Source: an uncultured virus (IMG/VR IMGVR_UViG_3300028215_000034)
Lineage: Duplodnaviria; Heunggongvirae; Uroviricota; Caudoviricetes; Schitoviridae
Length of the DNA: 64,000 nucleotides
IMG/VR virus record: IMGVR_UViG_3300028215_000034
Direction: 5' to 3' (one strand)
The translations under genes were made by a program, and so were the position numbers. Every line of letters begins with the position of its first letter. The stretch's first letter is position 1. Below the pieces are notes generated by a model. The model was not told where the DNA came from. It ran no database searches and saw only the letters and a list, made by a program, of their open reading frames with translations. This document shows, one piece after another, positions 1 to 64,000 of the stretch.

Positions 1-84
1 ACCAAGGAGCTAGGCGAACAGGCCTACACCGAAGTAGACACCATGGGCGCCCAGGCATGTGCGGGTGGCCAATGTGAGATCTGA
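1..84 (+). CDS. C-terminal end of ribonucleotide reductase large subunit (partial)
   Basis: Frame 1 reads TKELGEQAYTEVDTMGAQACAGGQCEI*. The C-terminal CAGGxCEI cysteine pair is typical of RNR large subunits. Class cannot be determined from this fragment. Confidence 0.7.
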   Translation, partial: TKELGEQAYTEVDTMGAQACAGGQCEI

Positions 85-103
85 TCCTTAACCCAAGCTA
101 ATC

Positions 104-153
104 CAGGGTATGACGTGAGTGAAGGCGCAGCCGAAACGTAGCGTCATACCCTG
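104..153. repeat. Inverted repeat / stem-loop
   Basis: CAGGGTATGACG (104-115) pairs with CGTCATACCCTG (142-153), enclosing GAA-GGC-GCA-GCC-GAA. Confidence 0.85.
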
Positions 154-190
154 TTTAACAACATATGACAATCTTTCTTACCTACCTTAT

Positions 191-271
191 TGATCCCTCT
201 GTACCCTCTGCATGACTACGCACTCCTCGCTACGCTCCGGGTGCTTGCCATGCTCCGGGTCCACGGGATCA
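191..271 (-). repeat. Long imperfect hairpin with purine-rich internal loops
   Basis: Outer TGATCCC/GGGATCA stem with nested ACCC/GGGT, GCATG/CATGC and GCAC/GTGC stems. On the minus strand the internal loops are GGA/AGA and the apex is GC-GTA-GC. Confidence 0.75.
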
Positions 272-302
272 CTCCAATTCCATTTTAAGGACATTGGTTC
301 AT

Positions 303-324
303 GGGTTCTCCGAACCCTTTTGTG
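303..324 (+). promoter_or_regulatory. TCC-loop hairpin, N4 vRNAP-promoter-like (copy 1)
   Basis: GGGTTC-TCC-GAACCC-TTTT-GTG. The template strand forms a C-GGA-G triloop hairpin. Confidence 0.55.
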
Positions 325-487
325 ATCTGTTAGGGAGTTGGTCTGTTGAGGGATCTGCGTCAACAGATCCCAGGGAGTTTCACTCAGGGTTCACAGAACC
401 TTGGGGGAACTCCCCCTATAACTACGTCGTTTTATGAAACCACGCTAAGTAGAGGAATTTATTAAAGAAATACCCAGTATTGATGAT

Positions 488-862
488 ATGCCCTCTCTTA
501 AAGCTCGATTGGGTAAATCCCGAACAGACCGAGTGCGTTACACCGGCAACGCCGACCCTACGCACCAAAGATGTGCAACCAATATACCGAACATTGTCAT
601 CTCAGAGATGCAGTTCAAACGTCCTACGGACTATGGTTGCACTATCTCAGATATAATTTACGGTGCTGCCCATATGGATTCAGGTAATAGCTTGCCTCTT
701 AGTGTTAATCGCATTTACAACGTACTCCAATCTATTGAATTGATTAACACACGCGAAGTGATGGTCATGATGGCAATAGACAAACGCCAGGCTCAGCGAT
801 ACGTCCGTGCTATTAAGTTTGTCATGCCTTACCTCACTTCAATAATTAATTCAGATAAATAA
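488..862 (+). CDS. Hypothetical protein, possible HTH DNA-binding protein
   Basis: C-terminal INTREVMVMMAIDKRQAQRYVRAI resembles an HTH. The true start may be the ATG at 608. Confidence 0.5.
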   Translation: MPSLKARLGKSRTDRVRYTGNADPTHQRCATNIPNIVISEMQFKRPTDYGCTISDIIYGAAHMDSGNSLPLSVNRIYNVLQSIELINTREVMVMMAIDKRQAQRYVRAIKFVMPYLTSIINSDK

Positions 863-932
863 ACCCCGCACTATTACTTTTATAATTTAGATCTGTTTTA
901 ATGCTTACCCCCAAATTAAACAAAGGACAAGT

Positions 933-1349
933 ATGACTCAATGTCGTTCTATTGGCTGTATATCGCATGATGTAATCTTCGATGAAGAAGAAGATTTCTG
1001 CCCTGCTTGTAGTAATAAACTGTACATAGAAGCAAAATCCTACGGGTTTATCGCAGACCAACCGGAGTCAGTCCCTACATCTGTAGGAGGTGACAACGAT
1101 TACTGGCTCGTAGACATTCCCAACCCTAAAAGGCTAGAGCCTTACACTGTCGAGTGTGAAGACATTATCGAAGCCCTCAACATGACCTTCCAGGAAGGCG
1201 AAGCTATCAAAGCTGTCTTTCGTAAATGCAAAGCCCGAATGGGTGACGGTAAGCCCGACGACACTCCACTACGTAACGCACAAAAAGTAGCTCACTACGG
1301 TACCCGAATGGTTGCCCTGGAAGAACGTGAGCTGGAATGCGCCTCTTAA
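933..1349 (+). CDS. DUF3310/SaV-like phage protein with N-terminal Zn-ribbon
   Basis: ECEDIIEALNMTFQEGEAIKA...AQKVAHY motif, N-terminal CxxxxC/CxxC, AGGA RBS. Confidence 0.65.
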   Translation: MTQCRSIGCISHDVIFDEEEDFCPACSNKLYIEAKSYGFIADQPESVPTSVGGDNDYWLVDIPNPKRLEPYTVECEDIIEALNMTFQEGEAIKAVFRKCKARMGDGKPDDTPLRNAQKVAHYGTRMVALEERELECAS

Positions 1350-1546
1350 TTTTCAAATACTTCCCCCGTTTTATGGTTGGCATGTGTGCTATGCGAATCA
1401 ATAAATGGGGTGAAGTCAAACTCAGGTTAGTGGTGGGCTCTGTTCATATAACATCCACCACTGATTTTAAACTTGCCGAAGTTGAATTCCTAAACCTATT
1501 TGGCTTCGTACTGTTCCCCCGCATTATTAATATTTACACCCCTTAG
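1337..1546 (+). CDS. Hypothetical protein
   Basis: 69-aa ORF overlapping the previous stop and filling the gap in the operon. Confidence 0.45.
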   Translation: MRLLIFKYFPRFMVGMCAMRINKWGEVKLRLVVGSVHITSTTDFKLAEVEFLNLFGFVLFPRIINIYTP

Positions 1547-1601
1547 ATAGCGAGTACCTACACCGTTATTTAGTTATCTAAAACAAACAGGATTTACTGT
1601 T

Positions 1602-2576
1602 ATGCGTAAGTATCTGAACGCGACTAACGTGCCGCTATCTGTTGCTGTGTTCTTAGCAAATGACACCTATGATCACGAAGAAAATGTGGTCAGTGCCACC
1701 AAGCTCATAAAGTCGGTACGTCAGCTCATACTCGGTGGCCGAGTGCCCCAGGAAAAATCCCTGGTGGATATTAGTGGCTTGTTCAAAAGCCGTATGGGCA
1801 CCGCCCTACACGACTCAATCGAACGGGCCTGGATAAACAACTACGAGAGTGCTATGGAAGCTCTGGGCTACCCCAAGGGCGTCATTAGTAAGGTCCGTAT
1901 CAACCCGGCTCCAGACTCCACAGAAGCAGACACTATCCCGGTGTACCTGGAGAAACGCTCCTACAAGACCGTTAATGGTCAAAAGGTTTCCGGCAAGTTT
2001 GACTTTGTGGCTGAGGGTCGTGTTGAGGATTTCAAATCAACGTCTGTCTATATGTTCACCAAAGGCACCAAGGATGAGGAATTCCAACTCCAAGGCTCAA
2101 TTTATCGTTGGCTTAACCCTGACATTATTACTGATGATGTCATTGCCATCAATTTCCTCCTGGTCGATTTCATGCCGGGTCGTGCCGCCAATGATCCGAG
2201 CTACCCCAAGTCCAGCACACCGCAAAAGTTAATCTCTTTGATGCCGGTGGCTGACACAGAAGCGTACATCGCTAACAAGCTGAGCCAGCTTAAACGGTAT
2301 CAAGACGTACCAGAAGAAGACCTACCAGAGTGTTCCGACAAGGATTTGTGGCGCTCTGACCCGGAATACAAATACTACAAGAACCCTGAAAAACGAGCCC
2401 GTTCCACTAAAAACTTTGATGCCAAACAAGATGCGTATTCCCGCATGGCAGCAGACGGTGGCGTAGGCATTGTTGTCGAAAAACCCGGTCAAGTACTGGC
2501 TTGCAAGTACTGCCCTGCCTTCCCCATCTGTACTCAAAAAGACGAACTGATCGCAGACGGTTCACTCCAACTTTAA
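1602..2576 (+). CDS. PD-(D/E)XK (Cas4-like) exonuclease, N4 gp42 homolog
   Basis: GTALH, SGKFD...EDFKS, QGSIY and C-terminal CKYC...C motifs. Lies directly before primase, as in N4-like phages. Confidence 0.8.
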   Translation: MRKYLNATNVPLSVAVFLANDTYDHEENVVSATKLIKSVRQLILGGRVPQEKSLVDISGLFKSRMGTALHDSIERAWINNYESAMEALGYPKGVISKVRINPAPDSTEADTIPVYLEKRSYKTVNGQKVSGKFDFVAEGRVEDFKSTSVYMFTKGTKDEEFQLQGSIYRWLNPDIITDDVIAINFLLVDFMPGRAANDPSYPKSSTPQKLISLMPVADTEAYIANKLSQLKRYQDVPEEDLPECSDKDLWRSDPEYKYYKNPEKRARSTKNFDAKQDAYSRMAADGGVGIVVEKPGQVLACKYCPAFPICTQKDELIADGSLQL

Positions 2577-2588
2577 GGACACACACTC

Positions 2589-4754
2589 ATGACTGATGAA
2601 TTTAGGATACGTCCCTACGAGGAGATGGAACATCACCCCGTAGCCGATAAGCTGGCACAAATACTGTGCCAAAAAACCCAGAACACCAATCCATTGTTCT
2701 TTCGAGTCTTAGTGGGTTACTACTTTTCTGTCATGGCTTCCATGATGCGCACCACAATCATCACTCATGACCGTGGCGCAATTCCCGTTAACCTGTACGC
2801 CATTAACTTGGCAACGTCAGGTGCTGGTAAAGGCCTGTCTACGAATATGATGGAAGAGCAAGTTGTTGGTCAGTTCCAGCAACGGTTTACCACCGAAACT
2901 TTTCCGCTCCTGGCCGAAAACAACCTGCCTAAAATCGCAATACGTCGAGCCAGTTCGGAAGGTACCGATCCAGATGAAGAACTTGAGCGGACCAAAGCAG
3001 AGTTTAAGGCCCAAGGTGCGTTGCTATTCTCTTTTGATAACGGTACTGAAGCCGCCCTTAAACAGGCCCGATACAAGCTGCAAATGGCAGACGCCGGCGC
3101 TCTGAACCTTCAGATTGATGAGATTGGATCAAACCTCAGCAGCTCTGGTGAGGCCTTGAACGCTTACCTGGAGCTTTACGACGTAGGTAAGATTAAGCAG
3201 AAGATGACTAAAAACACCAAGGAAAACGTTCGAGCTGAGGATCTGCAAGGCAACACACCCACCAATATGATGTTGTTTGGTACGCCCAGCAAACTCTTTG
3301 ACGGCGGCAAAATAGAGGAAGAGTTCTATTCCTGGGTCGATACGGGTCTAGGCCGGCGTTGCCTATTTGGCTACGCTAAAGGTCATGAACGAAACACCAG
3401 TATGACCGTAGACGAGGTTTACGATCTGCTGACCAACACCGACACGGATGCCTACCTGGAAAACATATCGGATCACTTTGAAGCATTGGCCGATATGATC
3501 AACATCAACAAAAAATTGGTAATGAGTGAGCGTGTTGCCAAGCTGTTTATCCAGTACCGGTTAAATTGTGAGCAACGTGCAACGCACTTTCGTGAACACG
3601 ATGAAATGCGTAAAGCCGAAATGGCTCACCGGTATTTCAAAGCCACCAAGCTGGCTGGCGCCTATGCGTTCGTGGATGACTCGCCAGAGATCACCGAAGA
3701 AAACCTTGAGCAGGCTATTAAGCTGGTCGAGGAATCGGGTATCGCTTTCGACAACCTACTTACCCGAGACAAGCCATACGTCAAACTGGCGAAGTACATT
3801 GCTGAGTTGCAAGAAGACATCACTCACGCTGACCTGGTAAGCGATCTACCGTTCTACCCCAAAACCAACAGTGCCCGAACTGACATGCTGAACCTGGCAA
3901 TCAGTCACGGATACAAGAACAACATCATCATCAAGAAAACGTACACCGGTGGTATTGAGTTCTTACGGGGCGAAACTTTGAAGAAAACCGACCTCAATGA
4001 AATGTGCGTCAGCTACAGCCAAGACATTGCCGTAGGGTATACCAACGAGGTAGCGCCGTTTACTAAGCTGCACCAACTCACCCAGGCAGACGGTATGCAC
4101 TGGGTCAATCACCACCTCAAAGGTGGACATCGCCAAGAAGACAACGCCATTGCCGGGTTCAACCTTGTCGTGATTGATGTGGATGGTGGTGTGCCAATGG
4201 CCACTGCACAAAGCCTGTTGAAAGATTACACCTCGCTGATCTACACCACCAAACGTCACACCGCCGATAAAAACCGGTTTCGTATCATCCTGCCGATCAA
4301 TTATGAGTTGAAGCTGGATGCCGATGACTTCAAAGAATTCATGCACAACATTTACGAATGGCTCCCTTTTGAAGTCGATACCGCTACCAGTCAGCGTGCC
4401 CGCAAGTGGATGTCCAATGACGGCACCTACGCGTACAACGACGGGCAGTTGTTGGATGCCCTGGCGTTCATACCGAAGACCAGTAAGAACGAGGAACGCA
4501 AGCGTGTGGTGGACTCTCAGCAGTCCCTAGACAACCTGGAGCGTTGGGTGGTGAATAACACCGGTGACGGTAACCGCAACAACCAGCTCATCCGGTACGC
4601 CTTCATCTTGTTGGATGTCCAGTTTGATTACGATGAGATCCACAAGCGTGTTGCCAACCTGAACAACAAACTCGCGGACAAGCTCACCGAAGCCGAACTA
4701 CTAGGCACCATCATGGTGACCATCTCAAAGGCCCTTGCTAAGCGGGCTGCATAA
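2589..4754 (+). CDS. DNA primase (N4 gp43/dns homolog)
   Basis: N-terminal P-loop SGAGKG, AEP-like VIDVD, YTTKRH and RFRIILP, PriCT-like GNRNNQL. N4 synteny. Confidence 0.85.
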   Translation: MTDEFRIRPYEEMEHHPVADKLAQILCQKTQNTNPLFFRVLVGYYFSVMASMMRTTIITHDRGAIPVNLYAINLATSGAGKGLSTNMMEEQVVGQFQQRFTTETFPLLAENNLPKIAIRRASSEGTDPDEELERTKAEFKAQGALLFSFDNGTEAALKQARYKLQMADAGALNLQIDEIGSNLSSSGEALNAYLELYDVGKIKQKMTKNTKENVRAEDLQGNTPTNMMLFGTPSKLFDGGKIEEEFYSWVDTGLGRRCLFGYAKGHERNTSMTVDEVYDLLTNTDTDAYLENISDHFEALADMININKKLVMSERVAKLFIQYRLNCEQRATHFREHDEMRKAEMAHRYFKATKLAGAYAFVDDSPEITEENLEQAIKLVEESGIAFDNLLTRDKPYVKLAKYIAELQEDITHADLVSDLPFYPKTNSARTDMLNLAISHGYKNNIIIKKTYTGGIEFLRGETLKKTDLNEMCVSYSQDIAVGYTNEVAPFTKLHQLTQADGMHWVNHHLKGGHRQEDNAIAGFNLVVIDVDGGVPMATAQSLLKDYTSLIYTTKRHTADKNRFRIILPINYELKLDADDFKEFMHNIYEWLPFEVDTATSQRARKWMSNDGTYAYNDGQLLDALAFIPKTSKNEERKRVVDSQQSLDNLERWVVNNTGDGNRNNQLIRYAFILLDVQFDYDEIHKRVANLNNKLADKLTEAELLGTIMVTISKALAKRAA

Positions 4755-4768
4755 CCAATTTTACTCAG

Positions 4769-4790
4769 GGGGCCTCCGGCCCCTTTTGTG
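4769..4790 (+). promoter_or_regulatory. TCC-loop hairpin (copy 2)
   Basis: GGGGCC-TCC-GGCCCC-TTTT-GTG in the primase/gp44 gap. Confidence 0.55.
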
Positions 4791-4818
4791 ATCCATAAAG
4801 AAAACACAGGAAACTTTT

Positions 4819-5550
4819 ATGAAACAAGAAGCTGTTAACGATCACCTGGTACTGCTGGTGGGTAAATCGGCTGCCGGTAAATCCGCCTCTCTGATGGCAC
4901 TGGATAAACCAGAAGGTGTCATGTATTTGAACTGTGAATCAGGCAAGCGCCTGCCCTTCCGGTCCAAGTTCAGTGAGTACACCATCACCGATCCGCACCA
5001 GGTTCACGAAGCCTTCGGTGCAGCCGAGGGTATGGACAACATCCACACCATTGTGGTGGACAGCCTGACGTACATGATGGATATGTATGAATCCCTTTAC
5101 GTCCGTAACTCTACCAACGGCATGAAAGCCTGGGGCGACTTTGCGGAGTTCTTTCGAGAACTGATGCAGCAGTACGTCGCCAAGTCCACCAAAAACGTGG
5201 TCTTCATTGCCCACACGCTAGATAGCTACAACGAGGGTGAGATGGTTATGGAAACCAAAGTACCGGTGAAAGGTTCACTGAAGAACAACGGTATCGAATC
5301 GTTCTTCTCCTGCGTCGTTGCCGCCAAAAAAGTGAAGCTCAAGGATGTATCCAAGTACCAATCCAAGCTACTAACCATTACCGACGAAGAAGAGATGTTG
5401 GGTTTCAAATACGTCTTCCAAACCAAACTGACCAAAGAGACCGTCAATGAACGGCTTCGAGGCCCCATGGGTATGTTCGACAACCAAGAAACCTACACCG
5501 ACAACAACATGCAGTTGGTTTTCAACCGACTCAACGAATACTACGCCTAA
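4819..5550 (+). CDS. AAA_24 / Sak4-like ATPase (N4 gp44 homolog)
   Basis: Walker A GKSAAGKS, Walker B IVVDS, FIAH. Lies between primase and SSB. Confidence 0.85.
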   Translation: MKQEAVNDHLVLLVGKSAAGKSASLMALDKPEGVMYLNCESGKRLPFRSKFSEYTITDPHQVHEAFGAAEGMDNIHTIVVDSLTYMMDMYESLYVRNSTNGMKAWGDFAEFFRELMQQYVAKSTKNVVFIAHTLDSYNEGEMVMETKVPVKGSLKNNGIESFFSCVVAAKKVKLKDVSKYQSKLLTITDEEEMLGFKYVFQTKLTKETVNERLRGPMGMFDNQETYTDNNMQLVFNRLNEYYA

Positions 5551-5602
5551 TCCCAGGCGTAGCGTTCTAACAACACTCAATCAAATCTGAAGGAATTACC
5601 TA

Positions 5603-6349
5603 ATGTCACTACTTAACACAGTAAACACAGATCAAGAAACTACCGAAGGCACAGACTTTGCCGGCTCAACTGGCCCACGTGAAAGTGGTCTTTACCCTTA
5701 CGAAGTCATCATGGCTTGGTTTGAGAAGAAAAACAGTGGCGCCTTGTTCATGAACCTCACCTTCAAGTTCGATGACGGTGGTGAGTACAAAGAAGGTCTG
5801 TGCATTGCGTCAGGCGATGCCAAAGGCAACAAGAACTATTACGAGAACGCCAAAGGCGAGAAGCACGGCCTACCTGGCTTCAACCACGCCAACAGCCTGA
5901 CACGCCTGGCTTGTGGTAAAGATGTTCTTGCACTGGATACTGAAGAGAAAACCATTGGTGTCTATAACTTTGACGCCAAAGCCGATGTCATGACCAAGGT
6001 CGAGGTGGCCATGGAATTGCTGGGCACTCGCGGCATTGTAGGTCTGCAAAAGCAAATTGTAGACAAGCAAGCCAAGAACGACAGCGGCGTTTACGCCAAC
6101 ACTGGTGAGACTCGTGAAATCAACGAGATCGACAAGTTCTTTCGTGAGCGCGATCAGATGACCACCGCTGAAATCATGGCCGGTGCTGAAGCGCCAGCGT
6201 TCTACGCTACGTGGGATCAGAAAAATACCGGCAAGACGCGCAACAAGGCGACTGCCACAAACGATGCCAATGGTGCGTCAGGCACTCCAGGCAAAACGGC
6301 ACCAGCAGCGGCCGGTGGAGGCAAAGCTGTCAAGTCCTTGTTTGTCTAA
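5603..6349 (+). CDS. Single-stranded DNA-binding protein (N4 gp45 homolog; late transcription activator in N4)
   Basis: N4-SSB-like motifs (LPGFN, REINEIDKFF), Ala/Gly-rich tail ending KSLFV, synteny. Confidence 0.85.
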   Translation: MSLLNTVNTDQETTEGTDFAGSTGPRESGLYPYEVIMAWFEKKNSGALFMNLTFKFDDGGEYKEGLCIASGDAKGNKNYYENAKGEKHGLPGFNHANSLTRLACGKDVLALDTEEKTIGVYNFDAKADVMTKVEVAMELLGTRGIVGLQKQIVDKQAKNDSGVYANTGETREINEIDKFFRERDQMTTAEIMAGAEAPAFYATWDQKNTGKTRNKATATNDANGASGTPGKTAPAAAGGGKAVKSLFV

Positions 6350-6412
6350 GACAGGTTTAACCAGGGGCCATACCAGCGGTCCCTGACCTTTTCCCCGATA
6401 ACTGGAGTTAAT

Positions 6413-6751
6413 ATGCAACACAACGATGTGGAAATGGAAGCGGAGATTCAGGAAAAGAAACTGGACGCTCCTAGAATCACGCTGGACTATATCAGTCAAC
6501 TGGTATCTGAGCGTGTGACCTACCGGTTTGAACAACCAAAAGGTACAACCTCTACCTTCTGTCATGCTTTTCTGGATGACGCTTTTTATCTGGTTACAGG
6601 CCGTACAGCGTGTGTCTCCCTGGATAACTTCGATGCCGAGCTGGGAATGAAGTTCGCCCAACAAAGTGCGGCCAATCAAGCCCAGGACAAGCTCTTTGAG
6701 TTGGAAGGCTGGCGCTTATACACGCAAAGCTGGCTGGAAGATTTCTCATGA
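6413..6751 (+). CDS. N4 gp49 / Sf6 gp66 family protein (PF13876-like; candidate Acb4-type nucleotide sponge)
   Basis: APRIT...TFC...VTGRTACVSLDNFDAELG...KLFELEGWRL matches the family signature (G-x-S/T-ACV-x-x-x-NFD...LEGY/W). Confidence 0.8.
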   Translation: MQHNDVEMEAEIQEKKLDAPRITLDYISQLVSERVTYRFEQPKGTTSTFCHAFLDDAFYLVTGRTACVSLDNFDAELGMKFAQQSAANQAQDKLFELEGWRLYTQSWLEDFS

Positions 6752-7011
6752 GCAACCGTCTTAAATTTTATCAGTGCATCAAGCAAGTACACGCTGAGCC
6801 AATGACTTTCGCGCACTTCCTGACGCTACGATCAATCTCAAAAGCGGGAAACATGGACCCTCTAGCCAATGGTTATCATGTTATTTATGGTAAGGACACG
6901 GCTGATGAGTACCACTCCTGGTCGCCCAAGGCTGTCTTTGAGGAAGGCTATCTGGAAATTCCAGCCGGTACCGTGATGCCCAAGGCCAGACCGGGAGCCA
7001 AGGTTTCATGA
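6748..7011 (+). CDS. Small phage protein with YxxxKxxxAEPMT...GYxVxY...YxSWSPKxVFExxY motif
   Basis: Motif seen directly. ATGA overlaps with both neighbours. Confidence 0.7.
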   Translation: MSNRLKFYQCIKQVHAEPMTFAHFLTLRSISKAGNMDPLANGYHVIYGKDTADEYHSWSPKAVFEEGYLEIPAGTVMPKARPGAKVS

Positions 7012-7580
7012 GTCTGATCCGGGTGCTGGGCATGGACCCATCCCTGTCTAATTGGGGCTTGGCCGGCGGTCTTTATGACACCGACACAGGCGCACTGCAT
7101 ATCAAAGGTCTGGATCTGGTGACTCCTGTCTTCCCGACGGGCAAGCAGGTACGTCAGAACAGTAAGGATCTGGAGCGTGCTCATCAACTGGCTCAAGGCA
7201 TTAAGCTGGCCGTACAGGACGCTGAGGCGATCTTTGTAGAAGTCCCGGTCGGTAGCCAGTCTGCCAGGGCCATGGCCTCTTACGGCATCTGTGTGGGTGT
7301 ACTGGGTGCATTACGCGCCAACGGTACCCCGTTCTTCGAGGTGACCCCGACTGAGGTCAAGCTGGCCACGGTCGGCAAGAAGACGGCCAGTAAAGCTCAG
7401 ATCATTGATCGAGCCATGACACAACACCCTGGTGACTTCTGGCCTATGCAAACCAAGAAAGGCCAACGCACCGTTATTGCCGGCAAGGCCGAACATATGG
7501 CCGACGCCATCGGTGCCATAGAAGCTGGTATCAACACCCCACAGTTTCAACAAACTGTTTCGTTCATAAAAGCGGCGTAA
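7008..7580 (+). CDS. RuvC-like Holliday junction resolvase (N4 gp46 homolog)
   Basis: VLGMDPSLSNWG, IFVEVP, PTEVK, EHMADA. Confidence 0.85.
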   Translation: MSLIRVLGMDPSLSNWGLAGGLYDTDTGALHIKGLDLVTPVFPTGKQVRQNSKDLERAHQLAQGIKLAVQDAEAIFVEVPVGSQSARAMASYGICVGVLGALRANGTPFFEVTPTEVKLATVGKKTASKAQIIDRAMTQHPGDFWPMQTKKGQRTVIAGKAEHMADAIGAIEAGINTPQFQQTVSFIKAA

Positions 7581-7608
7581 GCCGCACAACCCTTCAAAGG
7601 AACACCTA

Positions 7609-8037
7609 ATGAAAATCAATATCACAATGGATCAGCCTAGCATCGAAGAAGCAATCCGCGACTACGTTGCCAAAAACGGTATCACCAGCCCGGTACAAGA
7701 AGTGAAGTTCACCGTTACCCGTAAAGGCGGCACCAGCATTGACGCAGAAGTTATCCTCGGTTCCGGTGCAGTAAACGAAACTACACCGGAACCTGAAGCT
7801 GCTAATACCCCGGAAGGACCAAACAATCGGGCACCTGTAACCGACAACCCCAAACCCACAGCCAAAGCAAAGCCCATTAAGCCTACGGTTACACAGGAAT
7901 CTGGCCCTGAAGAAGCTGCACCTGATAATGTTAAAATGGAGGATACAACGCCTCCGTTTGAACCGGACGTTCAGGCTGAAGAGACCAATGACGAAGTTGT
8001 GCAGGAAAAGCCGCCCAGTAAAAGCCTCTTCGCATAA
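7609..8037 (+). CDS. Conserved N4-like hypothetical protein (gp47-like) with low-complexity tail
   Basis: MKINITMDQPSIEEAIRDYV start, Pro/Glu-rich tail ending KSLFA. Confidence 0.7.
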   Translation: MKINITMDQPSIEEAIRDYVAKNGITSPVQEVKFTVTRKGGTSIDAEVILGSGAVNETTPEPEAANTPEGPNNRAPVTDNPKPTAKAKPIKPTVTQESGPEEAAPDNVKMEDTTPPFEPDVQAEETNDEVVQEKPPSKSLFA

Positions 8038-8048
8038 GGAGTAAACCC

Positions 8049-8243
8049 ATGGCTTTTATCAAGGCTGTATTCACAGCGTTACTGGCCGGTGTTTTCACCG
8101 TGCTGGTCTTCTTTAGTACCGCCATTATATTTGTCGTTACTACGGTAGGATCACTTACCTTACTGATCGTAGGCATCTTCGTAGGTGCCTGGTATCTGTT
8201 GTGGGAATCGCAGCAGGATAGAGATCAACGTAAGAATAAGTAG
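8049..8243 (+). CDS. Small membrane protein
   Basis: About 50-residue hydrophobic stretch, charged C-terminus, AGGAG RBS. Confidence 0.65.
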   Translation: MAFIKAVFTALLAGVFTVLVFFSTAIIFVVTTVGSLTLLIVGIFVGAWYLLWESQQDRDQRKNK

Positions 8244-8249
8244 TAACTA

Positions 8250-8321
8250 AAAAAGCCCTGGCAACATTACCAGGGCTTTTTAACACTTGATAGAAGAAAG
8301 CCCTGATAATTCAAGGCTTTC
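8250..8321. terminator. Bidirectional intrinsic terminators between convergent middle and late units
   Basis: AAAAAGCCCTGG...CCAGGGCTTTTT followed by AAAGCC...GGCTTT. Confidence 0.8.
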
Positions 8322-8327
8322 TTGTGT

Positions 8328-11300
8328 TTAGTTAATAAGACTCTGTGCCATGTGTGTGGTGATTCCCTCATCAACGGCACCCAGATACTCAAAGGCACCG
8401 GCCCCGAGTGGGTTGGTGTCCAATTTATTCCAGAAGCCAGACTCTATCAGGGTTGTGAAGCCTGCAAAGAAGTTAGCAAACAAACCTACTGCCAATGTCC
8501 GGCCTGGGTTATCCCGCATCAGGAACATGATGACCTTCTGGATTCTCATATAATACTTGGTAAACCAAATCATACCCATGTCGTTCATGTACTGAATAAA
8601 CCGGTGTGTCGGTATGTCGTAGTTTACGAAGGCTTCCACCGACAACTGAATAGCTTCCTTCTCTGTCAGTGGGTTCTTCTTCCGGCTAATCATATGCTCG
8701 TACAAAGTGTACCTGGCAATAAAATCACTCAAGTGAGTACCCTGGTACATCAGCTTGTACAGCGGTGTGTCGTGAGCCATGTAGAAAAACTTACCGGTTT
8801 TCTTGACAGCCTCTGGCAACCACTGAGTTTTACTATCTACCTTACGCATCAGTTTAGATTTGTAAGAGTAGTTGTCATCTACGCTATCCACGTCCTCTAC
8901 GATGGTCTGGTACATTCCTGCATCTACCAACTTCTTTACGGGATTGCGCTCCAAAGCATCAGTCAGCTCAATAATCCGAGCATTCAACTCCGGTTGAGTC
9001 TGAGCGTTGGAACCAATGTCACGCATCGTTTCCAGCTTCATCAGCTCATGCAAATCTCGCTGATAACTTATGGCTCCGTTAAAAGCAATACGATGATTCT
9101 TCACTATATCTGTAAGAGGCACGCCCATCCAAACCAACTCACTGACGTTACTGGTGGTGTTACCCAACAAGGTAAAGCCAGTTTTGATGACCAAGAAATC
9201 CTTGATTTCTTTAACCAACTCCTGCCACACGTCTTCTGCCTGACTCACCCGCAATGCCGCTTTTTTACGCATCCCAAATACCGGTGATTCCAATATAGCT
9301 ACAAAGATCTTTCCCATTGCGCCACGTTCATCGGCGTTTTTATCAAAGACTGACGACAGACTATTTTTGCGGTAACCAAAGAACAAATCGACCAGATCCA
9401 CCCGTACCATCATGGCTTCACGACCCCATACTTTACGGATGTCCCGCTTGGTGGCGTCCGGCAATAATTGGTAGATCTCACGAATCTGTGGATCGGTACT
9501 GTTCATGCTAATCTCGATAAACGCATCCGGGCGGCTGAAGCCTTCTTCATTGTATTGCTCATGCAAGGCTTTGATAGCTGTTTCATTGTGAGCCTTGGTG
9601 TTTACCTTATCCACAATGCTACCAGCCATAGAGCCCATCACATCCTGCATACGGTTGTTTCGTTCCAACAGGGTGTCTTTAGTTTCAGCATTCATCATGT
9701 ATTGGTAATTAACCGCCTGACCGTAATTATTCATCAGCGGTACCATCTTCTGTGGAGCTTCTCGACGTGGATCGTAATTTGGATCAGGCTTAAATTGATC
9801 AGCAATCGCCGCTGCTTTATAACGCTTAATGTCTCGTAAAGTGTCTTGACGAAGCTGACCGGTTTGATCCCGAGTCACACTGGCGCCCCGTTTACGGCTA
9901 CCCGTATTGGACGTTATACCGGTTACCCGAGTGTTAAGTCCACCGTCTTCTACCGTGTAAATGCGCTTTTCGCTAGAGGTGTCGGCTGAGTCATTAGGAA
10001 CCAAGGCGCCTTCACGGGCACCACTGCGTACCAGGTTTTTAGCATCTACTCCTTCTGCAATCACCAACTCTTTGTGTTGATTGTAAATCTCTTTGGTGTA
10101 GCCCTTGATGAACAACCCCGGTTTGTTATCAAACAAACTTTCCATGGACCTCTCTTTCATGTTTTTGTGCATCAGCAAGGTCATCTTGATACCGCTGTTA
10201 TTGCCTCGCTGAAGCTCTGTCTTCATGACTTCTGTTAAGAAACCCCGGTCTTTACTGGGGCTGTATTTCAGGGCATACAGTGACGCCAATTTGTCCAGAA
10301 TACCCTCAACCTCGGCGGCCTTGGCCTCGGTAATCTTGCCGGCCTGATCGGTCTCAAACAACCGAGCCAGGTTATACGCATTCTTCATCAGGTTATCTTT
10401 ACGTGCAATATCAGTGACCATGTAATAGCCCAAAGTTTTAGCACCGGTTGACCAGTAATGCCGCTGAGGTCCACTGGCCTGTATCTGCTTCTCGTAGGTC
10501 GCAATGGCTGTATCCAACGCCTTGTCATCCCGAACCAGTTCCAGCAGCTCTGCCTGATTGTCTTTGTCTTTGTCTAACAAAGCGGCCATATCGGTACGCA
10601 ACAGAACCCGAGTAATGGCGTTCATATCCGCTTCAGTCAGGGTTTCCCCGGCTTCAGCGTAACTCTCAAGTACGGTTTTAGCGGTCTGCTCAATAATGGT
10701 TTGACGATCTTGATCGTTTTTCTTACCCATTCGCAGCAATTCATGAGCGGTCAAGTTGGTCTCGTTAGCACCTTTAAACTCAGTAACAACCGAAGAAAGC
10801 AGGCCTTGCCGTTCCTTGAAATTACGGTTACGGACATTCTCCAAGTTGTCAAAAGTAGCCCGTACACGATCACCGGCCACCATACTAACGACAACACCCG
10901 TACCCTCAACCAAACTGTTCTTGGAGTTACGGAAGAATTTGGACTTACCAAACTCGTCTGCCTTGGCTTTCATCCCTTCACTGAGTTTGCTCAATGAACC
11001 TTCAATCGCTGAAGGGACTGCATTTCTATGTCGAGCCAAAGAAGTCAAACGACGAGACTCAATACTCACCAACTGATCCATCAGATCACTGAGCTTCTGG
11101 TCTGCCCGTTGACCGGCATAGGTCTTTGTTAACCGACCGTTAATCAGGTTAAGGAGTCGCTTGAAGATGGCCTTTAGCTGCTCACCCAGCTTCATACCTC
11201 TAAGGCTCTCAGTGTCCCGTGCAGTGGCAACCATCATCTTGCTTTGTAAAGGACGGTACGCCAGGCCCATGGCCGCAAACCGTCCCAGGAAATCCGAAGT

Positions 11301-14300
11301 ACCATCAGCGTTCTGCTTCGGTGTGAAGATAAACCGGTACTGGGCTTCTGCTTCTGCCTGCTCATTGGGAGTGGCCTGTGACCAATCACCGTCGAACATA
11401 TCCTGTGGCTTCAACCGGGTCTTAGTCTCTTTATAAAGTTTGGCCAGTTCACGATAAGCTGCTGTCGAAGAGTTCAATGACGCCTTAACCGTGGCTTCAA
11501 CCTGCTCCAATACAAACGCTTCTTGCTGACTGATCTTGAACGGCTGGCCCATAATCTCGGATGCAAAGGGCAGCTTGCCCATCAGGGAGGTCAGGAACAC
11601 ATCTTCGCTACCGTAGGTTGCACTCTGCTCGGCCTCAGCCTTGTAGGCGCCATAGGGGCCATGGAGCTGTGTAACAATACCACCCAACACCTCTTTCAGG
11701 TGTTCGTTATACGAGGGGTCCAGTGCTTCTGTCTGATACCGGCCCAATGCGTCAAACACTTGCTCCGAGCTGTAGGCTTTCACAACATCAAACGGGTCAG
11801 TACTTTGCTGGTTCTGAGTCTTCTGTGTGCCAGTAGTAGCCACCGTGCGGGCTTCTTTCGCTGCACCAAACAAACCAGTCACGTTAGTAACCAGTACAGA
11901 TAAGCCTCGGGTCTTTGCTTCGTCTTTACGGTTACCAAACAGCAGGCCAGCAATCTTATCAATGAATAACTGCATCCCATCAATAAACTTGTTGCCTTTT
12001 TTAACAGAGGTCTCAAATACTAAATCGTTCAGGACATCTCGCTGGAAGTCCCGGTTAGTCATGCCCCAGGCAATGAATTCATGCAGGTCTGAGACCGCTT
12101 CCCGGTATTTCAGATCCAGAGTTACATCGTCACTGTTGTCGATCGAAGCCTTGGCTTTTTGTCTCAGGTTATCGAGATCGTTAACCAGCTCCCAAGCATC
12201 GCCGCGTTCTGAAACTGGCTTGGCTTGCTCATTGGCTACAATGCTTCCCAGTGCCTGGTGAACCAGTTCGTGCAGCACCAGCTCTGGACTAACGCCTGAG
12301 TGAGTGAAGTCCGGGCTCTTAATACCAATGTGCTCGTTTCCAGTCATCGGCTCATACCAACCCTTAGCGCGGCTTACGCCGCCCTGCGGTAGATCAGTCT
12401 CAGCGGTGTCACGGGTGATGTATCTGACGGGCAGATCGCTTTTCACGGTCTGCTTCAGAAACACCAGCAACTGCCGGTTGGTCTTGTCCAGATTGGTCCC
12501 GGTTGCCCGGAAGCGTTGATCCAGATACCCCATGAGATCCTTAGAGGTCATCTCAGGGTTGCCTTCCATGAACGCGACCATGTCGGTATCGCTGTTGATT
12601 GCCGGTGTGCCAAGCTCGCCATAAGCGGTCTGCCGGGTGCCGTTGTAAACTGAGGCCAGGGCTTCTACTACCTGAGCATTGGCAAGACCACTTAGAGATC
12701 GGTCTGCTGCCAGGGCCAAAGTAGATTGCTGAGCCAACATAGCATCGCGTGCTGTGGTCAGACTTTCCTTCAGTTCAGGGCTGGTGTCTTCTGTTGCCAG
12801 CAACTGATCAATCAACGGCAGAACCGCATGGTTCGGTGCGTGCATAACACTGTTTGTGTTGGCCGGCCGGTTCTGCATACGGGTCAGGATGGCTGACTTC
12901 CAAGTAGCACGGCGCTTAGCCTGATCATTACCTGGAAACACTTTCTCCAATGTGGCATTAATCGACTTCAACGCTGGGTAAGTTTCAGCAATCACTTTCA
13001 AGCGATTGACGCCTTCGCGTTGTGTGGTGTCCCGGGTGCCGGTGTTACGAGCCAAAGTTTCCAGTTCGTTGAGCTTGGTGCTGAACCAATCTTTCAACGT
13101 AGCCGCTATTTCTTGTGGCTCAAAAGTCGCTTCAATATTTCGTGCTTCTGGGGCTGCCGGCAGCTTAGGTGTTTCAGGGTTACCCGTTACGGCAGTAGCG
13201 ATACGTTGGCTCAAGGCCTGCATTTCTGCTGCTTTGGGGCCTATTGATTCAGCACGAACTTGCTCTAATTTATCCAGGGCTTCCTGACGTAACGCATCGG
13301 TTACCTCAAACTCTCCCCCTTCTTGTGCGTATTGATCCAGAAACGCCAGTATGCTCATAGTCTCAAGTTTGGTCATTTCAGCTTGATAAGCCGTTTGCGT
13401 AACGTCTTTCATTACGTAACTGATCCAATCCAGACCGGAAGCCTCAAATAACGCAGTTTCTACTTTATTAAGACGCCCAACATACTCCTCTTCCAATTTA
13501 GAGAATCGTTCCTGTAAAGCAGGGCTTTCCTCAATCATCGAAGCAAACCCACTCAACCCAGATACAGTACGCTCCAGCGTCGCCTTGATTTCCAACGGTA
13601 CTGAAAACGACAACAAGACTTTGTGAGTTGCCTCGTTCAAGTTTTCAGCACCTTTAACTACATCAGCAATACTCAAACCGTTTGCGTCATAAATATTCAG
13701 TGCAGCAAGTTTCTCATAAGCGTAAGCCGAAATGGCACTGTCTGTAGAATGGATCATTAAAACCAATGTCCGTACACCTGGGTCTTCCAAGACCGATTTG
13801 TATCCCTTAGTTTTCATCGATTTGATGTCATTACCATCCGGTGTGTTGGCCGTTATAGATTTACCCAATGCCACTTCTTGGGAATAATTAATGTCTTCAC
13901 TGAGCTTACGACTTTCTTTTGGTAGGAACAGGCCCGCATCCAGATCGTCTTCAACCTGCGACATCGCACTGTGTGTAACCGGTTTGAGGTCTTTTAACTG
14001 TTCCTCAATCTCTGCGATCTGAGTAGGCGACAAGTCTTGTAAGGGCTGAGGGTTAACCTCTCCCCGGTTGTTAGGCTTTTCGCCTCGGGCAGCCAGTTTG
14101 CCCTGCCCAATCAGACTTTCAACTTTCTGCTCTGCCAAGTGTTCAAGCATCGCGGTGTATAGCTGAGCTGAAACCTGGGCACCTTGATTCAATACCTTAC
14201 GGCGCTCCAAGAACACACTAAACATTTCCTCCATAGTGGCTTTAACCGCATCGCCCAGTGTTTTATCAAAACCTAACCTAATAAAAACAAGTTGGGCTTC

Positions 14301-17300
14301 ATTAAATTCGTATTCTTTTGCCTCCTCCAACGTAATGTCAGTAGAGATATTACGGTCTTTATTACGTATCAAATTATTAACCTGTTCTGCCCAGACACGC
14401 ACAGAATCTTGCTTCTGTGCGTCCGTATCATTAGACCTGGCAATGTCAGTTACTTTTCCGTAGGTATCGTGAATAAACTCGTTGAACATACCATTGATGC
14501 CGTTATTTATGGTTTGCCCATACATCATTTGAGTCAGTGGTGGTTTAACCGTATTACGGCCTGAAGAGGTAACTTGATTTTTCTTTTCGTTGAAAAACTC
14601 ATCTTTCATAAACCGGATGGCAGCAGCCGTTGACGCAAATTGTGGTTTAGTCACAACAATCGACTTCATATTAGCGTCCATGACTTTAGCCGTAGACTCA
14701 TACAGGTCTTCAGAACCTACAGCGGATTTATACGTTACAAAGTTTCTGTGATCAGACCCCTGCTCGTAGAAGCCTCCTTTATTGAGAAACGTAAACATTC
14801 CTGATGTTGTGTTCGCAGCGCCCAGCATTAACAACGTCAGCATAGGCCCGTTGGTCACACCATCGACTTCCATCATTACCATGTCAGGATCAAAGGTCTT
14901 CTGACCATTCTTTATCGCTTCTTCCATACGGGCTAAAGCGTGTAAGGCACTCAATGAGTGCATGTTTTGGCCAGCCTGATTAACGGCGTCTCTAATGTTT
15001 TCCTGGTCTGCGGGTAAGAAATCTTCTCCGTTTTGTTGTCTCTTAATAGCAGCCAACGCGGATTGGATGATTCGGCTCTTGAGCTTACGATCCAATTCAA
15101 CCAGTGATCCTTCTGGACCATCCATTGGTTTTTTGTCTGCTTTAATACCCAGGCCCAAAGCCACATTAGCCCGGAACAGTTTATTGAATTTACTGTTTCT
15201 AGCGGTGGATACGTTACCCGCCCATTTAGCCATGCCCATCAACTCCCTGTGCAGTTTACTGTTCTGGGGGTTAACGGTATTGGATAAAAGTCCTGCACGT
15301 TGGGTGATGTACACTTCAGGCATGAAGTAAAACGCCAGGTCATAAGCGTTTAGTGAGTCTGCGCCGTTGTCTTCTACAGACTTAACAAAGTCATCCCAAT
15401 GCTCAATCTCACGCAACAGGCCGTCATTACGTCCCTGAATACTCAAACGCTGTGTTACATGGGCTGAGGCAACATCCTCAATACCTGCGATGGCTTCCCT
15501 AGTGCTACTGTCTAAGCTCTGCCACAAACCATTGAGATGAGTACGTACCTTCCAGGCTCGCTTGGCTTGAGCGTCTTCAATCTTAGCCCTGTGACTAGGG
15601 ATACCTTGAGAGGTTTTCTTAGTCTTTTCCTGAGTAAAGTCTTCAGGCTCAAACGAAGGCTCTTTCAGTCCTGGCTCAACCCCAAAAACTTTATCCAGAT
15701 AACCTTGTGTGTTGCGGGCTCTCTCGCCAATAACCTTGGCCGCGTCTACAGGGTCTTTCTTCGTAGACTCCCAATCCCGAGCCAATCTGATAAAGGGGTG
15801 AGCCGTGTTAGGTGTGTCACCTTCCCGGTTTAATAATGCGTCATTTACTACGGGACGTTCTACCAAACCCTGATCCAGTAGCAACGCTACTACATAGGCT
15901 CCCACGGCACTCTCAAGCTGTGCCTGCGAGTTTACGGGTGCGTCGCTATGGGCTTTCAGACCCAAGACTTTCACCGGCCTCTGACCCAAGCTGTTGATAA
16001 CCACATTGGCCCGAGTGCCTTTATCACCCAACAGATTAGTTTCAACGTCAGTAACATCTGTAGCCCGACGGCGGCCCAATATAGCGTTGATCTGCTCAGG
16101 AGGGTTCATCCAGGTTTTGTTAGCGTTCTCCGCCACGTAGGTCCAGGCCGCATAGCTGATAGCAGTCTTAACATTCTCAGGTAGGGTGCCGTCTTCGTTC
16201 ACCAAAAACTGAACCATGTTTTTATACTTAACATCCACCTTGGTCTGGGCCTTGAAGATAGAGTCCAGTGCCACGTTCCACGCAGTAGCTTTCTCCTGAA
16301 ACTCAGCCATCATGTTGTCACGGGCTGCTGCACGTTCGGTCAAGTCACCACGATCGTCCTGTACAAACTGGCTCAGAAGTGAGCTATCAGCGATCATCAC
16401 AGAGAGGAAGTTCTTTACCTTAACCAGGGGTCGTAACGACACGCTGCCTTCTTTACCGGCTGTTTGGCCAAAGTACGCACCGATCAGGTTTTTACCCCGG
16501 AACTCGTTTGTAGGTAAGCCACCTTTTACCTGGGCTTCTTTACCTTTGATGTTATCCAGGCGCCCAGACTCAATAACCGTCTCCACTACAGAGGCATCAT
16601 ATTCAGTAAGTGCCTGCTCAAAAGCTTCTTTGTTTGTCAGGCCCTCATATTTATTATCCTCAGCCGTGGCATCTGATTTCTTACTGGCTTTAATCTTTGT
16701 GTCAGCCTTAAATCTCAGTGCCTTAAAAGCGCGTTTTTGTACTTCTACTGTCTCAGAAGAAATTGTTGCTGTTTCTGGGTTTGCAGAATTTGCTTCCTCA
16801 ATGACCTCTCCCAGTTCTTCCATGAGCTGAACCAGGAAATTACCTGTCGAGTTACCGTCACCGTATTTAGTAGCACTTTTTCTTGCACGCTCTTCCCGGC
16901 TTCCATCAATGCTGTCGATCTCTGTAGGTGCAACAAACCAGTTTGCAATAAGTGTTTCAAGCTCCGGTTTATATTCCTCTAACACAGCAGGATCACTAAG
17001 TACCTCACCGTATATAGACGCCAAGCGTCCTTGTAAAGTTGCAACATCAGATTCAGAGGGTGCCTTTTCTACATTACCTTTTGGGAACGTAAGGCCCATG
17101 AGTGACATCAGTAAACCAACGTCCATTAACTCGGACTTGAGTTCTTCTGTTACATGAGCGCCCTCAACGGTACTCGCGGTAACCAAGAACTTCTGGTTAA
17201 TACTTGCAATGGTTTCTGCATAGATACCATCAGGTGTCTCAATAACCGGTGCCTCTTCTACAGCCGGGGCTACTGAATTATCTGTTGTAGCTTCAGTGAG

Positions 17301-20300
17301 GTTGCGTAAATAACTTTCAAAATTGGCTTGCCCTTCAGCACTTTGTAAATTGAAAACAGGAATGTTTTTACGGGAAGCCATGTCAATAGCTTGTCCCGTA
17401 CCACCGGTCTTCATGGTTCTTTGTGCTGTATTTTCGGCTCCATCAGGAGTCCACACCAGCACAAAATCAACAGGCGTATCTAAGGTTTCACCAAATAATT
17501 GTTTTGTATTTCTAGCCATCAAATCCAGGCTATAACCTTTAAGGGCGCTCGGTTTAGGGTGTATTTCTTTAGCAATTTGACGTGTCTTATCATTAGCGTC
17601 TGTTGCGTAAAAAATCTGCTTAGTTTTGCTACCACTTTCAAATGCCTTATCAGCCCCTTTTGCACCACCGGATCTCAAAGTGAATCCAAGCTCTTCAAGG
17701 TTATTCGCGTACACACCCCATCAGATCGAGAATTTGTTTTGGGGTTTCTCTGGAACCAATACCCGCATAGGTAAACGAAGCATTACCTGTTTCTTTTTTA
17801 GGTAACGTGTCAAATACAGGAGTTTTAGATTTAGCCGGTGTATCCCCAGCGTATACGTCACTAATAACGGGTACACCTTCAGCAGGCGGTGGTAGCAGGT
17901 CTGGAGTAGTTTCTTGGGTCGCAAACATATCTGGTGTGGCGGTGTCGTACTCCGTGGCTTTTTTGCCAATGTCCGTTAAGAAATCAACAACCTCATCAAT
18001 TTCCGCATTACCGGCTTCATAATCACTATCTTCTTTAAACGCTTTGATGGCTTCTTGAACCGCAGGACTTGGGTGCTTTTCCATAGACTCAAGGTTACCG
18101 CCCAACACATTGGAGGCTTCTAAATGATCTGTGTCTAATTTCTCAGCCAAGTCCTCTACTGCTTCTGTTTCCAAAGACTCGTCTTTTTGGGCTGCGTCGT
18201 AGATGTCTTGTACTTCTCTGTTAGTAGTTTGTAGACCCTTCCATTCACGCAACAGTTTGCGTAGATCTCGCACTCCTGCGTCGTTGGATTTACTAGGCTT
18301 AGCTACAGGTGCGTCAACGTCGTCCCTAACGACAGGATCACCGGTGGGCTCAGCGACAGTTCCTGATTCAACAGGCTCTGCTTGCGCTGGCTCCGTAACC
18401 GGCTCAGCTTTTTTTGTTGCATCTTGCGTTTGGCGTTGGTCGGCTTGTGTCTCATCAATAGCAGTCTCCACAGTAGGTGAGGCAACTTCCGGTTGCTTCT
18501 TTGGTGTAGACGGCTGTGCCAGCCCTATCATGTTATCGACTTCCTGACTGGCGGCAATCAAGGCTTTAGCCTCAGTACGCACAGCTTGAACCAGATTCTT
18601 GGACTTCACGTTAACGACCAGGCCCTGGTTATCAGCCATGTCTTTACCACTGAGTTTATCCGGTGAGATCGACCAGCTACCTTGCGTCAACCCACGTACA
18701 ACCTGCACTGGCTTACCAGTAGACTGAAATTGTTTCATGGCCTGACTCAAGGCTTTAGACTTGTTGTCATGGCCTTCTGAAAAGGCTTTAAGGTCGGCCG
18801 CATACGCCTGGGCCACTTCCACATCCCCTGAACTCAGGGCACTGTTAACCAGTGAACGGTAATCTTGAATACCCCGGTAACCGTCCTCACCTTTGATGAT
18901 GGCGTTATTGGTTCGATTAAGGGACTTGGCATCGTCTTGTTTCTGCATCGAGTCAGCAAAAGAAGTCAGGTAGCGCCTTTGCTCGCCTGACAGACCGTTG
19001 CCGGTGTCTTTAGCCATGGCCTGTGCATCGACTATAGACAAGACATCTGGACTTGCCATGGACTGTGTGACGAGCTTGCCGGCTGCGTCTGCCCGAGCTT
19101 CGGGTGCTACGGCTTCACGGTTTTCGGGATCGCCTACAATACCTGCTGTTTCTTTTAACGCCTCAAGGTCTTCAGTAGCTTCAGTCTGTGTGATTGAATC
19201 GCGGAATTGCTTGAGCGTGTCAAACACTTCCTGACTTTTCTTCAACTGCTCATTAACCACTTTCTGCTTTTTACCGGGAGCTGACTCGGCTTCACTAATA
19301 CGAGCCGTAAGCATGTCAATGTTGCCTTGGATTTCGGCCACCTTAGCGGTATCCGATTCCCCAACCAGCAATTCATTCTGCTTACTAAGTTGACGCTTCT
19401 GACGGGCAACGGCCTCATCAGTTGCACCTTCAGCAGTGGCTTGGCTATCCTTCAAATCAGACTCGGCTGATCTGTACAGTTCTTCTACCTGGGCAATGTT
19501 CTTTGTTCGTTGCTCGGGTGTAGTCGTTTCCTGTTGATTATTAACAATCAGGACACCGGCCGCTTTAGCCAGGTCATAGTTCTTACTTTCAGGATCGGTG
19601 TAAGGCGTGATGTCGTTTGCATCAACGGCTGCTTTAAAAGCATCAGTCTGTGTTTTAATAGCTTCAAGTTTCTTCTTCTTGAAAGCAGTGCCGGCATCAC
19701 CGATCTCTTTTGCAATCGTAGCCGGAGCAGCAAGACTGGTACCAAAGCTGCCGCCCAAAACCAGATCAGCAAAAGTGTTTTCAGTCAGATCTCGATCACC
19801 ACCAATCGCATCATTAGATCCAAATCGGGCACCTACGGTTTCACTAACTTCTTGCGTGCCTTCTGCTGTACCGGATATGCCAACAGTTTTAGTAAACCGG
19901 GTTAAGACGTTGCCTTTAAGGATGCCCTGTAATGGCTTCAGTATGTATGCAGTTGCCATACCACCAGCGCCACCAATTATTGCACCCGGCACAAAAGCAG
20001 CCGCACCGGCTGTTTTAGCTGTTTGACGTTGTGCTTCTTTATGGTCGAGACCTTTATCCAGCAGATCCAGATATAAATCAGACTCTGCTGACAACTCTTC
20101 CGGGCTCATGGCCTTGACGTAATCTTCGGCCTCATTAGCCTGTGAGCCACCGGCTTGTAAACCACCCACCAAGCCCATAGCAATTGAAACCTTAGCAGCA
20201 CTGCCTGCCAGTAACGTAGCGGCCTGGGGTGCAAATTGCCCAAGGACTCCAGCCAGATGACCCATAAAACCTTCAACACTGGCGTTCTCACCCATGGACC

Positions 20301-21137
20301 AGGAAGACGGGTCAAGAGCACTGCCTGTAGGTGTGCTGTCTATCATGGCCTGTTTAAAGTTTTGATCTTGGCTTGAATCGATAGTCTCTGCCATTTCTTT
20401 AGAACATCTTCAGCACTTTGAAACCATTCGCTAGGAGCCGTAACACCGGCATCTGTCAGGAAATCATTAGCTGCACGGGCCGCATCCCCAAGGCCCAGTG
20501 CTTCGATGTCATTAGCAACCGTGTCACCTAATGCCTCAACAAGATCACCAACACCACCAAATGCCGAGCCAATGCCTTTAACAACGCCTCCGGAGACTTC
20601 CTTAACCATGTTGGAGTCTGTACCAAAACCCGCAATTTGATTACCTAATTGCTCCTTAAAGGCGCGAGTCTGTTCAGCTTTTTCTAACGCAATCTTCTTT
20701 TTTCTAGCAGCTTTTGCAACCGCAAATTCTTTGGTCTGTAAAGTGTCACGCACCTGGTCATACTTTGTGGTGTCTATTGCGTTGGTAGCTGCTTCGTAAT
20801 TAGCTTGTTCAAAGTAAGATGACGGATCAAAACCCTTTTTCATAGAAAAAGCGGCCTCACTTTCCTGCTCGGGAAGTGAGGCTTGCTTTTGTTGTTTAGG
20901 TGAGGCATCAACTGGAAACTGTGCTGCAACTTCTGCCTCCATATCGGGCGTAGCTTCAACGGTATTATCAGTCCCAAACCCAGAGTAACCGTAACGACTG
21001 CGTATATTATTTACATCAGCGTACATATCCTTTACGGCTGAAGGATCATTTGATGAGTTAGCAGCAACCAAGGCTTGTAGGCTTTTAGTATTAACTTCGT
21101 CTTCTGCAATCTGCTCCATCGTACGGTAATCTGGCAT
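8328..21137 (-). CDS. Virion-encapsidated RNA polymerase (N4 gp50 homolog), ~4,270 aa, split into three ORFs by two compensating 1-nt indels
   Basis: Motif A EVDGVTNG (~14850-14870), motif B RNTVKPPLTQMMYG (~14518-14560), motif C NIYDA (~13685) and NPQxSKLxRE. The total span of 12,810 nt is divisible by 3. Breaks fall in an A-run (~20397-20401) and a G-run (~17716-17719). No Cys found in the reconstructed frame. Confidence 0.93.
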
Positions 21138-21146
21138 ACATCAACC

Positions 21147-22847
21147 TTATGAAGTGCGGGGACGTGGGAATTCTGGAATAGCCATTGATTGGTCAGGTGT
21201 AGCGCCGGCCCGCTTTAAACGATCTGCTCGGCTGACAGCCTCTTCATTACTTATTGGCTCACTACTATTTGATTTGATATCTTCAAGAATTTCTTGTTTT
21301 GCCGCTGCCCTTGCCTCTGCCCTTGCCGTGCCAGGACCGGGCGTGCTCCGCTTCGCCGTTGCCTCTGCCCTTGCCGTTGCCGTTGCTTTTGCCGTTGCCC
21401 TTGCCGTGGATCTTTCGAGCATACTAATGGTTGACGCCAACCGATCATTACGATCAGCCGTACCACCACCAATACCGGCGTTGCGAAGTGCGGAAGCATT
21501 TATACCATCCACCATTTTGTTGTAGTCATCAAAGCGTTGTTTTGCGGCTACCAAATCGGTAGTTTCAACCAAATTTTGCAGGGCTTCATCAAACTCCGTA
21601 TCAATCTCAAAGAAGTCATCACCAACGCTTTGTGCAGCCATTTTAATAAGTTGTGGGGGTACCTTGATGAAGTTACCGTCGTCGAATACATCGATACCTT
21701 TAGTACTGCCGGCAGCAACATAATCCGCAATAAAGTCTTCTACTTTGTCACGGTTATTTGTGAAGTTAGAACCTTCCTGGGTAAGCTCATCAACCATAGT
21801 AGAAGCAACATCCAACGGGCTACCTACGTCCTCATCACTGCCTTTCCAGACGTTATTTTCGATTTCAAAGGCCTTACCAGCACGCTTAATAGCTGTATCA
21901 CGTTCACTCTTCTCTCTGGGTGCCAGTTGTTCTGTCCGACCTGCATAATAATCAGATGTTATTTTGGCACGTTCTGCCTGAGTCAGATCTGGGTACTGCT
22001 CAATCACAGACTGAGTTAGCTGATCAGCAGTCTGTGTGTCACTGCTTACACCGATTCCTTGACGTTTTACTGCTTCACTAAACAACTTTATATCAGCAGG
22101 GTTGGCACCTTCATAAACAACCTGACCGCCTTCACCTACAGATAGGCCAAATTTCTTGGCGGTATTTTGAAAACTAATGCCCATTTGTTCGTCAACAGAT
22201 TCCTGATCGGCTAGTGTATTATTGATAGCCGTATTAATATCTTCGGTTTTTTGAAGGGCATCTTTTTCACGCTTCCACTCGGCGCGGATAATGTCACGCT
22301 TATCCTTGGCAAACTCACGATCTTTTTTTCTAATAATCTCAGCAGCTCGGTAGTCAGCTACACCGGTAATCTGCTGTTGTAATTGTCCAGCGTTAGCAAA
22401 GTCATTATTATCTTTAATGGCTTGAGCGCCTTCCATGTCACGAGCAGCGATTCTTTCATTAAACCTGTTTAGAGCATCGCGGTTACCGAACGCTTTCTCC
22501 GATGCGGCATACTCCCGGTTAGCTGTTTGGTCTTTCCGTAGCCCCGTCACCCGGTCTGTAATAGCGTCAGAATCTGTCTTGTCACGATTGATCAAGTTAC
22601 CGAACTCGCTACGCATGTTGGCCACTTGGCCCGACTCTTGAGCCGCTGCCAGTTCCTCGGGTGAACCGAACTGCGACAGTTGATCCATGAACGCCTGTGT
22701 GTTGCGATCGGTACGGCCTTTCTCGAAGGTATCCTTACCTTGTCGAATGGCATCAACGCCTTCTGTAAGGGACTCACCTGCACGACCCAGTGTTTCAGAC
22801 ACACCTTCAAAGTTAGGGCCGTTTACGTTTTTCCAAGTAATAGGCAT
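21147..22847 (-). CDS. Ejection/structural protein (N4 gp51 homolog)
   Basis: Starts MPITWKNV as gp51-family proteins do, Cys-free, directly upstream of vRNAP. Confidence 0.75.
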   Translation of the reverse strand: MPITWKNVNGPNFEGVSETLGRAGESLTEGVDAIRQGKDTFEKGRTDRNTQAFMDQLSQFGSPEELAAAQESGQVANMRSEFGNLINRDKTDSDAITDRVTGLRKDQTANREYAASEKAFGNRDALNRFNERIAARDMEGAQAIKDNNDFANAGQLQQQITGVADYRAAEIIRKKDREFAKDKRDIIRAEWKREKDALQKTEDINTAINNTLADQESVDEQMGISFQNTAKKFGLSVGEGGQVVYEGANPADIKLFSEAVKRQGIGVSSDTQTADQLTQSVIEQYPDLTQAERAKITSDYYAGRTEQLAPREKSERDTAIKRAGKAFEIENNVWKGSDEDVGSPLDVASTMVDELTQEGSNFTNNRDKVEDFIADYVAAGSTKGIDVFDDGNFIKVPPQLIKMAAQSVGDDFFEIDTEFDEALQNLVETTDLVAAKQRFDDYNKMVDGINASALRNAGIGGGTADRNDRLASTISMLERSTARATAKATATARAEATAKRSTPGPGTARAEARAAAKQEILEDIKSNSSEPISNEEAVSRADRLKRAGATPDQSMAIPEFPRPRTS

Positions 22848-22848
22848 A

Positions 22849-23322
22849 TTATTTGATCCCGTTTTGCTTCATGTATTCGTCCGGGCTCACGTACTGGTCT
22901 GGGTTCTCAGTGTATCGACGCTTTTGACGATCTCTCATTTGTGTATTAGTGGTTTGCTTCTGGGCGCCGTAGTTCTTGTTGAACGATTGCTTTTGGAAGT
23001 CCAACTGATCCTTGGCAAGGCCAAGTTGCTTCATGCCCATGAAACCTTGTAGACCAGCAGACACGCCGCTTAATGCCAGGTTACCCCAGCCGTCTTCACC
23101 CAGCATGTTGTCCATAAAACCGCCGTCCCCTTTAGGAGAATCAGTAAATTGGGTTAGGTCCAACTGACCTGGCCTCGCAGTATTTCCAACAGGACTGGCA
23201 GTAATATTTCCATAACCAAAACCAGGCTTCATAAAGTCTGGTGTTGTCATACCACCTCTGAGCCCGCCACTTGGGTTAGGAACACCAGGACCAGGACTAA
23301 CGTAATTTGGATTAAATGCCAT
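22849..23322 (-). CDS. Virion protein (N4 gp52 homolog)
   Basis: Gly-rich segment then GLAKDQLDFQKQSFNKNYGAQKQTTNTQMRDRQ. Synteny. Confidence 0.8.
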   Translation of the reverse strand: MAFNPNYVSPGPGVPNPSGGLRGGMTTPDFMKPGFGYGNITASPVGNTARPGQLDLTQFTDSPKGDGGFMDNMLGEDGWGNLALSGVSAGLQGFMGMKQLGLAKDQLDFQKQSFNKNYGAQKQTTNTQMRDRQKRRYTENPDQYVSPDEYMKQNGIK

Positions 23323-25588
23323 AAAAAGTATCCCCTACTAAATTATTGAACGTTGGAAGCTGTACATTAATATCTACATACGATTCTATATAATCAAAAG
23401 CAAGTGTGCCGATGTTTCCTGAATGTACGGTTCTATTATATAGATCATCAGGTGATTCACCTGGATTTATAGTAGGGACCATACCTGTAAATGAACGAGG
23501 GTCAAGTAAATCATAACTGTTTAATAAGTTATCAATTTCTTCTAACTCTTCCATTTTACTTTCTGCTAACAAGGCAAACTCTTGTGCTTCTGATTTATAC
23601 TCCAGTATCTGTTCTTGCATTAATTGCGTTGACGCATTAACCAACCCATTTGCCGCCTGTATGGCGTAGTTTACCCATTCAGCATCAACTGCTACGCCAT
23701 AACCTGCCGCAATAAAAGCAGCAACAGCAAGAACAATAGTTACATCCAATCCTAATTCATCAGCAACCATCTTAATAGCTGTGGTTACTGCTGTTGATAT
23801 AGCGTAACCAACGGCCAAATGAACCAGTACATAAACTGCCACCATACCGTAAGCACCTGCTAGCATAGCCCCTCCTATAGGTGAAGCAGCACCGGCCGTT
23901 GCTATTATTATTATTACTGCAACAATAATCATTAATATCTGGAAAACACCCGTCTGATACCACTTGACGGTTTTTGTTATTCGAGAGTTCATAACAAAAT
24001 GAAGTGACCGTGAGAACAGTACTTCCTTATGATCAAATCGAAGTGTTTTAGCAATGGTGTAATCAATCGGAATCAGCAACTTGTCTGAACCAATATTGGC
24101 GGTAATGCCTTTACTACCGAAGATGTTGTAACGCATCTGTAGGTTATCAACGATGATCTCATCGTATAGGTTGGTTTGGACCTGGTGCCGGTAACGAAGC
24201 AGATCAACTACGTAAGTCTCCACAACCTCTTCACCATTACACGTTCTATCTTCACCAGAGCCCGTACACACGTTACGCCAAACAGTACGTGTGCGGTTTT
24301 CTTGGATAATCTCATGGGTGTAGGTATCTACCTCACCGATCGACCCGCCCTGGCGCCGGCGCTTGAGGTTGGAAAAACTCAACGTACAGTCAAAATCGGC
24401 ATCTTTAAATCGAACGGCGTGATCAGGACGTGTGTGGGTAATGCCACCAACAGATTGAAACCGACTGGTGTTTGGGCTTTTCAGGTAAAGCCAATTAAAA
24501 AATTTGTACAGGTATTCAATCTCTTCTGAGTTTTCTGAACTGGCCGGTACCGCAAACATCATGACGGCCTGATCCAGCTTATCGATGTCTGGGTTTTCAT
24601 GAATCGTATCGCCCAGCTCCTGGAAGTTCATACCCAATTTACTCACCAAATCATCAGTGCTTTTGTACTCCTCCGTGTCATGGTATTGCGAAGCTGTGCG
24701 GTTGGTATCGTTGTGTCGAAACAGTACAGCCGGCATAAACGTGCCGCTGGTTTCTGTATCGTTGTCATGTATGGCGTCCAGTATCGGGTAGACGCCGCCG
24801 CCGTATTCGTAAGTGAAGTAACCAGTAATGGTTTGCCCACTCACGGTATACCGGTATTTGGCCTGGAAGTACTCCACATCCTCATCGAAACTTTCTAGGT
24901 TGAAAAACAGCGTACTTTCGTAACCGTCTTCCTCAACCAAATGCACCATGACACCATCTGATATAGCGCCACCCATTTGCCATACAGGTGTCTTTGTATC
25001 GGCGCTACGAGAAGGTATGTACCGATCCTGTGGGTGTCTGCCCCAGACTTCCATTGTGCCATCGTCAGGGGCTCTTTCAGTCTCTGACGTGGCCGTGGCA
25101 TCCGGGCTTATGGCGGTGGTGTTGATGTATCCCACCATATCTTTGACCCAGACCTTATGGCCTTTTTGGTCAGACAATGTTTTCACTTCATTGGTGAACT
25201 CATCGTAGCCATAATCGGCGGTTAGCTTTTGCCAACCCACATGCAGATTGTTCATCGGTGCAAAGTAGAAGTAGTCCATGCTAATGGCCTGGCCCACTTC
25301 AAGCTCAAGGATATTCTTGAGGGTCTCTTTACCATCTGAGGCGTCCAGAATGCTGGCTTCTAGGGTGCCGTAAATATAGTCGCCTCGGGCCGCAGCTCGG
25401 TAAGCACGCTCAGCTTTTAAAGAAAAACTCTGCATCGCATTATTGACGATCGTATGGGTAATGCGGGTGTCGGTAAAAATCGAATCAATCACATTCTTTT
25501 GTCGTAAATCGGGTATTTGCGAATCGCCTATAACCCGAGTTATCTCGGTACCGACATACGTTTTTTTCTTACCGCTAAAAATTCCCAT
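23312..25588 (-). CDS. N4 gp53 homolog with C-terminal hydrophobic helices
   Basis: Likely start MGIFSGKKKTYV (ATG at 25588). VKWYQTGVF is followed by a long hydrophobic region. Confidence 0.8.
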   Translation of the reverse strand: MGIFSGKKKTYVGTEITRVIGDSQIPDLRQKNVIDSIFTDTRITHTIVNNAMQSFSLKAERAYRAAARGDYIYGTLEASILDASDGKETLKNILELEVGQAISMDYFYFAPMNNLHVGWQKLTADYGYDEFTNEVKTLSDQKGHKVWVKDMVGYINTTAISPDATATSETERAPDDGTMEVWGRHPQDRYIPSRSADTKTPVWQMGGAISDGVMVHLVEEDGYESTLFFNLESFDEDVEYFQAKYRYTVSGQTITGYFTYEYGGGVYPILDAIHDNDTETSGTFMPAVLFRHNDTNRTASQYHDTEEYKSTDDLVSKLGMNFQELGDTIHENPDIDKLDQAVMMFAVPASSENSEEIEYLYKFFNWLYLKSPNTSRFQSVGGITHTRPDHAVRFKDADFDCTLSFSNLKRRRQGGSIGEVDTYTHEIIQENRTRTVWRNVCTGSGEDRTCNGEEVVETYVVDLLRYRHQVQTNLYDEIIVDNLQMRYNIFGSKGITANIGSDKLLIPIDYTIAKTLRFDHKEVLFSRSLHFVMNSRITKTVKWYQTGVFQILMIIVAVIIIIATAGAASPIGGAMLAGAYGMVAVYVLVHLAVGYAISTAVTTAIKMVADELGLDVTIVLAVAAFIAAGYGVAVDAEWVNYAIQAANGLVNASTQLMQEQILEYKSEAQEFALLAESKMEELEEIDNLLNSYDLLDPRSFTGMVPTINPGESPDDLYNRTVHSGNIGTLAFDYIESYVDINVQLPTFNNLVGDTFYGI

Positions 25589-25614
25589 ACGTGTGCCTTT
25601 TTTGCCTGAATACA

Positions 25615-25640
25615 AAGAAAGGGGCCGTAGCCCCTTTCTT
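25615..25640 (-). terminator. Stem-loop with UACG tetraloop downstream of the gp54 homolog
   Basis: Minus strand reads AAGAAAGGGGC-TACG-GCCCCTTTCTT. Confidence 0.65.
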
Positions 25641-25664
25641 ATTGCGTGAATAAATCACTACTGC

Positions 25665-26801
25665 TTATGTTGGTGGTGTCTGCCTGATCCCATCCAGCAG
25701 CATACTAATGGCTTCACCAACTTTTTCGTCTCCTAGATTATTACCGGTATCAACACCGTCAGCACTGCCGGCGATGGTGGTACTGTCCATCGTTTTACGG
25801 ACGTTCCAAGTATCGACCATTAGCTTGGCAGCTTTCTGCTCAGCGTCCCGGACGTACCCGTTTTTCTGGCCATCGTACAAGGCGATCTGCTTGCCTATAA
25901 CACTGTTTTCACTAATACCTGCACCTGTCGTCTGGGCTTGCTCAGTAACCTTTTTCTGGCTTAGTAAAGCGGTCTCTGAAATGGTCTTGAGCTTCTGCTC
26001 ATTAATCAGGTCAAACTCAGCACTGAGCTTGCACTCTTGGGCGGTCAGTACCGTACCCTCAATAATGGCGTTAGCCGTTTGTTGCTCAGTCATTGAAGTC
26101 TGGGCCTCAATCTGAGTTTTCTGTGCAGTTTGAGTTTCTACTTGCGAATCAATCAATTCACCCTGCTTGGGGATATTCAACCCTTCGGCAGTTAGGTTTG
26201 CGGTTTGAATTTCAATGCGGCTATTTTCAGATGCCAAATTCAGTTTTTGTTGTATTTGTACTGCGTTTTGTGAATCAATCAATTCACCTTGTTTAGGTAC
26301 GTTTAAAGTCTCGGCTGATATTTGATCTGTCTGAGCAACTGTTAGGTTATTTTCAGTTACCAAATTTACTGCTTGCTGTTCTTTTACAGTTATTTCGGCA
26401 TCAATTGCCGCACCCTGTTTAGGGATATTGAGTGCTTCTGCAATCAGGTTTTCTGTCTGTTGTTCAGCCATGGCCGTTTGAGCCACAATCTGGTCACGCG
26501 TTGCCACCAGGTTTTGTGTCTGCTCTGCGATTTGAAGCTGGTTCAGTGCTTCAGATTCAATTTGCTTCTCAATCAACTGGGCCTGTAGGTCCACCTGTTG
26601 CTGTTGCAAAAGGAATTGCAATGATTGGCTCATCACAGACTGCATGGCCCCGAGGTAGACCGTGGCATACTCAGAACCTTTGATACGGTTCTTTTGGTAC
26701 TCTACCTGGATGTGGGCATTGGTGGCTTTCATTAGCCCGTCGAAGACGCCAGTCCCGTCTACAACACCTGTCGTCAGGTCGGTTACCGTAATTGCTGTCA
26801 T
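25665..26801 (-). CDS. Structural protein (N4 gp54 homolog) with three 42-aa repeats
   Basis: DLTTGVVDGTGVFDGLM...RIKGSEYATVYLG N-terminus, GKQIALY...YVRDAEQKAAK...DTW C-terminus. Confidence 0.8.
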   Translation of the reverse strand: MTAITVTDLTTGVVDGTGVFDGLMKATNAHIQVEYQKNRIKGSEYATVYLGAMQSVMSQSLQFLLQQQQVDLQAQLIEKQIESEALNQLQIAEQTQNLVATRDQIVAQTAMAEQQTENLIAEALNIPKQGAAIDAEITVKEQQAVNLVTENNLTVAQTDQISAETLNVPKQGELIDSQNAVQIQQKLNLASENSRIEIQTANLTAEGLNIPKQGELIDSQVETQTAQKTQIEAQTSMTEQQTANAIIEGTVLTAQECKLSAEFDLINEQKLKTISETALLSQKKVTEQAQTTGAGISENSVIGKQIALYDGQKNGYVRDAEQKAAKLMVDTWNVRKTMDSTTIAGSADGVDTGNNLGDEKVGEAISMLLDGIRQTPPT

Positions 26802-26826
26802 AAATCTACCTCACTTTTCCAGTGTA

Positions 26827-27390
26827 TTAAGTGGTGGCTGCTGTGCCTTTCGCCATAGCCTGACGTTGAGCCAATTCTTTCAACTCGTCAGCAGTCAGCG
26901 GCTCAAGCTCCACAACACTGAACTCACGGATCAATTTACCTTCTTTGATGGGTCGGCCTTTCGGACCTTTTCGTGTGGTAAAGATTTGGCACTGGGCCTG
27001 CTTGATCATATCGAAAATGATGCGGGGCACATGCCATTCAGTATCAAAAGGTACAACTTTACGGAAGGTACCAACGATGCCGTTACCGGCCATAAAAAGC
27101 TGGTTGTCGTAATCCCGTTTATGCGGGTTCATGCACGTAATTTGGACGCGAACTTGTTTTGACGCTTCACGCTTCATACGAAGGCGAAAGGCGGTTTTAC
27201 TTTCAGGCTCGTCTTCAGTTTCTGTCTTGTTAAGCTCAATATCTGGTGTAGTAGCGGCCGCCACTTTTTCAAGCAACTTACCCAGGCCAATGCTCGGGTG
27301 ATATGCAACGCCAATCGTATCGGCATGCGTCTTCAACTCTTCCAATTCGTTTGGGACAGTAGGCTCTTGTGTAGTCGTAACGTCGGTCAT
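26827..27390 (-). CDS. N4 gp55 homolog
   Basis: VRVQITCMNP...WHVP...EFSVVELEPLT..EL.ELA.RQ motifs. Adjacent to MCP. Confidence 0.8.
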   Translation of the reverse strand: MTDVTTTQEPTVPNELEELKTHADTIGVAYHPSIGLGKLLEKVAAATTPDIELNKTETEDEPESKTAFRLRMKREASKQVRVQITCMNPHKRDYDNQLFMAGNGIVGTFRKVVPFDTEWHVPRIIFDMIKQAQCQIFTTRKGPKGRPIKEGKLIREFSVVELEPLTADELKELAQRQAMAKGTAATT

Positions 27391-27411
27391 CTAATTGGCT
27401 CCAAACTTCAA

Positions 27412-27445
27412 AATAAAGGCTAAGGGGCGGCGAACCACCCCTTAG
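27412..27445 (-). terminator. Intrinsic terminator after major capsid gene
   Basis: Minus strand CTAAGGGGTGG-TTCG-CCGCCCCTTAG followed by a T-rich tail. Confidence 0.75.
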
Positions 27446-27463
27446 TAATCAACTACCTACTAC

Positions 27464-28633
27464 TTACAGAACAGCGGCGGTTTTAATCATCGCAATACGC
27501 TCTGCACGCTCAAGCAAGAAGCCGTAGAACCATTTGATGGACATGAAGCCTGTCTCACCATAAGGGTCCATGGCATAGCTTGCTTCTGAGCCCGGCTTGC
27601 TGTGTTTGATCTTGAACTTCACGGTCTTACCATCGGTCTGAAAACCAATAGTAGAAAAGGAAGCATCACCAACCACCAGCATCGGAAACACGTCGTAGGC
27701 CTCGCCAGTTTCGTAATGAGTTGAGGTATCTGATGCGTTAGCACCAGCGCCTGCGAACTTCATCATTTCGGGAACGACCACAATACGGAAGTAACCAACA
27801 GTACCGATTTCACCGTTCAGAATAGTGCCGCCGGAGCCGTACTTCTGGACTGGGATAAAGGCTTGATTACCGTGCAGATCCGTCATGCCTTCGATAGTAG
27901 GTTGCATCTCGGAACCAACGTACATAACGCGGCCGCCCGGAATGGTTTTGGTATCAACCAGGCGAGTACCGGTAATGACTTTGGTTTGCTTGGGAGTACG
28001 GTTCTGATCCAGGTCAATGGACAGTCGCAGCAAGTCGTCATACGTGACGATAGACGTGGCATCTACCGTATCATCAGAGCTTGCAGCACCGGCGTATTTA
28101 ACAACGCCTGCTGACATCAACAGATCGATTTGCAAAAGGTCTTCGGTAATTTCACCGGCACCGTTGAGCATTTCGCGGTTGATGTGCATCAGCAAATCCG
28201 CATCACTGTCGAAGTCCATGGATTCCTGGGTGTATTCATCAAAGAAGCCAAACTTGGAAATGGAGCCTTCAATTTCCTTACGCTTGAAGCCCACACGGTT
28301 AACCCGGCCGCCAGATTCAGAGAGCACCGGCATCTTGCCTGGGATAGAACCTACGTCCTTGCTTGAGCCATACAGGTTACCGTCAACAAGTTCTGAACCG
28401 CCAGCGTCCAGGCCTTGATCGTTGTTGTTCTCGTCATCAAGCAAGGGCAGATACTGGTACATCTTCATGGTTTTACCCATGTGCTTAGGCATGGAGCGTA
28501 CATTGGCCAGTTGGCCGAAATGCTGCTCACGACGCATCTCAATAAGAGCGCGTTTTTCATAAACATCAGTACGGATCTGAGTACCGACTTGCGACTCATC
28601 ACCACCGGCTGGATCGTTATATTGTCTAGGCAT
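27464..28633 (-). CDS. Major capsid protein (N4 gp56 family)
   Basis: MPKHMGK, YLPLLDD.N.NDQG, GNLYGSSKDVG, GGRVNRVGF, DPYGETGF. Confidence 0.95.
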   Translation of the reverse strand: MPRQYNDPAGGDESQVGTQIRTDVYEKRALIEMRREQHFGQLANVRSMPKHMGKTMKMYQYLPLLDDENNNDQGLDAGGSELVDGNLYGSSKDVGSIPGKMPVLSESGGRVNRVGFKRKEIEGSISKFGFFDEYTQESMDFDSDADLLMHINREMLNGAGEITEDLLQIDLLMSAGVVKYAGAASSDDTVDATSIVTYDDLLRLSIDLDQNRTPKQTKVITGTRLVDTKTIPGGRVMYVGSEMQPTIEGMTDLHGNQAFIPVQKYGSGGTILNGEIGTVGYFRIVVVPEMMKFAGAGANASDTSTHYETGEAYDVFPMLVVGDASFSTIGFQTDGKTVKFKIKHSKPGSEASYAMDPYGETGFMSIKWFYGFLLERAERIAMIKTAAVL

Positions 28634-28646
28634 AAAATTTCCTTAC

Positions 28647-29849
28647 TTACATGAGTTGATCGTTGTACTGCTTTTCGTACTCTTCATCAGACATAGCCAA
28701 CGGGTTAATGTCTGGAGCCTTAACAGCAGGTTTAGCTTTGGTGGAGCTTGCAGCTCGCTTCTTACTTTTCAGGGCCGGATTGTCGACGGCTTTTCGAGCG
28801 GAGGTGACTGTCTGCTTAGCAGGTGGCGCTGACTCTTGGCTTTCGCCAGTGGAGACAAACTTGCCTTGCTTGTGCATTGCATCGCCGGTTTGCGAATAAG
28901 CCTCGTAATCTGAAAGCCCTTTTAAGCGACCTAACGCACGTTCACGTTCAACCTCATTACTGACCTGCTCATAAATTCCACTAGCTACGTGGTCATTGAT
29001 TACAGTTAGCACTTGGGGGTTGTTAGCGATCGTTTGCTTACTTGCTTCGTCCCACTTATTGCTGACAACGCCAATGGTTTTTGAATAGGTCGGTGAATCT
29101 GCAATAGATTCCAGCACCTCGTCCAGTTCCATCTCACGATCATCTACATTGTAAGTATTGGGTTTGTAGTCGCTGTCGGCATCGGTATCCACATCTAAGG
29201 GATCGACGCCGCTGTCTTTAATTAACTGCTTAATAGCACCTGGATCTTTCTTATGTAGATCGATCAGGTAATTCAATTTGCCTTCGTCCAGGAGACCATT
29301 GTTCTCCAGAAGTTTTACGGTCTTCAAAGATGGCTTTAAACCTGCCATCTTCTTGTTGTAATTGGCGCCCATTTTCATGAGCTGCATGGCTTCGTCTGTA
29401 TTCTTGACTTGCATTTCCTTACCGTTTGCACGGAAGGGAGCCATCAACTTGTTGTATTCAGTTTCGTAATTAAGGGGTTCAGCTTTCTCTTCGGTTGTAT
29501 CAGCCTTGTCTGCTTCTTCACCAGGTTCAGTCTCGGCAGTCTTATCGGCTTCAGGGGCGCCCTCTTCAGCCTCACCCTCGCTTTCTGACTCGGCAGCTTC
29601 ACCTTCTTCTTCTTCTGTTACATCCTCCGAGTCAGAGGCCTCTGCTGTCGCGCCGGCCTCATCCTCGTCGGTATCCGTGTCTTCTTCCTGGTCAGCTTCT
29701 GGGTCGTCGTTTTCAACAGCATCAGCTTCGGGCTCAACAATTTCTTCAGCTTCAAAAGCATTCGGGTCCAGCTTTTCAAACTCGCCGTCAGACATACCCA
29801 GTGGAGAAGTATCTTGCTCTTGGTTATTGTCTTGAGTTGATTCTGGCAT
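28647..29849 (-). CDS. N4 gp57 homolog (acidic; annotated tape-measure or scaffold-like)
   Basis: Very acidic N-terminus, PFRANGKE...LMKMGANYNKKM motif. Confidence 0.85.
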   Translation of the reverse strand: MPESTQDNNQEQDTSPLGMSDGEFEKLDPNAFEAEEIVEPEADAVENDDPEADQEEDTDTDEDEAGATAEASDSEDVTEEEEGEAAESESEGEAEEGAPEADKTAETEPGEEADKADTTEEKAEPLNYETEYNKLMAPFRANGKEMQVKNTDEAMQLMKMGANYNKKMAGLKPSLKTVKLLENNGLLDEGKLNYLIDLHKKDPGAIKQLIKDSGVDPLDVDTDADSDYKPNTYNVDDREMELDEVLESIADSPTYSKTIGVVSNKWDEASKQTIANNPQVLTVINDHVASGIYEQVSNEVERERALGRLKGLSDYEAYSQTGDAMHKQGKFVSTGESQESAPPAKQTVTSARKAVDNPALKSKKRAASSTKAKPAVKAPDINPLAMSDEEYEKQYNDQLM

Positions 29850-30190
29850 TAGTCAGCTTCCTCGTTACGCAACTCTTCAAGTGACAACTCACACTCAACA
29901 ATGGCTTCTTTTGCCATAGTGGCTTTGTGTTCAATTACGGTGAAGAACTGAGCCAATGAACCAATAGCGTCGATGTCCCGGATAATGCTTGCCTGGTCTG
30001 TAGCAGCCTGCATTCCTGGGGTAGATTTCAGATGAACAAGCCGCACTGCTTCTTTAGAGAAGTAGCCGTCAACAATGATTCGCTTAAAATATTTGTTATT
30101 TTTAAGTTGAGCGAGATCCTTACTAAGGTCCACAAACTCTTTGGCTTCTTTCATGTTCAATTCAATATCGTGTACTTCGCTATGGCTCAT
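29849..30190 (-). CDS. N4 gp58 homolog
   Basis: FKRIIVDGYFSKEAVRLV motif. Lies between portal and gp57. Confidence 0.8.
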   Translation of the reverse strand: MSHSEVHDIELNMKEAKEFVDLSKDLAQLKNNKYFKRIIVDGYFSKEAVRLVHLKSTPGMQAATDQASIIRDIDAIGSLAQFFTVIEHKATMAKEAIVECELSLEELRNEEAD

Positions 30191-30213
30191 AATGATCCCT
30201 GATAAGTGGTTAA

Positions 30214-30255
30214 TGTATTACTGTCATCTACCTTGTAATAAATGACAGTAATACA
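30214..30255. repeat. Perfect 14-bp inverted repeat in the portal/gp58 gap
   Basis: TGTATTACTGTCAT / ATGACAGTAATACA. Confidence 0.85.
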
Positions 30256-30278
30256 ATTTGAATTATTTATCCAAATTT

Positions 30279-32447
30279 TTAACTACCTCTATTTAAGTAA
30301 CTTTTTAATTCTTTACGGTCTTCATCCTGTTTATCCAGTTCGTGATCCAGTAGTTTTAGTTTTCCCTGGCTACGGGCCTGTTCACCACTCTTCTGTAAAT
30401 CACGTTCTTGGGTAACACCGGATTCCTGCTCGACGTAATCAAGATTCTTTTTATCGGTATCACTTTGTAGGTTCTCTGCCTTAGCACCGGTTTCCTGGGC
30501 TTTGCTCATATCAAGCCGAGCTTCGGCATTGTTTTCAACTGCCTTAGATTTTGTTTCTTCGATCTGAGCGCGTAACAGTTCAATCTCAAGTTTCTGCTTC
30601 TCTTCTTCAAAGGGATCAGGCTTGGGCTCGTACTCTTCGAGTTCTTTAACCAGGTCTGGCATTTTGCGAAGGCGGGCAATGTTGATCAGGATCTTGAGCA
30701 CGATGCTGAAGTCCACTTTATTGCCCAGGGTTTGTAGCATGAAGGCCATCTCTTTGGCCTTGTTGTCATCTTCCTCAGCGGTTGAGATCGACAGCTTCAG
30801 GTCGTACTCTCCGGCCAAGTCATCACGACGAATAGCAACAAACTCATCGTTGGTAATTCGTACAACCTCTTCCTCGTCCAGGAACTCGGCATTCATGCTG
30901 ATGAACTTGCGACCAATTTCAACGATGCCGGCAGACAGGCGCCGTAGAATGCCCAACTCACGCTTGGAAGCGGCGTCCAAAGCACCGCGTACACCGGCCG
31001 CTACATCGCCCATGGCCTCGCCTGAAACGCCCTGACTGAACGACTGGACGCCTGTGAGAGAGTCAGCTTCCTGGTTCTGCTGCTGCAACATGAACTGTGC
31101 AGAGTTGGGAATCTCCGGGTAGGTGTGCATGAACATACCCAGCCGTGGATCAACGTTGCCGTTGTACTCATAGTCTTGGCCGTTGCGGAATCGGCGCTTG
31201 TTAACCGCATCCAGAGCGTCCTTACGGGTACCAACCTGACCGTTGGCAGAGCGACCCATAATGTCGATCATGCCTCTCATGGTGGCGCCCAGAATCTTCT
31301 GGTTGTCTTCCAACAGGGCACCGTCCGGCTCGCCGTGGATCGCTTTACGTTTTGGTAGGTATTGAACAATGACAAACGGCAGCTTCTGGTCCGGGAAGGG
31401 GTTCTCCTCCATACGGATCATCGTGTCGCCTACCCAGGCAGCCACAATCGGCTTGACGATGCCCGAGCCATCAATGTCCCAGAAGCCCCAGTATTCGTGG
31501 ACCACCATCTTTTGGCGGGGCTTGTCGGCAAAGGTGAAGTTGCTTTCGTTATCTGTGGCATGGTCTGACTGAGCCAGGGGTGATGCGTTGCTCACAACAA
31601 TCCTGTCCAGGTTTTTGTATTTACCGTCTTTTTTCAGTTGCGAAAGCGACGACTCAAAGCTGTAGATAACAAAGCCCGCTTTATCGATGTCACCGTTACA
31701 AGTGGGATCGATAATCACATTGCGGAAGTCGCAGACTTCCGCTGTTGGGTAGTTCTTCAAAGTACGGGTCAGCTCTTTTTTGCTTGAGCCAACAAGAACA
31801 GCCTGAATGGGTTCCCCAGAAGCTATCGCCGTTTCATGGGCTTCTTGCAGTTCGTCCGGGACTTCAGAATAGTACTCACCCGGGTTTTCCTTTTTCATCT
31901 GAGCCAATTCTGCGTGTAATGGCGCATACTCAGGATTAACCACAAACTCGTAGTCGTCAGTTACTTCTTCGTATTTTTCTTCTTCAAATTCCCAACCAAC
32001 ACGACAAATAATCGTACCTTCGTCAACACCGGTACGTACATACTCATCGATGAATTTTACTTTCTTCATACGAGTATTAAATTGATTGTTAAGTAGCAAC
32101 TGATTTTGAATTGAACCTGCTTTATCTTCCCAAGTAACGGGGGAAACCTGAAACATTTCTGCTGTACTTAGGAATGGCTCAGACAATGCAGCGTAGCGCC
32201 ACTCAGCTTGTTTACGAATGAGCTTTGGTACAACTTTAGATCGGCCCTCTGCTGTTTTAACTTTAGCTTTGCCTGTGATATTCAGGTTATCCAAATAACC
32301 GTCTACAGTGCTGACTTGGGTATCATGATCATTACGGGATTCAGTCAGATCCTGTTTAAGCTCTAACAAAGTGGGTTCTTTTTCCCATTTAGTAAGCGAT
32401 GGCGTTTCTACTTCATCGTCTTTAGTATACTGTTCAGCTTCATTCAT
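30279..32447 (-). CDS. Portal protein (N4 gp59 homolog)
   Basis: GRSKVVPKLIRKQAEWRYAALSEPFLS, EYWG, GRSANGQ, DAASKRE. 722 aa. Confidence 0.93.
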   Translation of the reverse strand: MNEAEQYTKDDEVETPSLTKWEKEPTLLELKQDLTESRNDHDTQVSTVDGYLDNLNITGKAKVKTAEGRSKVVPKLIRKQAEWRYAALSEPFLSTAEMFQVSPVTWEDKAGSIQNQLLLNNQFNTRMKKVKFIDEYVRTGVDEGTIICRVGWEFEEEKYEEVTDDYEFVVNPEYAPLHAELAQMKKENPGEYYSEVPDELQEAHETAIASGEPIQAVLVGSSKKELTRTLKNYPTAEVCDFRNVIIDPTCNGDIDKAGFVIYSFESSLSQLKKDGKYKNLDRIVVSNASPLAQSDHATDNESNFTFADKPRQKMVVHEYWGFWDIDGSGIVKPIVAAWVGDTMIRMEENPFPDQKLPFVIVQYLPKRKAIHGEPDGALLEDNQKILGATMRGMIDIMGRSANGQVGTRKDALDAVNKRRFRNGQDYEYNGNVDPRLGMFMHTYPEIPNSAQFMLQQQNQEADSLTGVQSFSQGVSGEAMGDVAAGVRGALDAASKRELGILRRLSAGIVEIGRKFISMNAEFLDEEEVVRITNDEFVAIRRDDLAGEYDLKLSISTAEEDDNKAKEMAFMLQTLGNKVDFSIVLKILINIARLRKMPDLVKELEEYEPKPDPFEEEKQKLEIELLRAQIEETKSKAVENNAEARLDMSKAQETGAKAENLQSDTDKKNLDYVEQESGVTQERDLQKSGEQARSQGKLKLLDHELDKQDEDRKELKSYLNRGS

Positions 32448-32512
32448 AAGTGGGCAGCCAAGGTCATGTACAATTCAGTACATGGTATGTATTTAAAATA
32501 AGGAATTCACAA

Positions 32513-32941
32513 ATGAATATTAAGCCATTACATGAAGGCTTTAAATGCCCCACTAAAGGATCAGATAAATCAGGTGGGTATGATTTATATATGCCCGAAG
32601 GTGGTGAGGTTTATCACTACATTGAAATAGGCTTAAAAGTCGGACTGGGTTTTGCCGCAGAAATCCCTGAAGGTTATGTTGGTCTCATCCTGCCCCGCTC
32701 AGGTAAAGGCGTGAACCACGGTCTTGAGCTGAACAATACAGCAGGTGTTATCGACGCGGATTACCGTGGTGAATGGGTGGTCTCCATGCGTATGAAGGAT
32801 CAAGGTAGTCTTCGTTGGAAAGCCGGTGACAGACTTTATCAAGTATTAATCGTGCCAGTTGCATCGTTGGATATGCAAGTTGTCGAAGAACTGGATGATA
32901 CTAACCGTGGCCATGCAGGCTTGGGTTCAACAGGAGAGTAA
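32513..32941 (+). CDS. dut: Trimeric dUTPase
   Basis: All five motifs present: SGGYDL, PRSG, GVIDADYRGE, GDRLYQ, RGHAGLGSTG. ATG at 32513 follows an AGGA RBS. Confidence 0.93.
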   Translation: MNIKPLHEGFKCPTKGSDKSGGYDLYMPEGGEVYHYIEIGLKVGLGFAAEIPEGYVGLILPRSGKGVNHGLELNNTAGVIDADYRGEWVVSMRMKDQGSLRWKAGDRLYQVLIVPVASLDMQVVEELDDTNRGHAGLGSTGE

Positions 32942-32943
32942 GT

Positions 32944-33180
32944 ATGGAAGGTTTTATAGACTATGAAAGCCGCCCGATCACACGATCGGCTTATAAAGTG
33001 AAAGCCAACGATGCAATCAGTCATCTTGGAGATTCCTGTTTTTGTATTAAGGTCGCGCACAAAGATGTGTTCTTTAAGGCGCATGAGACAGTGTTCCCTG
33101 GGGATTTCATAATCCACAATACGGATGATGATATTTATCACTGCCGTCAAGCCATTTTTCATGAAAGGAACATTGTGTAA
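32944..33180 (+). CDS. Hypothetical protein (PGDF-I...YHC...IF.ERN motif)
   Basis: GGAG RBS, co-oriented with dut. Confidence 0.7.
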   Translation: MEGFIDYESRPITRSAYKVKANDAISHLGDSCFCIKVAHKDVFFKAHETVFPGDFIIHNTDDDIYHCRQAIFHERNIV

Positions 33181-33211
33181 GGGTCTGGCCCCTAGCGGGG
33201 CCATCCCCACT

Positions 33212-33946
33212 TTAAACCCAGCCGTTACTACTAAACTGGCCCCCATGTCCGGTTTCACTTAAACCAAAACCTTCATTCAATAGTTGCTTACACGATGCCT
33301 CATACTTGGCAGCGTAGTTGTTGCCAGCATGGAAGGTCTCGCTCATACCAATCGGATTCAATACACGGCTGGCGATATAATAAAGCAGTGGCTCCAGGTG
33401 TGTTTCAGGAAGGTCCACCTCTACCATATTAGCTGGATCTGCCAGATCTAACATACCTAACGCTTTGGGATTAGGCCGATAAATTACTGATAACGTGTCA
33501 TTATTATCTAGTACATGCTTGTATCCCTCAATTCTACGAGGCAAAACCAACGTATTGAAGCTGGTGGTCTTCAGTGACTGTACCCGATTAGAACTGTTCA
33601 AGGAAAGATCATTACCCATCTCATCCGTCACCGCTTCAATCTGCATAACCGTATTGACAAAGGGATCATCCAGATCTGCAATGTACTTTACCGGTTCTGT
33701 GGACGTGGTGTTACTGGCTGCAAACTTCCTGTTCAGTACGTACTTGAATTTGTCTGGTTGCAAAGTAAGTACCAATGAATTTTCCTGGAACACGAAGCGT
33801 TTATGCAGCGCGGCCAAGCCCATATTAACGTGTGTAACCAAAGCCTTTTTATTCTCCTCGGTAATTTCACCGTCCACACGTTCAGTCAAGGCAATTTGAG
33901 CCAGTTCCCCTACTTCTAGTTGATCCAGTACACTACTTAACAGCAT
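33212..33946 (-). CDS. Head-tail adaptor-like virion protein (N4 gp67 homolog)
   Basis: N.GL.ALHKRF, LP..HLEPLLYYIASR, KYEASC and C-terminal F..NGWV. Follows terminase. Confidence 0.85.
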   Translation of the reverse strand: MLLSSVLDQLEVGELAQIALTERVDGEITEENKKALVTHVNMGLAALHKRFVFQENSLVLTLQPDKFKYVLNRKFAASNTTSTEPVKYIADLDDPFVNTVMQIEAVTDEMGNDLSLNSSNRVQSLKTTSFNTLVLPRRIEGYKHVLDNNDTLSVIYRPNPKALGMLDLADPANMVEVDLPETHLEPLLYYIASRVLNPIGMSETFHAGNNYAAKYEASCKQLLNEGFGLSETGHGGQFSSNGWV

Positions 33947-33959
33947 ATTTATTACCTCA

Positions 33960-35573
33960 TTAAACTACGTATGAGTCCATTGGACTCCCGGTATCGTCGT
34001 CTTCATCCAGCTCCCAAATGCCGGTCTTGTCGTCTTTAACTAGATCTCCTTCTTCTGTTGGACGCCACGGAACCAGTGATGCCAGTTGGCTGATCGTATC
34101 GATGAAGTCATCTTTCTTGGATTTGAAGCCGGAACGTGAAGCCAAGCTAATCTCGTTCATGCACTCGCTTAGAGCAGGACCAGATCGCAACTCAATCGGG
34201 AAGAACATTTTGCGTGCCTTAAACCACGGCACCACGATGTTAAATCGAACCAGTTTATTGGTGACCGGCCGCAGGCCAGGGTCACCTTTGTTATTCTCAG
34301 AGGCCAAAGTGAAGTAGATATTCCGGGTCATCATCTCGCCCATGATCCAGGGTATAAAGCCACCCTGCTGTCCACTGACCTCGATGCCCACCGATTGTGG
34401 CCGGTACATTTGAGCCAGCCTGAACAGATCGTCCACGTTCTTATCCATGAGCTGACGCTTACAAACACCGTCCACCCACAACCAGTCACCGTTGTTGTTG
34501 TAGGCCCACACAGAGATTACTGAGAAGTCACTGGCTTCTTCTTTCGAGGTGGCAAAGTCAGTGGTGATGTAGAAATTGAACCGGTGCTTATTGTTCAGCA
34601 CGTTATTGTGGTTATACCAGGTGATGTCGTTATCCTGGATCAGCCGGTCCTCGGCACTCATGATCCGCAGCATCAGCTCTTGGTTGAAGGTATCAACCTT
34701 ACCTGTCTTGACTGCCATCTCGTATTGGGCTAACACGTAGTCAAAATCAAACCGGTCAGGCCATGAGCTTTTGAACTCCTCTCGGGTACAAGGAAAATGC
34801 TCACACACCGGGAAGACGTTGACTGACCAAGCGCCTGACTCCACCGCTTTATACAGGGGGTCTTTAGCGTTGAACGGCGTACCAGACCATATGATGATGT
34901 TCTTGGCCGGGTGCATGGCGAAGGTCACGGCTTTGTAGACGGTGTCCTCTACCGCCGCTATGACGGTCACAGAGCGTGCGTCTTCATCCGAGATAAGATC
35001 ATCCAGGATCGCCAACTGAGGTCGTGTACCCAACTCCTTGGCACCACGAACACCGGTCTTAGCGCCGTACCCTTTCACGATGAACACATGGCCATCGTCG
35101 TTATGGAATTCCCAACGGATGTCCGTGAACCGGGTAACCGGCACGTATTCTTGTAGGAAGTCTGAAGTATCCCAGCGGTACTCCAGGTTTTTCCTCATGT
35201 TCTTGACGCCGTTCTCTATCGAGTCCGACACGTAAAGAGCCAGATTAATCTTCCCAAACGTGGGCAACTCACCATACGTGGCGATGTACAAAAACAAATA
35301 CTCACCCATGACGGTGGTTTTAGCGATACCCCGGTGACACAGGTTAACGATCCGTGTTCCGCCCTCACTGATCGTATCCAGCATGTAGTAGTGAACCAGG
35401 GGCGTCTGGTTCTCTTCACCGTCTTCACCGTTGACCAACTTAATGAAGGTCACAAAATCCAGGGCAAAGTCACTGGGCATGTACCCTTCCAGTAAGCTGT
35501 AATCGATCTGGTTCAGGTAATCATCCACCCCCATTTCGAAAGCTTCAACGACTTCCTGCATCCCGGTACTCAC
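33960..35573 (-). CDS. terL: Terminase large subunit (N4 gp68 homolog)
   Basis: HRGIAKTT Walker A, ILDD Walker B, GTPFN, TTDFA nuclease motif, DDFID. Confidence 0.95.
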   Translation of the reverse strand: MSTGMQEVVEAFEMGVDDYLNQIDYSLLEGYMPSDFALDFVTFIKLVNGEDGEENQTPLVHYYMLDTISEGGTRIVNLCHRGIAKTTVMGEYLFLYIATYGELPTFGKINLALYVSDSIENGVKNMRKNLEYRWDTSDFLQEYVPVTRFTDIRWEFHNDDGHVFIVKGYGAKTGVRGAKELGTRPQLAILDDLISDEDARSVTVIAAVEDTVYKAVTFAMHPAKNIIIWSGTPFNAKDPLYKAVESGAWSVNVFPVCEHFPCTREEFKSSWPDRFDFDYVLAQYEMAVKTGKVDTFNQELMLRIMSAEDRLIQDNDITWYNHNNVLNNKHRFNFYITTDFATSKEEASDFSVISVWAYNNNGDWLWVDGVCKRQLMDKNVDDLFRLAQMYRPQSVGIEVSGQQGGFIPWIMGEMMTRNIYFTLASENNKGDPGLRPVTNKLVRFNIVVPWFKARKMFFPIELRSGPALSECMNEISLASRSGFKSKKDDFIDTISQLASLVPWRPTEEGDLVKDDKTGIWELDEDDDTGSPMDSYVV

Positions 35574-36265
35574 GTATCGGCCTCGCCACTGTCGTTATCC
35601 ACTGTTATCCGGGAGTGGGCGATCTCCTGGGCGCTCATGAATCCAGATTTGATGGCCTGCTTTTGCTGAGCCACCAAGTCCATGGTGGATTCCCTGAGAG
35701 CATCAATAGAGCTGTCGGGCTTCTGGGATACAGAGAGTTCAATCTTCTGAGACTCAGGCTGTTTGAGGTGGGTCAGGATCGAGTTAGCGGCATCACTGCG
35801 AACCTTCTCACTATTGGCGTCCGTCATCAGGACCGCCTGGGTATTCAAAGCCCGCTGATACATATCCTGGTTCAGTATCCAACACGGCGTCAGGGTCTGC
35901 TCAAGGATCAGATTAACCAGCTTAGACTTGTTGTAAGACGATACATAACTGGCCATGTCCTTGGACTCAACACCTCGGGCAGTCCAATCCTTAATCTTGT
36001 CTGGGAAGGTTGCAGAGAAAGCCGCAAAGTTCGTCTTGTCCATCAACTTCTGACTGACATACTTAACCGCATCCACATACGACGTAAGTTTGAACTTACC
36101 GTCCTTCATAACAGCGGTATAACTAATCAGGTTCTCACGATACTGTTCGTGCATATCTGGATCAGCAAGTAACAAATTAACCTTGTCGATCACTTCTTTA
36201 TTAATCGACTTCTTCAGTTTATCAGGTAATGCAGTTTTGAAATCATCAGACGATAAGGCGCTCAT
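35570..36265 (-). CDS. N4 gp69 homolog (possible small terminase)
   Basis: Y..AVKYVS, YNKSKLVN, A.SEKVRSDAANS.LTHLK.PE. Overlaps the terL start. Confidence 0.8.
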   Translation of the reverse strand: MSALSSDDFKTALPDKLKKSINKEVIDKVNLLLADPDMHEQYRENLISYTAVMKDGKFKLTSYVDAVKYVSQKLMDKTNFAAFSATFPDKIKDWTARGVESKDMASYVSSYNKSKLVNLILEQTLTPCWILNQDMYQRALNTQAVLMTDANSEKVRSDAANSILTHLKQPESQKIELSVSQKPDSSIDALRESTMDLVAQQKQAIKSGFMSAQEIAHSRITVDNDSGEADT

Positions 36266-36374
36266 GTGTACCCCATATAAAGTGCGTTACTATATCGGCT
36301 GACTATAAGTGAAGTAATTACGTAATGCAGCGAAAAGAAACCCCGAGCCATCAAATGAACCGGGGTCATTCCTA

Positions 36375-36830
36375 TTAAGGGTAAGACATCATAAAGGGTC
36401 GTATATCCAATACCCAATCGTTGTATTGATCCATGAGTCCCATAATCTCACGGAACGCTACCCGAGAATTCATAACAGACGGAGTATAAACACCCTGCTT
36501 ATTTCGGGTAATTTGGTAATCATTACCTGGTGCGATGCAGCCCTGAAGATCAGCCGGCCAATTACCAGGATGAAGCATTATGTACTCGCGCTTAGGCACA
36601 TCAAGTACTTCCCAGCCTTCTGTAAACTCACCACCGGTTGTTCGACTAACAACAGGTGAGTCACGTTTACCTAGGTAATAAAGTCCATCAGGAATGCAGG
36701 AAAAGAAGGCAGTGTTACTGCGCCAAGGTTTTTCGACTGTAAAGAACTGTTCCCCAGTAGGAAACAACAACTTGCTAAACGTACCCTCCGGGCCGTAATT
36801 AAAACGTGTTAACGTCAGATGGTTATTCAT
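36375..36830 (-). CDS. DUF5675-family protein (L,D-transpeptidase-like; candidate lytic enzyme)
   Basis: TVEKPW, SCIPDGLY, VPKREYIMLHPGN...GCIAPG. GGGGAG RBS. Confidence 0.75.
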   Translation of the reverse strand: MNNHLTLTRFNYGPEGTFSKLLFPTGEQFFTVEKPWRSNTAFFSCIPDGLYYLGKRDSPVVSRTTGGEFTEGWEVLDVPKREYIMLHPGNWPADLQGCIAPGNDYQITRNKQGVYTPSVMNSRVAFREIMGLMDQYNDWVLDIRPFMMSYP

Positions 36831-37107
36831 AACTCCCCACAATTAATAATGTTTACGAGAGTTACTTATAACAATAGGAAATTATTACTGTTGAATTATA
36901 ATAATTTTGTGAGGGAAAAAATAGACATCAGGTTTTTGTGGAAAATCTAATCTGGGTACGGGGTTAGTGCTGACACCCTGCAAGTTCAAAAACAAATACC
37001 ACCCCCCCCTATCGTTTCCTACCGATACCACGGGGACCACCTACCCACTACTACCCAGCTCACGCTGGCGTACTGAGTATATTCACTCATTACTCCGGAG
37101 TATTACC

Positions 37108-37287
37108 ATGTTCGCAATGTTCTCAACTATATTCGCAGCAATCAATGAGTTCTTCACAGGACTCAGCCACTTCATGGCAGCATTCTCTGCCTCCGGCAAG
37201 TATGCCGAAGAGGTCGTCACCCAGACGATCTTAGACGCTCGCCAAGAAGCCGAGCAAGCACGCAAGCTCAAGGAGCTACCCGAGTAA
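37108..37287 (+). CDS. First early gene, small amphipathic protein
   Basis: GGAG RBS before ATG 37108, MFAMFSTIFAAINEFF... Confidence 0.7.
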   Translation: MFAMFSTIFAAINEFFTGLSHFMAAFSASGKYAEEVVTQTILDARQEAEQARKLKELPE

Positions 37288-37294
37288 CCAACAT

Positions 37295-37325
37295 GGCTCG
37301 CCCTAACGGGCGGGCCTGTTTAATT
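37295..37325 (+). terminator. Stem-loop/terminator after first early gene
   Basis: GGCTCGCCC-TAAC-GGGCGGGCC then TGTTTAATT. Confidence 0.55.
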
Positions 37326-37438
37326 CACACAACACAACACCCATGAGTTAGGACCGTCAGGAAAGACACGACTGGCTTACGCTCAAGTTAGGACATTAAC
37401 AGGCAACTCAGCCTGTCACCTACACTTGGAGTAACACC

Positions 37439-37576
37439 ATGTACGAAGTATTCATTACTGAAGACACCAACAACCTCAATGTATACACCGTAAACACATA
37501 CGATGAAGCAATGGTTATTCAGGCTCAAGCTGACAGTGCAGGCTTTGAGTGTCATATACGTGACAACACAGAGTAA
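37439..37576 (+). CDS. Small early protein (45 aa, absent from the ORF track)
   Basis: TTGGAGT RBS then MYEVFITEDTNNLNVYTVNTYDEAMVIQAQADSAGFECHIRDNTE*. Confidence 0.65.
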   Translation: MYEVFITEDTNNLNVYTVNTYDEAMVIQAQADSAGFECHIRDNTE

Positions 37577-37780
37577 GTACATCGTACTGTAGATGTTGCA
37601 TATACTTGACAGTGTATGTTATAAAACATTTACAGTCCTTCACCCCGATATGGTTATGAATAACCCTCTTTGTATTCCTCCATCTTTCCAGTGTCGGAAC
37701 AAAGAACTTCCCTACCTTCTCTATCTTAATATACCTACAACACCACTCAGTCTACTAACACCCTATTAATGGAGTTACCT

Positions 37781-38017
37781 ATGAAACTCAACTTATGGCC
37801 TGTTAAGGGCATCAACGTCTATGACTTACCACCAACGTTAAGGGCTATGTTTCCTTATTACTCAGCCAATGAAGAGGATTGTGTACCACAGCATGAACAG
37901 GCTAGGCCTGATTCACATAGAGAGCTGAAGGCTGACGAGACAGACGAGAATACTACTTTCGTCCCTGTCTCCGACTATACAACTACTTCTAAAGTTCTCG
38001 ACTTTCCTAACCGTTAA
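37781..38017 (+). CDS. Early hypothetical protein
   Basis: TGGAGT RBS before ATG 37781. Confidence 0.6.
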   Translation: MKLNLWPVKGINVYDLPPTLRAMFPYYSANEEDCVPQHEQARPDSHRELKADETDENTTFVPVSDYTTTSKVLDFPNR

Positions 38018-38046
38018 CACAATACTGTGTTTACCCAATCCGATAC

Positions 38047-38173
38047 TTACCCCGATAATGTAACCATACAAGTATGAAGCACGCTAGTGAAACCATCATA
38101 CGGAGCACGCCACACGAAGTGTGGTGGTGTGAAGTATGGTGAGTGCGGAATACGGTGCATGGTTACTAGGTAA
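38047..38173 (+). other. Long irregular hairpin (structured DNA/RNA element)
   Basis: Nested stems GTAACCAT/ATGGTTAC, GTAT/ATAC, GCAC/GTGC, CATCATAC/GTATGGTG, apex CCACAC-GAA-GTGTGG. Confidence 0.7.
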
Positions 38174-38200
38174 CTAACAACTTTACACTTGGAGTTGTCT

Positions 38201-38377
38201 ATGAACCAATTACCTAATCTTAGTAGCTTCCCTTCACCTGAAGATGCAATGGAGTATGCCGACGATATGATCGTCATACATGGCATTAACTCAACCATTG
38301 GCGTTGATGCTGTTGCCTTATCCAATGCCGCTTACTCTGTACTTAAACGTCAGGCTTTACAGCTTGCTCACGCTTAA
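38201..38377 (+). CDS. Early hypothetical protein (paralog A)
   Basis: TTGGAGT RBS, similar to the next ORF. Confidence 0.7.
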   Translation: MNQLPNLSSFPSPEDAMEYADDMIVIHGINSTIGVDAVALSNAAYSVLKRQALQLAHA

Positions 38378-38421
38378 GTAATAGCAATTAAATACCTTGT
38401 TTCTTTCTTTGGAGTATTTAC

Positions 38422-38643
38422 ATGTCGCTTACAACTGCAAACTTCCCGTGTGTCACAGCCTTCCCAACAATGGACGCAGCAGCAGCGTTCGCAGATCAAG
38501 TGATAACAGTTCACGGCTTCAGTTCAGACTTGGGCGACCTAGCGGTTGACTTGTGGGATGAGGCTTTTGAGCTTCACCCTAACCGGTTCGACGACAACTG
38601 GAGTGACGCAGAGATGCGTGCAATGGACGGTGAATATGAGTAA
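38422..38643 (+). CDS. Early hypothetical protein (paralog B)
   Basis: TTGGAGT RBS, shares FP...A...AD..I..HG..S..G..AV.L with the previous ORF. Confidence 0.7.
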   Translation: MSLTTANFPCVTAFPTMDAAAAFADQVITVHGFSSDLGDLAVDLWDEAFELHPNRFDDNWSDAEMRAMDGEYE

Positions 38644-38685
38644 ACAGTGAGTCCTTCGGGACTCATTCATGATGAATTGAAACCA

Positions 38686-38999
38686 GGCACCTACGGGTGC
38701 CGATTACCTTGTTACCTTTTCCTCTGGAGTTTTACATGTCTATTAGTCTACTACTAAGCTGCAATGCCGTTCTTATCAATGGAATTCTTACCGTCAAAGC
38801 AGAAGATTTTAACCGTGCTGTAGGTACTGATTCAGTACCGTTTTTACTCGGTTACTTAGCTGGAAACCCGGCTGTGCACCACGACGCGCAGCCATATGAC
38901 AAGTTCAATATGGCTGTAGCCATTGCCCAGACTAAAGCCCTTGGTTGTTCAGCTTTAATATACGAAGCCTAACAATGAGCACTGGCACCTACGGGTGCC
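38686..38999 (+). repeat. 16-bp direct repeat of a hairpin GGCACC-TACG-GGTGCC (38686-38701 and 38984-38999)
   Basis: Two identical copies, each upstream of an early ORF. UNCG-type loop. Confidence 0.85.
38736..38972 (+). CDS. Early hypothetical protein
   Basis: TGGAGT RBS before ATG 38736. Confidence 0.65.
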   Translation: MSISLLLSCNAVLINGILTVKAEDFNRAVGTDSVPFLLGYLAGNPAVHHDAQPYDKFNMAVAIAQTKALGCSALIYEA

Positions 39000-39029
39000 T
39001 TTAATCCTTTAAAACTCTTGAGTATTCCT

Positions 39030-39248
39030 ATGCCTTTTCGTAAGCCTATTAAAAGTGATTTTGTTGACCATTACCCAATGGCCAAGCCTGTTGATTTACA
39101 CGATGCACACGTTGTTGAGTATGGTATTGAATCACAATGGAAAGCTCACAAAACAACCGTCACCATCAAAGGTGACGGTGAGTATACCTTCGCATCTAAA
39201 GAAGATGCGTTGCATTTCATAACAACGCTTGGGTATTCACCTGCTTAA
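39030..39248 (+). CDS. Early hypothetical protein
   Basis: TGAGT RBS-like site before ATG 39030. Confidence 0.6.
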   Translation: MPFRKPIKSDFVDHYPMAKPVDLHDAHVVEYGIESQWKAHKTTVTIKGDGEYTFASKEDALHFITTLGYSPA

Positions 39249-39261
39249 TTGGAGTACTTGT

Positions 39262-39459
39262 ATGGATTACAAAGAACAAGCAGTGGCACATGCCATTGCT
39301 AACGGATTTGATGAAGGCTTTGCCTCATCGTGTCCTCGGGCGTACTGGGACTCAGTACGTGGTGTTGCGGCTGCTGAGGCGAAAGCCTTGGCAGATAAAG
39401 CGGCGGATAGTCGCGCTTGTCAGCAGACCTTTGCTGACATCTGGCCTAGTGCCAGATAG
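39262..39459 (+). CDS. Early hypothetical protein
   Basis: TGGAGT RBS before ATG 39262. Confidence 0.6.
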   Translation: MDYKEQAVAHAIANGFDEGFASSCPRAYWDSVRGVAAAEAKALADKAADSRACQQTFADIWPSAR

Positions 39460-39476
39460 CCACGGGAGCCATTAAC

Positions 39477-39755
39477 ATGGCTGTACTTAACAAGAAAACG
39501 TCTGGTGTGCCGACTGGTGCCGTGTACATCGGGCGTGGTTCCAAGTGGGGCAACCCATTTGTAATTGGTAAAGACGGTGACCGCAACTCGGTCTGTGAGA
39601 AGCACCGTGATTACCTCTGGCAACAGCTAGAGTCCGGTGAGATCACAAAGGCTGATCTCTTAACACTCAAGGGCAAAGACCTTGTGTGTTTCTGTGCGCC
39701 TCAGCGTTGCCACGGGCACACGCTTGAGCGTGCTATTACATGGGCTGCTGAGTAG
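39477..39755 (+). CDS. DUF4326-family protein
   Basis: VYIGRGSKWGNPF...LKGKDLVCFCAPQRCHG signature. Confidence 0.9.
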   Translation: MAVLNKKTSGVPTGAVYIGRGSKWGNPFVIGKDGDRNSVCEKHRDYLWQQLESGEITKADLLTLKGKDLVCFCAPQRCHGHTLERAITWAAE

Positions 39756-39997
39756 CCCTCACGACACTCCTGACAGCATCCGTTGTCAGGCACTACCCAT
39801 ATAAGGCCCATGCCATGTTCTTCCTGCACAAAGCTCAGGCGACCAACCTATTCAATCGTTTCCAGTATCACTCCAGCAAAGGCAATAAGTTACGCGCCTT
39901 TGCTTATCGCTGGGTGCTGAAGCATTCATACGTTTAAACCCGTTAATAAGACAACTGACCAATTCTGGTCGGTTGTTATGTCCTTGGAGGACTGTGT

Positions 39998-40252
39998 ATG
40001 AGTTTTGATTTGGTACGTAATGGGTTGTCAAAGCTGGGCTTTGAAAGAGCATTAGTAGATCTGTGGTGCAATGAATCCGTTGTACCAGACGGTGAAGACT
40101 TTGCTCTCAGCGGTGGCGAGTTCATAGACATTGAAAACCAGTTTGGTGAAGTGTTTTCTTATGTGTTTGAACAGCAGCCAGAGGGAAATATTGTCTTCAA
40201 GCTGATACACACCAGTGATGAGGACTACGACGACAACTACTTTCCCCAGTAA
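39998..40252 (+). CDS. Early acidic hypothetical protein
   Basis: GGAGG RBS. Confidence 0.65.
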   Translation: MSFDLVRNGLSKLGFERALVDLWCNESVVPDGEDFALSGGEFIDIENQFGEVFSYVFEQQPEGNIVFKLIHTSDEDYDDNYFPQ

Positions 40253-40309
40253 CAACCGGCCACTCGCCTGGAAGCATTCGCTTCCAGGCTCCTTACTTTG
40301 GAGTTACTT

Positions 40310-40501
40310 ATGTCCAAGATACAGAGACTGGATCAGCACCTCATCAATGTAGGTGAAGCGTTTGGTAAGCAATCGCCTCAATACGCTTACGCCTTGTCTG
40401 AGTTACATCAAGCCATGAATGGTGAATCAAAAGTGAGCTTCGAGTCAGACGACTCGATGGACTCATACCTTGAACCTACAACCTCTGGAGTATCTACATG
40501 A
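40310..40501 (+). CDS. Early hypothetical protein
   Basis: TTGGAGT RBS before ATG 40310. Confidence 0.65.
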   Translation: MSKIQRLDQHLINVGEAFGKQSPQYAYALSELHQAMNGESKVSFESDDSMDSYLEPTTSGVST

Positions 40502-40842
40502 TCACTTTAGCGACATTGGATCAAGCATCTAAGCAAGAAGTATTCACGCAGGTAAAGGATCACCTGCTGTTACAAAACGAGAAGAGCATGATTAATGGTA
40601 GCTGTGCTTACCGTGGGAGTAACGGCTTGCAATGTTCTGCTGGCTGTCTCATGAGCGATGAGGAAGCCAAGTACGTACCAGAGCAGAAAGCATGGCGGAC
40701 GTTATTAGATCTAGGGTTTGTTAAGTCATATAAACACACACAGTTGATCTCTGTTCTTCAAGATATTCATGACGGTGAACTTCCTGAAGAATGGGCTGAG
40801 AGCCTGCAACGCTTGGCTTTCGACGAAGGCCTTAACTACTGA
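40498..40842 (+). CDS. Conserved phage protein (CAYR...C.AGCL...LQ.IHD)
   Basis: Motif seen, TGGAGT RBS, ATGA overlap. Confidence 0.75.
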   Translation: MITLATLDQASKQEVFTQVKDHLLLQNEKSMINGSCAYRGSNGLQCSAGCLMSDEEAKYVPEQKAWRTLLDLGFVKSYKHTQLISVLQDIHDGELPEEWAESLQRLAFDEGLNY

Positions 40843-40912
40843 AACTACTTGCTTACGCCCAAGAGATGAATCGACAGGCACTCAGCCTGCCTTCATCCTT
40901 TGGAGTATTCTT

Positions 40913-41089
40913 ATGCCACGCGAAACTGTCCCACTGGAAAACAGATACCACATCACCGTCTTCGATGAGAGTGGTGCAAACCTACCAATCGACAACATGA
41001 CCCGGCAAGAGTTCGATGACTTCCGGCATGGTCATCACTCAGATGACCTCGATTATGCATACGAATACAGCCGTATGCGTACCAAGTGA
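40913..41089 (+). CDS. Early hypothetical protein
   Basis: TTGGAGT RBS before ATG 40913. Confidence 0.6.
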   Translation: MPRETVPLENRYHITVFDESGANLPIDNMTRQEFDDFRHGHHSDDLDYAYEYSRMRTK

Positions 41090-41095
41090 CTAACT

Positions 41096-41123
41096 GACAC
41101 CCTTCGGGGTGTCTTTGTTTTTG
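41096..41123 (+). terminator. Intrinsic terminator
   Basis: GACACCC-TTCG-GGGTGTC then TTTGTTTTTG. Confidence 0.85.
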
Positions 41124-41273
41124 TAATACGTATGAACCTCGTGTAATGTGCCTACCTCTATTAATGCTACACAACACAAGGCGCCTATAAGCTATTGAAT
41201 AAATTACAAGATTTATACGTGCCTGCCTTACTGATTGCTTACGCCTGTGTCATGGTTCCTAAAGGAGAAAACC

Positions 41274-41420
41274 ATGACTTACTGCCTGACACTTTCCTAT
41301 GCCTGCCCTGTCTGTGGGTACAGTTGGGAAGACTCAATTAGTTACACACCTGCCTTGTCTGTGGGTGACTGCCAGTGTCCGAATTGCGAAGAGCCTGTTA
41401 GCCCGGTAGTTAACCGCTAA
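41274..41420 (+). CDS. Small Zn-ribbon protein
   Basis: CPVC...CPNC, AAGGAG RBS. Confidence 0.6.
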   Translation: MTYCLTLSYACPVCGYSWEDSISYTPALSVGDCQCPNCEEPVSPVVNR

Positions 41421-41523
41421 GGTAACTGCTTGCTTACACTCAGGTAATGTAACGAAATTAAATAAGCTATCGCTTTAAAATGCCCAATTCTGGGTGTCTG
41501 TCCTATTACTTTGGAGTTTTATT

Positions 41524-41856
41524 ATGGGTTTTCAAAAGACCTCTACCGCTAATAATGTTGAACCTTCTGCCCGTCCACAGGCTGCTCCTGTTACTACTGG
41601 TCAGAACAGTCGCCGTAATCCGGCTGATGCTTACGTCAATATCTCCGTGCGTACCACGGATGATGCCCATGCCAAAGTTGGTGCTATCTCGCTAAATGCA
41701 GATAAGCCGCTGGATAAGCAGATACTGGATCACATCGTTGATTCCGTTGATGAAGGTACGCCGATTGAAGAAGTCATGGCACAACTGGCAGGGCGCCTCG
41801 TGTTGGACTTCAAGCGTGCTGACGGTAACAACGGTAAGAAACTAGATCTGGGTTAA
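41524..41856 (+). CDS. ssDNA-binding RNAP II cofactor (N4 gp2 / LUZ7 Drc-like)
   Basis: Disordered N-terminus, then ADAYVNISVRT..D....VGAISL.AD..L..QI...RLVL...LDL, resembling Drc. Lies just before the RNAP II genes. Confidence 0.7.
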   Translation: MGFQKTSTANNVEPSARPQAAPVTTGQNSRRNPADAYVNISVRTTDDAHAKVGAISLNADKPLDKQILDHIVDSVDEGTPIEEVMAQLAGRLVLDFKRADGNNGKKLDLG

Positions 41857-41877
41857 TCCCGTTGAGTTACCGACCTA

Positions 41878-41914
41878 AAAACAGGCTGCCTAAGGGTGGC
41901 CTGTTTTGTTTTTA
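41878..41914 (+). terminator. Intrinsic terminator
   Basis: AAAACAGGCTGCC-TAAG-GGTGGCCTGTTTT-GTTTTT. Confidence 0.8.
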
Positions 41915-41935
41915 CATCCCTGTAAGGATTGATCT

Positions 41936-42163
41936 ATGTCTATGAACTCTATGCAAATAGCCTATAACACCAAGCCTACAACCATTGGTGAACTTCGTAA
42001 TTACCTAGATTTGTTGGAATCCGCTTGGGATGAACAAGATGATAAATATCTGGGTACTTTCGCTAACCAAACGCTGTACTTGGAGACACCGGAAGGCATG
42101 AGCCAAGCCCGGTACCAATACCACGCTGAATTCGGCTTGGTTGCCATACTCAAGGAGATGTGA
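41936..42163 (+). CDS. Hypothetical protein
   Basis: AGGA RBS, in operon with RNAP1. Confidence 0.65.
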   Translation: MSMNSMQIAYNTKPTTIGELRNYLDLLESAWDEQDDKYLGTFANQTLYLETPEGMSQARYQYHAEFGLVAILKEM

Positions 42164-42166
42164 ACC

Positions 42167-43081
42167 ATGCCCAGTCACATGATCCCGCACGACATCCAAC
42201 TTACCAACGAGTACATGTACTCGCGTAAGTTCATCGATCAGTACATCGACAAGGAGATACGTGAGAACCCGGCAATGGAGTTGAAGGTTATTGAGGGCGT
42301 CAGGCTGCTGGAGGACTGGACTGCCCAGACCTTCAGCTATAAGTCGAAGAACGATCGTGTTGCTCAGCTTGTGGGCATCGATCTGGAGCAACTAGTGAGA
42401 TCCCTGTTCATTGGTGTGGCTTACTGCCAGACCCCTGAGCTGTTCACCAGTGTCACGGCTCAGTTGGCAGGGCGCCTGAAGTTCGATGACAAGCGGGACA
42501 GCATCCTGACTGTCGCTGAACTGATGGCGGTGCTGTGCCTGACTGACACCTTTGACATTATCAAGGGTGAACGGTCTGACTCATTGGTAATCCAGTCCAG
42601 AATACCTCTGAGCCTCCAGCTCCTGACGTATGTGAACCAGTCTGGTTACCTGCCACCGATGGTGTGTGAGCCGCTTGAGGTGGTCAACAACCACGACTCA
42701 GGCTACCTCACGCACAATGACTGCCTGATACTCGGGCAGAACAATGACCACAGCCATGACATCTGCATAGATGTCATTAACACCCAGAACAAGATCCCTC
42801 TGAAGCTGGATCTTGAGTTCCTATCCACCGTTGAGGAGATGCCCAAGAAGCCTCTCGATACCGTCGAGAAGTTGCACCAATGGGGTGTCTTCAAGGCTGA
42901 CAGTTACAACCGGTACCTATTGATAGCCGGCCAAGGTAATCGGTTCTGGTTTACCAACAAAGTTGATACCCGTGGGCGCTTATACGCACAGGGGTATCAC
43001 ATATCAACCCAGGGATCGGCCTTCAAAAAGGCAATGATCGAATTTGCAGACGAGGAAATCGTCACTGGAGTACCTACATGA
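42167..43081 (+). CDS. RNA polymerase II subunit 1 (N4 gp15 homolog)
   Basis: YLPPMVCEP, SGYLT, DTRGRLYAQGY (DxRGRxY motif), QGSAFKKA. Confidence 0.92.
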   Translation: MPSHMIPHDIQLTNEYMYSRKFIDQYIDKEIRENPAMELKVIEGVRLLEDWTAQTFSYKSKNDRVAQLVGIDLEQLVRSLFIGVAYCQTPELFTSVTAQLAGRLKFDDKRDSILTVAELMAVLCLTDTFDIIKGERSDSLVIQSRIPLSLQLLTYVNQSGYLPPMVCEPLEVVNNHDSGYLTHNDCLILGQNNDHSHDICIDVINTQNKIPLKLDLEFLSTVEEMPKKPLDTVEKLHQWGVFKADSYNRYLLIAGQGNRFWFTNKVDTRGRLYAQGYHISTQGSAFKKAMIEFADEEIVTGVPT

Positions 43082-43365
43082 AACTTTACCACTGGAACTC
43101 AAAGCTACTGCAAGCCCACGGTGATGGCGACATTATCGTTATGGCCATGAACGTTGAAGAGGCTCGTGACAAGGTTTGGAGCCAATTTGACCCACAAAAA
43201 GAAGGTAACCCTTTTGAAGATTCTTACCTGCAAATGTTGTACTGGGACAATGATGAAGACTACCCAACAGAGTACATGAAGAGACTTAACGCACTCCTCG
43301 AAGACCTCAACAAAGAACCCATGCAGCCCATCTCTGATGTGATCTGCATCAATGGCTCTGCCTGA
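43078..43365 (+). CDS. Hypothetical protein between the RNAP II subunits
   Basis: TGGAGT RBS, ATGA overlap. Confidence 0.7.
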   Translation: MKLYHWNSKLLQAHGDGDIIVMAMNVEEARDKVWSQFDPQKEGNPFEDSYLQMLYWDNDEDYPTEYMKRLNALLEDLNKEPMQPISDVICINGSA

Positions 43366-43381
43366 ATAACATTACTCACAG

Positions 43382-43402
43382 CCGGCCTCCGGCCGGTTTG
43401 TG
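43382..43402 (+). promoter_or_regulatory. TCC-loop hairpin (copy 3)
   Basis: CCGGCC-TCC-GGCCGG-TTT-GTG. Confidence 0.55.
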
Positions 43403-43440
43403 GCGTGCCTCACATACGACTTCACTGGAGTAACCGTACT

Positions 43441-43731
43441 ATGAAGAAAAAATCGCAACACCAAAAAGAACTTATTCAACATCTTTCTTACATGTTGTCA
43501 GCTACGGATACATACGCCGATCAACATAGACTCGCTGATTGGATGATCGAAACATTGGCTACCTACCTTACGCCTGAAAGATTAGGACCACTTGTTCATA
43601 GCTTAACCAATGACATGGGAAATGAAAATCATACTACCTTCCATTTACTTAACGTAAACGAGCGCGAATACACTGAAGCTTGTTTGCTTGAGTTCAAGTG
43701 GAACAAGCTTTATTACAAACGAGCAAGCTAA
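43441..43731 (+). CDS. Hypothetical protein
   Basis: TGGAGT RBS before ATG 43441. Confidence 0.65.
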   Translation: MKKKSQHQKELIQHLSYMLSATDTYADQHRLADWMIETLATYLTPERLGPLVHSLTNDMGNENHTTFHLLNVNEREYTEACLLEFKWNKLYYKRAS

Positions 43732-43749
43732 ACAAACTGGAGCATTACT

Positions 43750-45004
43750 ATGGATTTCTTCACTGGCTGGCAGTACCTGTTAATTGATTGTGCAAACAAC
43801 TTTGGTAAGGACAAGCTTGTATTTGAAGACCGTATCCAGTGGGCTACGGACAACTTGGATCACCTTGAGGAACTGGCCGTAGGTGAGGAATGGAAAGACA
43901 AAACCTTTGTACCTAAAGGCCGTTGGCGCCATACGCAAAGCTCAAGCCGGCAAGCCAACCGGCCACATGGTCGGCTTTGATTCGGTGAATTCGGGAATGC
44001 AGATCATGTCTACCCTCACTGGCTGCATTGCAGGCGCCACAGCCACAGGCTTAGTGGACCCAGACAAACGGGCTGATGCCTATACGGAATGCACTGACAT
44101 CATGAGTAGGATACTGGGTGTCCTCATGACGCACGACAGGGACGACGTAAAGGCAAGCTGTATGACCGTTTTGTATGGCTCAAAGAACGAGCCTAAAAAG
44201 ATGTTCGGTAAGGACACACCTGAGTTGCAAGCGTTCTATCAAGCCATGTGGCAACTGGCACCGGGAGCCTGTGAGCTGCTACAAGACCTGATCGATTCAT
44301 GGCAACCGTTTGCCTTGGCTCATGAATGTGTATCACCTGATGGCTTCCATGCCAAGAACAAAGTCATGCAGAAAGTCGAGGGTGTCAGGATTGAGGTAGA
44401 TGAGTTGGATCACGCCACATTCACCTACGAGTACTACATCAACGAAGGCTCGGAAAGCGGTTTGTCAAATGTAGCAAACATGATCCAGCAAGGTGATGCT
44501 TACGTCTTGCGGTGTCTGGTGCGTCGATGCAACTACGACCCTGAGCTTATGCAGTGGGCTTCCCATCACATTGAGGCGCTTCTATTGGAGCGTCACATGT
44601 GCCTTTCAATCCAATCCAGTGATGACTGGCTCAACGGTGATTTCTTGCGTCTTCGCAACCGGTACGAGGCCAGCCAAATGCCTGACATTCGGATTTTAAA
44701 TTACGCACAGGAATGGGAATTACGAGCCATGACTACAGCCCACCTCAAGGGATTGGCAGGCATTATCAACCGGATGTTGGAACATAAACCATTTCCGGTC
44801 ATACCGATCCATGACGACTATAAATCCCACGCCAACAACATGAATCACCTACGTCAGCACTACATCGACATCTTCGCAGGGATGGCCGATAGCACCATGC
44901 TGGATGACATCCTCAGCCAGTTGCACGGCACGCCGGGAATCTTCCCTAAGAAATCCACCAACCTTGCAGCCAAGATCCGTGGTTGTAATTACGCGTTGTC
45001 CTAA
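43750..45004 (+). CDS. RNA polymerase II subunit 2 (N4 gp16 homolog), apparent 1-nt insertion near 43900
   Basis: YLLIDCANNFGKDK start, motif A FDSVNSGMQI, motif B R...K...M...YG, motif C IHDDY. Removing one A from the ACAAAACC run joins the two ORFs (WKDKPLYLKAV). Confidence 0.92.
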
Positions 45005-45023
45005 AACTACTGATACTGCCAAG

Positions 45024-45045
45024 GTGGCCTCCGGCCACTTTTATG
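45024..45045 (+). promoter_or_regulatory. TCC-loop hairpin (copy 4)
   Basis: GTGGCC-TCC-GGCCAC-TTTT-ATG. Confidence 0.5.
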
Positions 45046-45059
45046 ATTGTTAAGTTCAT

Positions 45060-45087
45060 GACCACCCTTCGGGGTGGTCTTTTTTTA
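45060..45087 (+). terminator. Intrinsic terminator
   Basis: GACCACCC-TTCG-GGGTGGTC then T8. Confidence 0.9.
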
Positions 45088-45199
45088 TGCACTGCATAGA
45101 CTTATCAGAAGTTAGAAACAAACTTCTTCATAGACCCGACCTATATACTATTTTTACCAAATCACCAATTTCCAGCGATACATACCCGAGGACATAACT

Positions 45200-45484
45200 A
45201 TGCCCGTTCAATGCCTTACTTACGCTCAGAAGCAACTTGTTGAGCGTTTCACAGTTAATGAAATCCTGAACCAAACGGAGCTTGCAATGCATTTCCATGT
45301 CTCACGTCGAACCATTCAACGTGTGCTTATTGAAGCCGGTGTTTTGGTTTACAACACCAAGTCTGCACCAGAAAAACCTTCAGCCAAAGTATTGGATGAT
45401 GTGGAAATGCTCACACTTCTACGTCAATACGGTATGACACCCGCTACGTTAGAAGGCGCATTGTGTAGGACTAACCATGTCTGA
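45200..45484 (+). CDS. HTH DNA-binding protein
   Basis: NQTELAMHFHVSRRTIQRVL. Confidence 0.8.
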   Translation: MPVQCLTYAQKQLVERFTVNEILNQTELAMHFHVSRRTIQRVLIEAGVLVYNTKSAPEKPSAKVLDDVEMLTLLRQYGMTPATLEGALCRTNHV

Positions 45485-45680
45485 GACAGACATCAAGCCT
45501 ATTCACCAAAGCCTATTCCCAACGAAAAACAGTCTACTTGAAGTAACTGAGTTTCTTCACGCTCAACTACCTTTCGATGCCCACAACCAGTTACATGCCG
45601 CGTTAATGACTTATCACAACACGCTGCTGCATGTACTCAACAAAGAGATAAGCAATGACAACTCAAAAAGCAACACTTGA
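45477..45680 (+). CDS. Conserved N4-like hypothetical protein
   Basis: SLFPT..SL.EV...LP...N.L...LMTYHNTLL motif. Confidence 0.7.
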   Translation: MSETDIKPIHQSLFPTKNSLLEVTEFLHAQLPFDAHNQLHAALMTYHNTLLHVLNKEISNDNSKSNT

Positions 45681-45960
45681 ACAGTTTCATGAATTTGTAA
45701 ACGCACAAGCCACCAAAAACCCAGAGCGCCCTATTGATAATAGCGGTGGATGGACTGGCTGTGCTGTAGGTGATTTTGTCCGCGAACACATGAATAAGTC
45801 TTCAACAGACCTAAGATTACAATGGATTGCAGAAGATTTGTTTGGTTACGATACCGATCTTTGGTTCTTTATGAATCAAGGTAGTAATGACCTTTTCACT
45901 TACCAAGAGCTGTCAGAAGTTCTCGAAGAGTACGGAGTAGAAAATCATGACCACAGTTAA
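45655..45960 (+). CDS. Hypothetical protein
   Basis: Overlapping operon ORF, W.GCAVGDF motif. Confidence 0.65.
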   Translation: MTTQKATLEQFHEFVNAQATKNPERPIDNSGGWTGCAVGDFVREHMNKSSTDLRLQWIAEDLFGYDTDLWFFMNQGSNDLFTYQELSEVLEEYGVENHDHS

Positions 45961-46165
45961 TCAAGCCGCTGAAGAACGCTACCCAGGTAAAACCTTTGAT
46001 ACCGCACTCCCACAACAATGGGTCGATGCTATGTCAGAGCGAGGCTTCGATGTGCGCCGTAACTTTGTCACCTTGTACCCAAAAGACAGTGTTGCTTACA
46101 TGGCTCCGATTACAACGGAAGGCATTCGTATGGCCGCTATTGTTGCATCCAACATTCAGGAGTAA
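45947..46165 (+). CDS. Hypothetical protein
   Basis: GGAG RBS, operon context. Confidence 0.65.
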   Translation: MTTVNQAAEERYPGKTFDTALPQQWVDAMSERGFDVRRNFVTLYPKDSVAYMAPITTEGIRMAAIVASNIQE

Positions 46166-46168
46166 ATA

Positions 46169-47278
46169 ATGTCTGTTTACACCCAAACCCTGTACCAGAA
46201 CCATGGCTCTGCTATTGGTTACTGGAAAGGCAGCGTTGATCTAAATGGCTACGTCACTATTGAGTACGCCAAGAAGCTGGACGGTAAGCCGGTACAAAAA
46301 CACTATCAAGCCTTTGCCAAGAACGTAGGCCGTGCTAACGCGACTACACCGTATGAGCAAGGTGCTTCAGAGGTAGCCAGTAAAGCCCGACTCAAAATGG
46401 ACAAAGGGTATGTGGAGACTGTAGAAGAAGCCACTGAACCCAGCACCAACAGTCTTGGGCTGCTAAAACCCATGCTGGCCACGCCCCTGGAGAAAATCAA
46501 ACCAGAAAAGATTGACTGGGCTAATGCCTTTGTTCAACCCAAGCTGGACGGTCACAGGGCACTGTTTAATGGCGGTGTGCTGTACAGCCGGCAAGGTAAG
46601 GTACTGGATCTTCCGTACATCACTGAAGCCATCACAGCAGCGGGTATCGACCACCTGCATTTGGACGGTGAGTTGTACATTCACGGCAAAACCCTTCAGG
46701 AAATGTCGAGGCTGATCAAGAAGCATCGCCCTGAGTCCCTGGACATTGAGTATCACATCTATGACCAGATACTGGACTTGCCCTTCCAAGACCGCATCAT
46801 TGACTTGTGCAACACCGTTCCGCAGTGGCCTAAAGGGACACGACTAAAAGCGGTACCCACGTACAGTGTGTTTTCCATGGAAGATGTCATGGAACACCAC
46901 ACAGCGTACCGGAACCAGAACTACGAAGGCACTATGCTGCGCTTTGGTTCTGACGACTACCAACATGGTAAACGGTCTCGCACCCTACTGAAACTTAAAG
47001 AGTTCCAGGACGAAGAGTTCATGATCATGCGTGTCACAGAAGGGAAACCTTATGTCACAGAAGAAGGCACTTTCCGGGTACCAATCTACGAGTGTCAATA
47101 CAAACCAGGAGGCCCAACCTTCACGGTAACAGCGCCGGGTAATATGCACGAAAAGCACGCGCTATGGGTAGATAGTGATGCTACCTGCGGAAAGTTCCTC
47201 ACAATTAAATTCCATTACTACTCCGCAGACGGCATTCCCCAACTGCCTATCGCACTTCGCTTTCACGAAACCATTTAA
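46169..47278 (+). CDS. ATP-dependent DNA ligase
   Basis: PMLA, motif I QPKLDGHR, LDGELY, YHIYD, YEGTMLR, LLKLK. Confidence 0.92.
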   Translation: MSVYTQTLYQNHGSAIGYWKGSVDLNGYVTIEYAKKLDGKPVQKHYQAFAKNVGRANATTPYEQGASEVASKARLKMDKGYVETVEEATEPSTNSLGLLKPMLATPLEKIKPEKIDWANAFVQPKLDGHRALFNGGVLYSRQGKVLDLPYITEAITAAGIDHLHLDGELYIHGKTLQEMSRLIKKHRPESLDIEYHIYDQILDLPFQDRIIDLCNTVPQWPKGTRLKAVPTYSVFSMEDVMEHHTAYRNQNYEGTMLRFGSDDYQHGKRSRTLLKLKEFQDEEFMIMRVTEGKPYVTEEGTFRVPIYECQYKPGGPTFTVTAPGNMHEKHALWVDSDATCGKFLTIKFHYYSADGIPQLPIALRFHETI

Positions 47279-47295
47279 CACAAAAGGACACTCTC

Positions 47296-47721
47296 ATGGG
47301 TTACACCCATTACTGGGATCAGAAAGCTGAGCCTGAATACATGCAGTGGCTTGCAATCATGGAACACCTCAAGCACATCATTGAACAGGCAATCGAAGAT
47401 GGTCCAATGTGTATTCAGTATGAATCTGATGATGATGCACCTGTTTTAATCACCAATGACCTCATACGTTTTAACGGTATTGGTGATGAGGCCCATGAAA
47501 CGTTTGGTCTGAGCCGCATTGATGTAGGTGAGTTTGATTTCTGTAAGACAGCCAACAAACCGTATGACAAGTTTGTAGTTTACGTTCTCATTCTGGCTCA
47601 TAACCTCGCACCTGGGTGTTACATCATCACATCCGATGGTGACGCAAGCGACTGGCAAGAATACTTGAATCAACTCAACAGGATTTGCGCCACCGCCTAC
47701 ACACTACCCGAAACCATTTAA
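47296..47721 (+). CDS. Conserved hypothetical phage protein
   Basis: MGYTHYW...FNG...HETF...FCKTA.KPYD...SDG motif. Confidence 0.75.
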   Translation: MGYTHYWDQKAEPEYMQWLAIMEHLKHIIEQAIEDGPMCIQYESDDDAPVLITNDLIRFNGIGDEAHETFGLSRIDVGEFDFCKTANKPYDKFVVYVLILAHNLAPGCYIITSDGDASDWQEYLNQLNRICATAYTLPETI

Positions 47722-47735
47722 CCCCATAAACACAG

Positions 47736-47757
47736 GCACCCTCCGGGTGCTTTTGTG
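47736..47757 (+). promoter_or_regulatory. TCC-loop hairpin (copy 5)
   Basis: GCACCC-TCC-GGGTGC-TTTT-GTG. Confidence 0.55.
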
Positions 47758-47789
47758 TATCTAAAACCCCTCTTTTACAAGGAATACCC

Positions 47790-48833
47790 ATGGACACCAC
47801 AATTACTCTCCCTGACGCCAGGGTGATGATTGAGCGTTGTATCCGTGCAAATTTGGTGCCCAACTTATTGGGTAGCCCGGGTTGCGGAAAATCAGCTCTG
47901 ATTCATCAGATCGCAGAAGAATTCAATCTCAAAGTCATCGACCTTCGATTGTCGCAATGCGACCCCACAGACCTACTCGGATTTCCCGACATTGATCGTG
48001 AGCGTAACAAAGCCGGCTATGTCCCTATGGAGACGTTCCCTATTGAAGGGGATGAGCTACCTGTTAACCCAAAAACCGGTCAGAAATACTCAGGCTGGTT
48101 GCTGTTCCTGGACGAAGCCAACGGCGCTGATAACGAGACCACCAAGGCCTCCTACAAGCTCGTCAACGATAAGATGGTGGGTGTTAACCGCCTACACTCG
48201 AATGTCGCTATCGTCTGTGCAGGCAACCTGGTGACCGACAACGCATTGGTCGAGGAACAAGGCACGGCCATGCAATCACGACAAGTCCACATGGTCATGA
48301 AAGTAGACCCTGAAGCCTGGCTGACCTGGGCACGCGCTAACGGTATCGATTACCGCATCACTTCATGGATCGAGTTCAAGCCAGACGAGCTGTTCAAATT
48401 TGATCCAGAAAACGATGACCTCAACTTTCGCTGCCCCAGAACCTGGGAATTTCTGTCTCGTCTGATCAAAGGCATTGCAGAGCTGACGCCACTGGATCGT
48501 ATCCTGATGGCTGGCACTATCTCAGAAACAGGCTCCAGCGCCTTCTACGCCTTTACCAAGGTCTTTGAAGACTTGCCCACAGCCAAGCAAATCTGTGCAG
48601 ACCCAAACAACGTTCCGGTACCCAGAGAGCCTTCAACTACTTGGGCACTGACCGGGGCCTTGGGCCAATACGCAACCGAAAACAACATCTCGGACATCAT
48701 GAAATACATCAACCGGATCTCAAAAGAGTTCCAAATTGTATCCATGAAAGAGATCGCCCGTCAGACACCCAAACTGAAAAATTCAGCTCCCTTTGTGGAG
48801 TGGGTGACTCAAAACGCACACGAATACTTTTAA
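47790..48833 (+). CDS. MoxR-like AAA+ ATPase (N4 gp24 homolog)
   Basis: GSPGCGKS, IDLRLS, LLFLDE, AGN, PRTW. Confidence 0.88.
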   Translation: MDTTITLPDARVMIERCIRANLVPNLLGSPGCGKSALIHQIAEEFNLKVIDLRLSQCDPTDLLGFPDIDRERNKAGYVPMETFPIEGDELPVNPKTGQKYSGWLLFLDEANGADNETTKASYKLVNDKMVGVNRLHSNVAIVCAGNLVTDNALVEEQGTAMQSRQVHMVMKVDPEAWLTWARANGIDYRITSWIEFKPDELFKFDPENDDLNFRCPRTWEFLSRLIKGIAELTPLDRILMAGTISETGSSAFYAFTKVFEDLPTAKQICADPNNVPVPREPSTTWALTGALGQYATENNISDIMKYINRISKEFQIVSMKEIARQTPKLKNSAPFVEWVTQNAHEYF

Positions 48834-48842
48834 GGAGTAATT

Positions 48843-49958
48843 ATGTTAGACCGCGAGAAGGCCCTGGATAAGGCCAAAATACAGTTAATGGGTCACCCAG
48901 ATACCGCCTTCTTTACGTCGGTCTGTTTCTCACTGATTCACATCTGGGATGACACCATACCAACGGCTGAAACGGATGGCCTGAGTATCTGGTACAACAC
49001 CCAGTTTTTCATGAATCTGAGTGAGGAAGAACGTTTATTCTTACTCCTACATGAAACCCTGCACGTAGCTCTACGGCACATGACACGTCTTAACGGCCGG
49101 GACCGTTCACGGTGGAACCAGGCAGCGGATTACGTCATCAATGCCATGTTGATTAACCGTGGATTTAAGATGCCTAAAGGTGGCTTATACGATGCCATGT
49201 ATGAAGGCATGGGCAGTGAAGAGATCTACGATCTTCTATCCAGTGACAGCCCAACCTCACCTTGGGACGATCTTATCCCTGGTGGCGACAATGAAGCTTC
49301 CGCAGATACCGATGCTGCTATTGATGACATTTTGATTCGAGCTAATCTTCAGTCGCAGATTTCTAAAGACAAAGCAGGCTCCGTTCCCCAGGAGATCCAG
49401 CTTTACATCAACAGCCTACTGACCCCTAAGCTACCCTGGCACCGTATTTTTGCACGCTACATGGCCAAGTTCTCCAAGAGCGGGTATTCCTGGCGCAAAC
49501 CAAATCGACGGTTCTTTCCAAAGCACTATCTACCCAGTCGCTACAGCACATCTTTGTGTGACATAGCCATGGGTATGGATATTTCCGCGTCGGTACAGGT
49601 TCACCAGTTTGAGCAATTTGTGGCAGAGGCCCACAGCGTCATCAAGAAGCACAAGCCCGACAACCTCACGTTGATTCAATTCGATACCGTCATTAAGTCT
49701 GTCACCAACATCAAAACCGCCAAAGACCTGATGAACGTCAAATTCTTTGGCCGAGGCGGTACTCGTATCAAGCCCATTATTGATTGGGCTGTCGAAAACA
49801 AGCCAAGCCTATTGGTGATCTTCACTGACGGCGGCTTCCACAATTCATTACCTAACCCCGGCGTACCGGTGGTCTGGATCATTAATGACAACCCTGGCTA
49901 CGTCCCTCCTTGGGGCACAACCATCCACCTAAGTACAAAATTAAGGAACGTCGCATGA
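48843..49958 (+). CDS. HExxH metallopeptidase-like + vWA domain protein (N4 gp25 homolog)
   Basis: TAETDG, LHETLH, WNQAADYVIN, MIDAS-like DISAS, GRGGT, IFTDG. Confidence 0.88.
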   Translation: MLDREKALDKAKIQLMGHPDTAFFTSVCFSLIHIWDDTIPTAETDGLSIWYNTQFFMNLSEEERLFLLLHETLHVALRHMTRLNGRDRSRWNQAADYVINAMLINRGFKMPKGGLYDAMYEGMGSEEIYDLLSSDSPTSPWDDLIPGGDNEASADTDAAIDDILIRANLQSQISKDKAGSVPQEIQLYINSLLTPKLPWHRIFARYMAKFSKSGYSWRKPNRRFFPKHYLPSRYSTSLCDIAMGMDISASVQVHQFEQFVAEAHSVIKKHKPDNLTLIQFDTVIKSVTNIKTAKDLMNVKFFGRGGTRIKPIIDWAVENKPSLLVIFTDGGFHNSLPNPGVPVVWIINDNPGYVPPWGTTIHLSTKLRNVA

Positions 49959-51208
49959 GCGAACTGACTCTCACTAAAGGACAGCAGGCCGGCTATGAAG
50001 CCTTTGTCCAGTACATCATGAATGTGCTGGAAACCGTCTTCGTTATCGAAGGCTACTCCGGTACCGGTAAAACCACCCTGGTACAGACCATCCTGGATCG
50101 CCTACCAAAGATTCTGAGTGACGCTAAGGCTGTCGGTTCCGGTGACGGCCCAAAGTGGGAGTTGCTGTTGACCGCTACGACTAACAAGGCAGCAGAAGCT
50201 TTTTCTCAGATCACCGGCGCCGAGGTCCGTACCATTCACAGTGCTTTAGGCCTGCGAGTGCATAAGGATTACAGCACCAACAAATCAACGCTCATCGCAC
50301 GCAGCAATGCAGCACTGGTTGAGGACACGATCCTGGTCATCGACGAGGCCAGCAACATCGACCACAACCTGATGGCATTGATTTTCGAGCGCACCCGTAA
50401 TTGCAAAATTGTGTTCATTGGTGACCCAGCTCAAACCCTGGCCGTTGGCGCAACTAAAGCACCCGTCTTCAGTTCCAACTTCAAAACAGCAAAGCTGACA
50501 GAAGTGGTACGTCAAGCTAAAGGCAGCCCTATCACCGATCTGGCTACCTCGTTCCGAAACACGGTAAACCAAGGCGAGTTCTTTTCTTTTAAACCCGATG
50601 GCGTGAACATCCAGTATCTACAGCCAGAAGCCTTTGAAGAGGCGATCCTCAACGAGTTTGACGATCCTGAATGGACACACAACCAATCCAAGGTACTGGC
50701 CTGGACCAATAAAAGGGTCATCAGCTACAACCACGGTATCCGTGATTACGTGAAAGGCGCTCCAAACTTTCACGTTGGTGACTACGCCGTGTGCAACAAA
50801 TACATCAGCAACGGTAAGAAGTGTTCACTGAAAACCGATCAACTGACGCACATCACCCATATCAGCAACGATATAACGCATTTTGATGTATCTGGGAATG
50901 TCTTCACTTTGGATAACTACGACGAAGCTTTCATGCCTAAGTCACCAGACGCTAAGAAAGCTCGCCTGAAACTTGCCAAAAAAGAGGAAGACTATGCCAC
51001 AGCACGCATCATCGAAGAGACCTGGATCGATCTACGCGCAGCCTATGCCTGCACCATCAACAAAGCTCAAGGTTCCACTTACGATAAAGTCTTTATCGAC
51101 TTAGATGACGTGAAGAAATGCAACAGCGGCAATCAAATTGCCAGGATGCTGTACGTCGCAGTAAGTCGAGCTAGACACACTGTTTATCTGTGTGGAGATT
51201 TAGTTTAA
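49955..51208 (+). CDS. SF1 (Dda/RecD-like) DNA helicase (N4 gp37 homolog)
   Basis: GYSGTGKT, TIHS, IDEAS, GDPAQ, YACTINKAQGST, YVAVSRA. Confidence 0.92.
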   Translation: MSELTLTKGQQAGYEAFVQYIMNVLETVFVIEGYSGTGKTTLVQTILDRLPKILSDAKAVGSGDGPKWELLLTATTNKAAEAFSQITGAEVRTIHSALGLRVHKDYSTNKSTLIARSNAALVEDTILVIDEASNIDHNLMALIFERTRNCKIVFIGDPAQTLAVGATKAPVFSSNFKTAKLTEVVRQAKGSPITDLATSFRNTVNQGEFFSFKPDGVNIQYLQPEAFEEAILNEFDDPEWTHNQSKVLAWTNKRVISYNHGIRDYVKGAPNFHVGDYAVCNKYISNGKKCSLKTDQLTHITHISNDITHFDVSGNVFTLDNYDEAFMPKSPDAKKARLKLAKKEEDYATARIIEETWIDLRAAYACTINKAQGSTYDKVFIDLDDVKKCNSGNQIARMLYVAVSRARHTVYLCGDLV

Positions 51209-51221
51209 GAGATTGTTATTT

Positions 51222-51743
51222 ATGGAAGATAAAATTGCCTACGACCCCAAAACAAAAGGAATGATCAAATCTCATATTTATGATTTCCTTTATGGACCCG
51301 TTGACAAAGACTTTGCTAATCGCTTGAAGAGTATTATCATTAAAAACTCATTGGCGTTAGGTAACGGTCAACAATGGGTATGTTTTAAGGGGGCTTACTA
51401 TTCCTATTCACATACTGACTTACGGCCAGTTCCTATGAATAGGCTTCGAGCCGACTTGTATCCGCTGATGAAAGACTATCTTGCTGAAGTTGAGGAGGTG
51501 AACAACACAGAAATGCCTTATGTCCTGGGTTTTGTTAACCAGGTGTTAAATTCTTCTGACAGTATTCAGGATTATTTACGAATGTTTCCCCCTTCTACCC
51601 ACAAACCCATCAAAGACATTATGGATAAGTGCGTCTGTAGTAATGAACATCTGAAACAATCCGATATTAATAAGATACAAAAGAAAAACCTTGTTCCTAT
51701 CGAATTAATGAAGAAACGCATGGTGCTTAACTTGCTTATTTAA
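51222..51743 (+). CDS. N4 gp38-like hypothetical protein
   Basis: Conserved position between helicase and polymerase. Confidence 0.7.
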   Translation: MEDKIAYDPKTKGMIKSHIYDFLYGPVDKDFANRLKSIIIKNSLALGNGQQWVCFKGAYYSYSHTDLRPVPMNRLRADLYPLMKDYLAEVEEVNNTEMPYVLGFVNQVLNSSDSIQDYLRMFPPSTHKPIKDIMDKCVCSNEHLKQSDINKIQKKNLVPIELMKKRMVLNLLI

Positions 51744-51769
51744 GTTGAGGCCTGACCCGGAGAAATGTT

Positions 51770-54434
51770 GTGCGTAACCTCATATTTGAAAACGCGGATA
51801 ACCACCCGATTGCACTGCTCATCAAAGAGAATGCTTTCAACAAACAAGAGCTAATTGCTAATTATCTCACCCCATTAACCGAAGCCGGAATCACTCAGGA
51901 CAATATTATTGCATTGAGTCTGGCCTACAACGCCGCAGGCAAAGCACCGGTTAAGTACATCAAGGCTTACCTGGAAGACCTCATGCCCTCGTTAGGGGGC
52001 GTAGGCGTTCAGTACATTTACTGTGCTGACGCCGCTTACTTCAAGGCTCTTACTAAAGCCTCCAAAGCTGAACCTCACTTGGGCTATGTCCTGCCTTGTA
52101 AAATGATAGGTTACGAGCATATGCAGGTCATTTTGGGCGTGAACCATAAAAGCCTACTCTACAGCCCAGCCAATGAGCCCAAGCTCGATATGTCAATGAA
52201 CACCTTGATCACCGAGTTTGCCGGCAACTACGTGCCACCGGGTAAGGACATTATCCACAAGGCCTTCTACCCGGATGACCTGGCCACCATCAAAGACATG
52301 CTGACCCAGCTTATGAGCTGTGATCGACTCACCTGTGACATAGAAACTGGCTCACTGGACTTTGACAAAGCCGGCGTAGGTACCATCACCTTCTGCTGGA
52401 ACAAGCACGAAGGCCTGGCGTTTGCCTGTGATTACGTAGCCAACCCTGACGGTATTGATGAAGACGGTCAGTATGGCACGCTCGTTCATAACCCAGAGGT
52501 GAAAGCCCTACTCAAGGACTTCTTTGAAAACTATACCGGCACCTTGATCTGGCACAACAGCCCCTACGACACCAAGATCCTCATCTACGAGCTGTGGATG
52601 GAACACTTGCTGGATACCAAAGGTCTGCTGACCGGTCTGGACATATTGCACAAGCGGCTCCAGGACACAAAGATCATCACGTATCTAGCCACCAACACCA
52701 CGGCTGGTAACAGTCTGGCTCTCAAGGATCTGGGTCATGAGTTTGCCGGCGCCTATGGTATGGGCGATAACATCAAGGACATCCGGCGCATTCCGTTGCC
52801 GCAGCTACTGGAATACAACCTCACGGACGGGTTATGTACCTGGTTCGTGTTCGACAAATATTACCTAATAATGGTCGAGGACCAACAAGAAGATCTGTAT
52901 TACGGCTTGATGTTGCCGAGCCAAAAAGTAATCACCCAGATCGAACTCTCAGGTATGCCACTGAATCCTGAACAGGTTCAAGTTGCCCGACAAAAACTTG
53001 AGCATATTGTTCAGCAGGAGCAAGCCAAATTTGTCAACCTACCGTTGATCAAGCGGTTGGAGGATAAGCTGACGAATATGGCCTTTAAGAAGGACTTCGA
53101 GGATCGCAAGGCCAAAGCCAAGCACCCCGATAAGATCCTTCCCAAGAACCGGGCCACGTTCCCGCAGTTTGAGTTCAATCCAGGCAGCGGGCCTCAGCTT
53201 CAGATTCTCCTGTACGAAGAAATGGGGCTACCGGTCGTGGATAAAACCAAGACCAAGCTGCCCGCCACTGGAGGAAAGACACTTGAAAAGTTGGCTAATC
53301 ATACTACTGATCCTGTCTATCTGGAGCTTATGCAAGCTCTCATCAACCATTCACACGCGGATAAGATTCTCACGACGTTTATACCGGCATTTTGAGAAAG
53401 CCACCGACAAAGGCGAAACCATCGTCTACTTGCACGGCTCGTTCAACTTAGGCGGTACCAAGTCCGGCAGACTTTCGTCTTCCGATCCCAACTTGCAGAA
53501 CATTCCATCAGGCTCAGTCTACGGTAAGTTGATCAAGAGTTGCTTTGAGGCGCCCGTAGGCTGGTTGTTCGCCGGTGCTGACTTCCGCAGTCTGGAAGAT
53601 TACGTATCGGCATTAACCACCAAAGACCCAAACAAATTAAAAGTCTACACCGATGGCTATGACGGCCACTGTTTACGTGCCTTTAGTTATTTCCCGGAAC
53701 GTCTGCCAGGCATTGTCAATACAGTCGAGTCCATCAACTCCATCGAACACAAGTTCAAAGACATTCGTCAATTATCCAAAACTCCAACCTTCGCATTAAC
53801 GTACCAGGGCACCTTTATCACCTTGATGAAGAACCTAGGCTTTGATGAGGCAACCGCCAAGCAGATCGAGAGGAACTACCACGAACTGTATCAAGTCTCG
53901 GATGCCTGGGTACAAGCCAAACTGGATGAAGCAAGCCGCACCGGTTATGTGACATTAGCCTTTGGCTTACGCCTGAGAACGCCTCTGTTGGGCCAAACCC
54001 TACGGGGCAAACGCAGTACACCTTACGAGGCACAAGCTGAAGGACGCACTGCTGGCAACGCTCTCGGGCAAAGCTACGGTCTACTCACAAACCGGTCAAT
54101 GAATGCCTTCATGGATCGAGTATGGAACAGCCGGTACCGGTATGACATCAAACCTGTAGCGATGATCCATGACGCAAACTACATACTTATCAAAGACAAC
54201 ATTGAGGTAGTGGAGTGGGTCAATAACGAACTGATTAAAGCCATGGAATGGCACGACCTACCAGAGCTGTATCACCCTACTGTGAAGATCGGCGCTGCAC
54301 TGGATGTGTTCTATCCTAACTGGGCCTCACCTTGCACTCTCACCAACTACGCCGACAAGAAGGAGATCCGTGCTACGTGTGCGGCCTTTCTGGGAAAAAG
54401 TTGGCGGATAAACAAAAGGAAGCAGCATGAATAG
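51770..54434 (+). CDS. Family A DNA polymerase (N4 gp39 homolog), apparent 1-nt insertion at ~53390
   Basis: Exonuclease CDIET and HNSPYD, polymerase TKSGRLSSSDPNLQN, ADFRSLE, RQLSKTPTFALTY, IHDA. Removing one T from GCATTTTGAG gives AFEKATD in frame. Confidence 0.93.
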
Positions 54435-54660
54435 TTTCACTGTGTACACACAGGACGGGTGCATTTTCTGTACCCGTGCAATCGAACTCCTGCAAAGCAA
54501 GAATCAAGCAGTCAACGTAATTAACGTTAATGCAGATCCAGAAACAAAACACCTGTTCCATCGCCGTGGTTTCAAAACCGTCCCGCAGATTTACCACAAT
54601 GGTAAGCACGTGGGCGGGTACGACGATCTGGTTATCTACCTGGGGGAGCAAAGCGAATGA
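54427..54660 (+). CDS. Glutaredoxin
   Basis: CIFC, TVPQI, GGYDDL. Confidence 0.92.
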   Translation: MNSFTVYTQDGCIFCTRAIELLQSKNQAVNVINVNADPETKHLFHRRGFKTVPQIYHNGKHVGGYDDLVIYLGEQSE

Positions 54661-54995
54661 GAGCACTCCTCATCACACTGGAAGGGATTGAAGAAGTTCA
54701 GCTTGAAACCGTAGACGGTAACCAACTGGATTCCATGTACCGTCTGATTGATTGCCGCACTGTCACCGGTGCCGGTGGTCCTAACGGCACTCACGTTTGC
54801 TACGCAGACGACGAAGCCTTATTCACTCTGTTCAACGGGAGCCAGGTCAATATTGTGTCGTGGTATCCCGAGAAACTGGTGGGCAAGCTACTGATCACAG
54901 GGTTTGACCCAGAGACCGGTGAAACCATTCCCGCCACTATGGATGTCGATGACCTACGATCCATGGTCAAAGTAGGAGAATTGCGGTATGAATAA
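54657..54995 (+). CDS. Hypothetical protein (DUF3846-like)
   Basis: L..MY.LIDC..V...YADDEAL...LVGKLLITG.D..GET pattern. Confidence 0.6.
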   Translation: MRALLITLEGIEEVQLETVDGNQLDSMYRLIDCRTVTGAGGPNGTHVCYADDEALFTLFNGSQVNIVSWYPEKLVGKLLITGFDPETGETIPATMDVDDLRSMVKVGELRYE

Positions 54996-55227
54996 CGAAG
55001 ACAGAGCTGAAGCAGCCTGGTGCGGAATCACAGCATATTGCGAAGCAAAGGAACAAACGCCAGAGCTGTACGATGAACTCAACACAGTAGTTCAAGATCT
55101 GATTGTTGATTTGTTACACGTAGTAGATCTCACTAAAACTGACCCGGCAACAATACTGCGTAACGCACGTATGAATTACGAAGCTGAAATTGAAGATGAA
55201 ATTGAGTATGACTCACATGATGACTAA
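54988..55227 (+). CDS. Hypothetical protein
   Basis: N.DRA...DLIVDLLH...A.MNYEAE pattern, GGAG RBS. Confidence 0.7.
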   Translation: MNNEDRAEAAWCGITAYCEAKEQTPELYDELNTVVQDLIVDLLHVVDLTKTDPATILRNARMNYEAEIEDEIEYDSHDD

Positions 55228-55247
55228 AAAAAAAAAAGAGCTAAGTT

Positions 55248-55601
55248 ATGATTGAACCAACTTACACGGTGGTTGATTTGTTTATATTAGCCTTCTCTGT
55301 GTTATCAGGCATGTTGTTTTACTACGAGATCCTGAAGCCTTTTGTACGTAAACAGTTTGCCCGTTATAAAGATCATGGAGAAAGCCGTAAAGCACTTAAT
55401 AAAAAGCAGGAATTTTATGATGGGTACGGTTGGGCCATGGCCGAAGTACGATTGTATAATGAGTCAATAAGCTACCTGGAGATGCACGCCATGAGCCACC
55501 TTACAAATGAAACCTGTGAGTTTAGGAATGGTATTGAACGAGCGGTTCAAGACCTGTTACTAATTAAACTTGGTGGGTATATTGAGGTATCTGATTCATG
55601 A
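55248..55601 (+). CDS. Hypothetical protein with N-terminal TM helix
   Basis: Hydrophobic segment at residues ~8-28. Confidence 0.6.
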   Translation: MIEPTYTVVDLFILAFSVLSGMLFYYEILKPFVRKQFARYKDHGESRKALNKKQEFYDGYGWAMAEVRLYNESISYLEMHAMSHLTNETCEFRNGIERAVQDLLLIKLGGYIEVSDS

Positions 55602-56113
55602 ATTTTCAAAAACCTAAGTATTTCGGCTTCTACTGGGCTATCGCCCACGAAGCCGCTGCTCAATCTGTCGCTACCCGGCATAAGGTCGGGGCGGTGGTAG
55701 TAACACTCTCAGGTATGATCAGCACAGGCTGGAATGGAATGCCGGCCGGTATGGATAACAACTGTGAAAATGGTGAAGTGGTTAAGGTATATAACGAGGA
55801 CGGTATCTATCAGGGTGAACGCCTCAAAACCAGTTCTGAAGTCATACACGCTGAACGTAACGCCATCGACAAGATGACCCGTCAAGGTGTCGGTACCGAA
55901 GGCGCTATCTTGTTCATCACTCGGGCACCCTGCCTGGAGTGCGGAAAAGCCCTGCAAGGCCTTGGCTTGTCTACGGTCCACTACGACGAAGACCATGACG
56001 ACATGCAAGGTGTAGAGCTTCTGAGAGCTACTGGCACAATGGTCATCAAACGATCAGCGCCTATAACAACACCACCTGAATCTCACAACGAAACTTACCA
56101 ACTGTCAGCATAG
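55598..56113 (+). CDS. dCMP deaminase
   Basis: KVGAV, GWNG, HAERNA, PCLEC. Confidence 0.92.
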   Translation: MNFQKPKYFGFYWAIAHEAAAQSVATRHKVGAVVVTLSGMISTGWNGMPAGMDNNCENGEVVKVYNEDGIYQGERLKTSSEVIHAERNAIDKMTRQGVGTEGAILFITRAPCLECGKALQGLGLSTVHYDEDHDDMQGVELLRATGTMVIKRSAPITTPPESHNETYQLSA

Positions 56114-56131
56114 GCCTCCGGCCTGTCTGTG
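56111..56131 (+). promoter_or_regulatory. TCC-loop hairpin (copy 6)
   Basis: AGGCC-TCC-GGCCT-GTCT-GTG. Confidence 0.5.
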
Positions 56132-56156
56132 GTTTTTAATCATCAAGGCTTCCACC

Positions 56157-56390
56157 ATGATCTTCCACACCCGTGTGGGTGGTATCCCCTGCCAGTGTCT
56201 GGTGTACAGCTATTACCCTGCTGTACCCATGAGAATTACCGGCACCGGCTTTGGGGATGCCGACCCACCTGAACCAGAAGTCTTTGAGTTCCGTTTACTG
56301 GATCGTAAAGGTTATCCAGCAAACTGGCTTGAAAGCAAATTAACCCTCAATGACCACCATCGACTTTTAAAGGAATACCTAGCTTTATGA
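56157..56390 (+). CDS. Conserved phage hypothetical protein
   Basis: GIPC...FRLLDRKGYPA.WLE.KL motif. Confidence 0.75.
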   Translation: MIFHTRVGGIPCQCLVYSYYPAVPMRITGTGFGDADPPEPEVFEFRLLDRKGYPANWLESKLTLNDHHRLLKEYLAL

Positions 56391-56596
56391 ACCTTAACGA
56401 GATGTTAGCTCAAATCCACACCATGTTGAAGCAGAGCTGCTTCTCAGACATTGTTGAAGTCACCGGTGTATCACCTTCGTGTGTATGGCACTGGCGCAAT
56501 GGACCACCTGAGAAGCCTAGCCTCTTGGTGTTTTCAAAACTGGCTCGCTACTGCGGCCAGAACCCTACTCTGAAGCAACTGGAGGTTTTACTGTGA
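56387..56596 (+). CDS. Small HTH-like protein
   Basis: SDIVEVTGVSPSCVWHWRNG...P.L..F.KLA. Confidence 0.6.
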   Translation: MNLNEMLAQIHTMLKQSCFSDIVEVTGVSPSCVWHWRNGPPEKPSLLVFSKLARYCGQNPTLKQLEVLL

Positions 56597-57042
56597 ACAC
56601 ACGAACGCCTGAAGAAATTCGTAGGCTTGTTGCTGTAGCAGATAACGAAATAAACAGTATTTCACTTTTACTATTTAACGCCCTTAGTCGTGCTAACGCG
56701 TTACGCGAAGGAAGCAAAGTATATGAAAACCCTGCCGCGTGTAATGAGTTGGATGCGCTCTGTCAGTACATTGCTATGGCAACAGGCGCCCTCGGAGAAG
56801 TTGCCGATTACAACCGAGAGTTTGAAACAACGGCCGATGTTATTGAAGCAGAAGATGACAGTGGACCTGGCCCTGACAATCTTATTGATGATTGCCACCA
56901 GAAGCTCAAAGCTGGGCTGGCTGGTCTGGGGCCTGGAGAAAGTTATTCCATTACTGTCAGAAAAGACGTGGAAAATGTCGTTACCACAGACATGTCAGCA
57001 AAAGAGTTTGCTAAACGATTTAGACAAAACTACCAAGCATAA
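56593..57042 (+). CDS. Hypothetical protein
   Basis: GGAGG RBS, GTGA overlap. Confidence 0.65.
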   Translation: MNTRTPEEIRRLVAVADNEINSISLLLFNALSRANALREGSKVYENPAACNELDALCQYIAMATGALGEVADYNREFETTADVIEAEDDSGPGPDNLIDDCHQKLKAGLAGLGPGESYSITVRKDVENVVTTDMSAKEFAKRFRQNYQA

Positions 57043-57134
57043 ATAAAAAGAATGTTTAATTAATTAAGTAACCGCCTTTCATATATAGGTTGTATTGGGT
57101 AGTATTGCCCAACTTACTTAATTAGGACATTCAA

Positions 57135-57359
57135 ATGGCTGTTGCAATTACCGATAAAAACTACCTTCCAAACGCAAATAGCATTATCAATGGTAATGCT
57201 GAATTGACCGCTGTATCTCGTAGAAACAAATTGTCTTGGGCATTGCCTGGAGGTGGGTTTACTTCGTCTAGACCATTTGCAATGGCTTATGCTTCACGAA
57301 TGAACAGACTGATTACCGATAACATGAGAAAGCAAAATGTAAGTTTGCTTTGGTCATAA
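57135..57359 (+). CDS. Hypothetical protein (WALPGG motif)
   Basis: AGGA RBS after an AT-rich gap. Confidence 0.65.
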   Translation: MAVAITDKNYLPNANSIINGNAELTAVSRRNKLSWALPGGGFTSSRPFAMAYASRMNRLITDNMRKQNVSLLWS

Positions 57360-57448
57360 CGATTAATTAACTGATGGGTTGTCTTCCTTTATCCCATCAA
57401 TCCGCAGTTAAGTTCTTCATTACCGTGAGGCCCTTAACTGTCTTGTTT

Positions 57449-57488
57449 GCCCCGACCTGGACTACAAAACCGGTGTCGGGGCTTTTTT
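57449..57488 (+). terminator. Intrinsic terminator
   Basis: GCCCCGAC...GTCGGGGC then TTTTTT. Confidence 0.7.
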
Positions 57489-57505
57489 ATTTAAGGAACA
57501 TCAAT

Positions 57506-57697
57506 ATGCCACAACCAGATACAACCATTGCCGTGGTACTTAGCCGCGCAGAAATTACAGAGTTACTTGAAGCGTGTCGGTTCGCCGCACCTATGAGTAA
57601 TGCCTTCAATAACCCACATTTCAAGAATGCTAAGGCCAAGCTACAACGGTCTGTCAAAGCCAGCAACGATACACAACCACAGGAAAAATCAGCATGA
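57506..57697 (+). CDS. Hypothetical protein
   Basis: AAGGA RBS before ATG 57506. Confidence 0.55.
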   Translation: MPQPDTTIAVVLSRAEITELLEACRFAAPMSNAFNNPHFKNAKAKLQRSVKASNDTQPQEKSA

Positions 57698-58254
57698 AAA
57701 TTAAACCTACTACCATTAGTAAATACATCAAAGTTGGTAAGGCCCTGAGATCACTACTCATGGTAGAAAACCGGATCGACTCCACCATCTTTTGTCTCCG
57801 TTACAACGTAACCGGTGGGTTTGTTGGTGAAATGGCTCGCGCTGGTTTTATTAAGAAAATCGGCGTAGGTACTTACGAATGGACTCACGATCTCGCCGTT
57901 ACTACCGAGACCATCCGGGAAATGTTGGAAGTTCGTGAACAAAACAAACTGGCGCGTAGCATCAAGGCAGCTAAAAAGGTTGAAGCAGCTAATGACTGTG
58001 GAACCATGAAACAAGAAGGTATCGACTTTCTTGTGGCTAATGCTGCCGAGCCCAGGCTCAATTGGCCATGGGTTCAAGGTAGTAACGCAAAACCAATCGA
58101 CCCTATGATTATGAATTTACCGTATGGCGATAACAGTACCACCACAGAAGTTAGTGAAGTGGACCCAAAGGACGTATCACGGTCTGAGCACGTCGAGCTA
58201 CAGCAGCGTGTTGCAGCCCTGGAACAGTTGATTATTCGTCGAGGTGTCGCGTAA
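57694..58254 (+). CDS. Hypothetical protein, possible winged-helix N-terminus
   Basis: M.RAGFIKKIGVGTYEW wing-like segment, C-terminal coiled coil. Confidence 0.6.
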   Translation: MKIKPTTISKYIKVGKALRSLLMVENRIDSTIFCLRYNVTGGFVGEMARAGFIKKIGVGTYEWTHDLAVTTETIREMLEVREQNKLARSIKAAKKVEAANDCGTMKQEGIDFLVANAAEPRLNWPWVQGSNAKPIDPMIMNLPYGDNSTTTEVSEVDPKDVSRSEHVELQQRVAALEQLIIRRGVA

Positions 58255-58292
58255 CCCCAGACCCACTAAATTTAATGTAAAGGAGCAAGGCG

Positions 58293-58769
58293 ATGAGTGA
58301 TGAACGACAAGCGTTTGAGCAACTGCATGCTATACCCAGCGGGGCTATATGGTGCGAGAAGCGTCATATTTACATACACAGAAACTATTCTGGTCTGGTT
58401 CTACACCCCATCAATGAAGCATTGGAAGCGTTCTGCGAAGGGGCGCGTTGGCAAGCCAGCCGCCAGGTTGACGGTGAGTCTGTGGCTTATCAATACTGGT
58501 GGCCAGAAAGCCCGAGACAGGTGACGGTGTGTAAAGCAAAAGACTTGCCAAGTGGCGGGCCTGACTTGATAGTTCAGCCGCTCTACACCCACCCTGCAAG
58601 CGCCGATGTGCCGGAAAAATGGCGCACAGTTATGAAAGAGCTTGCCGATGATGTTGAAAGCGAGGTTGAAGCCCGTAGGTCTGGCGAGCTTGACCGACGC
58701 ATTGAGCGTGATCTGATTGTAGTGAAAGAAGCGAGAGTGTTACTTGACGAACAGGAGCAAGGCCAATGA
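58293..58769 (+). CDS. Modular phage accessory protein (AFE...WQASRQ...VAY...PLYTHP)
   Basis: Motifs shared with 58977-59499. AGGAG RBS lies within the junction repeat. Confidence 0.7.
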   Translation: MSDERQAFEQLHAIPSGAIWCEKRHIYIHRNYSGLVLHPINEALEAFCEGARWQASRQVDGESVAYQYWWPESPRQVTVCKAKDLPSGGPDLIVQPLYTHPASADVPEKWRTVMKELADDVESEVEARRSGELDRRIERDLIVVKEARVLLDEQEQGQ

Positions 58770-58984
58770 GCTTCGACTATTTGCGAAAAACCTACGGCGT
58801 ACCTGCAAAGCGAGGCGGGCTCGTGATGATCAAGCTGGCCGAGGACTGGTATCCGGGGCGCATTGTCTCGGCGACTCATTACGTGAGAGTCAGACCAGAC
58901 CACATGCCGCGTCACCGGTTCAACTTTCACCCGACTGATACTGACTTTTTGCGGTACTGCGAACAGGAGCAAGGCGATGAGTGA
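58766..58984 (+). CDS. Conserved phage protein (FDYLRKTYGVPAKRGG...HPT)
   Basis: Motif seen, ATGA overlap. Confidence 0.75.
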   Translation: MSFDYLRKTYGVPAKRGGLVMIKLAEDWYPGRIVSATHYVRVRPDHMPRHRFNFHPTDTDFLRYCEQEQGDE

Positions 58985-59499
58985 AGCAAGAAAGGCGTTT
59001 GAAGCGTGGGCAAAGTTAGCGTTTCCTCACATGAGTCTTTTAAAAAAAGGCGACACGGATAAGTATGTTTATAAAACTGCCAACTTTGCATGTGAAGCAT
59101 TTTGTGAAGGTGAAGCGTGGCAGGCCAGCCGCCAGGCGCTTGAGGGTGAGCCGGTGGCTTACATTACAGAACGCAAATTAGAATGGTTAAAGTCTGGCCC
59201 TGTGCTCTCAGCAGTTGTTTATAGAAAGCATTCAGAAGGCTCTATTCCGCTCTATACCCACCCTGCCAGCCGCCAGGCTGTGAGTGTGCCGGAGTGGATT
59301 AAGTGTAGTGATCGGCTACCTGCTGAATATGATGGGGATTTTGAAGGTTTGGTTTGGGTAAATGATCGAGATATGACGTTACCTAAATACGCACAGTCAA
59401 GGGTTCACTGGAGCCGTGTCCGTGGAATTGCTGGATACACGCACTGGATGCCAACGGGGGTTTAGACGCCCACAGCCGCCCAAGCAGGAGGGCGAGTGA
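58977..59499 (+). CDS. DUF551-containing accessory protein, apparent extra G near 59460
   Basis: WIKCSDRLP...THWMP. Removing one G from the G5 run extends the frame to RRPQPPKQEGE*. Confidence 0.7.
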
Positions 59500-59580
59500 T
59501 GGTCAAACTGACACTAATGGATAAGCACTCTAGCGGCTGTCATGTTCTGGCCCTTTGGAGAACGGCCCAAGGAGAATTGT

Positions 59581-59868
59581 ATGGATGATCGTAGTTTGAA
59601 CATCATGGCACGGCTTCAATCGCAGGTTGCAATACAAGATGCCAGGGTCCGGTCAGATCCAGTACCTTATTTACAGGAGGCACATAGCCTAATCTCTGAA
59701 GCGCACACATTACTGCAAGACCTGAAGTGGGTTCTGGACGGCTTAGATAGCTTCGATATGATCCAAGAAATAGCGCCATTAATGGAGCCGAAAGACTTTA
59801 ACGGCGAAGCGCTTCTGAGATGCCGGAAGGCCCATAAGATGATCCGCGCCTTTGAGGCCAAGAGATGA
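59581..59868 (+). CDS. Hypothetical protein
   Basis: AAGGAG RBS before ATG 59581. Confidence 0.6.
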   Translation: MDDRSLNIMARLQSQVAIQDARVRSDPVPYLQEAHSLISEAHTLLQDLKWVLDGLDSFDMIQEIAPLMEPKDFNGEALLRCRKAHKMIRAFEAKR

Positions 59869-60053
59869 GCGAGCACATTAAAAACGAAGCTAATTGGCGG
59901 GACGGAACTATTGATGACATTCGAGCGTTTTTCGAAAACGGAATAGGCCGAGTGGAGCGGGCCAGGGTCTTTCACTCTGCGGTGTGCACAGATGCCCCGG
60001 CAATGGCCAGTCGCGGCAAGGGTAAGAAGCGGAAGCAATGGGAGGTCCGGTAA
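59865..60053 (+). CDS. Hypothetical protein with basic C-terminus
   Basis: ATGA overlap with the previous ORF. Confidence 0.45.
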   Translation: MSEHIKNEANWRDGTIDDIRAFFENGIGRVERARVFHSAVCTDAPAMASRGKGKKRKQWEVR

Positions 60054-60134
60054 CTGATTCCTCCCCATTAAGTGGGATGCGCGCAGTTGGGGTGGGTGGT
60101 ATGCTCGAAAATCATGCTCTGAAAGGGAATTGAT

Positions 60135-60467
60135 ATGGGTATTTCAATCTGGCAGGTGGTCGTTTTTCTTGGCGGGAGCTTCATCCTGTTCGTCCCGTGC
60201 CTCGCGGCGCTGGCCTCCAGGAGAGTCAAAGGGTGGGATAAGGCGCTATGGGCTTTCTTGTCGCTTTGCTTGAGTTGGGTCGGTTACTTCGGGTATTACC
60301 TCCTTATGGTCCGAAAATCTGCCGACACCGCGGACGGGGCTTATTCGGCCAAAGAGGGGTGTAACTTGTTCGCCACCCCCGATTCATCCGGATTTCTGGT
60401 GGGGCGTTGGCGTTGCGACAGCAATCGCTGCCGCGGCTACACTTCGCCTTCGATTCTTTCGGGTTGA
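60135..60467 (+). CDS. Small membrane protein (MGISIWQ..., two TM helices)
   Basis: Two hydrophobic helices in the first 60 aa. The C-terminal half may be out of frame. Confidence 0.55.
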   Translation: MGISIWQVVVFLGGSFILFVPCLAALASRRVKGWDKALWAFLSLCLSWVGYFGYYLLMVRKSADTADGAYSAKEGCNLFATPDSSGFLVGRWRCDSNRCRGYTSPSILSG

Positions 60468-60480
60468 CGAGTACCGTCAA

Positions 60481-60681
60481 ATGTCATGGATGGACTGGTG
60501 CGGGCATTGCGCGCTGGTCGGGATCCTCACCATCTTTTCGACAGCGATAATAGATTGGGAGATACTTAGAGCGGCGGGGGTGTTTCTGCTTATTCCACTC
60601 TACCCGATAGCCCTCCTTGGCCTGCTCTGCAAGCTGGACGATATGCTAACCAGCTTTGTGCGGGGATGGCGAAAGCGCTAA
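60481..60681 (+). CDS. Small membrane protein
   Basis: Two hydrophobic segments. Its stop overlaps the convergent polyvalent gene's stop. Confidence 0.5.
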   Translation: MSWMDWCGHCALVGILTIFSTAIIDWEILRAAGVFLLIPLYPIALLGLLCKLDDMLTSFVRGWRKR

Positions 60682-63600
60682 TCTTCGGCCTCGTTGTACC
60701 GCTTGTTAAACTGGTCGATAGCTCTCTTCATCCGAAGCTCTATCTTGCGCAGCCTTTCATCCTGATCTTCTGCCGATAAGTCCATCGCCTCAATCCTGTC
60801 ACGCTGATTGCGCAGGTTCTTCATGCGCGTTTCCACGGATTTCATGACGCCACTCAAGCGCATTTTCCCGCGATACTCCTTGATAAACTCAATCCGTTCT
60901 CTGCCCCGCAGGTTGTCGCGCTCATCGTGCAGCTGATTGATTTCATCGCGCCGGTCGTAGAACTTGGACTGGTCCTCGTAGGGCAAGACCTTGCCATTTA
61001 GCTTGCGATAAAACGCTATTTCTCGATCCTCAAGCTCAACCCCCTGCGCCAGCTTGGTGGCCATATTCGGGATACGGCTAGAATAGAATGTGTAAGCGGC
61101 GCCGCCAAAGTAGCCCACTAAATATTCCATGATGTCTGGGCTAAAATCGGCGCCACCACTTCGGTATTCACTGCCCCCTGTCAATTCGTTTAGCCCTTTT
61201 GCTATTTTCTTGTACATCTCAGGAGTGCCCCTGGACGACAAGGCGCTGTCCGGCTTCGGAGTGCCAAACGGGAAGTTCTCTTTATAAATCCGCCCGCCCA
61301 TGAAGTTTTCGTTCAGGGGAATAGCGACCAACGGCTTCAGGACCGTGGGCGTGATGTTTTTTGCCGCAGAACCCACCACAGTTTCCGAATCCTCAAAGCC
61401 TATAGGCGAGAAGCTGCCAAGTGCCGCCAAAACGACGTTGCCAGAAATCTCACCAGCCGATTTGTTGCTGTTAATCAGGTCGTCCACGCTGAGGCCGATC
61501 ACCGGGAATATGTTGTACCCGTAGGGCAGCGGGATTGTATGGAACGTCCCCGGATCGCCACCGTAAATCGACTTCATGATTACAATGTTGCGCTCTTTCA
61601 CGTAGTCGGGCACCTTGTCCCACCAGTTCACGCCATCATCATCATCGCCGGCAACCATGCGCTGCAGCATGGAGTTGAAAAACCCGCCAATGGCCATCAT
61701 CGCCCCGAGCTTTTGGGCTTTATTGAGGCGACTCCACATCTTGTCGCCTTTCTTACCGTTGAGTCGGCCCATAGTGCGAATGAAGTTTGCGTTTCCCTGC
61801 ACGGATGCGTTGGCGAACATGAAGAGCGCATTCATCGTGGCGCCTTGGGAGCCTCTGCGGTTAAAGTTTACGGTCATGTTCTTGGCAAGAGAGGATGCTT
61901 TATTCCTTGAAGCCCCGGCCTCAATGGCGTTGACGTAGGCAGAGAGCCGAACGCCGTTCTCAACTGCGGAGTTGCTGTCATCTACCCATTTGGCTATCGC
62001 GCTCGCAGCCTGCCGGGTAGTGTTCCACGCCCCGCCACTGGCCATGCCGATCTTTTTTCAAGATCCTTTACCTGGCCGTCCAAATCCTTCATATCAAAAT
62101 AGCCAGTCTTGGCGCCGTCCGCCCGGAACCGGTCAAAGTGCGCTTGCCATTCACCTGACTTCCCGGTCAGCTGCTTGCCTTTCAGAGAGGCATTGATGGC
62201 ACGAACCGCGATAGCGGTATCCTTTAAGGTCTTGGCAACAATTTTCTTGCGTCGCACCAGTCCGTCGTCTGCCGACTGCTCGGACGTTAGGTTCAGAAGT
62301 GCAGTTTGAAGGTCGCGCGCAAAGTTTGTAACCGCAAACTCAGGAGAGTAAGCGGTATTGAGTGACGACATAGCCCGCGTGACCGGCCCCAGGGCCTTCA
62401 CTATTAGGTTGTTATCCTCCACCCCGACATTGCTCATGGCGTTCATCAGGCGCTGATCCTGATCGGTTCCGATCTTGATGTAGTAGGTTTTTCCGTCAAC
62501 TTTCGTGGTGAAGTACCGGCCTCTGGCGATGGATGGAGGGATGGCTGTCTCTTTGTTCTCCAGACCTTTTTCCCGGTGACAGGATCTTTAACCGGTACCA
62601 CCTTGCGCTCAACTTCAGGGTTCTCGTCTGTGAATATCTTCCAATAGCTATCATTGGGATAGTCGAGCACCAGATTCATAAACGCGTTGCCCACCTCGTT
62701 TTTGCGACGGCGAAGAACCGCCTCGGTCAAGTCGCTGATCGTGTTGGCTAGTGGCGAAGCCGCCCTCGATCTGCGCCCCGCTGCCATTCTGGACTCTTTG
62801 CCTGAAATCGAAAACCCCCTGCCAGCCTTGGGCATGGCCGTCTGTTCCTCGTCTGCGGCAAAGCCCTTCAGTGGCACGTAAAACTTATATGAAGCCTCCC
62901 ACGCCCCCACGGTTTCCTCGTCCAGAAGGCCGGAGTTTTTCAGGATCTTGCGCCGCATTTCGGTCATTTTGTGAATTTTCTTGGCCAACTCAAAATACTG
63001 CGGCATTCTCCCGCTTTGATCCACGCGGCTGATAATCTCGGCTGCGGCGGCATTGGTCATACCTGATCCGCCGTCTTGCATGTTTGCTATACCGGGATTA
63101 CGCTCAGCAATCACCTTGTTGCGCTCCGGCGCATGAAGGGCGTAAGCGAACTTATCAAGCTGCTTCATGGTGATTTTATATTCGTTCATTTTCGCGGCCA
63201 GAGGGTCAACCATGTTTTCCTCGATCAACCGGAGGTCATCTTCGATCTTGCCGTGCATCCTTTCCTCGGTCCGATAGGCGTCCGAGCGTTCATCAATCTC
63301 CCCAAACTGATCGGCGATGTTTTTCTGGATACCCTTTAAAACCGTGTGCTTGTCTGCGAGTCGTGAGACAAGCCGGCGCACCATGGTATCGCTTGGCGGC
63401 CCAAACGGCTGCGGATCTGGCCCACGACTGAACCGAATGTCCGGGTTGCCCGAATCGAAGGTGCCGTCGTTGCCAGTGGCGGACTTGATTTGGCTGGGGT
63501 TGAAGGCAATAACTTCCATGTATTCGTGATTTATAATTCCGTCATATCCCTCACGCTGCATTTCAGCAATCATTTCAGGTGTCAGGTATGCCGTGTTTTT

Positions 63601-64000
63601 GTCTCGATTTCTCGGGAATTTGCCCGGTCCTTTTTCGGACGTGCTCCGAAGCTTGCCTCGCAATGACTGCCAAAAGCCGTCTGCCCGTATGACTTTCGGG
63701 TTTTTGATACTGAGGTAAACCGGCATCACCTGGCCGCCACCCGCGTATTTTGATGCAAGTTCTTGGTTATCTGTGAAGTATGCTCCGGCTCCGCCTACCT
63801 TTCCGTCCGTATCAAACTCCGTAAACTCTGCGCTCGTTCCGTGATAAACAACCAACGGCGCACCACTCTCATTCACCACCCTGCTATCGCCAAACCATTC
63901 ACGGAATGCGGCAGTGTTGGTCTGGCCGCTGCGGCTGAAATACGCCTCAGCCTGCGCAATCTCATCGTTGACGGATTGAACGGTTACAACGGACTCGTCC
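60678..64000 (-). CDS. Large polyvalent (virion-ejected) protein, C-terminal part: ADP-ribosyltransferase-like domain + LPD38; two apparent frameshifts; 5' end outside window
   Basis: Frame is open from the window end: FREWFGDSRVVNESGAPLVVYHGT...YFT...PVYLSIKNP...GYDGII...QIKSATGNDGTFD (ART-PolyVal-like), YVPLKG, NFARD, ENGVRLSAY, TVNFNRRG, IPLPYGYN (LPD38-type). Breaks near 62565 and 62055 lie at A-runs. Confidence 0.85.

What the first reader, a model, noticed from the sequence alone, without database searches (positions are those of the whole stretch)
17346..17775. SLOG/DprA-like domain inserted into a ~4,270-aa virion RNA polymerase
Seen: once one extra G (17716-17719) is removed, the vRNAP frame reads FTYAGIGSRETPKQILDLMGVYANNLEELGFTLRSGGAKGADKAFESG...LMARN..QLFG...DFVLVWTPDG...GGTGQAI.MA....IPVFNL, between low-complexity linkers and upstream of the polymerase domain. 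Established: this motif set is the SLOG (SMF/DprA/LOG) Rossmann-like fold, found as stand-alone genes in many lytic phages and implicated in ssDNA or nucleotide binding. N4 vRNAP is about 3,500 aa, is injected with the DNA and relies on host SSB, and I do not know of a SLOG domain in it. Inference: the injected polymerase has become a polyvalent protein delivering a nucleotide-binding module at infection, either as a built-in ssDNA cofactor or as a counter-defence activity against nucleotide/NAD signalling. The ORF track hides it because the frameshift cuts it in two. The domain is also Cys-free like the rest of the protein (VLVWT where I recall ICWT in free-standing homologs), consistent with a long-standing fusion.
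Basis: partly seen in the sequence, partly recalled or inferred. Interest (0 to 1): 0.75.

Follow-up and report, generated by a model that had tools for sequence, protein, structure and literature searches.

The report
Swappable SLOG cassette in phage polymerase
A salt-lake phage carries an intact nucleotide-binding domain inside the giant RNA polymerase that such phages inject with their DNA, at a slot where near-identical phages carry a different small domain or nothing, so it is probably an exchangeable, ready-made tool against host defences, though its activity is untested.

Summary
Confirmed, with one reversal. Both frameshifts are assembly errors (contigs of 4 of 4 and 3 of 4 runs), giving one 4,269-aa, cysteine-free N4-type virion RNA polymerase. 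It holds an intact SLOG domain (PHROG 768, E 9e-44; SLOG fold; 39 of 39 family-invariant residues kept) in the linker before the polymerase domain. The fusion is not long-standing here: a clean in-frame SLOG-less allele coexists in 4 of 4 runs; a 92-95% identical contig has DUF7831 (possibly macro-like) in the same slot; 71%-identical relatives have it empty. Its closest SLOG relatives (73%) ride on polymerases only 16-17% identical. A second optional module with MazG-like motifs follows. The fusion recurs: 12 of 68 SLOG-bearing giant proteins are N4-type polymerases, 34 carry the crAss-type motif; NADAR and DUF4326 are frequent partners. Best reading (0.55): an injected counter-defence module binding ADP-ribose-type nucleotides; an ssDNA cofactor is less likely (0.2). 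N4 polymerases are known polyvalent proteins; I found no paper reporting SLOG in them. The scan noted similar cassettes earlier on crAss-type polymerases. New variant of a known kind; function untested.

The parts
8328..21137 (-). N4-type virion RNA polymerase gene, one ORF of 4,269 codons once two assembly indels are discounted; no Cys
   Evidence: PHROG 2206; N4 vRNAP chains in PDB E 1e-66; indels from contigs; length
17716..17719 (-). Homopolymer assembly error (one base too many) that splits the SLOG domain
   Evidence: 1 base left out in 4 of 4 runs at full depth
20402..20403 (-). Second assembly error (one base missing) near the N-terminus
   Evidence: base put in by 3 of 4 runs, 1 without cover; present in L001 and L092
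17262..17865 (-). Optional SLOG cassette, about residues 1092-1292; replaced in frame by 9 codons in the SLOG-less allele
   Evidence: joint 17261 to 17866 with 27 letters between in 4 of 4 runs; same junction in L001; GC3 61 of 200 against 1810 of 3592
17346..17775 (-). SLOG core (residues 1122-1264): GIGSR, SGGAxGAD, HP, MARNxxQ, PVDFV, GGTGQA, IPVxN
   Evidence: PHROG 768 E 9e-44; 39 of 39 near-invariant positions kept; fold of a 63%-identical homologue
17776..17829 (-). N-terminal PxFDxLP extension typical of the virion-fused SLOG clade
   Evidence: flanks of 13 fused homologues; loose motif in 90 of 94 long and 52 of 120 short homologues
16581..17243 (-). Module 2, a second optional all-helical domain (residues 1299-1519) with ExxD and EExxE motifs in permuted order; MazG-like identity only suggested
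   Evidence: absent from L002 and L090; relatives in other giant proteins; model pLDDT 92.9; fold searches inconclusive; weak hints
16570..16579 (+). 10-bp direct repeat, second copy at 17239-17248, flanking module 2 (codes the PVIE/TVIE linker word)
17911..18303 (-). Helical linker segment upstream of the cassette that is itself dropped or replaced in some alleles
   Evidence: joint skipping 393 bases in 3 of 4 runs; missing in L092, present in L002 and L090
14847..14870 (-). Catalytic ExDGxxxG motif of the N4-type polymerase domain (residue 2090)
   Evidence: motif as defined in PMC10654107
12258..12272 (-). HExxH motif of the MPTase metallopeptidase domain
   Evidence: MPTase always fused to N4-like RNAPs per PMC5512222

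Best explanation
The linker between the membrane-anchoring N-terminal domain and the polymerase domain is an exchange slot for small cysteine-free cargo domains. In this allele it holds a SLOG domain taken laterally from another giant virion protein. The polymerase is packaged and threaded into the host (shown for N4, inferred here); the linker places the cargo on the cytoplasmic side at the DNA entry site before any phage gene is expressed (inferred from the N4 model). The domain binds an ADP-ribose-type nucleotide in the conserved SLOG pocket (inferred), most likely as a trap or processing site for a host immune signal or an ADP-ribose adduct, and so blunts NAD+/ADP-ribose-based defence in the first minutes. 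Alleles with SLOG, with DUF7831 or with neither coexist because hosts differ in their defences (coexistence shown, cause inferred). Shown: fusion, fold, intact residues, polymorphism, lateral origin, partners. Not shown: packaging, ligand, activity, benefit.
For: Three states of one slot among 92-99% identical genomes. Partners in the same polypeptide among the 120 listed longer homologues: NADAR 19, DUF4326 18, SF1 helicase 12, DUF7831 7, AlkB-like 6 (counted from the table); an N4-type polymerase with NADAR-like plus SLOG (P0126). Viral SLOGs are predicted to act on ADP-ribose derivatives and co-occur with Macro, NADAR, DUF4326 (PMC9503650). A SLOG of the same fold binds 3'cADPR in Thoeris (7uxs, Z 9.8). 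The phage has a free-standing DUF4326 early gene and no second SLOG copy in the window. Pocket residues kept 39 of 39. Cys loss tracks residence in giant proteins. N4 linker 907-1006 is flexible, and RNAP and CTD are modelled as refolding in the cytoplasm (PMC13434306).
Against: No ligand or activity is known for PHROG 768 in the papers I could search. Best fold matches are DprA (Z 12.9, 12.2), an ssDNA binder, above ThsA. The LOG catalytic motif is absent (0 of 306), so hydrolysis by the LOG route is unsupported, and only about 4 polymerase copies per virion (N4) make a weak stoichiometric sponge. The macro-like nature of DUF7831 is weak here (hhalign score 17.7, above 30 of 30 shuffles but no better than its score against the SLOG profile, 18.5). 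Helicase and AlkB partners fit DNA handling as well as signal handling. Host and its defences are unknown.
Confidence: 0.55

Rival explanations
1. DprA-like ssDNA cofactor: the domain binds extruded promoter hairpins or incoming DNA and stands in for host SSB.
For: Top fold hits and PHROG name are DprA; N4 vRNAP needs host SSB (PMC13492108); jumbo-phage DprA/Smf copies were proposed as ssDNA binders (PMC7824862); SF1 helicases are common partners.
Against: Dispensable within one population and exchangeable for an unrelated domain; about 145 aa with five strands against a nine-stranded DprA domain whose monomeric mutant binds weakest (PMC3950713); far below DprA cut-offs (18.3 of 29.6 bits; 17.2 of 191 for a homologue); net charge +2; also found on the unrelated crAss-type polymerases and between Pol and CTD.
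Confidence: 0.2
2. Sensor: the domain senses an NAD+/ADP-ribose derivative and tunes the tethered polymerase or protease rather than removing the signal.
For: PMC9503650 proposes this for sporadic SLOG fusions to nucleic-acid enzymes; LOG catalytic motif absent; vRNAP is allosterically controlled by its CTD.
Against: Position is free (8 upstream of Pol, 4 between Pol and CTD among 12) and acquisition looks recent, so co-evolved allosteric contacts are unlikely.
Confidence: 0.12
3. Neutral passenger that recombined into a tolerant linker.
For: Flexible linker; alleles without it are abundant.
Against: 39 of 39 near-invariant residues kept; repeated independent fusions to two unrelated polymerase classes; it is the deeper contig in 4 of 4 runs.
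Confidence: 0.1
4. Assembly artefact or real stop separating the parts.
For: The window is indel-prone.
Against: One contig spans 17254-17902, across both cassette ends, with the single gap, in 4 of 4 runs; 12 intact homologous fusions.
Confidence: 0.02

Closest known systems
Coliphage N4 vRNAP gp50 (PDB 9PNR, 11FW; PMC13434306, PMC13492108) and Litunavirus/Pseudomonas vRNAPs
   Same: NTD - flexible linker - T7-like Pol - MPTase/CTD; ExDGxxxG; gene position before ejection and head genes; Pol part 33% identical to Pseudomonas N4-like phages.
   Different: 4,269 aa against 2,842-3,820 aa in reference genomes (PMC10654107); linker 1 carries two folded optional domains.
Polyvalent proteins of phages (Iyer et al. 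2017, PMC5512222)
   Same: Injected giant protein with N4-like RNAP, MPTase and variable effector domains.
   Different: Listed partners of N4-like RNAP are ART, lysozyme, PBECR; 'SLOG', 'NADAR', 'MazG', 'DUF4326' do not occur in the main text. Allelic swapping within one population is not in the passages seen.
Free-standing phage 'DprA-like' proteins, PHROG 768 (viral SLOG of PMC9503650)
   Same: Same family; 1,203 GenBank phage records match, including N4-like phages Pokken, C121, ort11, RPP1.
   Different: Small separate genes with a near-invariant Cys; none of the 60 best or 60 spread rows lies in a polymerase gene.
DprA/Smf (PF02481; PDB 4LJR, 3MAJ)
   Same: Best fold match (Z 12.9, rmsd 4.6, 141 aligned); GSR and SGxAxGxD motifs align.
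   Different: Much shorter, below family cut-offs, no SAM or RecA-loading context.
Thoeris ThsA SLOG domain (PDB 7UXS) and LOG phosphoribohydrolases
   Same: Same fold (Z 9.8; LOG 9.3-10.3); nucleotide pocket motifs.
   Different: No sirtuin partner; LOG PGGxGTxxE motif absent (0 of 306); on the phage side.

Membership tests
SLOG superfamily | Rossmann-like three-layer fold with five-stranded sheet | tested here: met
   AF2 model of homologue P0191 (63% identical), pLDDT 96.6, five strands; top 15 VIA-align rows are DprA, MCP, LOG-like, ShosA, ThsA, YpsA, Z 12.9-8.9
PHROG 768 phage DprA-like family | Profile match over the domain and conserved motifs | tested here: met
   E 9.3e-44; 39 of 39 near-invariant columns
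DprA/Smf | Score above PF02481 / TIGR00732 cut-off | tested here: not met
   18.3 of 29.6 bits; no NCBIfam hit for P0004, 17.2 of 191 for P0191
DprA/Smf | Dimer-dependent ssDNA binding and RecA loading | not testable with these tools
   needs assay; requirement from PMC3950713 passages
LOG phosphoribohydrolase | PGGxGTxxE motif with catalytic Glu | tested here: not met
   0 of 306 aligned sequences; GGTGQA in 280 of 306; motif from PMC4979012
Thoeris ThsA/STALD sensor | Fusion to a sirtuin effector | tested here: not met
   no sirtuin hit in the protein
Thoeris ThsA/STALD sensor | Binding of cADPR isomers | not testable with these tools
   fold likeness only
YpsA-like / YAcAr SLOG clade | Placement in that clade by profile | tested here: inconclusive
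   no Pfam hit other than weak PF02481 at E up to 0.05; YpsA structure Z 9.3; one GenBank homologue is labelled 'YspA SLOG family'
N4-type virion RNA polymerase | ExDGxxxG motif, homology of Pol and CTD to N4 gp50, giant Cys-free ORF in the late module | tested here: met
Polyvalent protein | N4-like RNAP plus MPTase plus variable effector domains in one chain | tested here: met
   HExxH, SLOG and module 2, variable among relatives
Polyvalent protein | Packaged in the virion and injected | not testable with these tools
   inferred from N4
MazG-like all-alpha NTP pyrophosphatase (module 2) | EExxE and ExxD metal-binding motifs | tested here: inconclusive
   E38, E142, E143, E146 invariant in 14 of 14 but in permuted order; PHROG NTP-pyrophosphohydrolase E 0.045 in 2 of 14 members
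MazG-like all-alpha NTP pyrophosphatase (module 2) | MazG fold | tested here: inconclusive
   four-helix bundle without a MazG row; Atlas rows for the two halves are PRA-PH and MazG clusters, both under the bar
Macrodomain (DUF7831 in L092) | Macro fold / profile likeness | tested here: inconclusive
   PF25176 E 5e-28; hhalign to 4 phage macro proteins probability 1.2%, score 17.7; no PDB hit; not folded

The most novel reading that the evidence does not exclude
The vRNAP linker is a hypervariable counter-defence locus under balancing selection, and the SLOG allele is a virion-delivered decoy or hydrolase for TIR-derived cyclic ADP-ribose signals: the fold bacteria use to sense the signal, turned against them and injected before gene expression, shared laterally between N4-type and crAss-type polymerases, next to a circularly permuted MazG-like alarmone hydrolase.
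Probability: 0.25. Interest if true: 0.85.

Novelty: new variant of a known kind. Interest (0 to 1): 0.6.

Why it matters
PHROG 768 is in more than a thousand phage records and has no tested function; its label 'DprA-like' may mislead. A natural set of near-isogenic alleles (SLOG, DUF7831, empty) at one injected slot makes the function directly testable and points to ADP-ribose-type defence. It also shows that the N4 polymerase linker tolerates folded 150-220-aa cargo through the ejection channel, which bears on how polyvalent proteins evolve and on what a phage can deliver before transcription.

Tried and rejected
No genome held for the window; megablast to GenBank phages gave no match; no vRNAP relative in GTDB genomes, so no host clue. 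Pfam missed the window's vRNAP pieces altogether. Foldseek gave no SLOG hit at E up to 0.001 (best DprA 1.6e-3); VIA-align was needed. Module 2: Atlas features blank, Pfam/NCBIfam blank, PDB sequence and fold searches blank, tblastn to phages blank at E 10, a permuted profile found no free-standing MazG-like gene in the loci held (best E 1.3). DUF7831: no paper names it. L001 and L002 records have no SLOG gene elsewhere, but they are 48% and 40% complete, so this shows nothing. Joints 16579 to 17838/17873 (depth about 8, 1 run each) suggest an allele lacking both modules but are weak at 90% likeness and may come from a related species. The SLOG tree is a quick tree (careful search unfinished) with half of the crAss-type and a third of the short rows; no clade test was run. 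Contig depth is not a cell share: the 59-72% figure is rough. No complex prediction was run. Rejected: long-standing fusion; LOG-type hydrolase; real stop.

Full report
Setting. The window is most of an N4-like (Schitoviridae) phage genome: two-subunit RNAP, DNA polymerase, primase, SSB, portal, terminase, major head protein and a giant virion RNA polymerase. No GenBank phage matches at DNA level; the polymerase core is about 33% identical to Pseudomonas N4-like phages. Twenty of 20 listed runs hold the stretch, 16 labelled salt lake metagenome.

Observation. The vRNAP gene is called as three ORFs (21137-20343, 20394-17701, 17714-8328). Contigs of four independent runs leave out one base at 17716 (4 of 4, full depth) and put one in behind 20402 (3 of 4; one without cover); L001 and L092 also carry the second base, and L092 reads open across it. 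The gene is therefore one ORF of 4,269 codons with no Cys, longer than the 2,842-3,820 aa of reference N4-like vRNAPs (PMC10654107, passages). The read-through domain matches PHROG 768 at E 9.3e-44. A model of a 63%-identical homologue (the window's own read-through was not folded) has pLDDT 96.6, and its top 15 structural matches are SLOG-superfamily proteins: DprA Z 12.9, molybdenum-cofactor carrier 12.4, ShosA 10.8, LOG 10.3, ThsA SLOG bound to 3'cADPR 9.8, YpsA 9.3. All 39 columns that are at least 90% invariant among 305 homologues are kept.

Position. N4 residue 1197 aligns to residue 568 of the third ORF; counting back, the N4 polymerase start (1007-1008) falls near residue 380 (inference). 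The cassette thus lies in linker 1, which in N4 is a 100-residue low-complexity tether (907-1006) between a membrane-bound NTD and the polymerase, which is modelled as refolding in the cytoplasm (PMC13434306: abstract, section 6, first part of the discussion, passages; PMC13492108: first of five parts).

The slot is polymorphic. In 4 of 4 runs a second contig joins 17261 to 17866 with 27 other letters between: an in-frame allele in which about 200 codons are replaced by 9. Depths with and without SLOG are 28.4/19.7, 21/8.5, 30.3/18.9 and 364/139 (59-72%; a rough measure). L001 (97-99% identical) is that SLOG-less allele on a 36-kb contig. L092 (92-95% identical) replaces window 18336-17267 with another domain, DUF7831 / PHROG 2072 (E 5e-28), Cys-free and of GC3 0.28, followed by the same VEEAPVIET linker; loose ends in three of the four runs match L092 upstream of it. 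L002 (3,785-aa frame) and L090, both 71% identical in the Pol core, have neither SLOG nor the next module. So of 4 distinct close relatives found (L001, L002 = L091, L090, L092), 0 carry SLOG.

Gain, not loss. The cassette has GC3 61 of 200 against 1810 of 3592 in the rest of the gene outside module 2 (p 4e-8), lower than all 68 sliding windows. Its closest relatives (73%, 72.5%, 67%: P0125, P0126, P0134) sit on polymerases 15-17% identical in the core, on the other side of the deepest split of the Pol tree, while the 71.5% sister has none. In a quick tree the domain falls in a supported set of 30 rows made only of giant proteins or their fragments (rows subsampled, see Tried and rejected).

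Recurrence. Among 68 proteins of 1,721-5,478 aa with this domain, 12 are N4-type polymerases with core and CTD, 8 with SLOG before the core and 4 between core and CTD, the two linkers of the N4 structure; 34 of the 66 tested carry the GxD[FY]D[IV]D motif that I take as crAss-type; the rest are other giant Cys-poor proteins, some with LPD38 or virion-protein hits. In IMG/VR, 43 of the 80 best loci have it in a frame of 900 aa or more. In GenBank phages 1,203 records match; none of the 120 rows seen (60 best, 60 spread) is annotated as a polymerase; the rest were not seen. Other N4-type linkers hold NADAR-like (P0126), DUF7831 (P0173, P0315), an SF1 helicase (P0321) or a transglutaminase-like stretch (P0150).

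Module 2 (16581-17243). Flanked by a 10-bp direct repeat, found in 18 representatives, of which 12 of 16 examined match the N4-type core; P0134 has it before SLOG, in reverse order. It folds confidently as a helical bundle with invariant E38, E142, E143, E146. ExxD before EExxE reads like a circularly permuted MazG (family motif recalled). Support is weak and fold searches are silent. A phage MazG-like protein, Atd1, removes (p)ppGpp and blunts TIR defence (bioRxiv 10.1101/2022.06.09.495361, passages), which would fit.

Mechanism. In LOG enzymes Ser19, Arg99 and the GxGT turn hold AMP and Glu122 is catalytic (PMC4979012, passages). By motif comparison (not a residue-level superposition) this family keeps the Ser, Arg and GGT but has GGTGQA in place of GTxxE (280 and 0 of 306): a nucleotide pocket without LOG chemistry. 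Partners point to ADP-ribose handling: NADAR 19 and DUF4326 18 of the 120 listed longer homologues, against helicase 12 and AlkB-like 6. Iyer et al. 2022 (PMC9503650, passages) predict that viral SLOGs sense or degrade cADPR-type signals and call them typically stand-alone, with sporadic fusions to HTH, HNH, exonuclease, SF1 helicase and guanylate kinase; RNA polymerase is not in that list. Phage NADAR and macro proteins counter DarT systems (10.1101/2024.07.11.602962, listing only; PMC13309987, passages). Against this: DprA is the best fold match, jumbo-phage copies were proposed as ssDNA binders (PMC7824862, passages), N4 packs only about 4 copies, and the macro-like nature of DUF7831 is unproven here. 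A DprA role is weakened by small size, dispensability, free position and exchange for an unrelated domain (PMC3950713, passages; ThsA SLOG does not bind DNA, PMC7272460, passages). I put ADP-ribose-type counter-defence at 0.55, ssDNA helper 0.2, sensor 0.12, passenger 0.1.

What is known. N4-like RNAPs are established polyvalent proteins with MPTase, ART, lysozyme and PBECR partners (PMC5512222, passages). Searches for SLOG or DprA with virion RNA polymerase, vRNAP, N4-like, Schitoviridae, DUF4326 or NADAR listed no paper describing this fusion; I saw listings and the passages named, not all texts. The one supplement file of PMC9503650 held as text had no hit; figures and the 2017 supplements were not seen and could show the architecture; most subscription journals are outside the library. 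Earlier AI notes of this scan describe similar cassettes on crAss-type polymerases and other inserts in N4-type ones; they are leads, and I confirmed only that SLOG occurs on proteins with the crAss-type motif.

Verdict. Real, in frame, recurrent and swappable; a new variant of the polyvalent-protein theme with an unusually clean natural allele series. Interest 0.6.

Noticed in passing
window 60678-63999 (-): End of a different polyvalent protein (ART-PolyVal E 4e-32, LPD38 E 2e-39; PHROG 616) in three consecutive pieces, GC 54% against 48%; probably indel errors and possibly a second virus joined to the contig.
   Followed up: partly
window 51770-54434 (+): DNA polymerase A is split by a frameshift near 53390; likely another assembly indel, not checked against reads. 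RNAP2 (43883-45004) also lacks the first 44 profile positions.
   Followed up: no
window 39477-39755 (+): Free-standing DUF4326 early gene (E 8e-25), a frequent fusion partner of this SLOG family elsewhere.
   Followed up: partly
window 19521-20914 and 23121-23265: Further variant joints in the runs: a divergent NTD segment (X17, depth 52; long loose end in X4) and two variants in the small ejection-protein gene (4 of 4 runs); 12-nt insertion at 20502 in 2 of 4 runs.
   Followed up: no
window 21299-21420: Short tandem repeat near the 3' end of the gene upstream of the vRNAP, with a 6-nt length variant in one run.
   Followed up: no
window 41494-41856 (+): Early gene matching PHROG 6271, labelled 'toxin' (E 8e-12); window 46169-47278 encodes an ATP-dependent DNA ligase.
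   Followed up: no
P0137 / L008, L035, L030: N4-type vRNAPs that appear split into two ORFs, with SLOG on a piece separate from the Pol or CTD piece; real split or assembly error not checked.
   Followed up: no
P0322: 201-aa stand-alone relative of module 2 that begins with a signal-peptide-like stretch.
   Followed up: partly
L083 2501-2830 (MN988484.1): Unannotated SLOG-family match in Rhizobium phage RHph_Y60 between an endonuclease gene and a dCMP deaminase gene.
   Followed up: partly
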